Positions 1 to 64,000 of a stretch of DNA of 64,000 bases are shown piece by piece (position 1 is the first letter of the stretch; each line of letters opens with the position of its first letter). Below the pieces are notes generated by a model. That model did not search any database. It had not been told where the DNA came from and saw only the letters and a list, made by a program, of their open reading frames with translations. The translations under genes and the position numbers were made by a program. The DNA comes from Acidimicrobiia bacterium (GTDB lineage Bacteria; Actinomycetota; Acidimicrobiia; Spongiisociales; UBA11373). The stretch spans positions 26,284 to 90,283 of the forward strand of contig JBKKBI010000084.1 in NCBI GenBank assembly GCA_046714175.1, read 5' to 3'.

Positions 1-246
1 GGCATGAAGGTGATCCGTGGCAGCGTCGTCACCGAGATCGCGCCGCAGGTGATTTCGACCAAGGATCTGTTCGACACCGAGCTGGTGGTCCGCGCCGAGC
101 GCGCCGGCCACCGTATCCGGGAGATCCCCGCGTTCGTCGAGGAGCTGCGCCCGGCCAAGTCCAGCCTCATCAAGCGGGTACCCCGCACCATCAGGGGCCT
201 GTGGCGGATCCGACGCACCCTGCGCCGCGAAGCGCACCGGCCCTAG
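1..246 (+). CDS. Glycosyltransferase family 2 (polyprenol-phosphate sugar synthase-like), C-terminal fragment; 5' end lies outside the window
   Basis: The ORF is in frame from the window edge. Its C-terminal motif ELVVRAERAGHRIREIPAFVEELRPAKSSL is typical of GT2 Dpm1/Ppm1-like enzymes. It has high GC3 coding bias and converges by 4 nt on the next minus-strand gene. Confidence 0.6.
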   Translation, partial: GMKVIRGSVVTEIAPQVISTKDLFDTELVVRAERAGHRIREIPAFVEELRPAKSSLIKRVPRTIRGLWRIRRTLRREAHRP

Positions 247-2417
247 AGGGTGGTTGCGTTCGATTCGAGAACCGCGTCGTTGCGCCCGCGACGGCGCAGC
301 ACGGCGCGAGTCCCGAGACCGAGCAGGGCCCCGAGAGTGAGCAAGTTGCCCACGATCTCGGCACGCGTATTGGAGAACGTGATCTCGACGTGTTCGGCGG
401 TGGGGACGACGACCATCAGCGATGGGGTCGCCCGGTACGGCCCCTCGGCTCCCTCCGCGCGCCAGTTGGGGAAGTAGGACACCTTTACCAGGTGGGGTAC
501 TCCCACCGCGGTGGTATCGAACGCGATCCGGTCGTGCTCGAGGACGACGTTGGAGACTGCTCCGGCGGTGTCGATGATCCGGCGGGTGCCGCTGGAGGCG
601 TCCTGGATACGGAGCCACTCCTCGGGTCCGGTCTCCACCATCCAGCGATCCAACAGATCGATGTCGTCGTACCAGGCGAGCGCCGCATCGAAAAAGGAAC
701 CGGCGCCATCCCAGACGACCGGCTCGAACCGGGCCACATCGACGAGGTTCGACTCGGGCAGGGCGAACACGGTGAACGGGGCTGGTTCGGCGAGAACCTC
801 CAGACCATATTCCTCTGCCGCGGCCTTGGCCGGATCGGTGAGCGCCACGTAGTAGGCGACATCGAAGAGCGAGAGGTGGGCCACGCCGCGCGCAAAGTCC
901 ATCTGGTGATAGTCGAGCCCGGACACCGGATTCGAGGGGCGGTCACTCACCTCGGCCGCATTCAGGAAGTGGAACGGGGTGCTGAGGGCCGACTCGAAGA
1001 ACAGGCCCTCCATCGACGGGTGCCCTTCCGACCAGTACGGAGTGAGCATGAGGACCATCGGCGTTCCATACCGATTCAGGTCGCTGTTGGCCTCCCACAT
1101 CACGCGTCCCGGCGGCAACTGGTCGATCGCAGCCAGCAGCCCGGAGAGTTCGCCCCAATGGTCGGCCTGCAATACCGGGGTGCCGTCAGACGTAAAAGCG
1201 TACGCCTGCTTGCCCTCGTAGCCGGAGTAGTTCCACCGCGCCCACGACGGGGTCTTGTTCACCCCGCTGATGCCGAGGATCAGCATCGCCACCGCGGCGA
1301 CAGTGGCCAATGCCCAGCGAGGCGATTCGCCCCCGCGGAGACGCCTGGCCAGGGTCTGGACGGCGGCTCCGACACCGACCCCGGCGAGGAAATACACCGC
1401 GAAGTACCAGTAAGGCAGGAGTCGGGCGTTGTACAGCTTGCGGAAGTCGATGAACTGGATCAGGTAGTACCCGGCGACCGGTAACACCATCAGCCCCACG
1501 ATCGGCCCCACGATCATGCGCCGGTACACCGCCCAGGCGAGCCCGGCCGCGGCGGGGACGAGGAGTGGCCACAGTTCCCGCTGCAACACGTTGTTCCACC
1601 CCTCCACCGGGAACCACCCCATGTCTGTGGTGTACGGCAGGTGGTCCAGAAGCGGGAGGGCCCAGAACCCGGCGAGCGCCAGTCCCAGTCCCCAGGAAGC
1701 GAAGAGAGTGGCCGGGCCGCGGCGGCGCAACAACAACGGCAGCGACGCCACCACGACGATCGTCGTCGTGATGATGTGGCTGAGCGCAGTGAGCGCCAAT
1801 GCCACGCCTGCGGCCGGGCTGAACTTTCGGCCTTCGCGCACATCTCGGATGACGAATCCCAGATAAACCATCGACAGTGCGAACGACCACGAGAACGAGA
1901 ACTCACCGGCGAGTGTGGACAACGTGTTGCCGCCGAAGATGGTGAAGCTCTCCATGTAGATGAAGGTGCCGCCAGCGACACCGGCCACGAGTGCCACAGG
2001 CCGAGCCATCCCCATTGCGCGAGCGAGGAAGTACGCGGCGAACGGCAGACCCACCAGACCCGCCACCGTCACCAGCTTGAACGCCACCCCGTATGGAAGG
2101 ACGAGGTCGAGCAGTACCGTCGTCAGCGCGGGCAGAGGGAAGTAGAAGTACAGGACGGGGAATCCGGCGTACCAGTCGTTGCTCCAGCCCAGGATGCGCC
2201 CGTCGCTGAGGAGGCTGTCGCGGAGAAAGGCCGGCAAGAAGACGTGAGCTCCCATGTCCCCGCCCGTGGGAGTGTTGGCCGTGAGGATGAGATCGGGGCG
2301 CAGTAGCCCGAAAGCGGTGGCGCCCGCCAGCGCCAGGACCGTCGGGACCGCCCAACGCCACCATTGCGGACGCGTTGGCGGGTCAGGGGCGACGACGATG
2401 GCAGGGACGGCGGTCAC
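243..2417 (-). CDS. Large polytopic membrane protein (724 aa), putative GT-C-like glycosyltransferase / membrane protein of unknown function
   Basis: A long ORF with strong codon bias. It has about 12 predicted hydrophobic helices followed by a ~250-aa soluble C-terminal domain. No family motif was confidently recognised. Confidence 0.6.
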   Translation of the reverse strand: MTAVPAIVVAPDPPTRPQWWRWAVPTVLALAGATAFGLLRPDLILTANTPTGGDMGAHVFLPAFLRDSLLSDGRILGWSNDWYAGFPVLYFYFPLPALTTVLLDLVLPYGVAFKLVTVAGLVGLPFAAYFLARAMGMARPVALVAGVAGGTFIYMESFTIFGGNTLSTLAGEFSFSWSFALSMVYLGFVIRDVREGRKFSPAAGVALALTALSHIITTTIVVVASLPLLLRRRGPATLFASWGLGLALAGFWALPLLDHLPYTTDMGWFPVEGWNNVLQRELWPLLVPAAAGLAWAVYRRMIVGPIVGLMVLPVAGYYLIQFIDFRKLYNARLLPYWYFAVYFLAGVGVGAAVQTLARRLRGGESPRWALATVAAVAMLILGISGVNKTPSWARWNYSGYEGKQAYAFTSDGTPVLQADHWGELSGLLAAIDQLPPGRVMWEANSDLNRYGTPMVLMLTPYWSEGHPSMEGLFFESALSTPFHFLNAAEVSDRPSNPVSGLDYHQMDFARGVAHLSLFDVAYYVALTDPAKAAAEEYGLEVLAEPAPFTVFALPESNLVDVARFEPVVWDGAGSFFDAALAWYDDIDLLDRWMVETGPEEWLRIQDASSGTRRIIDTAGAVSNVVLEHDRIAFDTTAVGVPHLVKVSYFPNWRAEGAEGPYRATPSLMVVVPTAEHVEITFSNTRAEIVGNLLTLGALLGLGTRAVLRRRGRNDAVLESNATTL

Positions 2418-2454
2418 GAACCGGGAGAGTACCGGTGCGGTAGCCGGAAACAGC

Positions 2455-2694
2455 TCAACGCTTGCGGGCCTTCTCCAGCACTGCGTTGAGGTCGATCACG
2501 CCGCTTCCCGACTCCCACCACCGGTGCTCGCAACGGTGGCACGAGTTGAAGGTGACATCGCTCTCGTCGGGGAGGGTGATCTCAATCTGAATAGCGTCCT
2601 GGGCGCCACAGCTGGCGCAAGCGACCGTCACGGTGTCGCGGCTGCGGCGTCCCATCCCGTCCTCCTCGTCATCCGGCGGAGGCGTTGCCCCCAT
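2455..2694 (-). CDS. Small zinc-ribbon protein (79 aa), hypothetical
   Basis: Contains CASCG...(23 aa)...CHRCEH, i.e. four Cys in a C-X2-C...C-X2-C arrangement, with acidic flanks. It overlaps the next gene by 26 nt. It is not a WhiB (no GVWGG motif, wrong Cys spacing). Confidence 0.5.
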   Translation of the reverse strand: MGATPPPDDEEDGMGRRSRDTVTVACASCGAQDAIQIEITLPDESDVTFNSCHRCEHRWWESGSGVIDLNAVLEKARKR

Positions 2695-2959
2695 CCGCGG
2701 CCTCCAATTTACCTACATACCGGGACCTGCGGCGTCCATCTTCTCGCCAATAGGCGTACCAATAAGGCCCGTGCGGACAGCGGGTGCACGACTCCTTGCC
2801 GCACTTCACCCACTGCTGCCGCAGCGACACCGTCGGCGTCCCCCTCTCGAAGCGAACCCCTTGAGACTCCAGCCGGGCCCGAGCCAAGATCAGCACGCGG
2901 CGCAACTGGTGTTCGTCCATTTCCCGGACCGCGTCGAGCACCTCGCGGTCGATCGCCAT
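2669..2959 (-). CDS. Hypothetical small protein (96 aa) with Cys cluster (CGKESCTRCPHGPYWYAYW)
   Basis: The ORF has coding bias and forms a tandem of three small genes on the minus strand upstream of DUF3499. Confidence 0.45.
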   Translation of the reverse strand: MAIDREVLDAVREMDEHQLRRVLILARARLESQGVRFERGTPTVSLRQQWVKCGKESCTRCPHGPYWYAYWREDGRRRSRYVGKLEAADGGNASAG

Positions 2960-2966
2960 CGCCGCC

Positions 2967-3194
2967 TCAGGCGACTTCGAGCGAGACGAACAAGGGACGC
3001 ACCGTGCGCCGGCGGTCGACGAGAGTCCAACCCACCGGCGGGGTCATGCGGCCGGCATGGGACTCGCACATGGCATAACCCCGGCCCGGAATCACCGGTT
3101 CAGTGATGTCGTCCAGCCACAGGGTCTTCCCTGGATAGTGGAACGCCATCACGATCCCCGCCGGAGCGCCACAACGAACACAACTTTCGGTCAT
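2967..3194 (-). CDS. DUF3499 family protein (conserved actinobacterial, Rv3258c-like)
   Basis: The N-terminus MTESCVRCGAPAGIVMAFHY and a length of ~75 aa match the DUF3499 family found in the actinobacterial manB/whiB2/fbiA neighbourhood. Confidence 0.7.
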   Translation of the reverse strand: MTESCVRCGAPAGIVMAFHYPGKTLWLDDITEPVIPGRGYAMCESHAGRMTPPVGWTLVDRRRTVRPLFVSLEVA

Positions 3195-3243
3195 GGCGGC
3201 AGAATAACAACACTGCTGTAATTTGCTGCCGATCTGGCGGAGG

Positions 3244-3296
3244 ACGGAGACCGGAAGCCGGAGACCGGAAACCGGAAGCCGGAGACCGGAGACCGC
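3244..3296. repeat. Phased heptanucleotide tandem array of (A/G)CCGGA(G/A) units, ~7.5 copies. It lies immediately 3' of the stop of the minus-strand thioredoxin-like gene and upstream of DUF3499.
   Basis: Read directly: acggaga ccggaag ccggaga ccggaaa ccggaag ccggaga ccggaga ccg. It is flanked at 3195-3240 by an AT-rich stretch (aataacaacactgctgtaatttg) bracketed by GGCAG...CTGCC. Confidence 0.85.
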
Positions 3297-3313
3297 CGCT
3301 GCCCGCTGGCAGC

Positions 3314-3682
3314 TCAGAGGCGCGTCAGCAGGCGGTTGAGGGCGCGGCGGGTGAGCCTGCCGGCGATGCGTCCCACTTCGTTGCCGGATGAGTCACGCGC
3401 TACCAGCAGCGGCACCCCGCGCACGCCCGTGGCCTGAAACCGGACCGGCTCGCGGTCGAACGCCACCTCGACGAAGTGCGCTCCGGACGCTTGTAGCGCC
3501 GCGCGCACCTGACCGCACCGTTCGCAACCAGAGTCCGAGAACAGGACCAAACCGACCGGGAGTCCTGACAGCTCGAGGGGGCCGGCTGCAGTGCGGCGCC
3601 GCTCGGCGCCGCGCGCCCATGCGGCTACCAGCAATGCCAACGCCGCCGCCCCTACCGCGAGCCAGATGCGGGGCTCACTCAT
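3314..3682 (-). CDS. Membrane-anchored thioredoxin/glutaredoxin-like protein
   Basis: An internal ATG (MSEPRIWLAVGAAALALLVAAWA) gives a signal anchor followed by a ...FSDSGCERCGQV... CxxC motif. The start overlaps the upstream stop (ATGAGTGA). Confidence 0.6.
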   Translation of the reverse strand: MSEPRIWLAVGAAALALLVAAWARGAERRRTAAGPLELSGLPVGLVLFSDSGCERCGQVRAALQASGAHFVEVAFDREPVRFQATGVRGVPLLVARDSSGNEVGRIAGRLTRRALNRLLTRL

Positions 3683-5039
3683 CGTCGGGGAGCGCCACCC
3701 CTGAAGAAATACCGATGCCGGATGGTCCCTGAATCGTCCAACCCGCCGAGAACGGGGCAGGTGCGGTGACCAGGTACCCGAGCGCATCCGCCTCGGTGAC
3801 CGGGAGCAGAAGCAGTCGCCCCGGGTCGATGGTGTGTCGGGAGTTGAACACCGCAGACTCGGTCAAGACCCCAACGGTGACGGAAATCGGTTCGTCGGTG
3901 GTGTTCAGCAGCCACAGGGTTCCGACGTCCTCGCCCCGGGTGCGCAGCCCGGGCAGGAGCCAGGCACGGGCCGCGGTGGGGATCCCGGCGGTCACGCCGG
4001 TGCCGGCGGCCCCGATCCCGGTGACTGCCACGGCCACCGGGGCGGTGGCGGAGACCCGCGCCGCGAGCACCTCCGGGTCCATGTCGCCGAGGGGCACCCG
4101 CAGCGGCGACTGCGCCGGAACCACGAAGCTGAACGCCGCGGGCATGGAGGTTTCCTGACCGTAAAGGTCGATGGTCACCTCCACGTCGGAGAGGCTGGGA
4201 TTGGCGATGACGATCGCGGCGTCGATGCCTGCGGCCTGCGCAATGGGGAGTTCCCAGGTGGCCGAGAGCCCGGTGCCGCTCCACCATGCTTCGTCGGTGC
4301 CGACCCGGAAGGTCATCACCGGCACCACCAGCCCTTCCTCCACCCGCACCGACAGCACCAGGCTCTGCCGCTGGCGCAGCAGCTCCTCGAAAGGAATGTC
4401 ACGCCACGAGCGGGGGTTGACCGACACCGAGCGTAGGTTCCCCAGTGCCTCGACCCCGATCTCGGAGAATCCGGACACCGTCACCTTGGCAACTTCGGGG
4501 AAAGGGTTGAAGAGCCGAAGGCTGAGCAACTCGTCGGTGTTGGTCGAACCGCCCACGAGGAACCACTCCTCCGGCCCCTGGGACACGCATTGATCTGTGG
4601 CGATCACATCTCCCGTGACCGTGACCGCGGTCGCCGAGGGTCCGCCATCGAACTCGACGAAGAACGGCGAGTCCCCGCGCTGGGCGATTTCGGAGAGGAT
4701 CACCCCCGATGCTCCCGGACCCAGGGTGGCGGTGGCCGCGGTGTCGGGTGGCTCTCCGGGAGTCGCCACCGGGAAGGTGAACTCGGCGGCCGCGGGCGAG
4801 ACCGTTGCCACCGCGAGGAAGGAATCGCGTTCCGCATTCGCCTGCGCCCAGGCGCAATACCAAATGCTCGCCCCGACCGGTGATTCGATACCGGGCCGGT
4901 CGATGACGATCCCGGCCAGAGGCTCGGGCACGGGATCGGGGGCGGGAAGCAGGCCGGCACCGATCGCGGCGACTGCCAGCACGGCGATGGCGAGATGGCG
5001 CCTCACGAACGCGACCTCCTCGGGCGTGCCACCAGGCAC
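3675..5039 (-). CDS. DUF5719 family protein (secreted/membrane-anchored), conserved partner of the GT2-membrane glycosyltransferase
   Basis: A 454-aa protein with an N-terminal anchor, sitting downstream of and overlapping the large GT2 fusion gene, as in the Rv3256c neighbourhood. The exact start is uncertain; alternative GTG codons lie within 30 nt. Confidence 0.65.
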   Translation of the reverse strand: MPGGTPEEVAFVRRHLAIAVLAVAAIGAGLLPAPDPVPEPLAGIVIDRPGIESPVGASIWYCAWAQANAERDSFLAVATVSPAAAEFTFPVATPGEPPDTAATATLGPGASGVILSEIAQRGDSPFFVEFDGGPSATAVTVTGDVIATDQCVSQGPEEWFLVGGSTNTDELLSLRLFNPFPEVAKVTVSGFSEIGVEALGNLRSVSVNPRSWRDIPFEELLRQRQSLVLSVRVEEGLVVPVMTFRVGTDEAWWSGTGLSATWELPIAQAAGIDAAIVIANPSLSDVEVTIDLYGQETSMPAAFSFVVPAQSPLRVPLGDMDPEVLAARVSATAPVAVAVTGIGAAGTGVTAGIPTAARAWLLPGLRTRGEDVGTLWLLNTTDEPISVTVGVLTESAVFNSRHTIDPGRLLLLPVTEADALGYLVTAPAPFSAGWTIQGPSGIGISSGVALPDDE

Positions 5040-7786
5040 ACCGCGCCCAAGAACGCCGCCCAGGCACCGGCGGCCAGCGCCTGCATCCGCCTTCCCGGGT
5101 GGCCGCTGAAGCCGACTGTGTCACCGGCGCCGGCGATCCGGTTCGCCCACCCCGCCTGCTCCCAGGTGCCCGGACCCCAGCGATAGTCGGCGTTGACCGC
5201 CACCGTCACTGCGCCCGCGGCGCCGTCGGGGGCGGCGAAAGAGGTGCCGTCTCCGGCCCAGAGCCGTCCGTCGGGCGACATGGCGACGCCACTGGCGATC
5301 TCGTTGCGGAAGACGGGAAAGTCGAGGGAGCGGAGCGGGACCAGATCGAGTTGCGACTCAAAGACCAACTCCAGAGGGCTCGGCTCGACGAAGACCACCC
5401 ACGCGATCCCGAACTCGGCCAGACCCGCCCCGGCCCGGCGCACCTCGCCGTCGACGATCGCCCGCAGCAGAGATTCGAGCGACTCATCACCCAGCCGGGG
5501 ATCGTTGAGGTCCGCCTCCCACGACGACGGATACGGGGGAACGATCACCCGATAGCCCAGCCCGTCCAGAGTCCGCGCCTCCCCGGGCAACCGATCCACC
5601 GGTCCGAAGAGCAAGATCCGGCCCGGGGTGTCGGTGGCGGCCGCAAAGCGGAACGAGTCGCTGAAGGCGTCGGCGGGGAGACCGGCCCGCCCGGGGGCCG
5701 CCACGATCGTTGTCGCTCCCACGAGCACTACTGCAGCGACGAAGGCCGCGCGAGCACCCACACCGGCCATACCGCCCCACACCCGGCGACGCACCCCGAC
5801 CTCGAGGGCGGCACCGGCCACCACCGCCACCCCGAGCGCCACCGCGCTCAGCCCCATGACCCCTAAGGGTGCCCCGGCTCCCAGCCCGCCGGAACGGGCG
5901 GCCACGGTGCCTGTCACCGCCAGCGCCCCCCCAAATGTCGCCAGCGCGCTCAAGGTGGCATCTCCGGTGGCGCGGATTCCCACCACCGCCACGACGATCG
6001 CACCCAGCACGATCCAGCCGGGGCTCCAATAGGGCGCCGACCCCGCCGTGAGGTAGCCGATCGGGTCGGTGAACAGAATCCACGGAATGAGCATCACTGC
6101 CGCCCCCGCCGTGGCGATCCAGGCTCGCACCACACCGGGCCAGCGGGGTCCGACTCCCACCGCCGCCCACGTCGTCGCCGCCACCGCCGTGAGCGGGAGG
6201 GTCGCGGGGAAGAACATGGCTCCGATCCCGGCGAAAAGAGTCGCCCCCGCCAGCGATCGCACCGCACCCCCCCGGGCCTGCAGCGCCAGAGCCACCGCCC
6301 ACGGGACCGCGGCGATCGCGGGGAGGGCGGCCCAGTGGGTATCGCCGGCCACCGCGGCCACGGCCGGGCCGGCCATCAGCACCAGTCCCGCGAGCAGTCC
6401 CGAAGTGTTCGCCACCCCCCAGGTTCGCAGCAGCCGGCTCATCCCGAAGGCGCCGCCGGCCAAGGCACCGACTGTGATGAGAGCCACCGCCACCCCGCCC
6501 CGGCCCAGCGTCAGCACCTGCACCAGCGCCGTGGCCGCCACCGATGGTGCCAGCACCTCCGGCGATCCCAGCCCCGCGGGGTTCCAGCCACCCGCATAGG
6601 CCCGCAGCGCGGCCAGCGCGGACTCCGGTGGCGGCAGGCTGAATCCGACCACCGGCAGCCTCTCCGACCAGATCTCGCGGGCCGCGACCAATGAGAACAC
6701 GATTACGACGAACCCGACGAAGAACCCGGGATTGCGGATCCGCTGTTGGCCGGCCTCCACGGCGTCGGCGAAACCGGAGAGCACTCCTTCGGGGAAGCGG
6801 GCGCGCACCCGCGTCGCCACCTCGTCCCACAGCGCCCGTACCCGGGTCGCTCCGCTCACCTGGTAGCGGAACAGCTCCTCATCCCCCACTGCCCGCCCGC
6901 GGCGAGCTTGGAATCGCGCCTTGATCGCCGAAGGAAGATGAAACAGATTCCAGAAGCCGGCGGCGAGCACTCCGGGCAGGGCGAACCGGCCGACGAAGAT
7001 CCCGATCACGCTCTCGACGAGCCCGACCAAGAAAGCGATCGGCAATACCCACAGCAGTGTCAGCGGCGAGTACGCCTTGATCATCGCTCTGGTCTCTCCG
7101 GCCCGCTCCCTCCATCGCGGCGCTGGGTCGGAGCCCTGGTAGCGCACCACGCTGGACGGGATCACCACGATCCGGCCGCCGCGCAGACGGGCTCGTTGGC
7201 AGAAGTCGACCGCCGCCGAGGTCGGTGGCATGATCGGATCGACCCCACCCAAGCCGCGGAACAGGTCGCGCCGGATCAACATTGACGTGTCGGCGACCGC
7301 GGCGACATCACGGATCACGTCGTACTGCGACTGATCCAATTCGCCCGCCTGGAGCCCGCTATAGGGTGCATCGAACACGTCGGTGGCGTAGCCGACCGAC
7401 ACCAGAACTTCGGGATCCCCGGCATCCACCACCTTCGAGCCGGCCACCGAGGCGTCGACGCGCACACCATCAGTCACGAGCGCCGCGAGAGCTCCGGGAT
7501 CCGGCCGCGCTCGCTGGCGCAATGCCCACACGTAGTCGAACTCGGCGTCGATGGCGTCGTAGACCGCACCGAGGTGGGGGCGCCACATCGCCTCGCGCGC
7601 GGTGGCCACCCGCCGGACCTCCTCATTCCCGCCCACGACGATCACCCGGGCCGGGCCATACACTTGCCGGCCTACTGCGTCGAGGCAGGGAACCAGGAGG
7701 TCGGCGTCGTCCGCGCTGATGACCGCCACCACCCGGGGCGCGGCAGGACGGGGGGCTGCGGGTTCGGTGGACATGCGGGCCGCCAT
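5003..7786 (-). CDS. Glycosyltransferase family 2 catalytic domain fused to a large polytopic membrane domain (927 aa)
   Basis: The N-terminus VVAVISADDADLLVPCLDAV...DFCQRARLRGGRIVVIPSSVVRY is a GT2 fold, followed by >15 hydrophobic helices. It sits divergently 17 nt from cofD. Confidence 0.75.
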   Translation of the reverse strand: MAARMSTEPAAPRPAAPRVVAVISADDADLLVPCLDAVGRQVYGPARVIVVGGNEEVRRVATAREAMWRPHLGAVYDAIDAEFDYVWALRQRARPDPGALAALVTDGVRVDASVAGSKVVDAGDPEVLVSVGYATDVFDAPYSGLQAGELDQSQYDVIRDVAAVADTSMLIRRDLFRGLGGVDPIMPPTSAAVDFCQRARLRGGRIVVIPSSVVRYQGSDPAPRWRERAGETRAMIKAYSPLTLLWVLPIAFLVGLVESVIGIFVGRFALPGVLAAGFWNLFHLPSAIKARFQARRGRAVGDEELFRYQVSGATRVRALWDEVATRVRARFPEGVLSGFADAVEAGQQRIRNPGFFVGFVVIVFSLVAAREIWSERLPVVGFSLPPPESALAALRAYAGGWNPAGLGSPEVLAPSVAATALVQVLTLGRGGVAVALITVGALAGGAFGMSRLLRTWGVANTSGLLAGLVLMAGPAVAAVAGDTHWAALPAIAAVPWAVALALQARGGAVRSLAGATLFAGIGAMFFPATLPLTAVAATTWAAVGVGPRWPGVVRAWIATAGAAVMLIPWILFTDPIGYLTAGSAPYWSPGWIVLGAIVVAVVGIRATGDATLSALATFGGALAVTGTVAARSGGLGAGAPLGVMGLSAVALGVAVVAGAALEVGVRRRVWGGMAGVGARAAFVAAVVLVGATTIVAAPGRAGLPADAFSDSFRFAAATDTPGRILLFGPVDRLPGEARTLDGLGYRVIVPPYPSSWEADLNDPRLGDESLESLLRAIVDGEVRRAGAGLAEFGIAWVVFVEPSPLELVFESQLDLVPLRSLDFPVFRNEIASGVAMSPDGRLWAGDGTSFAAPDGAAGAVTVAVNADYRWGPGTWEQAGWANRIAGAGDTVGFSGHPGRRMQALAAGAWAAFLGAVCLVARPRRSRS

Positions 7787-7803
7787 TCTACGGAGGGCAC
7801 TGG

Positions 7804-8724
7804 ATGACGAAGGTGACGGTCCTCGCCGGCGGGGTGGGAGGCGCTCGCGGGGCCCGCGGCTTCGATACCGTCCTCGGCCCGAACGCGCTGACCGTGGTCG
7901 TAAATGTCGGGGACGACGACCGCATCCACGGCGTGCATGTTTCCGCAGATGTGGACACGGTCCTGTACACCCTGGCCGATCGCGAGGGTCCGCAGGGATG
8001 GGGACTCGCCGGAGACACCTTTCATGTCATGGAGCAGCTTGCCGCCGCCGGTGAGGACACCACCTTCCGACTCGGCGACATCGACCTCGCGCTATGCATG
8101 GAGCGCACCCGGGCCCTGGATTCCGGGGAACCACTCTCCGCGATCGTGGCTCGCATCGCCACCGTCCTCGGAATCAGCCGTAGGGTGCTCCCGGTGACCG
8201 ATGACGCCTTGCGCACCCGGATCGAGACCGCCACCGGGGAGTGGCTCGACTTTCAGGAGTACTTCGTGATCCGCGGACACCGCGACCGGGTCGCCGCGGT
8301 CGAATACACCGGCGCGGCACTCACCATTCCCGCCCCCGGGGTGCTCGAGTCGATCGCCGCAGCCGACCTGATCGTGATCGCTCCGTCCAATCCGCCGCTT
8401 TCGGTATGGCCGATCCTCGCCGTGCCCGGAGTGCGGGGTGCGGTGGCGGCGGCTCCCCGGGTGTTGGCCATCAGCCCTCTTTTCGCCGGGGTGGCGCTCA
8501 AGGGTCCGGCGCACACCGTCATGGCTTCGCTCGGGCTCCCCGAAGGGAACGCCGGCGTGCTGGCCGCCTACCGAGGCCTCATCACCGACCTGGTGATCGA
8601 CAATGGCGACCGTGCCGATGCCGCTCTGGGCGGCGACGTGTCGGTGCACGTCACCGACACCCGGATCCATCGCCGCCACGAGTCCGCCCGGCTGGCGGAT
8701 TTCATCCTCGAGTTGGCGGCATGA
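7804..8724 (+). CDS. cofD: 2-phospho-L-lactate transferase CofD/FbiA (coenzyme F420 biosynthesis)
   Basis: MTKVTVLAGGVGGARGARG... is the CofD/LPPG:Fo transferase signature. Its stop overlaps the cofE start (ATGA). Confidence 0.85.
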   Translation: MTKVTVLAGGVGGARGARGFDTVLGPNALTVVVNVGDDDRIHGVHVSADVDTVLYTLADREGPQGWGLAGDTFHVMEQLAAAGEDTTFRLGDIDLALCMERTRALDSGEPLSAIVARIATVLGISRRVLPVTDDALRTRIETATGEWLDFQEYFVIRGHRDRVAAVEYTGAALTIPAPGVLESIAAADLIVIAPSNPPLSVWPILAVPGVRGAVAAAPRVLAISPLFAGVALKGPAHTVMASLGLPEGNAGVLAAYRGLITDLVIDNGDRADAALGGDVSVHVTDTRIHRRHESARLADFILELAA

Positions 8725-9434
8725 GCACCGCCGTCACGATCTTCCCCTTGCCGGGGATTCCCGAGATCGCCGTCGGCGATGACCTGCCGGCATTGCTGCT
8801 GGCGGCGATGCAGCGGGCCGGATGCTCCCCGACCCCCGGCGATGTGCTGGTCGTGACCCACAAGGTGGTCTCCAAAGCTGAGGGGGCAGTCGTAACCCTC
8901 GAGGGGGAGGACGAGGAACTCGCCTACCGGAACCTGGTGTTGAGCGAAGCGAGGGACGTGATCCGGCGCCGCGGTGACCTCGTGATCGCCCGCACCAAGC
9001 ACGGGTTCATTTGCGCCAACGCCGGTATCGATCGTTCCAACGCCGCCCCGGGGACTGCGGTCCTGCTCCCCCACGATCCCGATCGCTCGGCGCATGGGAT
9101 TCGCCTGGCGATCCGCGCCGCCACCGGCGTGGATCTCGCCGTGATCATTTCCGATACCTTCGGCCGCCCCTGGCGCCGGGGACTGACCGATGTCGCCATC
9201 GGCGTGTCGGGGATGCTCCCGATTCACGATCTGCGTGGCACGGTCGACGCCACCGGGCGAGAGTTGCACGTGACCGAAGTCGCGGTGGCCGACGAGATCG
9301 CCGCCGCCGCCGACCTGGTGATGGGAAAGGCTGCGGCGATCCCGGCGGCATTGGTGCGCGGAGTGGTGGTGCCAGCCGGTGAGGGGCGGGCAGCGGACCT
9401 GGTGCGGCCGGACGCGGAAGACTTGTTCAGGTAG
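8721..9434 (+). CDS. cofE: Coenzyme F420-0:L-glutamate ligase CofE (FbiB N-terminal-type, no nitroreductase domain)
   Basis: The ATG at 8721 overlaps the cofD stop. The product (237 aa) carries CofE family motifs (HKVVSKAEG, ICANAGID). The listed ORF from 8241 is an upstream in-frame extension that runs across cofD. Confidence 0.8.
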   Translation: MSTAVTIFPLPGIPEIAVGDDLPALLLAAMQRAGCSPTPGDVLVVTHKVVSKAEGAVVTLEGEDEELAYRNLVLSEARDVIRRRGDLVIARTKHGFICANAGIDRSNAAPGTAVLLPHDPDRSAHGIRLAIRAATGVDLAVIISDTFGRPWRRGLTDVAIGVSGMLPIHDLRGTVDATGRELHVTEVAVADEIAAAADLVMGKAAAIPAALVRGVVVPAGEGRAADLVRPDAEDLFR

Positions 9435-9517
9435 GGGCGAGGGGCGAGGGGCGAGGGGATGACAGATGGCAGATGGCAGATGGCAGATGGCGAGGGGCGA
9501 GAGGCTAGGGGCCCCGG
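9434..9517. repeat. Phased heptanucleotide tandem array, 12 units: GGGGCGA x3, GGGGATG, ACAGATG, GCAGATG x3, GCGAGGG, GCGAGAG, GCTAGGG. It begins on the last base of the cofE stop TAG.
   Basis: Read directly. All units share one 7-nt phase. The same unit types recur at 18498-18532. Confidence 0.9.
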
Positions 9518-9535
9518 TTAACTGAAGACTCTCCC

Positions 9536-10420
9536 ATGCCCGAACTCCCCGACATCGTCGTCTACCTGGAGAGGCTGCAGGCCCTGGTCGGCGAAGGGCC
9601 GCTTCTTGGCATCCGCTTGGGCAGCCCCTGGGTGTTGCGCACCGTGGATCCCCCGATCGAGTCCGTGGCCGGCAAGAAGGTGATCGGTTACCGGCGGATC
9701 GGCAAGCGGCTGGTGTTCGCCCTCGAGGACGACCTCTTCGTCGTGATCCACCTGATGATCGCGGGGAGGATGCGGATGCGGGCTCCCGGGACCGCGATCC
9801 CGCCCAAGCGCGGGTTGGCCGCACTCGACTTCCCGGCCGCAACCTTCTTGCTCACTGAAGAGGGAACCCAAAAGCGCGCCAGTGTCCACGTGGTGCGGGG
9901 GACGGCGGCGCTCGCTGAGCACGATCGCGGCGGCCTGGAACCCTACGCCATGACCGCGGCGGAGATGGGGGCGGCGCTGCGCCGGGGGCGCCACACCTTG
10001 AAGCGAGCCCTCACCGACCCCCGCGCCTTCTCCGGGATCGGAGGGGCCTACTCCGACGAGATCATGCATCGCGCCCGACTGTCGCCGATGGTCCTCACCG
10101 ACAAGCTCACCGACGACGACGTCGGCCGACTCCACGCGGCCACCACGGCGGTGCTCACCGAGTGGACCGAACGGCTTCGCGCGGAAGTCGGCGACGGTTT
10201 TCCGGAGAAGGTCACCGCCTTCCACGAGGCGATGGCAGTGCATGGCCGGTTCGGACAGCCATGTCCAGTGTGCCGGGCGCCGGTGCAGCGCATCGTCTAC
10301 GCCAGCAACGAGACCAACTACTGCCCGGGATGTCAGAACGGCGGGAGGATCCTGGCGGATCGGGCGCTGAGCCGGCTGCTCAAGGACGACTTTCCGCGCC
10401 GGCTGGAAGATCTGGAGTAG
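9536..10420 (+). CDS. Fpg/Nei family DNA glycosylase (formamidopyrimidine-DNA glycosylase / endonuclease VIII-like)
   Basis: N-terminal MPELPD catalytic Pro2/Glu3 and a C-terminal zinc finger (CPVCRAPV...YCPGCQ). Confidence 0.8.
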   Translation: MPELPDIVVYLERLQALVGEGPLLGIRLGSPWVLRTVDPPIESVAGKKVIGYRRIGKRLVFALEDDLFVVIHLMIAGRMRMRAPGTAIPPKRGLAALDFPAATFLLTEEGTQKRASVHVVRGTAALAEHDRGGLEPYAMTAAEMGAALRRGRHTLKRALTDPRAFSGIGGAYSDEIMHRARLSPMVLTDKLTDDDVGRLHAATTAVLTEWTERLRAEVGDGFPEKVTAFHEAMAVHGRFGQPCPVCRAPVQRIVYASNETNYCPGCQNGGRILADRALSRLLKDDFPRRLEDLE

Positions 10421-10456
10421 GCACTAGCCAACGGGCAACGTTCCTGCGGGAAGCGG

Positions 10457-11392
10457 TCAGCCCTTGCGCGCCCACTCGATCGTCTTCTTGAGGCCGGTGC
10501 GCAAATCGGTCCAGGCTTCCCAGGCGAGTTCCTTCTTGGCTCGGGCCGGATCGACCACCGAGCGGAGCACCTCGCCGGGTTTGGGAGCGACATGATCGGC
10601 ACGGGTGGCGTAGCCGATGAGGTCGGCCATCGTCTCGTACAAGGTGTTGATCGAGGTCTCGATGCCGGTGCCGACATTCATGAAGAGCCCATCACCGGCA
10701 TCGGCGGCGCGCGCAAAGGCATCGCAGACATCCCCCACATATACGAAGTCGCGGGTCTGGCGGCCGTCACCAAAAATCACCGGACGGCGTCCCTGCAGCA
10801 TCGCAGTGGCAAAGATCGCCACCACGCCGCCCTCGAGGGAGGCATCCTGCCGCGGTCCATACACGTTGGCCAGGGCGAGCAGCGAGTACTCCAGACCCGC
10901 CGATTCGCGATACCAGCGGAAGTAGTCCTCGACGATCTTCTTGGAGATCCCATACGGCGACGCCGGACTCTTCGCCGCGGTCTCCTTGGCCGGGACCTTC
11001 ACCCCGTCGCCGTAGACGGCTCCACCCGAGGAGGCGAAGCACACCTTGCGGGCGCCGGCGCGTTGCGCGGCGGCGAGCACATTCAAAGTGCCGAGCACAT
11101 TGACTTCGGCGTCGTGCATCGGGTCATCCACCGAGGGACGCACCTTGGACTGGGCGGCGAGGTGATACACCACCTCAGGACGGAAGCGATCAAAGATGTC
11201 TCCCAGTTCCGGAGCGCGCACGTCGGTGACGTGAACTCCCGCCACCTGCTTGCGCGCCGCGCCGAGGTTTTCCAGTTTGCCGGAACTGAGGTCGTCGACG
11301 ACGAGCACCTCCCAGTCGCGATCGAGCAGCACCTCGGTGAGGTGGCTGCCGATGAATCCGGCTCCTCCGGTGACTACGGCCTTGCGTGTCAT
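10457..11392 (-). CDS. NAD-dependent epimerase/dehydratase (UDP-glucose 4-epimerase-like)
   Basis: Rossmann GGAGFIGSH motif and YGISK catalytic motif, 311 aa. Confidence 0.8.
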   Translation of the reverse strand: MTRKAVVTGGAGFIGSHLTEVLLDRDWEVLVVDDLSSGKLENLGAARKQVAGVHVTDVRAPELGDIFDRFRPEVVYHLAAQSKVRPSVDDPMHDAEVNVLGTLNVLAAAQRAGARKVCFASSGGAVYGDGVKVPAKETAAKSPASPYGISKKIVEDYFRWYRESAGLEYSLLALANVYGPRQDASLEGGVVAIFATAMLQGRRPVIFGDGRQTRDFVYVGDVCDAFARAADAGDGLFMNVGTGIETSINTLYETMADLIGYATRADHVAPKPGEVLRSVVDPARAKKELAWEAWTDLRTGLKKTIEWARKG

Positions 11393-11399
11393 GGTCTCC

Positions 11400-12461
11400 T
11401 CATCCCGGCGGCGAAAAGGTCACAGTTCCCGCATCCAGCTCAGCACCCGGACCGATCCGAACCCCGTGGTCGAGCTCACATCCCGCACCGATCCGCGCCC
11501 CAGGGCCGACCACCGCCGCGCCGGTGACCGTGGCGCCGGCACCGATCACAGCCCGCTGCCCCACCACCGCCCGTCGCACCACGGCTCCGGACTCGATCCT
11601 GGCGCCCGACATCACCACGGCCTCGGCGACGGTGGCATCGGCAGCGACCTCCGCTCCGGGCCCAATCCAGGACCATGCCCCGGTCCCCACGCCCGCGGCG
11701 CCGCCAGCCGTGTGCGAGGTAGGGGGACGATGCAGCAGCGAGGCGCCCGCATACACGGCGTCGTGAGCGGCGAGATAGAGCGTCGGGGTCCCGATGTCGA
11801 GCCAATGTCCCTGCACGAGCACTGCGGCCAGACGACGGGAGGCGGCGAGATCTGGAAACACGACTCGCTCGAACGAGAGTGGGCCGAGTGGATACCCCGC
11901 GAGCACCTCCCGGGTCAGGGAATACATGCCGGCATTGACAGTGCGCGCCGGCGCGGAGTGCGTCGGTGGCTTCTCGATGAAGCGTTCCACCAACCCCGAG
12001 GGGTCGGCCACGACCACCCCGTAGGGACTGGTGTCAGCGACCTCGATCAATCCGAGCGTGGCCGGGGCGGTGGCAGCAATCAGAGCCGCGAGATTGGCTT
12101 CGATTACCACGTCGCCGTTGAGCACGAGGAACCTCGGGTCGAGGCGGTCGAGGATCGCCCGCACCGGTCCGGCGGTGTCTAGGGGCTCGTCCTCGATGGC
12201 GAGGTGCACCTCGATGCCTGCCGGGGACGTGGTGGAGTAAGCGTCCCATTGTTCGCGATGCCACCGGCCCATGGCGAGAAAGACTTCGGCCACCCCGAGG
12301 CGCGCCAGCTGGCGCAATTGGTATTCGACGAACGGAACGCCGGCCAGGGGAAGCAGACCTTTGGGGGTCTCGGCGGTGAGTGGCCACATCCGGGTCCCCC
12401 GGCCCCCGACGAGCAGAACCGCCTGGCGGATCGAGGTGTCGGGGTTATCCAGAGGGGGCAT
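11400..12461 (-). CDS. manC: Mannose-1-phosphate guanylyltransferase-like sugar nucleotidyltransferase with C-terminal left-handed beta-helix
   Basis: LLVGGRGTRMWPLT... nucleotidyltransferase signature plus hexapeptide repeats. Its position next to the LCP gene matches Rv3264c/Rv3267 synteny. Confidence 0.75.
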   Translation of the reverse strand: MPPLDNPDTSIRQAVLLVGGRGTRMWPLTAETPKGLLPLAGVPFVEYQLRQLARLGVAEVFLAMGRWHREQWDAYSTTSPAGIEVHLAIEDEPLDTAGPVRAILDRLDPRFLVLNGDVVIEANLAALIAATAPATLGLIEVADTSPYGVVVADPSGLVERFIEKPPTHSAPARTVNAGMYSLTREVLAGYPLGPLSFERVVFPDLAASRRLAAVLVQGHWLDIGTPTLYLAAHDAVYAGASLLHRPPTSHTAGGAAGVGTGAWSWIGPGAEVAADATVAEAVVMSGARIESGAVVRRAVVGQRAVIGAGATVTGAAVVGPGARIGAGCELDHGVRIGPGAELDAGTVTFSPPG

Positions 12462-13734
12462 CGGCCCCGACGATAACCACCACCTCCACGTCGATCGGAG
12501 TACGGCCCACGATCACCTCGCCGTACCCCAAGGCGTCCCGCACCGCCTCGGCCAGGGCCAGATTGGCCGCGCCGGCCACTATCTCGGTGACCGGGTAGTC
12601 GTCGCGCGCCGAATCGCGGGTGTCCACCACCTCGAAGCCAGCGGCGGTCAGCACCGCCGCTACCTCTCTGGCCGAACCTGCAATGCCGTTGCCGTTCTGC
12701 ACCTCGATGCGTGCTTCTGCGTCGACGGTCATCGTGGTGCCGTTGGCGAAGGCGTCGATCACGTTCGATGCATCCGGTTCAACGCGGACTACATATGCCG
12801 CGCCGCCCTCGCTGGAGGACCGCACCGGAAGAGTCATCGACTCCACATCGCCGCCGCTGATGCTGCGCATCGACCAAGCCAGATCGATGATCTCCTCGGC
12901 GTCGAAACCGCTGTCCACCGTGACGAACCCGCCCAGGGCGTCGAGGAGGCTGTGGAAGCCGGCGATCGAGTTGGGCCGGTCCACCTGGGTGAGAATCGCC
13001 AGCAGCACGTCCTGCTGGCGGCGCGTCCGCCCGATGTCATTGGCATCGACACTGACCCATTCCCCGTCGCGCAGCTCCTGATACTTGCGGCTGCGCGCAT
13101 AGGAGAGCGCAGTGTCACCATCGAGCAGCTGGGTTCCGGCACCGACATCCAGACCGGAGGAGAGATCGCGGGCGGGATAGGGAAAGGTGATGCGGATGCC
13201 GCCGATGGCGTCGATGATCGAGGCGAACCCGCCAAACTCGACCTCGAGATAGTGGTGGATGGGCAGGCCCGTCTCCGCGGCCACCGCTGCCACCAGGTCG
13301 GAGGGCCCGTCGGCAAAGGTGGCGTTGATTCGTCCGGTGCGTCCTCCGTACTGGATCTTCAGATCGCGCGGAATCGACAGGAGCTGCATCCGCCCGTCGT
13401 CGGGGTCCACCCGGGCGAGAATGATCACATCGGCACGCTGGCCGCCCGCGGGACCGAAGTTGGTCAGATCGTCGAGGTTCTCCCGGCTGTCGCTGCCCAC
13501 GAGGAGGAACGTTCGCGGGTCGGAAGGTTCCGGCGTATCGGGAAGACTCAGATCGGGCACGGTGGAGACCGCCGACTCCACCTGATTGGCGGCCCACCAC
13601 ACCGCGCCCAGCGCGCCGAAGACGACCAGGTTGGCGGTCACGAGGAAACCGACGATGACACGCTTCATCCCGCGGCGGCGCGGAGGGGTCGTCGGAGAGG
13701 AAGGAGGGACGCGGGGATGGGAGGGCATCGTCAT
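12445..13734 (-). CDS. LytR-CpsA-Psr (LCP) family cell-wall glycopolymer ligase with C-terminal LytR_C domain
   Basis: An N-terminal TM anchor, the LCP core (LLVGSDSRE...ADVIILARVD...LLSIPRDL) and a C-terminal LytR_C-like domain. Confidence 0.8.
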   Translation of the reverse strand: MTMPSHPRVPPSSPTTPPRRRGMKRVIVGFLVTANLVVFGALGAVWWAANQVESAVSTVPDLSLPDTPEPSDPRTFLLVGSDSRENLDDLTNFGPAGGQRADVIILARVDPDDGRMQLLSIPRDLKIQYGGRTGRINATFADGPSDLVAAVAAETGLPIHHYLEVEFGGFASIIDAIGGIRITFPYPARDLSSGLDVGAGTQLLDGDTALSYARSRKYQELRDGEWVSVDANDIGRTRRQQDVLLAILTQVDRPNSIAGFHSLLDALGGFVTVDSGFDAEEIIDLAWSMRSISGGDVESMTLPVRSSSEGGAAYVVRVEPDASNVIDAFANGTTMTVDAEARIEVQNGNGIAGSAREVAAVLTAAGFEVVDTRDSARDDYPVTEIVAGAANLALAEAVRDALGYGEVIVGRTPIDVEVVVIVGADAPSG

Positions 13735-13782
13735 GGCGGGAAGGCGGTTATAGCATCGGATGGGCGCTGAGAAGAAGCCCGA

Positions 13783-14325
13783 TCAGGCTGCCGCCGCATC
13801 GCCAAGCTGGCGATCGAGGAACCCGATGATGCGTCGCAGGGCATCCGCGGCCGCCACCGGGTGATATCCGACGGCGGAGTCATCCCAAAAACCTCTGGAG
13901 ACACCCCGATAGGTCACCCGCCGGCCGCCGCCGCCACCACCCCCGCCTTCGCCCCCGGTCAGGGTGAGGACGGCCACCTCCGGTGGGATCAAGGGAGCTA
14001 CGTCGGGATCGAGGAGCACCAGTGCGAGCCCACGCTCCATGGCAACTGCGGCGGCCTCCGCCGCCCCGGCGCCGACCCCGATCACGGCCCGGCGGTCACG
14101 GCGCGACCAGTCCGACCAGGCATCGCCGAGGGCGTCGACCGCGGCCGCGAGGTGACGGGCGCCCCCCGGAGGGACGACGACCGCGTATCCGTATCGGGCC
14201 AGCGCCCGCGCCAGGGTGCGCGCCGCCGGGGTGATCTCGCCCCCAACCGCGAGGGCCACTGCGGGATGGGCCGAGACCGTGTCGGGTCGCGCCAGGTACC
14301 CGTCCCGGTGGGGAGGAACCGCCAT
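13783..14325 (-). CDS. Dienelactone hydrolase family protein (short form)
   Basis: The region ...LARPD...HPAVALAVGGEITP..LARYGYAVVVP... matches the DLH N-terminal region and TYRGVSRGFWDD the DLH C-terminus. The long Arg-rich N-terminal extension of the listed ORF is rejected. A GTG at 14352 is an alternative start. Confidence 0.5.
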   Translation of the reverse strand: MAVPPHRDGYLARPDTVSAHPAVALAVGGEITPAARTLARALARYGYAVVVPPGGARHLAAAVDALGDAWSDWSRRDRRAVIGVGAGAAEAAAVAMERGLALVLLDPDVAPLIPPEVAVLTLTGGEGGGGGGGGRRVTYRGVSRGFWDDSAVGYHPVAAADALRRIIGFLDRQLGDAAAA

Positions 14326-14396
14326 CGCCTGATTGCCGTACAGGATCGAAACCCTGCCCTCACCCGGGATCACGCTCAAGACACACCTCCGGCGCT

Positions 14397-15089
14397 TCAG
14401 GGTAGCCCGGGGTACCCGTGGTCTCGTACCGTGCGCACCGCGCCGGAGTCGATCACGACTTCGCCAATGGAGGTGGCGACGAGAAGTCCACCGGCGGTGG
14501 TGATGTCGCGCGCGGTACCCGAACCGCTCGGCTCCCAGGTGATCGTCCTCCCCAAGGTCACGCTGCGGGAGCGGTACTCGTCGCGCCCCCAGGCGTCCGG
14601 TCCCGCCGCCACCCGGTCGAGGAGACGGCGCGCCCAGGAAGTGGCGACGCGGCGGGCCGCGCCGCGACCGGGATCGCGGCCGCCCAGCGCACCGATACCG
14701 TCTGCTGCCTCCGGCCAAAACAGATTTACCCCGAGGCCGCACACCACCACTCCGTCGCGATGCTCGGTCAAGATTCCCCCCAGCTTGGCTCGACCGCGCA
14801 TCAGGTCGTTCGGCCACTTCAGGCCGATGTCGTCCCCGAGAATCTCGGCGGCGGCCAGACCGGCGACGAGGGTCAGCCGCGCCAGGGCACCCTCAGGCCA
14901 CTCCGGCCGCCAGGCCAGCGAGGCAGCGACCGCTCGCGGCGCCGTCTGCCATGCCGAGCCGCTCCGCCCCCTCCCGGCGCGCTGTACCGCCGCGGTCACC
15001 AACACCGGTGCGACGCGGAATCGGGACCGCGCTTCGTCCTGTGTCGAATCGACGACGTCGAGATGAAACACCCTCAGGGGTGTAGCCAT
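14397..15089 (-). CDS. birA: Biotin--[acetyl-CoA-carboxylase] ligase BirA
   Basis: FHLDVVDSTQDEA...GRGRSGSAW...KWPNDL motifs. It lies adjacent to accD5/accA3, as in mycobacteria. Confidence 0.8.
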   Translation of the reverse strand: MATPLRVFHLDVVDSTQDEARSRFRVAPVLVTAAVQRAGRGRSGSAWQTAPRAVAASLAWRPEWPEGALARLTLVAGLAAAEILGDDIGLKWPNDLMRGRAKLGGILTEHRDGVVVCGLGVNLFWPEAADGIGALGGRDPGRGAARRVATSWARRLLDRVAAGPDAWGRDEYRSRSVTLGRTITWEPSGSGTARDITTAGGLLVATSIGEVVIDSGAVRTVRDHGYPGLP

Positions 15090-15184
15090 CGGGGCCCTCC
15101 GGGGAGTCGAACCTAGGCCGATCAAGGCGATCCGGGCCGGCGGCGTGACCGCGCGGTGACCGACCGACCATACTCCGGGGAGCC

Positions 15185-16735
15185 ATGAGCACCGAGGAGC
15201 AAATCGAACGCTTGCGCCGACTCCGCGAGGAGCACGAGCACGCCGGCAGCCAGCGGGCGGTCGACAAGCAGCACGAGGCGGGGAAGATGACCGCCCGCGA
15301 ACGGATCGACACCTTGCTCGACAAGGGTTCGTTCGTCGAGATGGACATGTTCGTGCGCCACCGCGCCCGAGGGTTCGGCATCGAAGATCGCCGCCCGCCC
15401 GGCGACGCGGTCATCACCGGGTGGGGCACCGTGGACGGCCGCCCGGTCTTTGTGTTTGCTGAGGACTTCACGGTATTCGGGGGATCGCTCGGGGAGGCGG
15501 TGAGCGAGAAGGTTTGCAAGGTCATGGACCTGGCGATGAAGACCGGGGCGCCACTGGTCGGGCTCAAGGACTCCGGCGGAGCGCGCATTCAGGAGGGTGT
15601 GTTCGCCCTTGACGGCTACGGGCGCATCTTCCACCGCAACGTCATGGCCTCGGGAGTGATCCCGCAGATCTCGGTGATCATGGGTCCCTGCGCCGGCGGT
15701 GCGGTCTACTCCCCGGCAATCACCGACTTCGTCTACCAGGTCGAGGGGACCTCGCACCTCTTCATCACCGGCCCGGACGTGATCAAGGCAGTCACCGGCG
15801 AGGACGTGACCTTCGACACCCTGGGTGGAGCCGGACCCCACAGCACGATCTCTGGTGTGACCCATTTCGTCGCCCCCGACGGCCGACAAGCGCTGGAGGA
15901 GGTGCGCTATCTCCTCTCGTTCTTGCCGCAAAACAACATGGAAGCGCCGCCTTTCTTCACCCCCACCGATCGGCCCGATCGCATGGAGGAGGGCCTGACC
16001 ACCATCGTGCCCGACTCCCCCAACCAGCCCTACGACATGGCGGAACTGATCGAGTTCGTGGTCGACGACGGCGAGTTCTATCAGGTGCACCAGCACTTCG
16101 CCCCCAATCTTGCCGTGGGCTTTGGGCGGCTCGATGGCTACACCGTCGGCATCGTCGCCAACAACCCGGCGGCGCTGGCGGGAACCCTCGACATCGATGC
16201 GTCGGTGAAGGGTGCCCGCTTCGTCCGTTTCTGTGACGCCTTCAACATCCCGATCGTGTCGTTCGTCGACGTCCCCGGATTCCTTCCGGGAGTCGATCAG
16301 GAACACGGCGGCATCATCCGCCACGGCGCCAAGCTGCTGTACGCCTATTGCGAGGCGACCGTGCCCCGGGTCACAGTCATCACCCGCAAGGCATACGGCG
16401 GTGCGTACGTCGTCATGAACTCGCGGAGCGTCGGGGCGGACATCGCCTTCGCCTGGCCGACGGCCGAGATCGCGGTCATGGGTGCGCAAGGGGCGGTGAA
16501 CATCATCCACCGCCGCGAGATCACCGACGCCCCCGATCCAGATGCCACTCGCTCCAAGCTCATCGACGACTATGAGCGGGCCTTCTCCAATCCCTACGTG
16601 GCCGCAGAGCGCGGGCTCATCGACGAGGTCATCGAACCGCGCGAGACCCGGCAAAGGTTGATCCAAACCCTGGATGTGCTGCGGACGAAGCGGGTGTCGC
16701 TTCCTCCCAAGAAGCACGGAAACATCCCTCTCTAG
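15185..16735 (+). CDS. accD5: Acyl-CoA carboxylase carboxyltransferase beta subunit (propionyl-CoA carboxylase beta, AccD5/PccB-like)
   Basis: A 516-aa carboxyltransferase with high similarity, from memory, to PccB/AccD5 (MTARERIDTLLD..., GGAYVVM...). It is followed 10 nt later by the biotin carboxylase gene. Confidence 0.9.
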   Translation: MSTEEQIERLRRLREEHEHAGSQRAVDKQHEAGKMTARERIDTLLDKGSFVEMDMFVRHRARGFGIEDRRPPGDAVITGWGTVDGRPVFVFAEDFTVFGGSLGEAVSEKVCKVMDLAMKTGAPLVGLKDSGGARIQEGVFALDGYGRIFHRNVMASGVIPQISVIMGPCAGGAVYSPAITDFVYQVEGTSHLFITGPDVIKAVTGEDVTFDTLGGAGPHSTISGVTHFVAPDGRQALEEVRYLLSFLPQNNMEAPPFFTPTDRPDRMEEGLTTIVPDSPNQPYDMAELIEFVVDDGEFYQVHQHFAPNLAVGFGRLDGYTVGIVANNPAALAGTLDIDASVKGARFVRFCDAFNIPIVSFVDVPGFLPGVDQEHGGIIRHGAKLLYAYCEATVPRVTVITRKAYGGAYVVMNSRSVGADIAFAWPTAEIAVMGAQGAVNIIHRREITDAPDPDATRSKLIDDYERAFSNPYVAAERGLIDEVIEPRETRQRLIQTLDVLRTKRVSLPPKKHGNIPL

Positions 16736-16745
16736 GATGCCCGCC

Positions 16746-18497
16746 ATGGACTCCGTCCTCGTGGCCAACCGCGGCGAGATCGCGGTGCGGGTGATCCGAG
16801 GGGCCAAGGAGATGGGGCTACGCACCATCGCGGTGTACTCCGAGCTGGATCGCGATGCGGCTCATGTGCGGGCTGCTGATGAAGCTTGGAACATAGGACC
16901 CGCCCCGGCGGCCCAGTCGTACCTCGACATCGACAGCCTGTTGCGTGCCGCCGTACAGGCCAAGGCTGCCGCCATTCACCCCGGTTACGGATTCCTCGCC
17001 GAGAACGCGGGCTTCGCCCGCCGCGTCATCGAAGCCGGGCTGATCTGGGTCGGGCCCTCCCCCGAGGCGATCACCGCCATGGGCGACAAGATCTCGTCCC
17101 GGCGGATGGCGGAGAAGGCCGGCGTCGCCGGAGTCCCCGGCACTCTGGAACCGCTGGCGACGGTGGCCGCAGTGGAGGCGGTGGCGGAGCGTTTCGGCTA
17201 TCCGATCGCCATCAAGGCAGCCCATGGTGGTGGTGGCAAGGGCTTGCGGGTCGTGCACGAAAGGGCCGGGGTCGAGGCTGGCTTCGAGGCGGCGCAACGC
17301 GAAGCCGACGCCTATTTCAAGAACCCCGAGGTCTACGTTGAGAAGTACCTCGAGCGTCCGCGCCACATCGAAGCCCAGATCATCGTGGATCGCTATGGCA
17401 CCGGAGTCTTCCTCGGCGAACGCGATTGCAGCCTGCAACGCCGCCACCAGAAACTGATCGAGGAGTCTCCTTCGACCGCGATCGGCGACCGGCAGCGCAA
17501 GGCCCTGGGCAAGTCTGCTCTCGCCGTGGCCAAGGCTGCGGGATACGAGAACGCCGGGACGGTCGAGTTCCTGCTCGATGCGTCGGGTGACATCTACTTC
17601 CTCGAGATGAACACCAGGCTCCAGGTCGAGCACACCGTGACCGAGATGGTCACCGGCATCGACCTGGTGCGCGAACAGTTCCGGGTGGCTATGGGCGAGC
17701 CGTTGTCGTTCTCGGAGGTTTCGCCCCGGGGACATGCGATCGAATTCCGCATCAATGCCGAGGATCCGGCGAACGGGTTCTTGCCCAGCCCAGGACAGAT
17801 TTCTGAGTACTCCGAGCCCGGAGGCTTCGGCGTCCGCGTCGACAGCGGGTACGGGGCGGGTTCGGCGATCAGCCAGTACTACGACAATCTCGTCGCCAAA
17901 CTGATCGTGTGGGGACGGGACCGCGATGAGGCGATCTCCCGCTCCCGCCGAGCCTTGCGCGAGTTCGTAGTCGGAGGCATCGCCACCACGATCCCGTTCC
18001 ATCTCGCCGCCCTGGAGTCACCGGCCTTTCTCGCCGGAGAGCATCACACCCGCACCGTCGAGTCGGAGATGGACCTCTCTGGTCTGACCCAGCCCACCGG
18101 TCCCCCACTTCCCGAGGAAGAGGAACTCGCGGAGCGCCAGCTCACCGTCGAGGTCGGGGGACGCCGATTCGTGGTTCGGGTGTGGGCTCCGGAGACCGGA
18201 CCGGCACCGGCGGCGTCGGGCCGGCGCGCCGCGCCGCGGCGCCGCCCCCCCAAACTCGCCCAGGCACCGTCAGCAGGTTCCACCTCCGGCGCAGTCACCG
18301 CCCCGATGCAGGGAACGATCGTCAAGGTGCATCACAAGGCGGGAGAGCGAGTGGCCGCCGGAGATCCGCTGTTCATACTCGAAGCGATGAAGATGGAAAA
18401 TGAAGTGCGCTCCCCCGTCGACGGCGAGATCGTGGATCTCCGGGTGCAGCCCGGGGACCGGGTCGCCAGCGGGGCCGTGCTGGCGATCGTGAGGTAG
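16746..18497 (+). CDS. accA3: Acetyl/propionyl-CoA carboxylase alpha subunit (biotin carboxylase + BCCP, AccA3-like)
   Basis: The internal ATG at 16746 (MDSVLVANRGEIAVRVIR) is preceded by AGGA. It has ATP-grasp motifs and a C-terminal biotinyl-Lys motif EAMKMEN. Confidence 0.9.
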   Translation: MDSVLVANRGEIAVRVIRGAKEMGLRTIAVYSELDRDAAHVRAADEAWNIGPAPAAQSYLDIDSLLRAAVQAKAAAIHPGYGFLAENAGFARRVIEAGLIWVGPSPEAITAMGDKISSRRMAEKAGVAGVPGTLEPLATVAAVEAVAERFGYPIAIKAAHGGGGKGLRVVHERAGVEAGFEAAQREADAYFKNPEVYVEKYLERPRHIEAQIIVDRYGTGVFLGERDCSLQRRHQKLIEESPSTAIGDRQRKALGKSALAVAKAAGYENAGTVEFLLDASGDIYFLEMNTRLQVEHTVTEMVTGIDLVREQFRVAMGEPLSFSEVSPRGHAIEFRINAEDPANGFLPSPGQISEYSEPGGFGVRVDSGYGAGSAISQYYDNLVAKLIVWGRDRDEAISRSRRALREFVVGGIATTIPFHLAALESPAFLAGEHHTRTVESEMDLSGLTQPTGPPLPEEEELAERQLTVEVGGRRFVVRVWAPETGPAPAASGRRAAPRRRPPKLAQAPSAGSTSGAVTAPMQGTIVKVHHKAGERVAAGDPLFILEAMKMENEVRSPVDGEIVDLRVQPGDRVASGAVLAIVR

Positions 18498-18532
18498 GCA
18501 GATAGGGGCGAGGGGCGAGGGGCGAGGGGGTC
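18498..18532. repeat. Phased heptanucleotide array GCAGATA, GGGGCGA x3, GGGGGTC, starting directly after the accA3 stop TAG and reaching the stop of the convergent DMT gene
   Basis: Read directly. It has the same unit types as the 9434-9517 array. Confidence 0.85.
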
Positions 18533-19361
18533 ACCCAAGGGCGATCAGCACCACCGCGACGGCTGCCAGCACCAAGCCGACCCACTGTCTTCGGACCACG
18601 CGTTCCCCTAGCACCACCCGGGCGAGCGCGATCGTCGTCGCCGGGTAGAGAGACATGATCACAGCCACCAGGGACAGCAGTTCGCGACGGACCGCCAGCA
18701 GGAACAAGACGTTGCCGGCGGTGTCGAGCAGCGCCGATGTCGCGATCATCGACCAGGTGCTGCGCGCCGCCAGCAGCGGACGCCCCATCAACAGCACCAA
18801 GGTGCCCAGGAGCACCACCGATGAGAGGCGCGCCGCCACCAGCGGCCACATTCCGGTGTCGGAGCCGCTGCGAGAGATGAGGATGCCGAACAGCGCAAAG
18901 GCGGCTCCGGCAAGGGCACCGAGCCACGCCGCCCGCAATGCCGGGCCGGAGTCGGGGCGTCCCACGGAGAGCAGGACCACCGCCGGGGCGGCCAGCACCA
19001 TGCCCAGCCACGCGATCGCTTCGGGACGCTCCCCGATGAAGATCCCGAACAGCACCGGCAGAACCGTGCCCACCACGGCCGCCACCGGCGCCGCCACCGA
19101 GATCCGCGTGGTGGCCAGAGCGTGATACAGGAGTACCAGACCGATCGAGGCGGCGATGCCGCCGCCCGCCCCCCACAGCAGCCCGCCCCCCACTGCAAAG
19201 CCGGAACCGAACGCGGGGGCGATAGCAGTCACCGCCACCATTCCCACCACCTGCGCCCCCCACACCACCGTTACCGCCGGAGCCCGTCGGGTGGCGAGAC
19301 CGCCGACAAAGTCCGCTACTCCGAAGACGAGGCTGGACAATCCGGCGAGGAGCAGCGGCAT
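18531..19361 (-). CDS. DMT (EamA-like) family transporter
   Basis: A 276-aa protein with ~10 hydrophobic helices and an EamA-like duplication. Confidence 0.65.
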   Translation of the reverse strand: MPLLLAGLSSLVFGVADFVGGLATRRAPAVTVVWGAQVVGMVAVTAIAPAFGSGFAVGGGLLWGAGGGIAASIGLVLLYHALATTRISVAAPVAAVVGTVLPVLFGIFIGERPEAIAWLGMVLAAPAVVLLSVGRPDSGPALRAAWLGALAGAAFALFGILISRSGSDTGMWPLVAARLSSVVLLGTLVLLMGRPLLAARSTWSMIATSALLDTAGNVLFLLAVRRELLSLVAVIMSLYPATTIALARVVLGERVVRRQWVGLVLAAVAVVLIALG

Positions 19362-19399
19362 CCGGGGAGGTTAGGAAGGAGTGCGGGTCGGGAACGACT

Positions 19400-20748
19400 T
19401 CAATCGCCGGCCTCGGCCAGGCTTTCGGCGAGCGACGGGTGCGCCATCAGCGTGTCCACGAGAACGTCGACACGGATCCGCCCCTGAGCTGCGAGGGCGA
19501 GGATGCCGATCAACTCCGAGGCGTGGTGGCCGACGATGGTTCCCCCCAGCACCACGTGAGTGGCCGGATCGGAGATCAGCTTGGCAAAGCCCGTCGGGTT
19601 GCCCTGGATGAGTGCCCGCGGGTTGGCTGCGAATGGAACTTTGGTGATGCGCACTTTGCGACCCTCCGCCCGAGCATCCACCTCCTCCAGACCCACCGAA
19701 GCGATCTCTGGTTCCGTGAAGATCGCCTGCGACACCTTGGTGAGATCGAGCGGCTTCACGGGTAACCCCAGGGCATGGCGGGCGATCTTCCGTCCCTGCA
19801 TCGCGGCCACCGAGGCGAGAAGCATCTGGCCGGTGACGTCGCCGGCGGCGTAGACATGGGGCAGCGATGTCCGCTGCATCTCGTCGACCACGACGAAACC
19901 CTTCTCAGTCGCGATTCCGGCAGCGTCGAGGCCGAGGCCCTCGGTGTTGGGACGGGACCCGACCGCGAGCAGGGCGTGGCTGGCCACCACCCGGCGCCCA
20001 TCCTCGACGGTTACCACCACGCCGTCGCCATCACGGGCCGCGCTGTCGGCGCGGGCTCCCTTGAGCAGGTGCACGCCGCGCTCGAGGAAGTCCTCCTCCA
20101 GCACTGCTGCCACCTCCGGGTCGCGATGGGGTAGGACCTGCTGGCGACTCACCAGCAGCGACACCTCGGATCCCAGGCTGGCGAAAATGTGCACGAACTC
20201 GACTCCGGTCACACCCGACCCGATCACCACCAGGTGCTTCGGAATCGCCGCAAGGTGATAGGCGTGACGGGTGGTAATGATGTGGGATCCGTCGACTCCG
20301 GCCCACTCAGGTTCCCACGGGCGGGAGCCGGTGGCGATGACCGCAATGTCGAACTCGAGATCCTGACCCGCCGCGACCGCGGTGTGTGGACCGGTGAATT
20401 CTCCGGTGCCAGTAATGATCGCGACGCCCTGGGACTCGAGCAGTTCGCGAATCCCCGACGAGAGCCTGGCGGATATCCCATCGGCGCGCGTCGCGAGCGC
20501 GGCGACGTCCACCGACGGACTGCCGACACCCTCTATCCCCAATAGCGCGGCGCCGCGCAGTGAGTCGAGTCGCAGGGATGTGGCCACCATGGCCTTGGAC
20601 GGGATGCAGTCCAGGAGGTGCGCCGCGCCGCCGAGAATCGTCGATTCCACCACCGTGACGCGGGCGCCATGGATCGCCGCCGCGGGCGCGGCGGCGATCC
20701 CCCCGGGTCCGCCGCCGATGACGAGAACGCGTGGCCCGGAGTCTTCGC

Positions 20749-20752
<4 letters not shown>
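19400..20752 (-). CDS. lpdA: Flavoprotein disulfide reductase family protein, LpdA-like (NAD(P)H quinone reductase type lacking the CxxxxC pair)
   Basis: The internal ATG at 20752 ([18 protein letters not shown]) overlaps the mutase stop (ATGA). It has FAD and NAD Rossmann motifs but only a single Cys in the redox site (LLDCIPSK), as in M. tuberculosis LpdA Rv3303c. The 684-aa listed ORF is an N-terminal artefact that overlaps the upstream gene. Confidence 0.75.
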
Positions 20753-22335
<1,583 letters not shown>

Positions 22336-22415
22336 CGGTACACTCGGAGTGGTCGGTAGGGGATGCTAACCCGGGGAACCCGGCCGCTCCCACGGACGTC
22401 TCCCTAGGACTCGGC

Positions 22416-24881
22416 ATGGATATCTCCATCCACGAGGTGGAACGCCTCGAGCAACAAGGCCACCGCCTCACCGCGGCGACCACTCTCGCCGCCATCGTCG
22501 TGGTGGCGGCTACCTGGTTCGCCCTGGTGGGGTTCCTAGGAGCCAACAGCGCCCACGGAACTCTCGAAGACTGGCGCGAGCAGTGGATACCTGATGTGGG
22601 TTCCATGGTGCTCGACCTCCCCGACCTCGGCCGGTTGTCCTCCGTATACACCGCTGATGGTGTCCTGCTCGGCCAACTCACTGAGCGCAACAGTCAGCCG
22701 ACGGTCTTCGACGAGATTCCCAACCTCGTGATTGGTGCGGTGCTCTCGGCAGAGGACGACGACTTCATGGAGCACAGCGGCATCGACTTCCAGGCCATCG
22801 CCCGGGCGCTGCTCGAGGACCTCAGCGGGGGGCCGAAACAGGGCGGATCGACCATCACCCAGCAGGTGGTGAAGCTCAACTTCGTCGGCACCGAACCGAC
22901 CCTGCAGCGCAAGGTCGCCGAGGCCACCATCGCCATCGAGCTGGAACGCCGGTTCACAAAAGAGCAGATCCTGGAGTACTACCTGAACTCCGTGTACTTC
23001 GGCTCCAATGCCTACGGCATCACCGCAGCGGCGCAGGAGTACTTCGGCAAGGCCCTCGATCAGCTCACGATCGCCGAGGCCGCCGCCCTCACCGTGCCGA
23101 TCCGCAACCCGTCGCTGTACAACTTGCGCAACGACAGCGAGATCCCGAGGCGAGCCCGCGATGCGGTCATCGACAACATGGTTCAGGAGGGATACATCAC
23201 CGCCTCCGAGGGCCGAACGGCCAAGGCGCAGCCGATCGTCACCGTGGTGCACGAGGAGTCCATCGACCCGGCGCCACAGGTGCTGATCGCGGCCCGCGAC
23301 GGGGTGCTCAACGACGCGCGCTACGGGCTCGGAGCGACCTTCCTGCAACGCAAGCGCGCCGTCTTCGGATGTCCCGCGGATGACGCCGAGTGCACCGGCG
23401 GGGGTGGCCTGCGCATCTTCACCACCGTCGACTGGCGGCTCCAGGAAGAGGCGCGGCGCATCCTGCAGGAGTGGTTCCCGCCCGGCACCGGTCTCCCCAC
23501 CGGGGCCATCGCCATGGTGGACAATCGCACCGGGGCGACGGTGGTGATGGCATCAGGTCTGGACTTCGGTACGGACCTCGAAGCCGGCCAGCGCCAGTAC
23601 GACTTGGCGACCAAGGGCCGCCGCAACCCCGGGTCGGCATTCAAGCCCTTTGGAGCGATCGCCGCCCTCGAGCAGGGCATCCCGCTCGGCTCGTACTGGG
23701 ATGATTCGTCCCCGCAGACCCTGGATTACGGGGGGATCGAGCCGTGGGAATGTGCCAATGCCGGGACCAACTCCCCCGGGATCCGCACGCTGGAGGAGGC
23801 GCTGTACCGCTCCATCAACACGGTCTTCTGCCAGGTGTCGATCGCGGTTGGACCGGAGCACATCGTCGACGTCGCCCACCGGATGGGGATTCGGTCGCCC
23901 CTCGGAGCGGTGCCTGCGATCGTCCTCGGGGCGCAGGCGGTCAGTCCACTGGAGATGGCGGCCGCCTTCTCCACCATCGCCAATCAGGGACTGCGGGTCG
24001 ACAATTACCTGATCGAGCGGATCGAGGATGGAGACGGCAACGTCATCTATCAGCACGAAGTCGGGGCCACCCAGGTGCTGGAGCCTGCACTGAGTGCCGC
24101 GGTGCTCAACACCCTGGAGAAGGCGATCACCCTTGGCACCGGCGGCAACGCCGACATCGGGCGGCCGCAGTTCGGCAAGACAGGAACTCACGAGTCGTAT
24201 CGGGACGCCTGGTTCGTCGGCGGAATCCCGCAGTTCACGACGGCAGTGTGGGTGGGATTCCCCGACGCCCAGACCGAGATGCGCAATGTCACCGTGAAGC
24301 CGAACCGGGACGACCGGGAGACGATCCCCCGCATGTTCGGCTCGAGCGCCCCGGCTCCCATCTGGAGAGAGTTCATGCTGATCGTCGTCGCCGGCCTCGC
24401 CGTCGAGGACTTTCTCCCCGACCCTTCCGGGATCGAGGTCTACTACACGACGCCGCGGGTGGAGATGCCAGACGTGATCGGCATGACCCGCGACGACGCC
24501 GAAGACGCGGTGCGCCGCGCCGGACTCCAGGTCGAGGTCGAGACGGTGAACTCGGAGGAGCCTGCAGGTCGGGTAGTGGGCTCCGACCCCGGACCGGGAG
24601 AGCGAATCCGGCAGGGAACCGTGGCCATCATCGAAATCTCCAACGGGCTCTCGCCGACCGTTTCGGTTCCGAACCTCATCGGCACCAGCCAGGCGTCGGC
24701 GACCCAGACCCTGACTCAGTTGCGCAACAGCAGCAACGTCGACTTCGACTGGGTCTTCGAAGACGTCTCTACCGGGGTCCCCTCCAACGATGGCCTGGTC
24801 CAAGCGATGGTCCCGGGACCAGGAACGACCATCGACAAGGACGACACGATCGTGATCACGGTGTGGAGATACAGCCCGTAG
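22416..24881 (+). CDS. Class A penicillin-binding protein (transglycosylase + transpeptidase) with two C-terminal PASTA domains
   Basis: TM anchor, GT51 motifs ([20 protein letters not shown]), transpeptidase SxxK/KTGT (GSAFKPF, KTGT), and two PASTA repeats at the C-terminus. Confidence 0.9.
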
Positions 24882-24923
24882 GCAGTTACCAGTTACCGGT
24901 TGCCAGTTAGGCATCCGGCATCC
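24882..24923. repeat. Phased heptanucleotide array GCAGTTA, CCAGTTA, CCGGTTG, CCAGTTA, GGCATCC x2, starting directly after the PBP stop TAG
   Basis: Read directly. GGCATCC is a circular permutation of the ATCCGGC unit at 50775-50823. Confidence 0.8.
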
Positions 24924-25002
24924 CTCTCCTTGCAGGCCAACTTTTCGCGTTCCGGGTGTACCTACTTGATGTCTCCTCTTGCTATATGGTATCTAGCGGC
25001 CT

Positions 25003-25431
25003 ATGACCGCTACGGTGCCCGGGAGTCTCCGTCGAGATGAACGTCCTCCCATCAAGATGGATGCCGCGCCAGCCCCGGGCACCGTGGCGGCCTACCGCCC
25101 CACGGTCGTGCCGCGCCCGTGGGTGCGGGTCGAGTTCCACCCCACTCCCCCGGTCGGCCACCACCCCACCGAGGCCGCGGTGCGTCGCTTCTGGACCGCA
25201 CTCGTCGGCCCCGGCGCGGTCGCCGACCTCCTGCGCCTGATTGCGGCCGCCGGTTCGGGGCGGCGGCTCCGGGAACCGCTGCACCTCGCAGTGCTCACCG
25301 CCGAGGGACTGGCCCACCCGGCCGGCGACGTGGTGGTCGTGCCCAGGCTGGTTCCGTACCTCGATGCCACCCGAATCGCCCGGTTGCGGCCGGGACTGCG
25401 CGCCGAGTACCGGCTGCTGATCGACGACTGA
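25003..25431 (+). CDS. Hypothetical protein (142 aa)
   Basis: Strong GC3 codon bias and a location upstream of the Sir2 gene. No family recognised. The antisense Arg-rich ORF is rejected. Confidence 0.45.
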   Translation: MTATVPGSLRRDERPPIKMDAAPAPGTVAAYRPTVVPRPWVRVEFHPTPPVGHHPTEAAVRRFWTALVGPGAVADLLRLIAAAGSGRRLREPLHLAVLTAEGLAHPAGDVVVVPRLVPYLDATRIARLRPGLRAEYRLLIDD

Positions 25432-25454
25432 CCATTCGCGCGTAGCATTCGGAT

Positions 25455-26207
25455 GTGGCGACCGTCGACGATGCAATCGCAGTGTTGCGCGGCTGCGACG
25501 GACTCCTGGTCTTCACCGGGGCCGGGATCTCCACCGAGTCGGGAATACCAGACTTCCGGGGACCGAACGGGGTGTGGTCGCAGGTGGATCCCACCGAGTT
25601 CACCATCGACCGCTATCTGGCCGACCCGGAAGTACGCCGCCGCTCCTGGAAGCGCCGGGTGGGTAGCGGCATCGTTGCTGCCGCCCCCAATCAAGGCCAC
25701 TTGGCAGTGACCCGCATGTGGGAGGCCGAGCTGCTGGTCGGCTGCGTGACTCAGAACGTGGACGGTCTGCATCGCGCAGCCGGCCTCCCCGAGCATGCTC
25801 TCGCCGAGCTCCACGGCACCGCCACCACCGTCTCTTGCGCATCGTGCCGGCAAGTGTTCGCCAGCGCCGCCGTCCGGGAGCGACTGGAGGCCGGCGAAGA
25901 AGATCCGCCATGCTCGTGGTGCGGGGGGATCCTCCGGACCGATGTCGTCTTCTTTGGCGAGCGGCTCCCCGCCCGGGCCCTGGTCAAGGCCGAGGCGATG
26001 GCGGCAGCGGCCGACGGGGTGCTGGCCGTAGGCACGACTCTGGGCGTGTACCCGGCGGCCGGGATCCCGCTGTCGGTGGCGGACCGGGGCAGGCCGTTCG
26101 TGATCGTGAACCAGGGCCCGACCGAATTGGACGGCATGGCCAACCTGGTGGTGGCGGCAAGGGCGGGAGAAACGTTGGCGAACATCGCCACCGGCCTCGG
26201 CGCCTGA
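25455..26207 (+). CDS. cobB: NAD-dependent protein deacylase, Sir2 family (CobB-like)
   Basis: GAGISTESGIPDFRG, the zinc-binding Cys pairs (CASC...CSWC) and QNVDGLH motifs. The start codon is GTG. Confidence 0.85.
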   Translation: MATVDDAIAVLRGCDGLLVFTGAGISTESGIPDFRGPNGVWSQVDPTEFTIDRYLADPEVRRRSWKRRVGSGIVAAAPNQGHLAVTRMWEAELLVGCVTQNVDGLHRAAGLPEHALAELHGTATTVSCASCRQVFASAAVRERLEAGEEDPPCSWCGGILRTDVVFFGERLPARALVKAEAMAAAADGVLAVGTTLGVYPAAGIPLSVADRGRPFVIVNQGPTELDGMANLVVAARAGETLANIATGLGA

Positions 26208-26240
26208 GAGCGTGAAAATCCTTCAACCCGGTGACTAGTC

Positions 26241-28400
26241 ATGCCGATGCCCGGGGGCATGACCATCCCATCCCCCGCACGGGCAAGGGCCCGGCGGATT
26301 CTCCCGGCCATCGTGGCCTTGGCCATCGCCCTGGCCACCTTTCCGGTGCCCGCGGCCGGAGCCAGCACCAACTTCACCTTTTCCGGGGGTGGTTACGGAC
26401 ATTCCGTCGGTCTGAGCCAGTTCGGCGCCTACGGGATGGCGCGAGAGGGCTACTCGTGGGCCCAGATCATGTCGCACTATTTCACCGGAACCACTCCCGG
26501 CGCGGTTGACGCCGCCACCGCCGCCCGACCGTTGTGGGTCAACCTCCAGGTGGAACAGGCCGCGGTGACGTTCGTGGTCCGGGCCACCGGGACCACTGCG
26601 GGCGCCCCCGTCACCATCACGTCGGCTGGTGGAACCCTCGTGGCCTCGAGCGGACAGACGATCAGGATCACGCGCAGCGGCAACACCTGCACCGCCACCG
26701 CCCCCGCCGGCACGACCACCGGGCCGTGCACGATCGATCTGGGATGGGACGGGAACAGCGGCGACCCGACCACAGCCCTCGTGATCGATGGCTGCTATCA
26801 GACGAACTGGAATCTCACCACGGGCTCGCGCCAGCAACCCTGCACGTATGCGCGGGGATCGATCCACCTTCGGCCCGACAACAACACCGAGACCATGGCC
26901 GTTTCCCTCGAGATCGCCATGGAGGACTACGTCCTCGGCATCTCCGAGATGCCCTACTTCTGGGGGGACCAGGGCGGAGCCGCCGCCCTCGCCGCCCAAG
27001 CGGTCGCGGCCCGCTCTTATGCCTATGCCCGGCTCCTGGCGCGGGGCACCCCCGAGTCGCGCCCGTGGTGTTGGTGCCAGGTGTACGACACCCCCGTCGA
27101 CCAGAACTACGTCGGCTGGGGCCACGGCACCCAGACCTGGATCGATGCTGTCCGGGCAACCGCCGGACAGGTCATGTACCACCCCGAAACCACTCGCAGC
27201 GGAGTCCAGGTTCCGATCCCGACCTTCTACTCGTCGAGCACCTTCGGGCGCACCGAGAACTCCCAGGACGCCTTTACCGCCACCGTCGCCTATCTGCGCT
27301 CTGTCGACGACCACTGGGCAGGCGCTAACGGAGTGGGCAACGGCAACTACCGATGGAGCCGCACCTTTTCGTCCGATCAACTGGCCGCCACCCTTCCCGG
27401 GCTGAGCACCGTCACGGGGGCAACGATCACCCGGTGCTCGGTCTCCGGTGCGGCGTTGGAGGTCACCTTCTCCGGAAGCGGTGGTCCGCGCGCCTTTCAC
27501 GTTCGCCAGCTGCGCAGCCTGCTCAGCCTGCGCTCCCAGCAGATCTACGCCATCAATGGAGTCGCACCCTGTACCGCCGCCGCAGCCACGACCACGACCA
27601 CGTCGACAACCACCACGACGCTCCCGGCAACCACGACAACCACCAACCCTGGTGACTCCACCACGACCTCGACGCTACCGACCACCACCACCAGCCCTGG
27701 CGAAACGACCACCACGACGTTCGCGTCCACCACCTCCACGACCCTCCCGTCCCCGACCACGACGACGTTGGCCGCCACTACCACTACCACTGCTCCCACC
27801 ACCAACACGACCACCACCACGACCACCACCGTGCCACCGTCCACCACGACGACGATCGGAGCGGGGTCCGGACCTTCCTGTGTGGTGGCGATCCCGCCGA
27901 TCGACGCGCTCGCCGGCACGGGCACCAGTCTGCGCACCGGAAGCCAGGGGCCGGCGGTGGCGCAGCTTCAGGTGCTTCTCACCATCCTGGGCCACTACCA
28001 GGGCACTGCCGACGGCGTGTACGGACGATTGACCACCGCGGCAGTGCGGTCGTTCCAGGACTCGCGCGGCCTTTTCGTGGACGGCGTGGTGGGAAGCCGC
28101 ACCCGGAGCGAGTTGGTGGCCTTGCATGCGGCCGCCGAACGAGGACGCATCCTCAGCGCCGACCCCGGGCTCCTCCGCCGCGGCGCCTACAGCGAGGCCG
28201 TGGGGGCCCTGCAGTACCTCCTGGCACGACTCGGGTTCCAGCCCGGCCCGATCGACGGAGCATTTGGGAGCCGGACCGACACCGCAGTGCTCGCTTTCCA
28301 ACGCTCCAAGGCACTCACCGTGGACGGGATCGTCGGCGATGAGAGCAAACGCGCTCTGGCGGCAGCGCTGGGTCTGCAGGCCTTGATCTCATGTCGGTGA
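26241..28400 (+). CDS. SpoIID/LytB-domain protein with Thr-rich low-complexity linker and two C-terminal peptidoglycan-binding (PG_binding_1) domains
   Basis: Signal peptide, the SpoIID signature GGGYGHSVGLSQFGAYGMA, a ~95-aa poly-Thr/Pro linker, then two LxxGxxGxxVxxLQxxL repeats typical of PG_binding_1. Confidence 0.8.
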   Translation: MPMPGGMTIPSPARARARRILPAIVALAIALATFPVPAAGASTNFTFSGGGYGHSVGLSQFGAYGMAREGYSWAQIMSHYFTGTTPGAVDAATAARPLWVNLQVEQAAVTFVVRATGTTAGAPVTITSAGGTLVASSGQTIRITRSGNTCTATAPAGTTTGPCTIDLGWDGNSGDPTTALVIDGCYQTNWNLTTGSRQQPCTYARGSIHLRPDNNTETMAVSLEIAMEDYVLGISEMPYFWGDQGGAAALAAQAVAARSYAYARLLARGTPESRPWCWCQVYDTPVDQNYVGWGHGTQTWIDAVRATAGQVMYHPETTRSGVQVPIPTFYSSSTFGRTENSQDAFTATVAYLRSVDDHWAGANGVGNGNYRWSRTFSSDQLAATLPGLSTVTGATITRCSVSGAALEVTFSGSGGPRAFHVRQLRSLLSLRSQQIYAINGVAPCTAAAATTTTTSTTTTTLPATTTTTNPGDSTTTSTLPTTTTSPGETTTTTFASTTSTTLPSPTTTTLAATTTTTAPTTNTTTTTTTTVPPSTTTTIGAGSGPSCVVAIPPIDALAGTGTSLRTGSQGPAVAQLQVLLTILGHYQGTADGVYGRLTTAAVRSFQDSRGLFVDGVVGSRTRSELVALHAAAERGRILSADPGLLRRGAYSEAVGALQYLLARLGFQPGPIDGAFGSRTDTAVLAFQRSKALTVDGIVGDESKRALAAALGLQALISCR
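27588..27855 (+). repeat. In-frame ACC/ACG-rich simple-sequence region encoding the Thr/Pro-rich linker of the SpoIID protein
   Basis: Read directly: accacgaccaccacg... with period 3, encoding TTTTTSTTTTTLPATTTTTNPGDSTTTSTLPTTTT... Confidence 0.8.
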
Positions 28401-28420
28401 GTGCGCCCGGAGGATGAGGG

Positions 28421-29722
28421 ATGGGACTGGAACACGACGCCGCGGTGGTAGGGGATCGGACCACTAGCCTGACCCGTCTCCCCCACATGACCGCATCCGA
28501 TCACGCTCGCAAACTCTCGCGCCACATGGCCGACTCCGGAACCTCGACCATGGTCGCGGGGACTTTGGTTTCAGCCGCCGCGGCCTACGCATTCCAGCTT
28601 GTGGTCGGCCGCGCGCTCGGACCGGAGCAATTCGCGCCGATCACGGTCCTGTGGACGATTCAATTTCTCGTGTTCACCACCGCTTTTCTCCCCATGGAGC
28701 AACTCACCATCCGCCGTCTCGCCGCGGCCACCCCCGAGGCCGCCCCCCGTCGGCTCTTCTTGCTCGCCGCGATCGCGGCGACGGCGGTCGCCACGGCGTT
28801 TGGAGCTCTGACCCTCGATCGCCTACTCGACGGGCGGCCTACGTATCTCTTCGTCATCGCCATCCTGGTGGGCTCGTACGGGGGATACGCCCTTGCCCGC
28901 GGAGCTCTCGCCGGTAAGCGCCGGTTCGATGACTACGGCTGGGCGACGATGGCCGAGTCGGTGGTGCGTCTCGTCGTGGCCGCGGGTTTGATCGCGCTCG
29001 GGGCCGGTGTAACCGGAGTGGCATGGTCGCTCGTTCCCGGGGCGCTGGTCATCTACTTCTGGCGCCCATTCCGGAGTGACGCGTCGGAAAGACCACCCGT
29101 GGCTGCAGTCGGAGCCGGGGCTGCCCTGGCCACCTTCGTCGTCGCCAATGCGGCCTCGCAGACAATCGTCGCCGCCGGGCCGCTCGTCGTCGGCGCCCTC
29201 GGTGCCGGAGCCCGGGAGGTCAGCATTTTCTTCGAGACTTTCCTCCTCTTCCGGGCCCCGCTCACCGTTGCCTACAGCCTGGTCGCCCGGGTGCTCCCAC
29301 CCTTCACCCGAATGGTGGAAGCGGGCCGACGGGCAGACCTCGGCCGCTGGGCGACCCGGCTCGGGGTGATGGCGGCGCTGGTCGCTGGGGCCGGCTTTGC
29401 GGTGGGCGACGTCATCGGGCCGGATCTGGTCGCGACTTTCCTTGGGGCTGAGTACCGACCCGACGCCCTCCTCGCGGGATACGCCATCGCCGGCGTCGTC
29501 GTGGCAACAACGGCGCTCTTCGTGCAGCAGATGCTGATCGCATTGCGGGCCACAAGTGCCCTCGCCACAGCTTGGTTTGGCGGCCTGCTTGCCTCCGCGG
29601 CGACGATCACCGTGACCCCCGGTTCGGCGTCAAGTCGAGTTGGCCTCGGGTTTCTCGTGGGAGAAGCGGTGGCGCTGACCTTGATCGTGGCGGCCGTCAG
29701 TCGCGCGGCGCGCCGCGCCTAG
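28421..29722 (+). CDS. Polysaccharide biosynthesis protein, MOP/Wzx-like oligosaccharide flippase family
   Basis: A 433-aa protein with ~12-14 TM helices and a location beside the sugar transferase. The start is uncertain; internal ATGs at MTASDH and MADSG are alternatives. Confidence 0.6.
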   Translation: MGLEHDAAVVGDRTTSLTRLPHMTASDHARKLSRHMADSGTSTMVAGTLVSAAAAYAFQLVVGRALGPEQFAPITVLWTIQFLVFTTAFLPMEQLTIRRLAAATPEAAPRRLFLLAAIAATAVATAFGALTLDRLLDGRPTYLFVIAILVGSYGGYALARGALAGKRRFDDYGWATMAESVVRLVVAAGLIALGAGVTGVAWSLVPGALVIYFWRPFRSDASERPPVAAVGAGAALATFVVANAASQTIVAAGPLVVGALGAGAREVSIFFETFLLFRAPLTVAYSLVARVLPPFTRMVEAGRRADLGRWATRLGVMAALVAGAGFAVGDVIGPDLVATFLGAEYRPDALLAGYAIAGVVVATTALFVQQMLIALRATSALATAWFGGLLASAATITVTPGSASSRVGLGFLVGEAVALTLIVAAVSRAARRA

Positions 29723-30990
29723 CGCGCCCCGAAACCCGACAGCACCGTCCACACCGAGCGCCCCAGGATCTCGAGGTCGAGCCATGGGGACATGTGTTTG
29801 ATGTAGTAAAGATCGAAGGACAGCTTCTCGATGGTCTCCGCCTCGTTGTCGGCGTATCCAAAGTTCACCTGAGCCCACCCGGTCAAGCCGGGCCGCACTA
29901 GATGGCGGTGGGCGTAGAACGGAATCGTCGCGGCGAACCTCTCCGAGAACGGACCTTGCTCGGGGCGGGGGCCAACCAGGCTCAGGTCCCCGCGCAGCAC
30001 ATTCCACAATTGGGGGAGCTCGTCGATACGCACCCGACGCAGTAGCCGCCCCACGCGGGTGAATCTCTCATCATCGAGCTTGGCAAAGCGTGCGACATCC
30101 GCATCGGTCTCGAGTCGCATCGTGCGGAACTTGAAAAGCGTGAACTCGCGGCCTTCGCGGCCCACCCTCTGCTGGGAGAAGACGACCGCCCCCCGCGAGT
30201 CGATCGCTATCGCGGTGGCGATCAGCAGGCCGATCACGAGAGCGAGCGGGGAGAACAGCAGCACCAGCGTTGTGTCAATGGCGCGCTTGGTGCGCACGTA
30301 CGCCCCCTTTCCTGCCAAAGGCACCGTCAACTCCCACCCCTCCATCAAGTGGACGATCGGCAGGCGGCCGGTGTGCTCCTCGTATACCGCCACCAGCGAT
30401 CGCATCGGATAACCCGCCAGACTGCACGATGAAACGAACCGTGCCATGTCGTCACTGAGGACTGCGCGCAGATCGACCGCGAGCACCGTCCCTGGCTGCA
30501 ATGGCTGGTCGGGACCGTGGCCATCGGGATTGAGCACCGCCACGACCTCCGCGGTGGGCGTCACCAGCAGGTCCTCCACGAGCGTCTTCTCGTTGGTCAC
30601 GATCACCATCGGCTCCACCCAGGTGCGACGCCGGCTCACAAACCGAGTCGTCAGATTCAGGCCGAGCCAGGTCAGCGTGGTACCGAGCACGAAAGCCCGC
30701 GACCAGTAGACGCGGGCGAACACCAAGGCGATGGCGGCGACGCCGAGCATGATCCCGGACATCGAAAGGGCCCACCCATAGGAAGGCCGCCACAGCCCAC
30801 CGCTACCGGAGCGATACGCGATGAACATACCTACCCCGGCGCCCAGTCCAATCGCCCCGAGCATTCCCCAGGACTCCGGCCGGGCCACCCAAGGAACTGG
30901 GTGTTCGAGCACGACCTCCGATGCGATCGCAACCGCTGCGGCGAGCGCGGCGACGTCAAGGACAATGGCGGCGAGAAGGCGGCGCCTCAT
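29719..30990 (-). CDS. Polyprenyl glycosylphosphotransferase (bacterial sugar transferase, WbaP/EpsB-like initiating enzyme)
   Basis: N-terminal TM segments and the C-terminal Bac_transf domain (LDELPQLWNVLRGDLSLVGPRP). Confidence 0.85.
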   Translation of the reverse strand: MRRRLLAAIVLDVAALAAAVAIASEVVLEHPVPWVARPESWGMLGAIGLGAGVGMFIAYRSGSGGLWRPSYGWALSMSGIMLGVAAIALVFARVYWSRAFVLGTTLTWLGLNLTTRFVSRRRTWVEPMVIVTNEKTLVEDLLVTPTAEVVAVLNPDGHGPDQPLQPGTVLAVDLRAVLSDDMARFVSSCSLAGYPMRSLVAVYEEHTGRLPIVHLMEGWELTVPLAGKGAYVRTKRAIDTTLVLLFSPLALVIGLLIATAIAIDSRGAVVFSQQRVGREGREFTLFKFRTMRLETDADVARFAKLDDERFTRVGRLLRRVRIDELPQLWNVLRGDLSLVGPRPEQGPFSERFAATIPFYAHRHLVRPGLTGWAQVNFGYADNEAETIEKLSFDLYYIKHMSPWLDLEILGRSVWTVLSGFGAR

Positions 30991-31027
30991 GGAGCACCGA
31001 GGCTACCGCGCGGTGAGCCCGAACCGC

Positions 31028-32458
31028 TCATGCCATGCGGCGGGCCAGTTCCACCAGGGTCCGCACCCCGAATCCGGTACCCCCCTTGGTCACGTAGTGC
31101 TCCGCCTCCGCCGCCCGAGCGGGTCCGGCGATATCGAGGTGGGCCCACGGCACCGCACCGACGAACTCCTTGAGCAGCAGCGCCGCGGTGATGGCTCCTC
31201 CGTACTTGTTTCCGGTGTTCTTCATATCGGCAACATCCGAGTCGATGATCTTGCGGTAGTCATCGGGGAGGGGCATCCGCCAAACCCGCTCCCCCGCGGC
31301 TGACGCCGCCGCAGCCACGGCTGCGGTGGCGTCATCGGTCCCGAAAAGTCCGGCGATCTTCTCACCGAGGGCGATCGAGATCGCCCCGGTCAGAGTCGCG
31401 ACGTCAACGATCAGGTCCGGGTTCATTTCGGCCGCCAGCGAGAGCCCATCGGCGAGCACCAGGCGTCCCTCGGCATCGGTGTTGAGGACCTCGATTGTTT
31501 TGCCGTTGCGGGCCTGCAGGACGTCTCCGGGACGGAGCGCCGCACCCCCCGGCATGTTCTCCGTGAGAGGAGCGATGCCCACCACCCGCACCGGTAACCG
31601 CATAGCGGCGATCGTGCGCATGGCGGCGAACACCGCTGCCGCACCCGACATGTCGGTTTTCATCGTTTCCATGCTGTCTGCCGGCTTGAGGGAGAGTCCC
31701 CCGGAATCGAACACGATTCCCTTGCCGACGATGGCGAGGAAGGACTTGGCTCCGGGAGGCTCGTACCGCAACTCCACAAGGCGGGGTGGATTGGTCGCTC
31801 CCAGCGAGACTCCCCGCAAGCCACCCAGGCGTTCGGCGACGATCTCCTTCTCGTCCAGGATGCGGATCGCCATGTCGAATTCGGCGGCGATCGCCGCCGC
31901 CGACTCGGCGAGAACCACCGGGGACTTTCCCATCGCAGGCTCATTGACGAGGTCGCGAGCCAGGTTGACCCCGAATCCAATGAGGGCCCCGGTGGCAGCC
32001 TCTGCGGCGTCTCCAGCCGTGGCGTTCAAAAGAAACACCTCGGCCAGCGCCGAAGGCTTCTTCTCAGATTTGTGCCGCGTGAACGTGTAGGAACCGAGGA
32101 CGAACCCGCTGCCCACGGCTTCGGCGGCACCGGGGGCGGCGTGATGCAGCGTGGTGGCGACAGTGGCGCAGCGCGCCAGACTCCGGGCAGCACTTCCTGC
32201 CGCGCGACGCACCTGCTCGGCGTCCGGGCTGGCCCCGAGACCGACCAGCGCTACGTTGCGATAGGGAACCGCACCACCGCCGGGAACGACCGAGATCTGG
32301 CCGGACTTCCCGGTGAACTCGGCATCATCAAGGTGCGATCTCAGCCACGGCAGTTGTTCAGCCAGGAGCGTGCCGGTCGCGTCGAAGCGCCTCCCTTCCC
32401 CAACCCCGACGACGATGGCCCCGGCCTCGGCGGGAGACCCGGCGCGAAACTCGATCAT
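31028..32458 (-). CDS. pepA: Leucyl aminopeptidase (M17 family, PepA)
   Basis: The NTDAEGRL signature and the VVGKGIVFDSGGLSLKP motif. The start is taken at MIEF (ATG 32458), overlapping the upstream stop (ATGA). Confidence 0.85.
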   Translation of the reverse strand: MIEFRAGSPAEAGAIVVGVGEGRRFDATGTLLAEQLPWLRSHLDDAEFTGKSGQISVVPGGGAVPYRNVALVGLGASPDAEQVRRAAGSAARSLARCATVATTLHHAAPGAAEAVGSGFVLGSYTFTRHKSEKKPSALAEVFLLNATAGDAAEAATGALIGFGVNLARDLVNEPAMGKSPVVLAESAAAIAAEFDMAIRILDEKEIVAERLGGLRGVSLGATNPPRLVELRYEPPGAKSFLAIVGKGIVFDSGGLSLKPADSMETMKTDMSGAAAVFAAMRTIAAMRLPVRVVGIAPLTENMPGGAALRPGDVLQARNGKTIEVLNTDAEGRLVLADGLSLAAEMNPDLIVDVATLTGAISIALGEKIAGLFGTDDATAAVAAAASAAGERVWRMPLPDDYRKIIDSDVADMKNTGNKYGGAITAALLLKEFVGAVPWAHLDIAGPARAAEAEHYVTKGGTGFGVRTLVELARRMA

Positions 32459-33006
32459 CGTGTCTCCTCGGTTCTGCTCGGCACCCATGCCGTCTCGGCG
32501 GATCGCGCCAACATGTACAGGTAGTCCGCCAGCCGGTTGAGATACGAGACGATCAATGAGTCCTCCAGCCCGGCGGCGCGCACGTGGGTGACCGCGCGGC
32601 GCTCGGCGCGGCGCACCACGGTCCGGGCGACATCGAGAGCCGCCGCCAGCGGGTTGCCCCCGGGAACGATGAACTCGGTGGGCATGCCCCGGGCGGCTTC
32701 GATCGCATCGATCGCGGCTTCGAGCCGAACCACCATCTCGGAGGTGACCAGGCTCGTGCCGGCGGTGAGCAGACCGCGCCGCTCCGGCGCAGTCGCAAGC
32801 TCAGCACCGACCACGAAGAGCTCACGTTGTACGGCCAGAATCGCATCGTGGATCTCATCAGAAGCGAGAGCCCGCGCCATCCCCAGAACAGCACATGCCT
32901 CGTCCACGGTCCCGTTCGCCTCCGGTCCGAGGCTGTCCTTCGCCACCCGACCCCCGTGGAACAGGCCCGTCGAACCATCGTCACCGCGGCGCGTATAGAT
33001 CTTCAC
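32455..33006 (-). CDS. pduO: ATP:cob(I)alamin adenosyltransferase, PduO-type (MMAB-like)
   Basis: A GTG start at 33006 gives VKIYTRRGDDGSTGL..., the canonical PduO N-terminus. The 183-aa product is a helical bundle domain. Confidence 0.8.
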   Translation of the reverse strand: MKIYTRRGDDGSTGLFHGGRVAKDSLGPEANGTVDEACAVLGMARALASDEIHDAILAVQRELFVVGAELATAPERRGLLTAGTSLVTSEMVVRLEAAIDAIEAARGMPTEFIVPGGNPLAAALDVARTVVRRAERRAVTHVRAAGLEDSLIVSYLNRLADYLYMLARSAETAWVPSRTEETR

Positions 33007-33028
33007 GAGACCGGAGTGTACGGCGGCG

Positions 33029-33694
33029 TCATCCCAGCGACTCCCCGGACACCAGCACCCGGCCGGCCAACACCACCCCAATGGTCGTGAGCACGGCCAG
33101 GTAGGCCAGTCCAGTGGCGGCCATCACCGCCGGGTAGCCCCGCTCTTTGAGTGCGGCTCGCACCCCGAACATCAGCACAACCGACGTGATGACCAGGACC
33201 ACCCAGCCGATGGGGAGAAGGCCACTGGATGGAAGTGCACCGTAAATCAGTGCGGCAGCCGGGTCGATGATGGTCCCCCCGACGCCCAAGGCCCCCAGGT
33301 TGAGCAGGGCGCGGCGGGGGAGCCGGGGGTCCACCAGATACCAGTGACCGAGGAGCATTTGTGTGGTCACGCCGCCGAGCGCGAGCGCTCCGGTGATGGC
33401 CAGCATCGGGTAACCCGCGCCCACCGCGGCTCCGACAAACGCCAGTGCCGCGCTGGCGCCGAGTGCGGCATCTAGTGGCCGACGCCCCGCGGTGAGCACG
33501 ACCAGTCCCGTCAGAATGCACCCAGCAGTCGCCGGAAGGTTCCCGCCCGAGAGCGCGGCGGGAACTCCGAGGACAAGAACGACACCGCCGCCGAGGCGGG
33601 CAAAGCCCAACCCGACAATCCCCCAGCGCGCCACCAGCGCGGTGCCAGCGGCGACACCAGCCGCCCACGATGACAAGACGGCGAAAGGTTCCAC
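33029..33694 (-). CDS. Hypothetical integral membrane protein (221 aa)
   Basis: Six to seven hydrophobic segments and coding bias. The overlapping Arg-rich alternative frame is rejected. Confidence 0.45.
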   Translation of the reverse strand: MEPFAVLSSWAAGVAAGTALVARWGIVGLGFARLGGGVVLVLGVPAALSGGNLPATAGCILTGLVVLTAGRRPLDAALGASAALAFVGAAVGAGYPMLAITGALALGGVTTQMLLGHWYLVDPRLPRRALLNLGALGVGGTIIDPAAALIYGALPSSGLLPIGWVVLVITSVVLMFGVRAALKERGYPAVMAATGLAYLAVLTTIGVVLAGRVLVSGESLG

Positions 33695-33716
33695 GGGTCG
33701 AGTGTATGAGCAAGGC

Positions 33717-35657
33717 TCAGCGGTCCTGGAGCCAGCCCCGGATGCGTGCCGCCACCGCGACGGGCGTGAAACCGAGTTCCTCGGCTATGCGCTTGTAGGG
33801 TGCCGAGGCCCCGAATCGATCGATGCCAATCATGAGTCCGTCGTCCCCGACGACTCGCTCCCAACCGAACGTGCTCCCGGCTTCCAGCGAAGCGACGGGC
33901 AGCCCTGGGCCCAGCACTTGGCGGCGGTACACCTCGTCCTGAGCGAAGAACACCTCCCAGCAAGGTAGCGAGACGACCCGCACCGAGATCGCGACTGCAT
34001 CAAGCAGTACCGCCGCCTCCAGGGCAACCCAGACTTCAGAACCTGTTGCAACCAGAACCGCATCTCGCCCTTGGCGCAGAACGTAACCGCCACGATCCAC
34101 CGAACCTTCAGCCCCGGAGCGATCCAACACCGGCACCGCCTGGCGGGTGAGCACCAGGCAGGTGGGACCATCGCCGCGCGCCAACGCCATTGCCCAAGCC
34201 TCTGCGGTTTCACCGGCGTCGGCGGGTCGGATCACCCACAAGCCCGGCATTGCTCGCAACGACGCCAGGTGCTCGACCGGCTGGTGAGTGGGGCCATCCT
34301 CGCCGAGGAACACCGAGTCGTGGGTCAATACGAATATCGAGGGGGCGCCAGTAAGGGCGGCGATGCGCAGCGCCGGGCGGAGATAGTCAGTGAACACGAA
34401 GAACGTGGCGCCGAACGGTCGTAGTCCACCATGGAGAGCGATGCCGTTGACGGCGGCACCCATGGCGTGCTCCCGCACCCCGAAGCGGATGTTGCGCCCG
34501 GCGGGATCATCCTGAAAGTCGGGAGTTCCCGCGATCAATGTGTTTGTCGATGGTTCCAGATCCGCCGATCCCCCGATCAGCGACGGGTAGTCCGCCGCCA
34601 GCAGGTTGATGACCTGTCCTGAGGCCTTGCGGGTCTCCACGGATGATCCGACGGACAAGTCGAGGCCAACAATCGTTGGCGGAGCAGGATGGAAGTAGGC
34701 ATTCCATTTGGCCGCGGTGGTGGCGTCGATCGAGGCGAACTGCTGCTCCCACAACGCTCGGGCCTGGCGACCACGGTCCATGGCAGCACTGAAGAACTGA
34801 TAGGCGGCCTCGGGAACGACAAAAGGTGGCAGGGTCCATCCGATGCGCTCCTTGAAACCGGCGATCTCGGCCGCTCCCAACGGACTGCCGTGGCTGCGCG
34901 CGGTGCCCTCGAGCGTCGGCGCTCCATAAGCGATCTTGGTATGACACACGAGCAGAGACGGACGGGGATCTCCGGTCGCTTCCACTACGGCCGCTTCGAC
35001 CGCCTCGCGATCGTGACCGTCGACATCGATGGTATGCCAACCGAGAGCCGCAAACCGACCGGCCACATCCTCGGTAAAGGTGACCTCGGTGCTTCCACCT
35101 ATCGAGATCTCGTTGTCGTCGTAGACGCAGATGAGTCGGCCGAGTCCGAGGCGTCCCGCCAGCGATGCCGACTCGTTGGAGATCCCTTCCATGAGATCAC
35201 CATCCCCGGCGAACACAAACGTTCGGTGGTCGACGAGGCCCGGCCCGAACACGGCGCGCAGGTGAGCCTCGGCGATCGCCATGCCGACCGCGGTACCAAA
35301 CCCCTGTCCCAGAGGTCCGGTGGTCGTCTCGATGCCGAGATGGGGATCTCGCTCCGGGTGACCGGGAGTGATCGAACCCCACTGGCGAAAACTCTTGATG
35401 TCGTCCAGGGTCACGGCGAATCCGCTGAGGTGAAGCAGCGCGTACAGAAGCATCGACCCGTGCCCGTTGCTGAGAACGAACCGGTCCCGGTTGGGCCAGT
35501 CCGGGTGCGCAGGGTCGACGAGGAGGTGGCGTCCCCATAAGACAGCCGCGATATCCGCCATTCCCATCGGCATTCCCGGGTGGCCGCTGTCTGCGCGCTC
35601 CACGGCATCCATCGCGAGGACGCGGATCGTGTCGACGGCGGTCTGTTCGGCATCCAC
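33717..35657 (-). CDS. tkt: Transketolase
   Basis: The TPP motif SGHPGMPMGMADIA and full-length homology, from memory. The start is proposed at GTG 35657 (VDAEQTAVDTIRVLAMDAVE aligns with the TktA N-terminus). The longer ORF to 35747 would overlap the upstream peptidase gene. Confidence 0.85.
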   Translation of the reverse strand: MDAEQTAVDTIRVLAMDAVERADSGHPGMPMGMADIAAVLWGRHLLVDPAHPDWPNRDRFVLSNGHGSMLLYALLHLSGFAVTLDDIKSFRQWGSITPGHPERDPHLGIETTTGPLGQGFGTAVGMAIAEAHLRAVFGPGLVDHRTFVFAGDGDLMEGISNESASLAGRLGLGRLICVYDDNEISIGGSTEVTFTEDVAGRFAALGWHTIDVDGHDREAVEAAVVEATGDPRPSLLVCHTKIAYGAPTLEGTARSHGSPLGAAEIAGFKERIGWTLPPFVVPEAAYQFFSAAMDRGRQARALWEQQFASIDATTAAKWNAYFHPAPPTIVGLDLSVGSSVETRKASGQVINLLAADYPSLIGGSADLEPSTNTLIAGTPDFQDDPAGRNIRFGVREHAMGAAVNGIALHGGLRPFGATFFVFTDYLRPALRIAALTGAPSIFVLTHDSVFLGEDGPTHQPVEHLASLRAMPGLWVIRPADAGETAEAWAMALARGDGPTCLVLTRQAVPVLDRSGAEGSVDRGGYVLRQGRDAVLVATGSEVWVALEAAVLLDAVAISVRVVSLPCWEVFFAQDEVYRRQVLGPGLPVASLEAGSTFGWERVVGDDGLMIGIDRFGASAPYKRIAEELGFTPVAVAARIRGWLQDR

Positions 35658-35679
35658 TGCGCCGAGGCTAACCGCAGGA

Positions 35680-36777
35680 TCAGCTGACAATGTGCAGTCC
35701 GCGCGGGGAGCGGTTGAACTCGTCAACACCCTCAGGACCGCAGGCAACTATGTCCTCGATTCGCATTCCGAACCTCCCGGGGACGTAGATACCCGGTTCG
35801 ATGGAAAAGGTCATACCGGCTTCGAGCGGCTCGCGGTTACCGGCCACGATGTACGGGTGCTCGTGCACCTCAAGGCCGATGCCATGCCCGGTGCGGTGAA
35901 TGAAGAACTGGCCGTAGCCTGCTGCCGTGATGACTTCGCGAGCGGCGCCGTCTACGTGCTCTCCCGTAACTCCGGGGCGGACGACCGCGCGCGCCGCCTG
36001 CTGCGCATCGACAAGCACCGCGTGGGCTGCAGCAACCTCGGCGGGAGGATCGCCCACGACGAACGTCCGGGTCGTATCGGAGCAATAGCCACGCCACCTG
36101 CCCCCAAAGTCGATCACGACCGTATCCCCTCCCTGGATTACCCGGTGCGTGGGTTCGTGGTGCGGCGACGCGGCGTTGGGTCCGGCGGCCACGATTGCAA
36201 AGGAGGCAACATCGTGGCCCTCTGCCAGCGTGAACTTCTGGACGTCAGCCGCGACATCGCGCTCCGTTCGCCCGGCGAATACCAGCCCATCCAGAGAGTC
36301 GACCACTCGATCGGTGGCGGCACCGGCCGCGCGGAGCAGTGCGATCTCGTCGGGATCCTTCCGCATGCGCAGCTCACGAGTGAGCGGAGATGCCGGAGTG
36401 AATCGGGTGCGAGGGAGGGTTCGCTGCAGGCCGATCACAAACGTCGCCCAGGTCTGGTCCCCGATCAGTGCTGTCTCAGCAGCTCCGCACAGGCCGGCGA
36501 CGACCGCCACCGGGTCGTCGGTCTCGTCCCACGCCAAAATGGAGAAGGCTCCGTCTCTGGGAGTCACACGGGCCGCTTCGAGGCGGGGCACGACCAGAGT
36601 CGGCGAGCCGTGCAGACCAACCACGAGCATCGTGAGTCGCTCCAACGGCATCGCCTCGTATCCGGTGAAGTACGGGAGGTCGGCTCCCACTGAGAGCAGC
36701 AGTACGTCCATCGCACTCTCCGCCATGAGTTCGCGGACGCGATCGAGACGGCCCGAATAGTCGGCTTCAGGGAACAT
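35680..36777 (-). CDS. M24 family metallopeptidase (Xaa-Pro dipeptidase/aminopeptidase P-like)
   Basis: The pita-bread fold with metal ligands in HRTGHGIGLEVHE and an N-terminal creatinase-like domain. Confidence 0.8.
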   Translation of the reverse strand: MFPEADYSGRLDRVRELMAESAMDVLLLSVGADLPYFTGYEAMPLERLTMLVVGLHGSPTLVVPRLEAARVTPRDGAFSILAWDETDDPVAVVAGLCGAAETALIGDQTWATFVIGLQRTLPRTRFTPASPLTRELRMRKDPDEIALLRAAGAATDRVVDSLDGLVFAGRTERDVAADVQKFTLAEGHDVASFAIVAAGPNAASPHHEPTHRVIQGGDTVVIDFGGRWRGYCSDTTRTFVVGDPPAEVAAAHAVLVDAQQAARAVVRPGVTGEHVDGAAREVITAAGYGQFFIHRTGHGIGLEVHEHPYIVAGNREPLEAGMTFSIEPGIYVPGRFGMRIEDIVACGPEGVDEFNRSPRGLHIVS

Positions 36778-36813
36778 GCACGGTCAGGGTAGTGAACCCA
36801 CTCCCGGGTCCGT

Positions 36814-37947
36814 CTACTGCCTCCGCCGCTCCATCCCCTCGTGCGCCTGACGGTGGTGTCTTCTGCACAACAGCACCAAGTTTTCGAGCGAGGTGCTCCC
36901 CCCGTCCACCCAGTGCATGACATGGTGCGCATCGCACCAGTGGTGGGGCCGGGTGCACCCGGGATGCGTACAGCCCTTATCGCGTAGTACCAGAGCTCGA
37001 CGTATGGCGGCCGGGACCGTACGCGTGGAACGGCCTACATCGAGTACCTCGGAACCTCCTTGCATCAGAACTCGACTAACGCCGGCATCACACGCGATCC
37101 GTCTCGCGGTCTCCGGGGAGATCACGGTGCCATCCTCGAGTTCACAGGGTTCCCCGGACCGCTTCTGGAGCACGTCGAGCGACACTGTCACCACCATCGA
37201 TGGCCGTACCCCACCGGTCTCACCCGACTCGCCGTGGGTCAGGTGATCGGAGCACAACTCGATCAAGGCATCGGCGCGCTTCTGTCCCGGTGTGCGCGGG
37301 TCGCCGGTATCGAGGTTGCTGGCCTCGATCAGGGAGCGCAGCGCCGTCATGACCACTCGGCCCCCGGTGGGGTCGAGTTCGCCATCGACACGCACCATGC
37401 CGCCTAGGGTCGGTGAGACCTGAAGGTGCCGGCGCCGGAATAGATGTTCGCGATCGGCGCTCGCTGCCTCAGCATCGACCTGCTGCTTCCAGTACTCAAG
37501 GGCCTGGTGAGTGGCAGCCATGGACTGGCTGGCCGCAGTCTCGACCAGGAGGCCCTGATCGCGCCGAAAGTGATCTGGCGAAACCAGGGACGCCGCCAGG
37601 AGCATTGCAGTCCGAGGTCGATCGATGTCGCCGGCCGCGAATGCTTGACGAACCGAGCTGTATTCGGCCAAACCGCGAGCCTCGGCGACGTTGCGGCGGG
37701 CGGCCCGGCCGGAGTCGCCTACCCGGGACTGCAGAAAGGACTCGGGCGTGAAGTGGTCAGGCTCGAATGATCGCCGGCGGTCGATCTCGGCCAGGGTTCT
37801 CGCCGCCTCGGCTTCGAGGCGAGTCAGCTTCCCCCGCAGTGCGACGTAGCGGTCGTTGAGCTCCGAGTCGCCGATCGACTCGAGTTCGATGAGTTCGTCC
37901 TCCCCGAGTAGCGAACCAGCCGCAGGTCCGCCCAAGAGGGTGGGCAT
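36814..37947 (-). CDS. DUF222 domain HNH endonuclease (REP13E12-family-like)
   Basis: N-terminal DUF222-like region (ALIELCSDHL) and C-terminal HNH (CTHPGCTRPHHWCDAHHVMHWVDGGSTSLENLVLLCRRHH). It is a single gene inserted between pepQ-like and lipBA. Confidence 0.75.
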   Translation of the reverse strand: MPTLLGGPAAGSLLGEDELIELESIGDSELNDRYVALRGKLTRLEAEAARTLAEIDRRRSFEPDHFTPESFLQSRVGDSGRAARRNVAEARGLAEYSSVRQAFAAGDIDRPRTAMLLAASLVSPDHFRRDQGLLVETAASQSMAATHQALEYWKQQVDAEAASADREHLFRRRHLQVSPTLGGMVRVDGELDPTGGRVVMTALRSLIEASNLDTGDPRTPGQKRADALIELCSDHLTHGESGETGGVRPSMVVTVSLDVLQKRSGEPCELEDGTVISPETARRIACDAGVSRVLMQGGSEVLDVGRSTRTVPAAIRRALVLRDKGCTHPGCTRPHHWCDAHHVMHWVDGGSTSLENLVLLCRRHHRQAHEGMERRRQ

Positions 37948-37992
37948 GCCTCAAAACGTATCACTGGCTTGCGACAGAATCGCCCTAAAGCG

Positions 37993-38012
37993 CCCGCGAA
38001 CGGGTCGCGGGG
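37993..38012 (-). terminator. Candidate stem-loop (CCCGCG-N7-CGCGGG) downstream of the lipB-lipA gene
   Basis: An inverted repeat with a 6-bp GC stem read directly. It has no U-tract, so only a weak intrinsic-terminator candidate. Confidence 0.25.
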
Positions 38013-38044
38013 TTCATCAGGATGGAGTCGTTACGGAGGTGCCC

Positions 38045-39685
38045 CTACCGCCGCCCCGCCGCCTCCCGGGCGTGATACGACGACCGGACCAGAGGCCCGC
38101 TCTCGACGTGGCGCAGACCCAGCCCCTCACCGACTTCCTTGTACTCGGCGAACTCCTCTGGAGCCACGTACCGGTCGATCTGGCGGTGCCGCGCGGTCGG
38201 CCGAAGATACTGGCCGATCGTGACGATATCGACGCCGACCGCACGCAGATCGGCGAGCGCGCCAAACACCTCCTCCCGAGTCTCTCCCATGCCCACGATG
38301 AGTCCCGACTTGATCAGCGACTCCGGCCTCATCCCGCGCCCGCGGGCGAGCAGGGCCAGCGAGCGTCCGTAGTTGGCTGCGGTCCGCACCTCGCGCTGCA
38401 GGCGGAGGACCGTCTCGGTGTTGTGATTGAGCACGTCGGGAGCGGCATCCATCACGGTTCGCAGCGCCGCCCGATCCCCCTTGAAGTCGGGAATGAGCAC
38501 TTCCACGTCACAATCGAGTCGCTCCCGAATTTGGCGAATCGTCTCGGCGAAGATCTCCGATCCCCCATCAGCAAGGTCGTCGCGATTCACCGAGGTGAGC
38601 ACGGCGTGCTCCAACCGCATCTCTGTCACCGCCTCAGCGACCCGCTTGGGCTCGTCCCAATCGACTTCGCCAGGCCGTCCGGTGGCGACATCGCAGAACC
38701 CACAAGCCCGAGTGCACACCTCGCCGAGGAGCATGAAGGTCGCGGTGCCGCTCCCCCAACACTCCGAGATGTTGGGACAGGAAGCCTCCTCGCACACGGT
38801 ATTGAGCCGCAGGCCCTGCACCAACCGCTTCACGTCGCGGTACCCCGCCCCGAGATCGAGGCGCACCTTCATCCAGTCCGGCTTCTCGGGCTCGCCGGGA
38901 AGCCGGCCCCTGCGGGCCACGGGGAGTTCCGCGCGCCGCTCCGGAGAGAACGCCCCGCCGGCCACCAACTCATCGATCTCGAACACCGGCAATGCCCGCC
39001 CTGTCCCTCGGGTGAACTCGGCCCGCTGCTCGTCTACCGCTTGGTAGCCGAACTCGGCGGCGAAGCGGGGTACAACGAGTTCGATCACCTCTTCGATGGA
39101 GATGGGCCTGCCGAGCAACTCCACCAGGCTCGTGACCGGCCGATCCGGGATGCCGCAAGGAACGATGTGCTGGAAGTAGCCCAGGTCGGGGGCGACATTG
39201 AGAGCGAACCCGTGGGTGGTGACCCGATGCGATACCCGGACCCCGATCGCGGCCACCTTGCCGTGTTCGGTCCACACCCCGGGAAAGCCTTCGTCTCGCC
39301 AACCCGCCAGCCCGAGATCCGCCATCACTCCGATCAGCACCTCTTCCAGCGTGGCGACGTGAGCCGCCACCGCCGGTCTATCGCCAAGGTGGCGAACGGG
39401 ATAGCCCACCAACTGACCCGGGCCGTGATAGGTGACATCGCCCCCGCGGTCCACCTGGTGTATCTCGGCGCCGACCGAGGCGGCCATTTCCCTCGACACG
39501 AGGAGGTTGGACCCGGAGGAGAATCGGCCGACCGTGTAGACATGGGGATGTTCGAGCAGCAGCAAGTAGTCGTCACCGGTACGGCCCTCGACTCGTCCCT
39601 CGTGAAGCGCCCGCTGCAGATCCCACGCCTCCTCGTACGGGAGGCGGCCCAACCACCGCACCCGCAAGCGCTCGGTTGTCACCAC
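38045..39685 (-). CDS. lipBA: Bifunctional fusion of octanoyltransferase LipB (N-terminal) and lipoyl synthase LipA (C-terminal radical-SAM)
   Basis: A single uninterrupted 546-aa frame. The LipB part has HQVDRGGDVTYHGPGQLVGYP and KVAAIGVRV motifs. The LipA part has the CxxxCxxC cluster CTRACGFC and the auxiliary cluster CEEASCPNISEC. Confidence 0.8.
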   Translation of the reverse strand: MVTTERLRVRWLGRLPYEEAWDLQRALHEGRVEGRTGDDYLLLLEHPHVYTVGRFSSGSNLLVSREMAASVGAEIHQVDRGGDVTYHGPGQLVGYPVRHLGDRPAVAAHVATLEEVLIGVMADLGLAGWRDEGFPGVWTEHGKVAAIGVRVSHRVTTHGFALNVAPDLGYFQHIVPCGIPDRPVTSLVELLGRPISIEEVIELVVPRFAAEFGYQAVDEQRAEFTRGTGRALPVFEIDELVAGGAFSPERRAELPVARRGRLPGEPEKPDWMKVRLDLGAGYRDVKRLVQGLRLNTVCEEASCPNISECWGSGTATFMLLGEVCTRACGFCDVATGRPGEVDWDEPKRVAEAVTEMRLEHAVLTSVNRDDLADGGSEIFAETIRQIRERLDCDVEVLIPDFKGDRAALRTVMDAAPDVLNHNTETVLRLQREVRTAANYGRSLALLARGRGMRPESLIKSGLIVGMGETREEVFGALADLRAVGVDIVTIGQYLRPTARHRQIDRYVAPEEFAEYKEVGEGLGLRHVESGPLVRSSYHAREAAGRR

Positions 39686-39731
39686 GGGCGTGGCAGACCG
39701 GCCACAGCCGGCACCGGAGTGAGTCCGAGTG

Positions 39732-41222
39732 TCACGCCAGCTCCTGCTCCCAGTCCCACGTCTCCAGATTCTGTTTGATCCTGCTCAGGAACTTCACCGC
39801 CGTCGATCCATCGAAGGCCCGATGGTCCCAAGACAGGCCGAGGTACCCGACATGGTGGATGGCAATCGCGTCGTTGCCGTCACGGTCGGTCACCACGATC
39901 GGCCTCTTGACCACGGTATCCGTGGACAGGATTGCCACATTCGGCACGTTGATGATCGGAGCGGACATGAACGACCCGAAGGGTCCCGGGTTGGTGATCG
40001 TGAATGTGGACCCGGCGAGGTCGTCGGGCTCCATCTTCCCGGAGCGGGCCTTCTCGGCGAGACGGCGCACTTCGCGGGCGATGCCGCGCATCCTCAGACC
40101 GTCGGCGCCGCGCATCGTCATCACCAAGAGCCCTTCTTCCTCGAGGTCGACTCCGTAGCCGAGGTTGACCGTTCCATGGAGTATGCGCGCCTTGTTCACC
40201 AGGTCGAGGCTCGAGTTCACCACCGGAAACATGCCGAGCGCGTCGACGACCGCACGGCTGACAAATGGGAGGTAGGTAAGCGAGAAACCCTCCCGCTCCT
40301 TGAACGCGTCGCGGTGACGGCGGCGCACGCGCTCCACCGGCTCGAAGTCGACCTCGACCGACGTCCACACGTGGGCGGCGGTCTGCTTGGCTCGGATCAT
40401 GTTGTCAGCGATCCGAATGCGCAGCCGCGACAGATCCTCGACGCGATCACCTCCCCCGGTGTGCATCGTCGCCGCGGTCTGGGGCGCCGGTGCCACCGCG
40501 GGGGGCGACGCCACGGTCGGCTGGGACGGGGTGAACATGGCGTGCTCAGCCGGCTTGTCGACGATCAAATCCGAGATACCGCGACCCAATACGGTGCGAG
40601 GGGGTTCGCCCCCGACTGCCTCCAGAGGTCCCGGGGCGGAGGCGATGAACGCTTCCAGGTCACGCCGGGTGATGCGACCGTCGGTCCCGGTGCCAGCCAC
40701 CCGCGCCAGATCCACGCCGTGCTCGATGGCGAGACGGCGCACCACCGGCGACAGCATCCCGACTTCCGCCCCGGCCGTGGCAGGCACGCCGGTGGGTACC
40801 ACTGTTGCCGGCGGGGGGCTTACGGCCTGCAGTACCGCCTGGGGCGGCTCGGCTGGCTGCGGCTCGGCCGGCTGCGGCTCGGCTGGCTGCGGAACCGTCG
40901 CCTGTGGGGCGGCCGCGGGAGCAGCGGGGGGGACCGGGGATGCAGCCACCGCGGGAACAGGCGCCGCCGCTCCGCCGGCCTCACCAGGCTGTCCGATGAC
41001 GACCAATGGGGTGCCGACAGCGACGGTCGCCCCCTCAGGAACCAAGATCTCAAGAATGGTCCCCGCCACCGGCGACGGCACCTCGGTGTCGACCTTGTCG
41101 GTCGAGATCTCGAGAAGGACCTCGTCTTCGCGAATGGTGTCTCCCGGCTGCTTCGACCACTTGAGGATCGTGCCTTCCGTGACCGTCTCGCCGAGCTGAG
41201 GCATGGTGACCGTAAGGGACAT
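39732..41222 (-). CDS. Dihydrolipoamide acyltransferase E2 component of a 2-oxoacid dehydrogenase complex
   Basis: Lipoyl domain (EISTDKVD), a Pro/Ala/Glu-rich linker with a QPAEP x3 repeat, the E3-binding domain, and the catalytic domain with DHR motif (SWDHRAFDG). Confidence 0.9.
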   Translation of the reverse strand: MSLTVTMPQLGETVTEGTILKWSKQPGDTIREDEVLLEISTDKVDTEVPSPVAGTILEILVPEGATVAVGTPLVVIGQPGEAGGAAAPVPAVAASPVPPAAPAAAPQATVPQPAEPQPAEPQPAEPPQAVLQAVSPPPATVVPTGVPATAGAEVGMLSPVVRRLAIEHGVDLARVAGTGTDGRITRRDLEAFIASAPGPLEAVGGEPPRTVLGRGISDLIVDKPAEHAMFTPSQPTVASPPAVAPAPQTAATMHTGGGDRVEDLSRLRIRIADNMIRAKQTAAHVWTSVEVDFEPVERVRRRHRDAFKEREGFSLTYLPFVSRAVVDALGMFPVVNSSLDLVNKARILHGTVNLGYGVDLEEEGLLVMTMRGADGLRMRGIAREVRRLAEKARSGKMEPDDLAGSTFTITNPGPFGSFMSAPIINVPNVAILSTDTVVKRPIVVTDRDGNDAIAIHHVGYLGLSWDHRAFDGSTAVKFLSRIKQNLETWDWEQELA

Positions 41223-41234
41223 GGGTTGATTCTC

Positions 41235-43229
41235 CTACAACGCGGCGAGTTTGTTTACGGCAGCGACCACCTGGTCGACCTGCGGGACAAAGGCATCCTC
41301 GAGGATCGGGGAAAACGGAATGTGAGTATGCGGCGGGGTCACTCGAATGATTGGCCCATCGAGGTCCCAAAAAGCCTCGGCTGCAACTCGGGCGGCCACT
41401 TCGGAGGCGACCGAGGCGAAGGGCACATCTTCTTGCACGACCACCAGGCGTGACGTCTTGACCACCGAGGCAAAGACGGCCTCCCAATCGAGGGGCACGA
41501 TCGTCTGCAGGTCGATGATCTCCACGGAAACGTCCTCCGCCTCGAGAAGCCCGGCGGCTTCGAGTGAGGTGTGCACCATGGCACCCCAGGTGACGATGGT
41601 GACGTCGTCGCCGACCCGAGCCACCCGCGCCTTGCCCAGCGGCAGCTCGTAACTCCCCGGCGGGAGCGGCTCCTTGATGCTGCGGTAGAGCTTCTTGTGC
41701 TCGAGGAACACCACCGGATTGGGATCGCGGATCGCGGCCACCAGCAGCCCTTTGGCCGCGGTCGGGGTGCTGGGTACCACGACCTTGACGCCGGGATGGT
41801 GCGCCAGCATTCCCTCCGGGCTGATCGAGTGGAACGGTCCGGCGCGCAACCCGGCTCCGCTGGGCCCCCGAACGACGATCGGCACCGAGTGCCGCGCCTT
41901 CCACAGGTACTTGGCGGCCTCGTTGAACAGTTGATCGAGACCGGGGTAGATGAAGTCGGTGTACTGCAACTCCGCCACAGGTCGTTGTCCCATGAGGGCC
42001 GCTCCCACGGCTCCCCCGATGATCCCCGACTCTGCGATCGGGGTGTCGATCACTCGATTGGGTCCGTACTTCTCGAAGAGACCCTTGGTGACCTTGAATG
42101 CGCCTCCAAACGACCCGACATCCTCTCCCAACAAGAAAACGCGATCGTCACGATCCATCTCCTCGTCGAGCGCCAGGGTGATGGCATCGAGCAGAGTCAC
42201 CGGCTCCCCCGCTGGCTCTCCGGGCTCTGGTCCGGTGAAGGTAGCTGGAGCAAACAGGTCGAGATGAACGTCTGCGGCGACTGGATCGGCCTGCGTCTGC
42301 GCCCACTCGATCGTGGTGCGGATCTTCTCCTCAAGACGATCGTGAACCGCTTGGCGTTGCGCCTCATCGAGCAAACCGCGGGAGGTCAAGTACTCCTCGA
42401 AGCGCGGCAACGGATCGCGCGCCATCCACGCCTCGCGCTCATCGGGTTTCACGTATTCAGCGGAATCGTGACCGGCGTGTCCAAAGTGACGGAAGGTGAC
42501 GGCCTCGATCAGCGTGGGGCCTTCGCCCCGTCGCGCCCGCTCCACCGCCTCGCGTGCCACGGCGTAACACTCGAGGACGTCGTTGCCATCGATGACGACA
42601 CCGGGGATGCCGTATCCGTCGGCGCGGTGTCCGGAGTAGGCGAGACGGAACTGGCCGTCGTTGGGAGTCGAGTATGCGTATTGGTTGTTCTGGATCGTGA
42701 AGACGATCGGTAATTGCAGGACTGCGGCCATGTTGACCGCCTCGTGCCAGGTGCCAGTTGCGGTCGACCCCTCACCGCAATCCGCCAGGGCTACCCGTCG
42801 TTCGCCGCGCTGTTTGAACGCCAGCGCCGCCCCCATGGCGACCGGGTAGGCGTCGGGAAGCGGAGAGATCACCATGAGCGTGCCCTTCTCCAACACGCCA
42901 AAGTGGCTGTTGCCATCGCGACCCTTGCTCGGTCCCGACGCCTTTCCGTAGAAGTTGAGCATCGCCTCCTCGAGCGTGACTCCCTTGGTCAGTTGGGCCA
43001 GGAGGTCGCGATGAGTCGGTCCGAATATGTCGCCGGGTTCCAGTGCCGAAATCAACCCGACCTGAGCCGCCTCCTGGCCAACCCCCGGATAGACCGCGCC
43101 GGGGAGACGCCCGCCGCGGTACATGTTGTGCAGACGGGTCTCGAGCAGCCGACCGGTCATCATGAGCTCGTACATCGCCATGAGCTGGGCCGGCGAGAGC
43201 TCAGCGGCGTGTCCCCGGGCCTCGATCAC
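41235..43229 (-). CDS. 2-oxoacid dehydrogenase E1 component, fused alpha and beta subunits (TPP-dependent)
   Basis: At 664 aa, the N-terminal half has E1-alpha TPP-binding motifs (GDG...N) and the C-terminal half is an E1-beta transketolase-like domain. Confidence 0.85.
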   Translation of the reverse strand: MIEARGHAAELSPAQLMAMYELMMTGRLLETRLHNMYRGGRLPGAVYPGVGQEAAQVGLISALEPGDIFGPTHRDLLAQLTKGVTLEEAMLNFYGKASGPSKGRDGNSHFGVLEKGTLMVISPLPDAYPVAMGAALAFKQRGERRVALADCGEGSTATGTWHEAVNMAAVLQLPIVFTIQNNQYAYSTPNDGQFRLAYSGHRADGYGIPGVVIDGNDVLECYAVAREAVERARRGEGPTLIEAVTFRHFGHAGHDSAEYVKPDEREAWMARDPLPRFEEYLTSRGLLDEAQRQAVHDRLEEKIRTTIEWAQTQADPVAADVHLDLFAPATFTGPEPGEPAGEPVTLLDAITLALDEEMDRDDRVFLLGEDVGSFGGAFKVTKGLFEKYGPNRVIDTPIAESGIIGGAVGAALMGQRPVAELQYTDFIYPGLDQLFNEAAKYLWKARHSVPIVVRGPSGAGLRAGPFHSISPEGMLAHHPGVKVVVPSTPTAAKGLLVAAIRDPNPVVFLEHKKLYRSIKEPLPPGSYELPLGKARVARVGDDVTIVTWGAMVHTSLEAAGLLEAEDVSVEIIDLQTIVPLDWEAVFASVVKTSRLVVVQEDVPFASVASEVAARVAAEAFWDLDGPIIRVTPPHTHIPFSPILEDAFVPQVDQVVAAVNKLAAL

Positions 43230-43274
43230 GATCGATCCCCCCTCACATCCGTCCCTCGGTGCGCACCAGCCATG

Positions 43275-44642
43275 TCAGTGCAGGCTCCGCCCCGATGCCG
43301 CCAACAACGACTCCCCGATCGCTTCGGAAAGTGTGGGATGGGCGTGAATGAACGCCGCGGCCTCGGAAGGAAGCGCCTCCCACCCGACCGCATACATCAG
43401 CTCGTGGATCAACTCCCCCGCCTGCGGACCGACGACCGTTGCCCCGAGAATGGGCCCGCCTCGCTCGGAGACGATCTTCACCAGACCCTGCGCCTGACCC
43501 TTGATGATGGCCCGGCCCACGCCTGCCATCCCGTGATCGTGGGTCACCACATCGTGTCCCGCGGCGCGCGCCTGAGCCTCGGTGAGGCCCACCGACGCCA
43601 CTTCGGGAAGGGAGTAGACGACTAGCGGAATCGCCCGGTACTCGACCGGGGCCGCCGTCCCGGTGGCGATGTGCGTGATAGCGGCGATACCCTCGGCGAA
43701 TCCGGCGTGAGCCAGCTGCGGGGTACCCGCCACGATGTCTCCGACGGCATAGATTCCGGGGGCATCTGTGAGCATGGTGCGTCGGTCGGCGATCACGTAT
43801 CCGCGGTCGAGGCGAACGCCCGCTTCCTCCAATCCGATCCCGCTGGTCACCGGTGCCCGGCCCACCGCCACCAGCACCACATCGACTTCGACCGCAACTC
43901 CCCCGGCCGAAACGGTCACGCCCGACGGCCCGATCACCGGGGGCTCGACCGCGGCCCCGGTGGTAATTCCGATGCCCTTCTTCGCCAGGATCCGGGCGAG
44001 CAGCTTGGCGGCCTCGGGTTCGGCCCCGGGGAGGATCTGGTCGAAGACTTCAAACACATGTACCTGGCTACCCAACTCGGCGAGGTAGCAGGCGAACTCG
44101 ATTCCGATCGCGCCGCCGCCGATCACCGCGACCCGACGCGGCTGGGCGTGCCAATCCAAGCCGTGATCCGAGGTGACAATGCGTACCCCGTCGGGTTCGT
44201 ATCCCGGGATGCTGCGCGGCACCGAGCCCGTGGCCACGATCACCTTGCGTGCTTCGAGGCGTCGTGGGGTCTCACCGGCCACGTCCACGATCCCCGGGCC
44301 GGACACGCGGCCCGTTCCCGCCACGATCTCCACCTTGCGCTGTTTGAGGAGGCCGAGCAGGCCTTTGTGCAGCTGGCCGACGACGGCGTCCTTGTGCTGG
44401 CGGGCGCGGTCCCAATCGACCGAGGGAGCGGAGACGATCACCCCTGCGTGGGCGGCATGCGCCACCTCGGCGAACACCTCGGCGGTGTGGATCCACGCCT
44501 TGGCCGGAATGCAACCCCGGTGCAGGCAGGTCCCGCCAATATCGGCTCGTTCGACCAGGACGACGGAGAGTCCAAAGTTGTGGGCGTAGAGCGCAGCGGC
44601 GTAGCCCCCGGGCCCACCGCCAATGATCGCGACGTCGTGCAA
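43275..44642 (-). CDS. lpd: Dihydrolipoyl dehydrogenase (E3, Lpd)
   Basis: The GGGPGGY FAD motif, the redox-active GGTCLHRGCIPAK disulfide, and the interface His/Glu near the C-terminus. Confidence 0.9.
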   Translation of the reverse strand: MHDVAIIGGGPGGYAAALYAHNFGLSVVLVERADIGGTCLHRGCIPAKAWIHTAEVFAEVAHAAHAGVIVSAPSVDWDRARQHKDAVVGQLHKGLLGLLKQRKVEIVAGTGRVSGPGIVDVAGETPRRLEARKVIVATGSVPRSIPGYEPDGVRIVTSDHGLDWHAQPRRVAVIGGGAIGIEFACYLAELGSQVHVFEVFDQILPGAEPEAAKLLARILAKKGIGITTGAAVEPPVIGPSGVTVSAGGVAVEVDVVLVAVGRAPVTSGIGLEEAGVRLDRGYVIADRRTMLTDAPGIYAVGDIVAGTPQLAHAGFAEGIAAITHIATGTAAPVEYRAIPLVVYSLPEVASVGLTEAQARAAGHDVVTHDHGMAGVGRAIIKGQAQGLVKIVSERGGPILGATVVGPQAGELIHELMYAVGWEALPSEAAAFIHAHPTLSEAIGESLLAASGRSLH

Positions 44643-44743
44643 CAGCCCTCCAGTCGGTGCCGCCAGAGCCTAGAGCCTCGCCGGTTGCGGAACCAGGGAC
44701 CATTCGTCGGACTGCCGCCGGCCGCGGGTACCCTCGCCGGGCC

Positions 44744-44836
44744 ATGCAAACCCGCTACCTGCTCGTGGCCGCTCTGATCACCGCTCTGGTGATCCTGGCC
44801 GCATCCCTGGTCTGGTTTCTCCGGGTCGGGACGTGA
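44744..44836 (+). CDS. Possible small hydrophobic peptide (30 aa, MQTRYLLVAALITALVILAASLVWFLRVGT)
   Basis: A short ORF read directly, missed by the 60-aa cutoff. Its stop overlaps the GTG start of the downstream hydrolase. Confidence 0.2.
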   Translation: MQTRYLLVAALITALVILAASLVWFLRVGT

Positions 44837-45477
44837 TCACCACCTCAGACGGGATCAGCCTCGAGTCACTGTGGGATGAGCCTGCCGGCGAACCCGAGGG
44901 GTGCGTGGTGCTGTGCCACCCCCATCCGCTCGATGGCGGCACCATGAATGCCCCGCTCATGCGAATGGTGGCGGCGACACTGGCAGCATCCGGTCTATGG
45001 GTGCTGCGATTCAACTTTCGCGGGGTGGGACTCTCCCAAGGTGAATGGGGCGTCGGCCGTGGCGAGGTGTCCGATGTCGCTGCGGCAGTCGCTGCGGCCG
45101 GGGAGACCCGGCCTGGCCTGCCGATGGGCGTCGCCGGCTGGTCGTTCGGTGCCTCCACCTCGCTCCGCTGGCAGGCGGAGTCCGGATCGACCTTGCCTTG
45201 GGCGGGGATCGCACCCGGGATTCAGACCTACCGCGACGCCGAGCCTCCCGATGTCACCAGACTTGCTCCGGCGCCGCGACTGATCGTCCATGGCGACCGG
45301 GACCAATTCGCCTCCCCCGCCGCGATGGCTGAGTTCGCCTCCTCATTCGGGGCCCGCCTGGAGGTTCTCCGGGGTTCCGACCACTTCTTTGTGTTCCGGG
45401 GGCGGCGGGTGGGGGCTCTGGTGGCGGCGCACTTTGGAGGTCGCCCGGTGGACCCCGACGGCGGCGCTCAGACTTGA
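44833..45477 (+). CDS. Alpha/beta hydrolase fold protein
   Basis: A 214-aa protein with the nucleophile elbow GWSFGAS and a C-terminal HGDRDQF...DHFF catalytic His region. The start codon is GTG. Confidence 0.65.
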   Translation: MITTSDGISLESLWDEPAGEPEGCVVLCHPHPLDGGTMNAPLMRMVAATLAASGLWVLRFNFRGVGLSQGEWGVGRGEVSDVAAAVAAAGETRPGLPMGVAGWSFGASTSLRWQAESGSTLPWAGIAPGIQTYRDAEPPDVTRLAPAPRLIVHGDRDQFASPAAMAEFASSFGARLEVLRGSDHFFVFRGRRVGALVAAHFGGRPVDPDGGAQT

Positions 45478-45674
45478 GGTCGGTAACCGCGCGATCGCGC
45501 CTCGGCGGCAGTATCCGGGGCGAAGGTGACGACGGGGAGCACGGCCACCACCTCGGCGCCACCGGCCAAGCCCCGCAACAGTGCGCACTGATCGGGATCG
45601 TCGGTGTCGTACAGCGCCAGCGTGTCGCGTAGTCCTACGAATTGATGGTGTTCCAACCGACGGATACGGGACAT
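45468..45674 (-). CDS. Hypothetical small protein (68 aa from MSRIRRLEHHQF...)
   Basis: Coding bias only. The start is chosen to avoid overlap with the upstream lipoprotein gene. Confidence 0.3.
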   Translation of the reverse strand: MSRIRRLEHHQFVGLRDTLALYDTDDPDQCALLRGLAGGAEVVAVLPVVTFAPDTAAEARSRGYRPQV

Positions 45675-45699
45675 GATCCTCCTTGGAGCGCCCGCGCTC

Positions 45700-46116
45700 T
45701 CAGATGTCGTTAACTTCGACCAGAACCTGGGTCGCGCCACCTTGGGCGATGAACCGGATCTCCCCCGTCAGCTCATCTCGGCCGAAAGAGATCGTCCACG
45801 CGCTCGCCGAGCCCGATGATGCGCCGACCACGAAACCCTGACTGACCAGGCCGACATTGAAGTAGCGCACCGCCGCCTCGAGACTCGACCCCACTTGCAG
45901 CGCCATCTCGGTGCGGTGGTTGGCGCGATCGATCATTGTCGATCCGATCACCGCATCATCGGGAATGGGAAAGTCCGCCGGAATCGCCGGGGGTCGCTCC
46001 CCCACGCCGAATATCACCGGCTCGTCGGACACGTCCAGCGACCTGCCGCCGCCGCACGCGCCTGCGAGCGTGACCACCACCATCACGGTGCAGGCATGGC
46101 GTCGGTGTCGAATCAC
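45700..46116 (-). CDS. Putative lipoprotein (signal peptide with lipobox LAGACGGG)
   Basis: N-terminal h-region plus a Cys lipobox, 138 aa. Confidence 0.5.
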   Translation of the reverse strand: MIRHRRHACTVMVVVTLAGACGGGRSLDVSDEPVIFGVGERPPAIPADFPIPDDAVIGSTMIDRANHRTEMALQVGSSLEAAVRYFNVGLVSQGFVVGASSGSASAWTISFGRDELTGEIRFIAQGGATQVLVEVNDI

Positions 46117-46125
46117 CCTCGCCCC

Positions 46126-47765
<1,640 letters not shown>

Positions 47766-47769
<4 letters not shown>

Positions 47770-48044
47770 CCTGGCTCCTCTGGAGTCGGACCCACCGTAA
47801 CCGGGGATCCGCAGTTGGGACACGGGGCCACTGCCACTGCACCGACGATGAACGAAAACCCACATCGCGGGCAGGCGATGCGCGGCGACGGAGCCTCGGG
47901 GATCGGCGTCGGTGGCGGTGAGGCGGGGGCGATCGGTTCCGCCGCGGCACGCACGTCGTTCACCGTCCCGCAGACCGGGCAGGAGTGCCGGCCCGGGCCG
48001 GGAACGTCGAAGTTGGAGCGGCACCGCCCACAGCGGACGATCAT
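47766..48044 (-). CDS. Small double zinc-ribbon protein (92 aa, four CxxC pairs)
   Basis: CGRC...CPVCG and CPRCG...CPNCG motifs, translationally coupled (ATGA and GTGA overlaps) between a membrane-anchored protein gene and the mutase gene. Confidence 0.5.
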
Positions 48045-48454
48045 CCGGGTTCCTCGTCGGCCGGAGCGCCCACCGCACCAATGGAGACCAGGTAATCGAC
48101 ATCGGCCGCGATCACCTCAGCGATGTCGCGAGCCTCGACGTCGATCTCATTTTCCACGGCACGCTGCAGGATGTGATCGATCGCGTCGCCACTGCCCAGG
48201 ATCGCGCGCTGTCCCGCGCGCGGCGCGACTACCTGCTGGTATTCGATCTGCCACTCGAGAATCCGTCGCACCAGGCTTGTCCTCACGCGCAACGCGGTGG
48301 CGGGTTCGAGTCCGGCGTGGGCGAATCGGGCAGCGTCATCGAGCACATAAACCGGATCTGCGTCCCGGCGCCGCCGCCACCCCTGCCAGGTGAAGGCGAG
48401 AACGATCATCCCGAGGACCAAGACGAGGATCGAGCCACCAACCAGGGCACTCAT
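48041..48454 (-). CDS. Hypothetical membrane-anchored protein (137 aa)
   Basis: An N-terminal TM helix followed by a soluble domain. It is the first gene of the three-gene coupled set. Confidence 0.45.
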   Translation of the reverse strand: MSALVGGSILVLVLGMIVLAFTWQGWRRRRDADPVYVLDDAARFAHAGLEPATALRVRTSLVRRILEWQIEYQQVVAPRAGQRAILGSGDAIDHILQRAVENEIDVEARDIAEVIAADVDYLVSIGAVGAPADEEPG

Positions 48455-48510
48455 GGGGGAATCGTACCCCGGTCAGAGACGCCGCTCCGACGGGATGGGC
48501 GCCCCGACGA

Positions 48511-49647
48511 CTACACACCGAGCAGACCAGCGAGCTTCGCGCGATGCTGCGCGGGAGTGCCCAACAGAAGTTCGTCTGTCTTCGCCCGCTTGAAGTACAG
48601 ATGGGCATCGTGCTCCCAGGTGAACCCGATCCCGCCATGGATCTGGATGTTCTCAGCGGCGCAGCGGAAGTAAGCCTCAGAGCAAAGGGACTTGGCCATC
48701 GGGGCGACGATGGCCGCCTCGGGGTCGTCAGACGCCACCGCCCATCCGGCGTAATACGCCACCGACCTGGCCGACTCGACCTGAACCAGCATGTCTGCGC
48801 ACCTGTGTTTGATCGACTGGAACGATCCGATGGGCCGTCCGAACTGGACTCGCACTTTGGCGTACTCGACAGCCATGTCCAGGCACTTCTGGGCGCCGCC
48901 GACCTGCTCGAACGCCAAAGCCACGATCGCCCGGGTGGTCATGCCCTGCAATGCCTCCCAACCGGCGCCCCTCGCGCCCAGCACGGCCGCGGCCGACACC
49001 CGGACGTCCTCAAAGCTGATCTCGGCCTGCTTGCGAGTCATGTCCATTGTCTCCACGCGCCTTCGACCGATTCCGGGAGCGTCGGCTCCGACAACGACCA
49101 CCGAGACCCCATCGGTGCCTGTGGATCCCTCGGCCCGCACCGCCACCAGCAGCGTGTCCGCCGTGTGCCCGTCGATCACGAACGACTTGGTGCCCGAGAG
49201 CACCAGATCTCCGCCATCAGCACGGGCAACCATCCCAATCCCGGACGCGTCCCACCGGGCGGGGTCTTCTAGTTGGGCCACCGCGACACGGCGCTCGCCG
49301 GCTGCGATCCCGGAAAGCAAGTCCTTCTTTTGCTCGTCGGTGCCGAGATGTGCGATCAAGTCCGCTCCGAGCACCACGGAGGAGAAGAAGGGAGAAGGAA
49401 AGAGGGTTCGGCCCATCTCCTCCATGAGGATCCCCTGCTCCAGGAGACCGAACCCTGCGCCGCCGAACTCCTCAGGAATCGCCATCGCCTGCCAACCCTG
49501 CGCGGCGATGTCGGCCCACAGCCCGGAGTCGAAACCCATCTCGGTCTCCATGAGGCGGCGCACCACGGTGCTGGGCACCTTGTCGTCGAGAAACCGGCGC
49601 GCCGTGGCACGGAGCATGTCCTGCTCTTCCGAAAAGGCGAAGTTCAT
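48511..49647 (-). CDS. Acyl-CoA dehydrogenase
   Basis: An internal ATG at 49647 preceded by GGAGG (MNFAFSEEQDMLRA). ACAD fold motifs and the C-terminal catalytic Glu region (YFRCAAENIQIHGGIGFTWEHD). Confidence 0.85.
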   Translation of the reverse strand: MNFAFSEEQDMLRATARRFLDDKVPSTVVRRLMETEMGFDSGLWADIAAQGWQAMAIPEEFGGAGFGLLEQGILMEEMGRTLFPSPFFSSVVLGADLIAHLGTDEQKKDLLSGIAAGERRVAVAQLEDPARWDASGIGMVARADGGDLVLSGTKSFVIDGHTADTLLVAVRAEGSTGTDGVSVVVVGADAPGIGRRRVETMDMTRKQAEISFEDVRVSAAAVLGARGAGWEALQGMTTRAIVALAFEQVGGAQKCLDMAVEYAKVRVQFGRPIGSFQSIKHRCADMLVQVESARSVAYYAGWAVASDDPEAAIVAPMAKSLCSEAYFRCAAENIQIHGGIGFTWEHDAHLYFKRAKTDELLLGTPAQHRAKLAGLLGV

Positions 49648-49747
49648 CACCTGCCTCCGTTGTCTCCGCCGGGTGTCAGGGTAGTGAGAGGCGTACCCGG
49701 ACTGTTCCGTGTGCCAGAGTGGGACATGCGACGCGGGGAGAGCTTCG

Positions 49748-50683
49748 ATGCAATGGGCACTGATGACGGAACCGCACACCGGCATGAGCTACGACACCCT
49801 CCTCGCGATGGCGCAGTTCGCCGAACGGTCGGGGCTTGATGCCTTCGCTCGGTCCGATCACTTCTTCGCCGACCGCATCGACCGTCCCAATGCGACCGAC
49901 GCCTTCGCGACGCTCGCCGGGCTGGCGCGGGACACGAACCGCGTCGAACTGGTGGTGCTGGTGAGCCCCATCACATTCCGTCACCCCGGTGTGATTGCCA
50001 AGTCCGCGGCGACGATCGATGAGATGTCGGCCGGCCGGTTTGCCCTCGGCGTAGGCACCGGATGGATGGAGGCCGAGCACGTAAAGTTCGGTCTCCCCTT
50101 CCCGGCCCTGGGAGAGCGCTTCGCCCGCTTGGAGGAGTCATTCGCCTACCTGCACCACGCACTGGGCCGCGCCTCCGGTCCTTACGCCGGGGACTACTAC
50201 GCCCTCGAGAACTCCGACGTGTATCCCCGACGGCCCGGAGTCCGTCTGATCGTCGGCGGGACCGGGGAGCGGCGCACTCCCCGCCTCGCCGGGACGTACG
50301 GGGACGAGTACAACTTCACCCTTCGCCCGGAAGCCGACCCGAAAGTGCGCATTGGCCGGGTGCGGGCGGCCGCGGAACGCGCCGGACGCGATCCCGGGTC
50401 GATCACTCTCTCGGTGATGACCCAGGTCGTGACCGGGGAGACCCCGCCCGAGTTCGCCCGCAATTTGGCCCGCGTGGCGGCCGCCGATCCCTGGGGTTCC
50501 GATCCCACCACCATCGAAAAGCACCATCGCGGCCGCGGCCTCCCCATCGGCACCGGGCCCGAGGTTCGGGAGCGCATCGCCCAGATCGCCGCCCTGGGCG
50601 TCTCCCGGATCTACGTCCAGCACTTCGGTCCCTATGAGACGGACTTGCTCGAGGAGACCTTCGGAGTGTTGCGCGGCGAGTGA
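49748..50683 (+). CDS. LLM class (luciferase-like) F420-dependent oxidoreductase
   Basis: A TIM-barrel LLM family protein (FARSDHFF, LGVGTGW). Consistent with the cofD/cofE genes in the window. Confidence 0.75.
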   Translation: MQWALMTEPHTGMSYDTLLAMAQFAERSGLDAFARSDHFFADRIDRPNATDAFATLAGLARDTNRVELVVLVSPITFRHPGVIAKSAATIDEMSAGRFALGVGTGWMEAEHVKFGLPFPALGERFARLEESFAYLHHALGRASGPYAGDYYALENSDVYPRRPGVRLIVGGTGERRTPRLAGTYGDEYNFTLRPEADPKVRIGRVRAAAERAGRDPGSITLSVMTQVVTGETPPEFARNLARVAAADPWGSDPTTIEKHHRGRGLPIGTGPEVRERIAQIAALGVSRIYVQHFGPYETDLLEETFGVLRGE

Positions 50684-50823
50684 GATAACAGATAACAGAT
50701 AACAGATAACAGATAACAGATAACAGATAACAGACAGCAGGCAGCAGGCAGCAGACAGCAGACAGCAGACCAATCGATCGAGTCCGGCATCCGATATCCG
50801 GCATCCGGCATCCGATATCCGGT
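50684..50823. repeat. Phased heptanucleotide tandem array, 20 units: GATAACA x6, GACAGCA, GGCAGCA x2, GACAGCA x2, GACCAAT, CGATCGA, GTCCGGC, ATCCGAT, ATCCGGC x2, ATCCGAT, ATCCGGT, ATCCGGC. It begins directly after the TGA of the LLM gene.
   Basis: Read directly. It runs 140 nt in a single 7-nt phase and is the largest of five such loci. Confidence 0.95.
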
Positions 50824-50869
50824 ATCCGGCACTTGGGTACCACTCCGGAGCCTCTTATCCTTCCCTCCC

Positions 50870-51625
50870 GTGCCCGCAACCCCCCTGCTCGTCATCGACG
50901 ACCTCCACGCCGCCGCTGCTGGGGTCCCGATCCTGCGTGGGGTCGATCTCACGATCGAACCCGGGGAAACCCACGCCCTGATGGGTCCGAACGGCTCGGG
51001 CAAGTCCACCCTGGGCAATGTCCTGATGGGACACCCCGGGTATCAGGTCATGTCGGGGCGGATCCTGTTCAAGGGGGAAGATGTCACCACCTGGACCCCG
51101 GATGCCCGGGGGCGCGCCGGCATGTTCCTTGCCTTCCAGTACCCCGAAGAGATCCCCGGAGTGACCGTGGTGAACTTTCTCCGCACCGCGCTGTCGAATC
51201 GTACGGGCACGGAGTACACCGTCCTCGAGCTCCGCCTCAAGGTGGCGGACACCATGAAGACGCTCGGCATTGACGCCGGGTTTGCCGACCGCTACTTGAA
51301 CGAAGGCTTCTCCGGGGGCGAGCGCAAGCGGAACGAGGTACTGCAAATGGCGGTACTCGAACCCGAGCTGGCGATCATGGACGAGACCGACTCCGGCCTG
51401 GACGTGGATGCACTCAGGATCGTCGCCGAGGGGGTCACCCGACTGCAGTCGCCGACCCGCGGTTTCCTCGTCATCACTCACTATCAGCGGCTCCTCGAGT
51501 ACATCACTCCCGACCGCGTGCACGTGTTTGTCGCCGGACGAATCGTCGAGTCGGGGGGTGAGGAGTTGGCCCGCCGCATCGAGCTCGAGGGCTACGACAC
51601 CTTCCGCATCGGAACCGGGTCGTGA
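50870..51625 (+). CDS. sufC: Fe-S cluster assembly ATPase SufC (copy 1)
   Basis: Walker A GPNGSGKST, the ABC signature LNEGFSGGERKR, and the SufC-type C-terminus. The start codon is GTG. Confidence 0.85.
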   Translation: MPATPLLVIDDLHAAAAGVPILRGVDLTIEPGETHALMGPNGSGKSTLGNVLMGHPGYQVMSGRILFKGEDVTTWTPDARGRAGMFLAFQYPEEIPGVTVVNFLRTALSNRTGTEYTVLELRLKVADTMKTLGIDAGFADRYLNEGFSGGERKRNEVLQMAVLEPELAIMDETDSGLDVDALRIVAEGVTRLQSPTRGFLVITHYQRLLEYITPDRVHVFVAGRIVESGGEELARRIELEGYDTFRIGTGS

Positions 51626-51821
51626 CAAGCACCGCTCCCACCTACCCGCAAGGGGATTTCCGGTTGCCGGTTTCCAGTTGCCGGGTCTTGGCAGTGGGCG
51701 CACCTCGGCGCGGCTCTCGCCCATCTCTCGTCGGCCATCGCCACGCGTCCGGCGAGTTCTGCATTGCGCATTGTGAATGGCGCCCGGTCACTGCCATTGG
51801 ACTGTCGCGCCAGGTGGCAGC

Positions 51822-53054
51822 GTGAAGACCGACCTCTCCCACCTCCGCGCCGACTTCCCCATCCTGAGCCGCGAGGTCAACGGCAAGCCGCTCGTCTATT
51901 TGGACAGCGCCGCCACGACCCAGAAGCCGTTACAGGTCCTCGAGGCGATGGATGACTACTACCGATTGCACAACGCCAACGTTCACCGCGGCGCCTACCG
52001 CCTGGCGGAGGAGGCGACCGGGCTGTACGAAGGAGCCCGGAACAAGGTGGCCCGGTTCATCAACGCCGCCGCGCCCGAAGAGCTGGTGTTTACCCGCGGT
52101 ACCACTTCCAGCATCAATGCCATCGCCTACGGCTGGGGGTTGTATCACCTGCGGCCGGGGGATCGCATCGTCCTCACCACAATGGAGCACCACGCCAACA
52201 TCGTGCCGTGGCAACTGATCACCCGCCACACCGGTGCCGAGCTGGTCTATCTGCCGTTGGGTGTGGACTTTCTGGTCGACGTCTCCGCGCTGGACGCCAT
52301 CGTCGATGAGAGGGTGAAGATCGTCGCCGTTTCCGGAATGTCGAACGTCCTCGGGTCGATCGGTCCGCTCACCGCCGCGGTGGCGGCGGCCCGTGCTGTG
52401 GGGGCAATAACTGTTGTCGATGCCGCCCAGCTTGTCCCGCACCATCCCACCGACGTGCAGGCGCTAGGCGCCGATTTCGTCGCCTTCAGCGCTCACAAGA
52501 TGCTGGGGCCCACCGGCATCGGGGCGCTGTGGGGCAGGCGCGATCGACTGGAGGAGATGGAACCCGCCGAAGGCGGCGGAGAGATGATTCGCGACGTACA
52601 ACTCCATGCCTCGACATGGGCCGACCTCCCCCACAAGTTCGAAGCAGGAACCCCCCCGATCGCCGAGGCGGTGGGCTTCGGAGCAGCCGTGGACTATCTC
52701 GCGGCCGTCGGAATGGACAATGTGCGTCGCCACGAGCAGGAACTCACCCGCTATGCGCTCGATCGGTTGGCGGAGATCCCCGACCTCAAGGTCTACGGTC
52801 CCACCGACACCGCGCTCCGCGGGGGCGCCGTCTCATTCACGCTGGCGGACATCCATCCCCACGATCTGGCGACGATCCTCGACCAGGAAGGCGTGGCGGT
52901 GCGGGCAGGTCACCACTGCGCCAAGCCGCTGATGCGGCACCTCGATGTCGCGGCAACTGCCCGCGCCTCGTTCTACATGTACAACGTGCCGGAGGAAGTG
53001 GACATCCTGGTAAAGGCACTGCATGAGGCGAGGAGGCTGTTCGGTGTCGCTTGA
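51822..53054 (+). CDS. sufS: Cysteine desulfurase SufS (class V aminotransferase, group II)
   Basis: YLDSAATTQKP, the PLP-Lys region SAHKMLGPTGIG, and the active-site Cys in HHCAKP. GTG start at 51822. Confidence 0.85.
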   Translation: MKTDLSHLRADFPILSREVNGKPLVYLDSAATTQKPLQVLEAMDDYYRLHNANVHRGAYRLAEEATGLYEGARNKVARFINAAAPEELVFTRGTTSSINAIAYGWGLYHLRPGDRIVLTTMEHHANIVPWQLITRHTGAELVYLPLGVDFLVDVSALDAIVDERVKIVAVSGMSNVLGSIGPLTAAVAAARAVGAITVVDAAQLVPHHPTDVQALGADFVAFSAHKMLGPTGIGALWGRRDRLEEMEPAEGGGEMIRDVQLHASTWADLPHKFEAGTPPIAEAVGFGAAVDYLAAVGMDNVRRHEQELTRYALDRLAEIPDLKVYGPTDTALRGGAVSFTLADIHPHDLATILDQEGVAVRAGHHCAKPLMRHLDVAATARASFYMYNVPEEVDILVKALHEARRLFGVA

Positions 53055-53547
53055 TGAGTTGTATCGGCAGGTCATCCTCGACCATTACCGCACCCCGCGG
53101 CGCTCCGGGCGGCTGGCCGCTCCGACCGCGCACGCTGATGGCACCAACCCATTGTGCGGCGACGAGATCGCGCTGGACCTGGTGGTGGCGGACGGCAAGG
53201 TGACCGACGCCGCGGTCACCGGGCGGGGATGTTCGATCAGTCAAGCCTCGGCCTCGATGATGGCAGACCGAATCGTGGGCCTGACCCTGGCGGAAGTCGA
53301 TGAGCTCATCCACCGCATCAAGCGCCTGCTCGCCATCGAGGAGGGAGACCCCGGGCTGGATCCAGAGCGTCCCGGCGCGACCCTCGGCGACCTGGAGTCA
53401 CTCGCCGGCGTGCGCCGCTTTCCGGTGCGGGTGAAGTGCGCCGATCTCCCCTGGACCACGCTGGAACAGGCGCTGTCGGAAACGGGCAATCGGCTATCCC
53501 CGGGATCCGGATTCGGAACGGCACCAGCCACCAGACCTAGCCGCTGA
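53044..53547 (+). CDS. sufU: SufU/IscU-like sulfur acceptor scaffold protein
   Basis: SLDELYRQVILDHYRTPRR, NPLCGDEI and GRGCSISQASASMM motifs. The GTG start overlaps the sufS stop; an ATG at 53023 is an alternative. Confidence 0.8.
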   Translation: MSLDELYRQVILDHYRTPRRSGRLAAPTAHADGTNPLCGDEIALDLVVADGKVTDAAVTGRGCSISQASASMMADRIVGLTLAEVDELIHRIKRLLAIEEGDPGLDPERPGATLGDLESLAGVRRFPVRVKCADLPWTTLEQALSETGNRLSPGSGFGTAPATRPSR

Positions 53548-53609
53548 CCGTGCATTGCCGCGCCGAAATAGGTGCAACAGAATCTGCCGCACCGGGGTTG
53601 TGACTCCAC

Positions 53610-54515
53610 ATGACGACCGGAACGCGGACCGCTCTCACCGGCCAGGGCACCCATACCGAAGCCTTCGCCGCCCGAGACTGGACACTGCTTGCCGGCATCG
53701 CATTGATCTGGGGATCGTCGTTCCTCTTCATGGCGATCGGCCTCGATCACTTCGAACCGGGCGTGGTCACCCTCGCACGACTGGTGCTCGGTGCGGGAGC
53801 ACTCGCCCTCGTTCCCGCAGCTCGAACCCGTATCGACCCCGTGGATCGGATGCGAGTGGCAGCTCTCGGGATCGTATGGATGGCCATTCCGCTATCGCTG
53901 TTTCCCATCGCCCAACAATGGATCGACTCATCGGTGGCGGGAATGATCAACGGCGCGGTCCCGATCACGACCGCGGCCTGGGCCACCCTGTTGATGCGCC
54001 GTCTACCCGGCCGCAAACAACTGCTGGGGATCACTATCGGGTTCGCCGGAATGGTGGCGATTTTTCTTCCTGAGCTCAGCGACTCCAGCGCAACGGCGCT
54101 CGGCACCGTGCTGCTACTCCTCGCGATCACGGGTTACGGATTGTCCTCCAACATGGCGGTGCCCCTGCAGCAACGCTACGGCGCCGCCCCGGTTCTGCTC
54201 CGAGCGCAATTGGCTGCACTGGTGGTGGTAGCGCCTATCGGACTACTGCAACTGGGCTCCTCGTCATGGGCCTGGGACTCAGCGCTGGCGATGGTGCCCC
54301 TCGGTGTGCTCGGCACCGGCCTGGCTCTGGTATTGATGACCAACTTGGTTGGCCGGGTGGGCAGCACCCGTGGTTCGGTGGCGATCTACTTCGTGCCGAT
54401 AGTGGCGATCATCCTCGGGGTGGTAGTGCGCGACGAGGCGATTCACCCCATCGCCCTGGTGGGAATGCTCCTGGTGCTCATCGGAGCCTGGGTGACGTCG
54501 CGACGCGAGAGCTAG
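53610..54515 (+). CDS. DMT (EamA-like) family transporter
   Basis: A 301-aa protein with 10 TM helices. Confidence 0.65.
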   Translation: MTTGTRTALTGQGTHTEAFAARDWTLLAGIALIWGSSFLFMAIGLDHFEPGVVTLARLVLGAGALALVPAARTRIDPVDRMRVAALGIVWMAIPLSLFPIAQQWIDSSVAGMINGAVPITTAAWATLLMRRLPGRKQLLGITIGFAGMVAIFLPELSDSSATALGTVLLLLAITGYGLSSNMAVPLQQRYGAAPVLLRAQLAALVVVAPIGLLQLGSSSWAWDSALAMVPLGVLGTGLALVLMTNLVGRVGSTRGSVAIYFVPIVAIILGVVVRDEAIHPIALVGMLLVLIGAWVTSRRES

Positions 54516-54635
54516 CGCCACGACCCGCGATCGCCAGCGAACCCAGTCGGCTCTGGCTGAGGAGGCAGGGTGCATTCAGCGACCGGCTGGCCATCGCCGC
54601 ACGCCATCGCGGTCGGGCCAATAGCCAACCGCGAC

Positions 54636-56024
54636 CTACTCCGCCACCCCGCCTTCGGTCATCGGATAGAGGTCGAGAAGGCGATCGAGTTCGGCCGCGG
54701 GCAGGCCGGTGACCTCGAGGGCCACCTCCCGCACCCCTTTTCCAGTGGCGAACGCCTTGTGGGCGATCTCTGCGGCCTTGTCGTATCCGATCTTGGGCGC
54801 CAGCGCGGTGACGATCGTGATGTTCTGGTCGAGCAGCATGGCAGCCCGCTCCGTATTCGCCTGCAACCCCTCCACGCATCTCTCGCGAAAGGCATCGGAC
54901 ACCGCTCCGATCAGCTCGGCGGCTTCGATCAGATTGTGGGCCAACACCGGCATCATCACGTTCAGCTCGAAGTTGCCGTTGGCGCCCGCCCAGGCGATCG
55001 CGGTGTCGTTGCCGATCACCTGGGCGACGACCTGCATCACCGACTCAGCCATCACGGGATTGACCTTCCCCGGCATGATCGACGAGCCCGGCTGAGTGGC
55101 GGGAAGGCTCAGCTCGCCGATGGCGGTGCGTGGTCCCGATCCGAGCCAGCGAATGTCGTTGGCCACCTTGAAGAGGGACACAGCAACCGTCTTGAGAGCG
55201 GCGCTGGCGAATACGGCCGCGTCTTTGGAAGCCTGCGCTTCGAAGTGGTTGTCCGCTTCGCGAAACGGATATCCGGTGCGCGCGGCGAGTTGAGCGATTA
55301 CCGCCGCGGCAAATCCGGGCGGCGAATTGATCCCGGTGCCGACCGCGGTCCCGCCCAGCGCGAGCTCCTCGAGTCCGGGCAGGACCAGCTGGAGTCGCTG
55401 CACTCCGAGTCGCACCTGGGCGGCGTATCCGCTGAACTCCTGGCCGAGCCGTATCGGAGTGGCATCCATGAGGTGGGTGCGCCCCGCCTTGACGATGGGG
55501 TCGAACTCGGTGGCCTTGGCCTCGAGCGCCGCGGCAAGTCGGGACAGGGCCGGAATGGTGTCCTCCCGGATCGCCGTCACTGCGGCCACATGGATAGCCG
55601 TCGGGATCACGTCGTTGGACGATTGGCCGGCGTTGACGTGGTCGTTGGGATGGACCTTCTCGCTCCCCCGAGGTTCACCGAGCAACTCGCCGGCCCGATT
55701 GGCGATGACCTCGTTGGCATTCATGTTGGATGACGTCCCCGACCCGGTCTGGAATACGTCGAGAACGAACTGGGCATCGTGGACACCGGCTACGACCTCA
55801 TCGGCCGCGCTTCGGATCGCCGCCGCGATGTCCGCTGCCACGATCCCCCGGCGCCCGTTCTCCTCCGCGGCCGCCGACTTGATGAGACCGAGAGCCGCGA
55901 TCATGCGGCGGCCCAGCCGGAGCCCGGAGATGGGGAAGTTCTCCACTGCCCGCTGGGTCGAGGCGCCGTAATATGCGTCGTCGGGCACCTGCATCTCACC
56001 CATCGAGTCACGTTCGATTCGCAT
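54636..56024 (-). CDS. fumC: Class II fumarate hydratase / aspartate ammonia-lyase family enzyme (likely FumC)
   Basis: The GSSIMPGKVNP signature. The start is taken at the internal ATG 56024 (MRIERDSMGEMQVP). The upstream 66 codons of the listed ORF are rejected. Confidence 0.8.
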   Translation of the reverse strand: MRIERDSMGEMQVPDDAYYGASTQRAVENFPISGLRLGRRMIAALGLIKSAAAEENGRRGIVAADIAAAIRSAADEVVAGVHDAQFVLDVFQTGSGTSSNMNANEVIANRAGELLGEPRGSEKVHPNDHVNAGQSSNDVIPTAIHVAAVTAIREDTIPALSRLAAALEAKATEFDPIVKAGRTHLMDATPIRLGQEFSGYAAQVRLGVQRLQLVLPGLEELALGGTAVGTGINSPPGFAAAVIAQLAARTGYPFREADNHFEAQASKDAAVFASAALKTVAVSLFKVANDIRWLGSGPRTAIGELSLPATQPGSSIMPGKVNPVMAESVMQVVAQVIGNDTAIAWAGANGNFELNVMMPVLAHNLIEAAELIGAVSDAFRERCVEGLQANTERAAMLLDQNITIVTALAPKIGYDKAAEIAHKAFATGKGVREVALEVTGLPAAELDRLLDLYPMTEGGVAE

Positions 56025-56094
56025 GCCGCCGCTCCTTCGCGCTGAGCTCAGGGTAGGCCGAGCACACCGGTGCGGGCCGGGACCATTAGGCCGG

Positions 56095-56853
56095 TCACAG
56101 GCCCCTGAGGAATGAGTCGGTTTCGGGGACGACCCCATCGCGGTCGCGGCGCATCCCGTCATAACCCTCGGCGTCGAGGCGGTCTGCCAGGCTCCGGTCC
56201 CCGGAGGCGACGATCTGGCCATCGAGCATCACATGTACCCGATCCACTTCCAGATGGCGCAGCACCCGGGTGTAGTGGGTGATGACCAGGATGCCCAGCC
56301 GCGGACTGCGCATCGCCTGGACCGCTTCCGCGGCCTGGCGCACCGCGTCGACGTCGAGCCCCGAGTCCAGCTCGTCGAGGATCGCCATGCGCGGGCCGAG
56401 GGCGAGGAGTTGCGTCATCTCGGATCGCTTCTTTTCTCCCCCGGATAGACCGACGTTGACCGCCCGGTCGAGGAACTCTGCGGTGTCGAGACGAGCGGTC
56501 GCCAACTCGGCGCGGGCCGCCACGCCATCACCACCCGCCGCCGCCATCTCCGCCAGCAGTTCGGCGAGGGTGACCCCCGGGATCTCGACCGGATACTGGA
56601 ACACCTCGAACAGGCCGGCTGTGGCTCGGCTGGCCACATCGAGGCCAAGCAGGTCGACACCACCCACCGTTGCCACCCCCGTTGCCGCGTACCCGGGACG
56701 CCCCATCAGCGCGTGGCACAGCGTCGACTTCCCCGATCCATTGGGACCCATAAGGACGTGCAACTCCCCAAACGGCACGTCGAGATCCACCGCCTTCAGA
56801 ATGTGCAGATCCCCGAGCCGCACGTCCAAGCCGGAAACGTGCAGGGCGTTCAC
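56095..56853 (-). CDS. sufC: Fe-S cluster assembly ATPase SufC (copy 2, divergent paralog)
   Basis: Walker A GPNGSGKST and signature LSGGEKKR. Its start overlaps the Rieske gene stop (ATGA). It is only ~45% identical to copy 1 by eye. Confidence 0.85.
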   Translation of the reverse strand: MNALHVSGLDVRLGDLHILKAVDLDVPFGELHVLMGPNGSGKSTLCHALMGRPGYAATGVATVGGVDLLGLDVASRATAGLFEVFQYPVEIPGVTLAELLAEMAAAGGDGVAARAELATARLDTAEFLDRAVNVGLSGGEKKRSEMTQLLALGPRMAILDELDSGLDVDAVRQAAEAVQAMRSPRLGILVITHYTRVLRHLEVDRVHVMLDGQIVASGDRSLADRLDAEGYDGMRRDRDGVVPETDSFLRGL

Positions 56854-57188
56854 GCCGACTCCTCGTCCTCGGCGACTGGTTCGAGTGTGGTGAACACCTC
56901 ATCACCGGCGATCTCGATCTCGTAGCGCCCCACCGGCCGCGTGGCGGGAAGCGACTGCGGGGCCCCGGTGCGAACGTCGAACTCTGAGCCGTGGCGAGGA
57001 CACTCGACGGTGTGATCGAACAGTTCCCCGTCGGCCAGAGATGCTTCGGCGTGGCTGCACTGATCCCCGATGGCGTACACCGAGTCGCCGATGCGGAAGA
57101 CGGCGATGCGGTGCCCTTCCACCGAGATGCGAACCCCGCGCCCCATGGGTAGTTCGGACAATGCCGCCAGGCGGACCCGGATCATCAC
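56850..57188 (-). CDS. Rieske [2Fe-2S] ferredoxin-like protein of the suf operon
   Basis: The CSH...CPRHG Rieske motifs (CSHAEASL...CPRHGSEF). The internal ATG 57188 overlaps the sufD stop. Confidence 0.75.
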   Translation of the reverse strand: MMIRVRLAALSELPMGRGVRISVEGHRIAVFRIGDSVYAIGDQCSHAEASLADGELFDHTVECPRHGSEFDVRTGAPQSLPATRPVGRYEIEIAGDEVFTTLEPVAEDEESA

Positions 57189-58471
57189 GACTCCACCCGG
57201 GAGTACTTGTCCATCATCGCGGCGCGCAACAACGGTTCGAGCCGACGCTCGCCGAACCGCATCAGCGCCTCCTCGAAGAAGCCCTTCACCTGGAGACGAT
57301 CCGCCCTGGTCTGCTCCAGGCCGCGGCTCATCAGGTAGTAGCGCTGCTCCTCGTCCAGCGGCCCCACCGCCGAGCCATGGCCACACCGGACGTCGTCCGC
57401 AAGGATCTCCAAGTTCGGCACGGAGTGGGCCTCGGCCCCGTCGGAGAGAACCAGATTGCGGTTGGTCTGATGGGCGCTGGTCTTCTGGCCCTCCGGTTCG
57501 ATGCGGATCAACCCGGTGAACACGGAACGGCTATTCCCCGCCACAGCGCCCTTGAGGAACATCGCCGACGTGGTGCCACGAGCGGCGTGGCGCAGGAAGT
57601 AGCGATAGTCAAGGGTTTGCTCCGCGTCGCCGAAGTAGGCCCCGACGATCTCCGCCGCCGACCCGTCGCCGATCAGGTCGACGGTGAGGTGCAGCCGCGA
57701 GTACCGCCCTCCCAACCCCGCCTCGGCCAGACCGACCGTGGCATCCCGGCCGGCGGCATAGTGGTGACGCGCCACGGCCGCGGTGGAGTCGCCCCACTGT
57801 TGTACGACCGTGAGCGCAACCCGAGCCCCGTCACCGGCCGCGATCTCGAACCGCGGCACGACGAGCAGCGGGACTCCATCGGGTGAGCGCTGATGCACCA
57901 CCACGGAAATCTGGGACGATGACCCGGCCACGATGCGCACCCGGGGCATGACCGCCGAATCGGGAGTCACCGCCTGCAGGTCCACCAATACCGGTTCGGT
58001 GGGGCGCTCCCCCTTACCCACCACGATCACAACTCCGTCGGCGGCAAAGGCCTCGTGGAGCGCCTCGAAGCGGTCCGTGATCGGCGGCGGATCGCCTGGC
58101 TCGGAACCATGGTGCCATGACTCCACGCTCACCCCGGGCGCGGATTTGGCGGCAACCGTGTAGCCGTCGACATTCACCGCGACGGCCATGGCCGGGATCG
58201 GAAGGATGGTGGCGAGCGGAGTACCCGGCGCCTCGGGGATCCCGAACTCTCCCAGGTCGACATCGGGATGGACGTAACGCCAGTTCTCGGCGCGTTCCGA
58301 CGGCATCTCCATTGCGGCGAAGGCTTCCCAACCGGCGGCGGCACGCTTGCGATGGCCGCCCTTGATGGCAGCCGTCACGCGGTCGTGAGCAGTTCGATCG
58401 ATGGGGAGCACGGGAGAAAAACCTCGGCTCGACGGAGCTCGCATGGTATCGGTCGCGAGGCCACTACCCAA
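57185..58471 (-). CDS. sufD: SufB/SufD family Fe-S cluster assembly protein (SufD-like)
   Basis: The C-terminal beta-helix region matches SufBD family motifs (HQTNRNLVLSDGAEAHSVPNLEILADDVRCGHGSAVG...YYLMSRGL). The ATG at 58444 is an alternative start. Confidence 0.8.
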   Translation of the reverse strand: MGSGLATDTMRAPSSRGFSPVLPIDRTAHDRVTAAIKGGHRKRAAAGWEAFAAMEMPSERAENWRYVHPDVDLGEFGIPEAPGTPLATILPIPAMAVAVNVDGYTVAAKSAPGVSVESWHHGSEPGDPPPITDRFEALHEAFAADGVVIVVGKGERPTEPVLVDLQAVTPDSAVMPRVRIVAGSSSQISVVVHQRSPDGVPLLVVPRFEIAAGDGARVALTVVQQWGDSTAAVARHHYAAGRDATVGLAEAGLGGRYSRLHLTVDLIGDGSAAEIVGAYFGDAEQTLDYRYFLRHAARGTTSAMFLKGAVAGNSRSVFTGLIRIEPEGQKTSAHQTNRNLVLSDGAEAHSVPNLEILADDVRCGHGSAVGPLDEEQRYYLMSRGLEQTRADRLQVKGFFEEALMRFGERRLEPLLRAAMMDKYSRVES

Positions 58472-59162
58472 GATCGCGGATGACGCGGCGCACGTCGGCC
58501 AACACCGCGTCGAGCATCTCTTCCGTGAGTTTGCCCGTGAAGGTGTTCTGCTGGCTGGGGTGATAGCTGGCGATCACCACCGGTGGCGCCGGTGCGCCCG
58601 GTCGGGGCCCGGGTTCGGCTACCGCGCCGTGAGCGAACCGGGGACGGGGGCGCGGCATCAGGAACCCGGCAGCGGTGTAGAACCGGAGGATTGTCTCCCA
58701 GGCGAGTCCACCGAGGCACAGCACCACTCGGACCCGCGGCAGCAGTGCGATCTCTTCCTCGAGCCAATGCCGGCACTCGGCTCGCTCCGCGGTGGTCGGT
58801 TGGTTGGCGGGCGGAGCGCAGCGCACCGCGGCGGTGATCCAGCAGTCGCGCAGCTGCATCCCGTCATCGCGGTGGGTCGAGACCGGGCGAGTGGCGAATC
58901 CGGCCCGGTGCAGAGCCCGAAACAGCCAGTCCCCCGACCGATCGCCGGTGAACATGCGCCCGGTCCGGTTGGCGCCGTGGGCGGCGGGCGCCAGACCAAC
59001 CACGAGGAGACGAGCGGCAGGGTCGCCAAAACCCGGCACCGGACGCCCCCAATACTCCTCGGTGGTCCACGGCGGGCGGCGATCGCGGGCGACCTGCTCC
59101 CGCCAGGCGACCAGGCGCGGGCAGGCGCGACACGCCACGATCCGGTCCCGCAGATCTTCCAC
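58464..59162 (-). CDS. Uracil-DNA glycosylase, family 4/5-type (Fe-S containing UDG)
   Basis: The N-terminal [10 protein letters not shown] motif and the C-terminal HPSQQN-like motif (ASYHPSQQN). Confidence 0.75.
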
Positions 59163-59371
59163 TCGGTCACCCTAGGGTTGGGGACAAGTCCGGGGATTCG
59201 CCTGTGAACAACTCTCCGGGAACCTGCAGGCGGAGCCCCCGCGGGGCCTGCGCGGCGTGGCTGCGGAGGTTCCCACCTACCTGTCCACAGGCCCCTGTGG
59301 ATTGCGGTTGCGGCCCCTTCGCCCCCGGTGATACCGTTGCCGCCGCCCGACCTGCTCGGAAAGGATGCTCT

Positions 59372-60304
59372 TTGGCCCGGAGGCTGCGAGAAGCCGCTCA
59401 CCCATCCGACGGCATCGGGATGTACCTGGAGTCGGTGGCGGCTCACGGCCTGCTGACCGCCGAGGACGAGGTGCGCCTGTCCCGAGTGATGGAGTCGGGA
59501 CACAAGGCTCAGCAGGTGATCGACGCTGGGGGCAAGATCACGCCCACCGACCGTATCCGGTTGTTTCGGGCGATTCACGCCGGGGACGAGGCCAAGGCCC
59601 AGTTCATCCGCTCCAACCTGCGTCTGGTGATCTCCATCGCCAAGCGCTACAGCGGACGCGGTCTGGATCTACTCGACCTGGTCCAGGAGGGAAACCTCGG
59701 TCTGATCCGGGCCGTGGAGAAGTTCGACTGGCGCAAGGGCTTCAAGTTCTCCACGTACGCCACGTGGTGGATCCGGCAGGCGATCACGCGCGGTCTGGGT
59801 AATCAGGGACGCACCATCCGGCTGCCGGTGCACATGGTCGATGTGGTGCGCACGGTTCAAGAGACGGTGCTCGGCCTTCAGGAGCGGTTGCATCGCCGCC
59901 CCACCATGGAGGAGATCGCCCAGGCATCGGGACTCGACAGGGAGCGGGTCGAGCTCGCTCTCACCGCTCCGAGTGACACGGTCTCCCTGGAGCGGCCCGT
60001 CGGGACCGAAGGCGACGCCGCGTTGGGGGATTTCGTCGAGGACGAGGCCGCGCTGGATCCGTTCGAGGCGGCCGCGGGCGCTTCGACCCGACATCACATC
60101 GACACCGCGATGTCGATGCTGGAGGATCAGGAGCGCCAGGTGATCCTGCGCCGCTATGGCCTCGACGGACGCACACCACGCACCCTCTCCGATGTCGGCA
60201 AGGAGTTCGAACTCACCCGCGAGCGGATTCGCCAGATCGAGGGCAGGGCGCTGGCCAAACTTCGCCACCCCTCCAGCGGCTTCGATCTGGAGACCCTGCT
60301 CTGA
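59372..60304 (+). CDS. RNA polymerase sigma-70 family factor (group 1/2-like: regions 1.2, 2, 3, 4 present)
   Basis: Region 2.4-type [34 protein letters not shown], region 4.2 ([29 protein letters not shown]). Proposed TTG start at 59372 with AAGGA 6 nt upstream. The listed ATG at 59204 would add a Cys/Pro-rich 56-aa extension. Confidence 0.8.
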
Positions 60305-60352
60305 GTCCAAGAGTCAGGGTGATGGCCCGCACTGGCTTACAGCTGCCAGCTG

Positions 60353-61018
60353 CTACACGTCGAACAACCGCGGGGCTCTGCCTTCCAGGCCGCGCAGTAG
60401 GTCATAATCGACCTCGACCCATCCGATGCCGCGGGCCGCGGCGAGCACGCGCGCCTGGGGGGTCACTTTCGTCGCGGCCAGGATTCCCCGCACCGGTGCC
60501 AGCGTGGCATCACGGTTCAGCCGTTCCAGGTACCGGGTGAGCTGTTCGACCCCGTCGATCTCGCCGTGCCGCTTGATTTCCACCGCCACCACTTGCCCGG
60601 ACGGATCGCGGCACAGCAGGTCCACGGGTCCCAGGTCGGTGTGATACTCCCGCTGCAGGACCTCCAGGCCCGCTTCGATGGACGCGGCCCGATCGGCGAG
60701 CAGCTCCTGGAGGTTGCGCTCCACACCGTCCTTGGCCAGACCCGGATCGACCCCCAGGTCGTAGTCGGCGTCAGCCAACATCTCCTCGAGCACGATGACA
60801 AGGGATTCGCCCTTGGCGTTGGTCACCACCCAGCGATCCGGCCCTTGCTCGAGATGGTTGGGGGCGTTCATCCAGTTGAGCGGTTTGTACGCCCCACCGT
60901 CAGAGTGGACCGTGACACACCCATCGGCCTTGACCATGATCAAGCGCACCGCCGACGCCAAATGCGCCGAGAGCCGCCCGGTGTATTCGACGGTGCAGCG
61001 CGCCACCACGATCCGCAT
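60353..61018 (-). CDS. nucS: Endonuclease NucS (EndoMS, mismatch-specific)
   Basis: The internal ATG 61018 gives [20 protein letters not shown]...[23 protein letters not shown], the canonical NucS N-terminus, plus the RecB-like C-terminal domain. Confidence 0.85.
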
Positions 61019-61119
61019 GAAGCGGGAGGCTAGAAGGGCGGATGACGATTGGCCATCGGCCAGAGAGGTGGGCAATGGAAGGCGGCTGCGCAATTCGTCT
61101 GCGGTCTGCCGTCTCCGAC

Positions 61120-61935
61120 TCAATCCAACAAATTCTTCAGCGTCGCGCGAAAGTCTTCGGCCAGCTCCGGCCTGGATAGCCCGACAACCACCGTGGCTTC
61201 GAGCAGACCAGCGGGGTGGCCGACATCCAGCAGATCGTCGCCGACAATCAGACCCAGGGCGCTATTGCGGCGGGCGGCGCGGTCGATGGCATCGGTCAAC
61301 TGGATCTCCCCAAGGCGGCCCGGCCGAACCGCGGCCAGGTCCCCGAAGATCTCCGCGCCGAACACGTAGCGGCCAAGCAACCCGAGATCCGAGGGAGCGG
61401 CATCTCCAGGTTTTTCAACCGCCGCTGTGACATCGACCACGTCTCCGGTGACGTTCTCACCGATCGTGACGATCCCATAACGGTCGAAGAATTGCGAGGC
61501 GACCCTGCGGAGAGCCACCGCGGGACGACCGTCGTAGAGGCGGACCAGCCGCGGAGTAAAGGCGTGCCCGGGGCGCGGAAACATGTCGGAGAGCAGGCAC
61601 ACGAATGGACGACCGGCTACCGCCTCCTGGGCACGCATCACGGCGTCGCCGAGACCCCGAGGTTCCGGTTGCAGCACTGTCCGGAAAGTCACCCCCTCCA
61701 GACCGGCGATGGGGGCGCCCTCGGTGAAGTGGGCGATGACCGGATCGCCAGGCCGGTCGTCGACCACGAGGATCACTTCGGTCACCCCCGAAGCGACAGC
61801 TTCCTCCACCACGTACTGGATCACCGGCCGGTCGACCACGGGAATCAACGGCTTGGGCACCACGCGGGTGGCGGGCTGCATGCGTGACCCGACGCCGGCG
61901 CATGGGATCACGGCAACGGTGATCGGCGCGGGCAT
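61120..61935 (-). CDS. galU: UTP--glucose-1-phosphate uridylyltransferase-like sugar nucleotidyltransferase (GalU family)
   Basis: [39 protein letters not shown], the GalU signature. Confidence 0.75.
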
Positions 61936-62019
61936 GGAAATACGCTACCGCGGCGCCCTGCCCATTGCCCGTTACCCGGGCCGACCGCCCATCGTCCCTG
62001 GCACATGGCCAATGGCCGC

Positions 62020-62502
62020 TCAGATCACGTTGTCACTTTTCCCTGACATCTGTCGCACCACGTCGGTCTGTCCGGTGTGATACGTGTCGTGGAAGTAGCC
62101 GAACATCACCTGGGCGCCCCGGGGGGCGGTGCGCCCCTCTCCGGAGGGCAGCTCGGCGGCCATCGAGGCATCGTCGGCCGCGGCCAGGGCGGCCTCGAGG
62201 CGCTTCTCGGTGCGGTCCAGCGCGGCGAGAAGGTCGGCCAGGGCGAGTACCCCGGGACCATCGCCGGTGATCGGTTCACTCTCGCGGCGGTAGCGCTCGG
62301 CTCGCGGCCCCAGAACAGGTTCGCCACCCAGGACACCGAGGATGTCGTCCCGGGTTGCCACGATGTGGCCCACCACCCAGTTGAAGCAGTTGGTGTTGTA
62401 ACCAGATTGGCGGAGGGCATCCTCCTCGGTGAGCCCGGCGGCGTGGGCGATGATCAGCCGCTGGTTGCGGCGAAACCCTCGCGCCAAGAGATCGGGGAGC
62501 AC
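62020..62502 (-). CDS. DinB/YfiT-like metal-dependent hydrolase superfamily protein (DinB_2)
   Basis: A 160-aa protein with a four-helix bundle and conserved His triad positions (HAAG...H..., HDTYHTGQ). Confidence 0.55.
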   Translation of the reverse strand: MLPDLLARGFRRNQRLIIAHAAGLTEEDALRQSGYNTNCFNWVVGHIVATRDDILGVLGGEPVLGPRAERYRRESEPITGDGPGVLALADLLAALDRTEKRLEAALAAADDASMAAELPSGEGRTAPRGAQVMFGYFHDTYHTGQTDVVRQMSGKSDNVI

Positions 62503-62607
62503 AAACCGAGACTAATCGCCGAACTCGAACGACACGGCCCCGCCACCACGAACTCGAAAGTAGGTTCGACTCCGACTGACTGCTGACCGCGTGGGGTGGT
62601 TCGGCCT

Positions 62608-64000
62608 TCAGCCGACCGAACCCTCCATCTGCAACTCGATCAACCGATTGAGCTCAACCGCGTACTCCATGGGGAGCTCTTTCACTATCGGCTCGATGAA
62701 GCCGGCGACGATCATGGCGGTGGCCTGTTGGTCGGTGAGACCGCGGCTCATCAGATAGAACAACTGGTCGTCGCCGACCTTGGACACCGTCGCCTCGTGC
62801 GCGATCTGGGCGTCGGCCTCTTCGATCTCCATGTAGGGATAGGTGTCGGAGCGGCTCTTGTCGTCGAGGATCAAGGCATCACAACGCACGAACGACTTGA
62901 CCTCCTCGGCTCCGCTCTCCACCCGAACCAGGCCGCGGTAGCCACCGCGTCCTCCGTCCTTGGAAATCGACTTGGAGGTGATCAGGGACGTGGTGCGCGG
63001 GGCGGCGTGAACGATCTTGGCCCCGGCATCGAGATGCTGGCCCTTGCCGGCAAACGCGATCGAAAGCACCTCGCCATGCGCCCCCTCTTCCATGAGCCAT
63101 ACCGCCGGATACTTCATCGTGAGCTTGGAGCCGAGGTTGCCGTCGATCCACTCCATGGTGGCGTTGCGATAAGCCGCGGCACGCTTGGTGACGAGGTTAT
63201 AGACGTTGTTCGACCAGTTCTGAATCGTCGTGTAGCGGCAACGACCGCCCGCCTTGACCACGATCTCGACCACCGCAGAGTGCAGCGAGTCGCTGGAATA
63301 GGTCGGGGCTGAGCACCCTTCGACGTAGTGGCAGAAGGCCCCTTCATCGACGATGATCAGCGTGCGCTCGAATTGCCCCATGTTCTCGGCGTTGATCCGG
63401 AAGTAAGCCTGCAGGGGCTGATCGACGTGGACTCCAGGCGGCACGTAGATGAACGATCCGCCCGACCAGACCGCCGAGTTGAGGGCGGCAAACTTGTTGT
63501 CGTTCGGAGGAATGATCGTTCCGAAGTATTGACGCACCAAGTCGGGGTACTCACGGACCGCGGTGTCCATGTCGCAGAACAAGACGCCAAGTTCGGCGAG
63601 GTCCTCGCGGTTGCGGTGGTAGACCACCTCCGACTCGTACTGGGCGGTGACGCCCGCAAGGTACTTGCGTTCCGCCTCCGGGATTCCCAGCTTCTCGTAA
63701 GTGTTCTTGATCGACTCCGGGACCATGTCCCAGTCCTTTACCTGCCCCGCGGTCGGCTTGATGTAGTAGTAGATGTCGTCGAAGTCGATGTCGACCAGCG
63801 ATCCGCCCCCGCCCCACAGAGGGATCGGCTTGCGGAGAAAGCGCTGATACGACTTGAGTCGGAAGGCGAGCATCCACTCGGGCTCGCCCTTCATCGCCGA
63901 CATCTCGCGGATGATCGACTCGTTGAGCCCCTTCTTGGGCTTGAAAACGTAATCCTCGACGTCGGACCACCCCAGCTGGTATTTCCCGATGTCGATGTCG
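62608..64000 (-). CDS. sufB: Fe-S cluster assembly protein SufB; 5' end lies outside the window
   Basis: [19 protein letters not shown]...IDFDDIYYY and a full SufB core. The frame stays open to the 3' window edge (upstream codons ...[32 protein letters not shown]). Confidence 0.9.

Follow-up and report, generated by a model that had tools for sequence, protein, structure and literature searches.

A divided Suf locus conserved across the Acidimicrobiia carries two SufC paralogs alongside a single SufB and a single SufD

The suf genes described here lie in a 64,000-nucleotide stretch of Acidimicrobiia DNA (hereafter the window), where they form three transcription-unit-sized blocks that together encode a complete SufU-type SUF protein set. 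Pfam and NCBIfam profiles located the genes named in the original prediction at or near the positions assigned to them. The distance from sufB to sufD, put at about 4 kb, is 4137 bp, and the heptamer arrays noted ahead of sufC1 are found directly upstream of that gene. The sufB reading frame is open up to the window edge, and its 5′ end falls outside. No extra copy of sufB, sufC or sufD was found in window positions 1-46000; the suf gene count covers 64 kb of genome, and further suf genes may exist elsewhere. Neither sufR, sufT nor sufA was detected in the window or in the loci of relatives. Gene calls on Logan contig L036, which is identical to the window, were used for the starts of the Rieske, lyase and sufC2 genes.

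Table 1. Genes and repeat arrays at the divided Suf locus (window coordinates).
Feature	Position	Strand	Assignment
Three adjoining heptamer tandem arrays	50683-50831		TRF; llm-sufC1 intergenic region
sufC1	50870-51625	+	TIGR01978 320.7 bits (cutoff 212.8); canonical SufC ATPase, first gene of sufC1-sufS-sufU
sufS	51777-53054	+	SufS-family cysteine desulfurase; TIGR01979 579 bits; Aminotran_5
sufU	53023-53547	+	Zinc-type sulfur-transfer protein; TIGR01994 141 bits (cutoff 92.5)
EamA-family transporter	53610-54515	+	Pfam EamA
Class II fumarase/aspartase-type lyase	54636-~56024	-	Lyase_1 and FumaraseC_C
sufC2	56095-56853	-	TIGR01978 240.6 bits (cutoff 212.8); divergent SufC paralog
Rieske-type [2Fe-2S] ferredoxin	56850-57185	-	Pfam Rieske; between sufD and sufC2
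sufD	57185-58471	-	TIGR01981 232.7 bits (cutoff 222)
UDG, family-4-like, Fe-S-type cysteines	58464-59162	-	Pfam UDG
Group 1/2 sigma-70 factor, SigB/RpoD-like	59204-60304	+	Sigma70 r1.2, r2, r3, r4
nucS mismatch endonuclease	60353-61123	-	NF002876 323 bits (cutoff 252)
GalU-like sugar-1-phosphate nucleotidyltransferase	61120-61935	-	NTP_transferase; TIGR01099 170 bits (below cutoff 326.8)
DinB-superfamily protein	62020-62502	-	Pfam DinB_2; directly 3′ of sufB
sufB scaffold subunit	62608 to beyond 64000	-	TIGR01980 682 bits

The intergenic region that bears the heptamers is presumed to be the sufC1 promoter region. TRF resolves its arrays as AGATAAC (7.4 copies), CAGACAG (5.7) and a TCCGGTA-type repeat (6.7), and they are not conserved upstream of sufC1 in three related loci (L003, L005 and L118). 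The EamA transporter gene, missing from most related loci, these three among them, is a variable filler gene. By contrast with the 664.75-bit cutoff of TIGR00979, below which it falls at 580.7 bits, the lyase exceeds the cutoff of 510 for NF008909 (aspartate ammonia-lyase) with 554.6 bits. Its gene starts 71 nt after sufC2 in the L036 call and is conserved directly or closely 3′ of sufC2 in ten loci (L003, L005, L006, L008, L038-L041, L118 and L119). The UDG gene, which overlaps the start of sufD by 8 nt, encodes a CxxC...Cx14C pattern and scores 54.7 bits against TIGR00758, below cutoff; it precedes sufD in L001-L005, L007, L008, L039, L118-L120, L124 and L131. The sigma factor reaches 337 bits against NF005920 (SigB), also below cutoff; its homologues are 310-319 aa long, and the true start of the gene is probably downstream of 59204. 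In L003 and L005 the DinB-family gene is syntenic and the GalU-like gene is absent from the matching position.

Conserved Cys/Asp motifs are present in SufU. The Rieske ferredoxin, 111 aa in the L036 gene call, has intact CxH...CxxH ligands, and its gene takes the same operon position in the suf operons of Nonomuraea, Microbacterium and Dehalococcoidia. SufB keeps R226, N228, C254, Q285, W287, K303, C405, H433 and E434, and SufD keeps C358, H360, Y374, R378, G379, A385 and F393 (E. coli numbering). The two proteins retain all positions that PMC5571166 lists as essential to the SufB-SufD interface and the sulfur tunnel.

SufC1 and SufC2 are 48% identical across 226 aa, near the 45% estimated by eye. 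Both pass the curated equivalog model TIGR01978, and both keep Walker A, the Q-loop Gln, the signature motif, the Walker B Glu, the D-loop and the H-motif. As predicted, SufC1 is a true SufC and no generic ABC ATPase, being the better scorer of the two against this model. It had also been taken for the divergent and unusual copy, and here the assignment must be reversed: the canonical copy is SufC1, which is linked to sufS-sufU, and the divergent copy is SufC2, which is linked to sufD-Rieske. SufC1 is 49-59% identical to SufCs from Actinomycetes, Chloroflexota, Bacillota and Proteobacteria (52-59% for those of Actinomycetes, Dehalococcoidia and Listeria) and 48% identical to that of Collinsella; SufC2 shares 42-49% with the same reference set, Collinsella included. 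The canonical beta6 F-L-A-F-Q and FSGGE motifs are kept in SufC1, whose own change next to the Q-loop (YPVE to YPEE) has no obvious counterpart in SufB. The SufC1 clade has 96-99% bootstrap support in a SufC tree whose backbone is without resolution.

Rates of divergence pair up across the two gene groups. Between the window and L005, SufB (90% identity) and SufC1 (79%) are slow, whereas SufC2 (61%) and SufD (52%) are fast. On contigs that carry both copies, SufC1 is 80-82% and SufC2 66-68% identical to its window counterpart.

The split layout is old and conserved across the class, and is no recent break. Gene order in relatives shows the same split as ancestral, one of two findings that the original prediction said would together count against it. 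The sufD-Rieske-sufC2 unit occurs on more than 20 independent Acidimicrobiia contigs, which stem from different samples, were built by different assemblers and represent at least two orders; three of them measure 1.59, 2.2 and 3.74 Mb. In SufC2-bearing contigs with upstream genes, the genes of sufD-(Rieske)-sufC2 overlap by 1-4 nt or directly adjoin (linkage seen in L003-L008, L036, L038, L039, L041, L118-L122, L124, L126 and L128-L132); in the window, the end of the Rieske gene and the start of sufC2 share 4 nt. Wherever a contig is long enough (L003, L005, L118, L129 and L130), sufC1-sufS-sufU is convergent to this unit, an arrangement partly visible in L004 and L039-L041. Likewise, sufB lies upstream of the unit where contigs reach far enough. 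Only one or two small genes intervene in the Acidimicrobiales, and the subclade of the window alone has the nucS/sigma/UDG insertion that separates sufB from sufD. Both SufC copies are kept together class-wide, over divergences at which SufD identity drops to about 37%.

Synteny on so many independent contigs contradicts a chimeric assembly or a recent horizontal gain of one sufC, which we regard as exceedingly improbable, even though the lineage of the window is of metagenome type and GC content is slightly lower in the sufC1 region (0.63-0.65 versus 0.66-0.69). Moreover, SufC1, SufS and SufB are about equidistant from homologues in Actinomycetes, Chloroflexota and Bacillota, with no foreign nearest neighbor. 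The proposal that an ancestral operon was broken survives in part: a single inversion of sufC-sufS-sufU, after or along with duplication of sufC, would give the convergent layout, but the event is ancient and class-wide. In the simplest history, an actinobacterial operon of the order sufB-sufD-Rieske-sufC-sufS-sufU would have undergone duplication of sufC, then inversion of sufC1-sufS-sufU, and later insertions between sufB and sufD.

An AF2 model of SufC2 (pLDDT 87.8) has SufC structures as its best PDB matches (2D2F, 5AWF_C and 2ZU0_C; TM 0.82-0.83). At beta6 the protein has F-E-x-F-Q in place of F-L-A-F-Q. At position 82 (E. coli numbering), 11 of 14 SufC2 sequences have E, two have Q and one has L; none of the roughly 90 other SufCs has E there. 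Changes are also seen in the alpha3 region, and a deletion of 5-8 aa shortens the helical subdomain. Beta6, alpha2/alpha3 and the Q-loop region have been reported as the SufD/SufB-contact surface of SufC (PMC6006206), and the SufC2-specific changes appear, from sequence, to map to these elements.

SufC2 also ends in a disordered, acidic C-terminal tail with the motif DxFLxGL (DSFLRGL in the window copy). This motif is found in 86 of 120 window-clade SufC2 sequences by a strict definition and 102 of 120 by a loose one, and a [DE]PF-type tail is present in 113 of 119 SufC2-like proteins of the Acidimicrobiales branch. None of 120 SufC1 sequences carries the motif, nor does any of 147 other SufC representatives under the strict definition (2/147 loose). 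The tail is a marker of the SufD-linked paralog. Such systematic differences in the partner-binding region, and a conserved tail on one copy, would not be expected if the SufCs were interchangeable isoforms, either of which fits both positions, retained through condition-dependent expression (for example, relay versus scaffold or stress). Isoforms would agree with the full ATPase motifs of both proteins, their passing of the SufC model, and the placement of their genes in separate transcription units, each preceded by its own upstream region; joint retention throughout the class, despite the divergence of SufD, fits non-redundant roles, and we judge interchangeability unlikely.

SufD shows lineage-specific changes that match those of SufC2, and SufB and SufC1 of the same genomes hold canonical motifs. 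All 15 loci of the window’s subclade encode QR[YH]YL in SufD, at a site that reads [LIM]-F in 58 of the 66 remaining SufDs and in 80 of 82 SufBs, and these SufDs also have RLQV[KRL]GF. The pattern pairing SufC E82 with SufD R372 is imperfect (R with L in L039, R with Q in L007 and L008, and L with Q in L124) and does not extend to the Acidimicrobiales branch, although that branch has two SufCs as well. It has essentially a single origin, within one subclade, and hence is not statistically independent covariation.

The presence of two different SufCs for one SufB and one SufD suggests that each ATPase is specialized for one half of the scaffold. With roughly even confidence, we propose that SufB, SufD and the two SufCs form a single asymmetric scaffold, in which SufC1 binds SufB and SufC2 binds SufD. 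SufC1 would occupy the SufB side, the docking side of the sulfur relay. In E. coli the two SufC positions already differ in function, SufE touching SufB and the SufC next to it (PMC13485665), which provides a rationale for linkage of the SufB-side ATPase to sulfur-relay genes. ATP-driven head-to-tail closure would form a SufC1:SufC2 heterodimer and open the SufB-SufD interface at SufB C405 and SufD H360, in the manner of E. coli SufBC2D, with SufC2 acting from the SufD side. Its acidic tail, DxFLxGL-COOH, may be a docking peptide for some partner. In this proposal, the pairing of partners, the SufC1:SufC2 dimer and the role of the tail are inferences.

The idea of two SufC sub-modules is partly correct, in that each SufC has its own set of linked genes. 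However, the presence of only one SufB and one SufD, whose interface and cluster-ligand residues are intact, points to one composite machine and not to two separate ones. An alternative would place two complexes in series, SufB2(SufC1)2 fed by SufS-SufU and SufD2(SufC2)2 with the Rieske protein as an iron- or electron-delivery accessory. Such separate homotypic complexes are conceivable, since E. coli proteins form both SufB2C2 and SufC2D2 in vitro (PMC6006206); archaeal SufB-like proteins operate as B2C2 (PMC12584684), and the modules sufD-Rieske-sufC2 and sufC1-sufS-sufU are cleanly apart. Nevertheless, we find this arrangement doubtful. SufD C358 and H360 and SufB C405, H433 and E434, which face each other across the heterodimer interface, are all kept; the physiological species in E. 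coli is SufBC2D, the SufC2D2 crystal complex having “probably no physiological significance” (PMC6006206); and the proximity of sufB to sufD-Rieske-sufC2 in Acidimicrobiales argues for co-assembly.

Residues in SufD that are meaningful only opposite SufB also make it very unlikely that SufD-Rieske-SufC2 has been repurposed outside SufB-dependent assembly, for example to supply or repair the clusters of adjacent DNA-repair enzymes, leaving SufB and SufC1 as a minimal scaffold. In many loci a gene for an Fe-S-type UDG does directly precede sufD, with nucS nearby, and the SufC2 tail resembles a client-docking peptide. However, this linkage is missing in the Acidimicrobiales branch with the same two-SufC layout and is therefore secondary, and the window holds no second SufD that could serve SufB.

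The actinobacterial SufU-type operon used as reference in the original prediction is real (sufR-sufB-sufD-[Rieske]-sufC-sufS-sufU-sufT in Mycobacterium, Tsukamurella and Nonomuraea), and the window departs from it as described. The two have SufB, SufD, the Rieske ferredoxin, SufC, SufS and SufU in common, along with the sufD-Rieske-sufC and sufC-sufS-sufU adjacencies and the essential SufB and SufD residues. The window differs in having two SufC paralogs instead of one, an inverted sufC1-sufS-sufU, 4.1 kb of unrelated genes between sufB and sufD, no counterpart of sufR or sufT there or in the loci of relatives, and Cys358 in SufD where Actinomycetes have Ala.

More than one sufC per genome is known from Methanosarcina acetivorans (sufC1B1/sufC2B2) and Paenibacillus polymyxa (sufCDSUB and sufC2D2B2; PMC10500019, PMC8038749). 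These are duplicated systems in which the extra SufC brings its own SufB (and SufD), unlike the sequence examined, in which two SufCs go with one SufB and one SufD. The SMS system (SmsCB) likewise combines an ABC ATPase with a SufB-like scaffold, and SmsC chains match the SufC2 model at 30-31% identity; assignment to SMS was rejected, as SufB scores 266 bits against an SmsB cutoff of 650 and SufD is present. A functional analogy is offered by EcfA-EcfA' of ECF transporters (PDB 4HLU, chain 4HLU_C being among the structural matches of the SufC2 model), two paralogous nucleotide-binding subunits, each of which docks on its own face of an asymmetric partner, and which close on one another. Unlike that pair, the window system has no membrane transporter, both of its predicted ATP sites are consensus and neither is degenerate, and its heterodimer is a proposal.

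The closest mechanistic reference is E. coli SufBC2D (PDB 5AWF; SufC2D2, 2ZU0), whose SufC chains superpose with the SufC2 model and whose functional SufB and SufD residues are conserved in the window. Opening of the SufB-SufD interface by ATP-driven SufC dimerization is assumed to be transferable from that complex. The sulfur relay is SufU-type in the window and SufE-type in E. coli. Finally, E. coli places one SufC polypeptide in both positions, whereas the window encodes two, one of them with a remodeled partner surface and an added tail.

Open reading frame listing and profile searches bore out the predicted gene map of the Suf region, in which SufB, SufD, SufS and SufU each exceed their curated cutoffs. 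Two SufC proteins are encoded: SufC1, whose gene lies with sufS and sufU, and SufC2, whose gene follows sufD and a Rieske ferredoxin gene on the other strand. Neither sufC adjoins sufB, which is followed by dinB, galU-like and nucS genes, and the 64 kb window holds no further copy of sufB, sufC or sufD. Overlaps of 1 nt and 4 nt join sufD, Rieske and sufC2, according to gene calls on a Logan contig encoding an identical SufC2. No sufR, sufT, sufA or sufE was detectable in the window, its Rfam scan returned zero matches, and promoter and terminator scanning gave signals at background level.

Genes of the Suf region and its surroundings, in window numbering
Feature	Position	Strand	Basis or placement
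sufC1	50870-51625	+	ORF listing, profile search
sufS	51777-53054	+	ORF listing, profile search; 579 bits, cutoff 475
sufU	53023-53547	+	ORF listing, profile search; 141 bits, cutoff 92.5
EamA transporter	53610-54515	+	ORF listing, profile search
sufB	beyond 64000 down to 62608	-	frame open to window edge; 682 bits, cutoff 346
DinB-superfamily gene (DinB_2 / mycothiol-S-transferase-like)	62020-62502	-	directly 3' of sufB
GalU-like nucleotidyltransferase		-	after DinB-family gene in transcription direction
nucS		-	after GalU-like gene in transcription direction
group 1/2 sigma-70 gene	59204-60304	+	between nucS and UDG
family-4-like UDG	58464-59162	-	end overlaps sufD start by 8 nt
sufD	58471-57185	-	232.7 bits, cutoff 222
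Rieske ferredoxin, 111 aa	57185-56850	-	between sufD and sufC2
sufC2	56853-56095	-	ORF listing, profile search
class II fumarase/aspartase-type lyase		-	after sufC2 in transcription direction

The heptamer arrays predicted directly upstream of sufC1 are real. Tandem arrays of 7-nt units occur at 3238-3295, 9433-9491, 18504-18529, 24883-24909 and 50683-50831, with differing unit sequences (CGGAGAC, AGGGGCG, GATGGCA, CAGTTAC, AGATAAC, CAGACAG and TCCGGTA); an AGGGGCG x3.7 array is found twice, at 9433 and 18504. Elsewhere in the window, two methylmalonyl-CoA-mutase-family genes (20752-22365 and 46126-48102, both on the minus strand) lie about 25 kb apart and are 55% identical over 528 aa.

Both SufCs, which are 48% identical to each other, belong to the family, scoring 320.7 bits (SufC1) and 240.6 bits (SufC2) against the curated TIGR01978 equivalog cutoff of 212.8. 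Each carries the full ABC ATPase motif set, comprising the Walker A Lys, Q-loop Gln, SGGE signature, Walker B Asp-Glu, D-loop and H-motif. The AF2 model of SufC2 (pLDDT 87.8) predicts a SufC-type fold, with top Foldseek PDB matches 2D2F, 2D2E, 5AWF_C and 2ZU0_C, and with TM values of 0.82-0.83 against 2D2F, 5AWF chain C and 2ZU0 chain C. The original prediction had taken the sufS/sufU-linked copy as the divergent paralog, and had set against this the case of a generic ABC ATPase. SufC1 is no generic ATPase but the better SufC of the two, and the assignment turned out to be reversed: SufC1 is canonical, with 49-59% identity to reference SufCs, and the sufD-linked SufC2 is the divergent copy, with 42-49%. 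References were from Microbacterium, Streptomyces, Tsukamurella, Nonomuraea, Listeria, Azospirillum, E. coli and Dehalococcoidia, the taxonomically labelled suf loci being taken from chromosomes mislabelled within a plasmid collection and from E. coli K-12. On contigs carrying both genes, SufC2 evolves faster, with 66-68% identity to the window copy versus 80-82% for SufC1.

The arrangement is widely shared. A SufD scan of one genome per species placed the window in class Acidimicrobiia, the closest metagenome-assembled genome (MAG) having 76% SufD identity. The shared architecture is sufB-dinB-nucS-(sigma, opposite strand)-udg-sufD-Rieske-sufC2-...-fumC, then sufU-sufS-sufC1 on the opposite strand, with luciferase-like and acyl-CoA dehydrogenase genes beyond sufC1 as in the window. 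Two MAGs with SufD identity to the window as low as about 52% (L003 and L005) preserve it, as do four metagenome contigs (L038-L041) and one contig of 1.59 Mb (L118). In one more locus (L119) the string nucS-sigma-udg-sufD-Rieske-sufC2-fumC is intact, and neither sufB nor sufC1 occurs within 10 kb. In broader searches, only 4 of 80 loci in a metagenome scan belonged to the SufC2 clade, the remainder being canonical sufB-sufC-sufD-sufS operons that served as a contrast set, and only three of the best 150 matches from 1.84 billion cluster representatives were clearly SufC2-like. Several more distant representatives share the SufC2 hallmarks and likewise have the gene context sufD-Rieske-sufC. 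Relatives of one of these, P0154, come from Acidimicrobiaceae, Acidimicrobiales and Candidatus Aldehydirespiratoraceae MAGs, many on contigs of 3-5 Mb. In this Acidimicrobiales branch sufB stands in the same gene string as sufC2, with one or two small genes and sufD (plus Rieske if present) between them; two loci (L129 and L130) read sufB-(one or two small genes)-sufD-(Rieske)-sufC2-like, with sufC1-sufS-sufU convergent a few kilobases away.

The two-SufC layout with inverted sufC1-sufS-sufU is thus present in at least two orders of Acidimicrobiia, and related genomes show the split of the window as ancestral. The sole element confined to the window's subclade is the nucS/sigma/UDG insertion that separates sufB from sufD. 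The DinB-superfamily gene directly after sufB recurs in L003 (342-803) and L005 (6948-7409); in other lineages this slot holds another small gene, of 100-180 aa, and no similarity to the window dinB was detectable for the small genes that Acidimicrobiales carry between sufB and sufD. The UDG gene lies immediately upstream of sufD in the window and, across its subclade, in many relatives (L001-L005, L007, L008, L039, L118-L120, L124 and L131), and this linkage is absent in the Acidimicrobiales branch. The cysteines of the window UDG follow the CxxC...Cx14C pattern, which is typical of [4Fe-4S] UDGs. Because this gene adjoins sufD, overlapping it by 8 nt in the window, an Fe-S client enzyme appears to share a transcript with some of the assembly genes.

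No common operator of the three suf units emerged. Sequence upstream of sufC1 is not conserved from one relative to another, and heptamer arrays fill this region in the window; none of L003, L005 and L118 keeps the triple array at the corresponding position. The stretch upstream of sufB falls beyond the window edge, but in L005 (5300-5545) and L118 (2247-2533) the sufB upstream regions have GGTCTTCCCCC(C)ACTCC in common, and closer to the start codon they also share an ...ATAGTG[GC]AAA... segment. These segments may represent a conserved promoter or operator. No sufR is adjacent to either region.

Residues reported as essential (PMC5571166, PMC6006206) are all kept in alignment with the E. coli proteins, namely R226, N228, C254, Q285, W287, K303, C405 and E434 of SufB and H360 of SufD (E. 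coli numbering here and below). The window SufD keeps C358, H360, Y374, R378, G379, A385 and F393. Cys358, beside the essential His360, is retained in Acidimicrobiia as in E. coli, Azospirillum and Dehalococcoidia; the three Actinomycetes SufDs compared have Ala at this position and a one-residue insertion.

Departures from the canonical sequence are concentrated in SufC2 and SufD. The SufC2 clade has a one-residue deletion in the segment after the Walker A helix, a helical subdomain shortened by 5-8 residues, and motif variants (LSGGE versus FSGGE, DE[IL]D versus DETD, and DAV versus DAL in the D-loop). At position 82, three residues before the Q-loop Gln, SufC2 of the window's subclade shows a Leu/Met-to-Glu change (E in 11 of 14, Q in two, L in one), and Glu occurs there in none of about 90 other SufCs. 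All 15 subclade loci encode Q-R-[YH]-Y-L in SufD, followed slightly further along by R-L-Q-V-[KRL]-G-F; [LIM]-F occupies the two corresponding positions in 58/66 other SufDs and 80/82 SufBs. Canonical motifs persist in the SufB (QLFYL...MIVAGF) and SufC1 (F-L-A-F-Q) of the window genome. The SufC2 and SufD changes fall where a SufC2-SufD interface would be. Their pattern, which has some exceptions, amounts to essentially one evolutionary event, and the Acidimicrobiales branch lacks it. If SufC1 and SufC2 were interchangeable isoforms, as their common motif set might allow, either could occupy either position, and systematic differences in the partner-binding region would not be expected.

SufC2 also bears a C-terminal extension of about 14 residues, predicted to be disordered, in which an acidic linker leads to the conserved end D-[SD]-F-L-x-G-L-COOH. 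This motif is present in 86 of 120 window-clade SufC2 proteins by a strict definition and in 102 by a loose one. A related [DE]PF-type tail, such as PFTDPFGDPFADLLT, occurs in 113/119 SufC2-like proteins of the Acidimicrobiales branch, where the tail ends in PFxDPFADLL. The motif is absent from all 120 SufC1 proteins, and among 147 other SufC representatives the strict form was not found and the loose form was found twice. In the window the tail is encoded by 56095-56136 of sufC2, and the SufD-linked SufCs considered for it are proteins P0001-P0120 and P0404-P0522. From its sequence the extension looks like a docking peptide.

A role in binding the Rieske protein was considered for the tail and dropped, since L118, L131 and L132 have a Rieske gene yet a tail-less SufC2. 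In L130, from a Candidatus Aldehydirespiratoraceae MAG (8700-10747), sufD is directly followed by a SufC2-like gene, with neither Rieske gene nor tail. The nucS and dinB-family neighbours prompted a second candidate, a beta-clamp-binding motif. It was set aside because the tail has an acidic residue where the clamp motif has its middle hydrophobic one, and because the Acidimicrobiales branch lacks the DNA-repair neighbours. Neofunctionalisation towards the adjacent repair enzymes is an improbable alternative to the mechanism proposed below.

In Actinomycetes the typical order is sufB-sufD-(Rieske)-sufC-sufS-sufU (bioRxiv 10.64898/2026.09.25.754312, and the reference loci compared here). SufC2 preserves the upstream adjacency of this operon (sufD-Rieske-sufC), and SufC1 the downstream one (sufC-sufS-sufU). 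The layout probably arose by tandem sufC duplication and subsequent inversion of sufC1-sufS-sufU, which yields exactly the convergent geometry observed, and variable genes probably gathered later at the junctions of the rearranged units. Neighbour-joining trees of 24 sequences and of 173 sequences (200 bootstraps) gave the SufC1 clade 96-100% support. The SufC2 clade received 100% in the smaller tree and about 20% in the larger, where it was extended by two further representatives, P0121 and P0122. Backbone support below 50% is too weak to choose between an accelerated duplicate born within the lineage and a transfer or paralogy of greater age. That the arrangement is an artefact or was recently transferred is very improbable; the trees place no labelled foreign group as sister to SufC1 or SufC2, the layout recurs on independent MAGs and contigs, and SufB, SufS and SufC1 are about equidistant from Actinomycetes, Chloroflexota and Bacillota homologues.

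The two-SufC observation is solid and class-wide, and from it we infer a mechanism. In a single composite scaffold, SufB would bear SufC1 and SufD would bear SufC2, so that a SufC1:SufC2 heterodimer would form on ATP-dependent closure. E. coli SufE touches SufB and the SufB-adjacent SufC (PMC13485665), so the two SufC positions are already non-equivalent there, and this contact fits the linkage of SufC1 to sulfur-relay genes. The presence of two different SufC genes places the identity of both protomers in the 1:2:1 stoichiometry in doubt, and SufC1 and SufC2 could instead, with lower probability, form two homotypic complexes. In its complete form the composite-scaffold proposal describes a fully asymmetric four-gene SufB-SufD-SufC1-SufC2 machine with an obligate ATPase heterodimer, SufC1 on the SufB/sulfur-relay side, SufC2 on the SufD/Rieske side, and a conserved acidic DxFLxGL tail recruiting an additional partner, perhaps a client protein or a donor of iron or electrons. 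We offer this complete version tentatively, as a genuine possibility that we lean slightly against. Should the pairing hypothesis be wrong, the finding would amount to a conserved yet ordinary paralogy within a known pathway. The finding also corrects annotation practice: Acidimicrobiia MAGs at present label both proteins simply 'SufC' or 'ABC transporter ATP-binding protein'.

All sequence criteria tested assign the window system to the SufU-type SUF family. It does not match the SMS (SmsCB) system, as it has a SufD, and SufB and SufD score 266 and 71 bits against the NF052511 cutoff of 650. Nor does it follow the published rule that sufC and sufB are always encoded together. In duplicated suf systems the extra SufC brings its own SufB/SufD, and earlier-described extra sufC genes are accompanied by their own sufB and sometimes sufD (PMC10500019, PMC8038749); here, only one sufB and one sufD are present in the window and in the 20 kb loci of relatives. 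A full-text literature search of incomplete coverage yielded no account of a single SufB-SufD pair served by two SufCs, or of the SufC2 tail. In the model SufBC2D complex a single SufC polypeptide sits on both SufB and SufD, and the separate ATPase contributions therefore cannot be dissected genetically. A lineage of Acidimicrobiia, a class abundant in soils, oceans and activated sludge, that encodes both ATPase positions as different genes would be a natural experiment in which each ATPase site, each scaffold-ATPase interface and the extra tail could be mutated alone.
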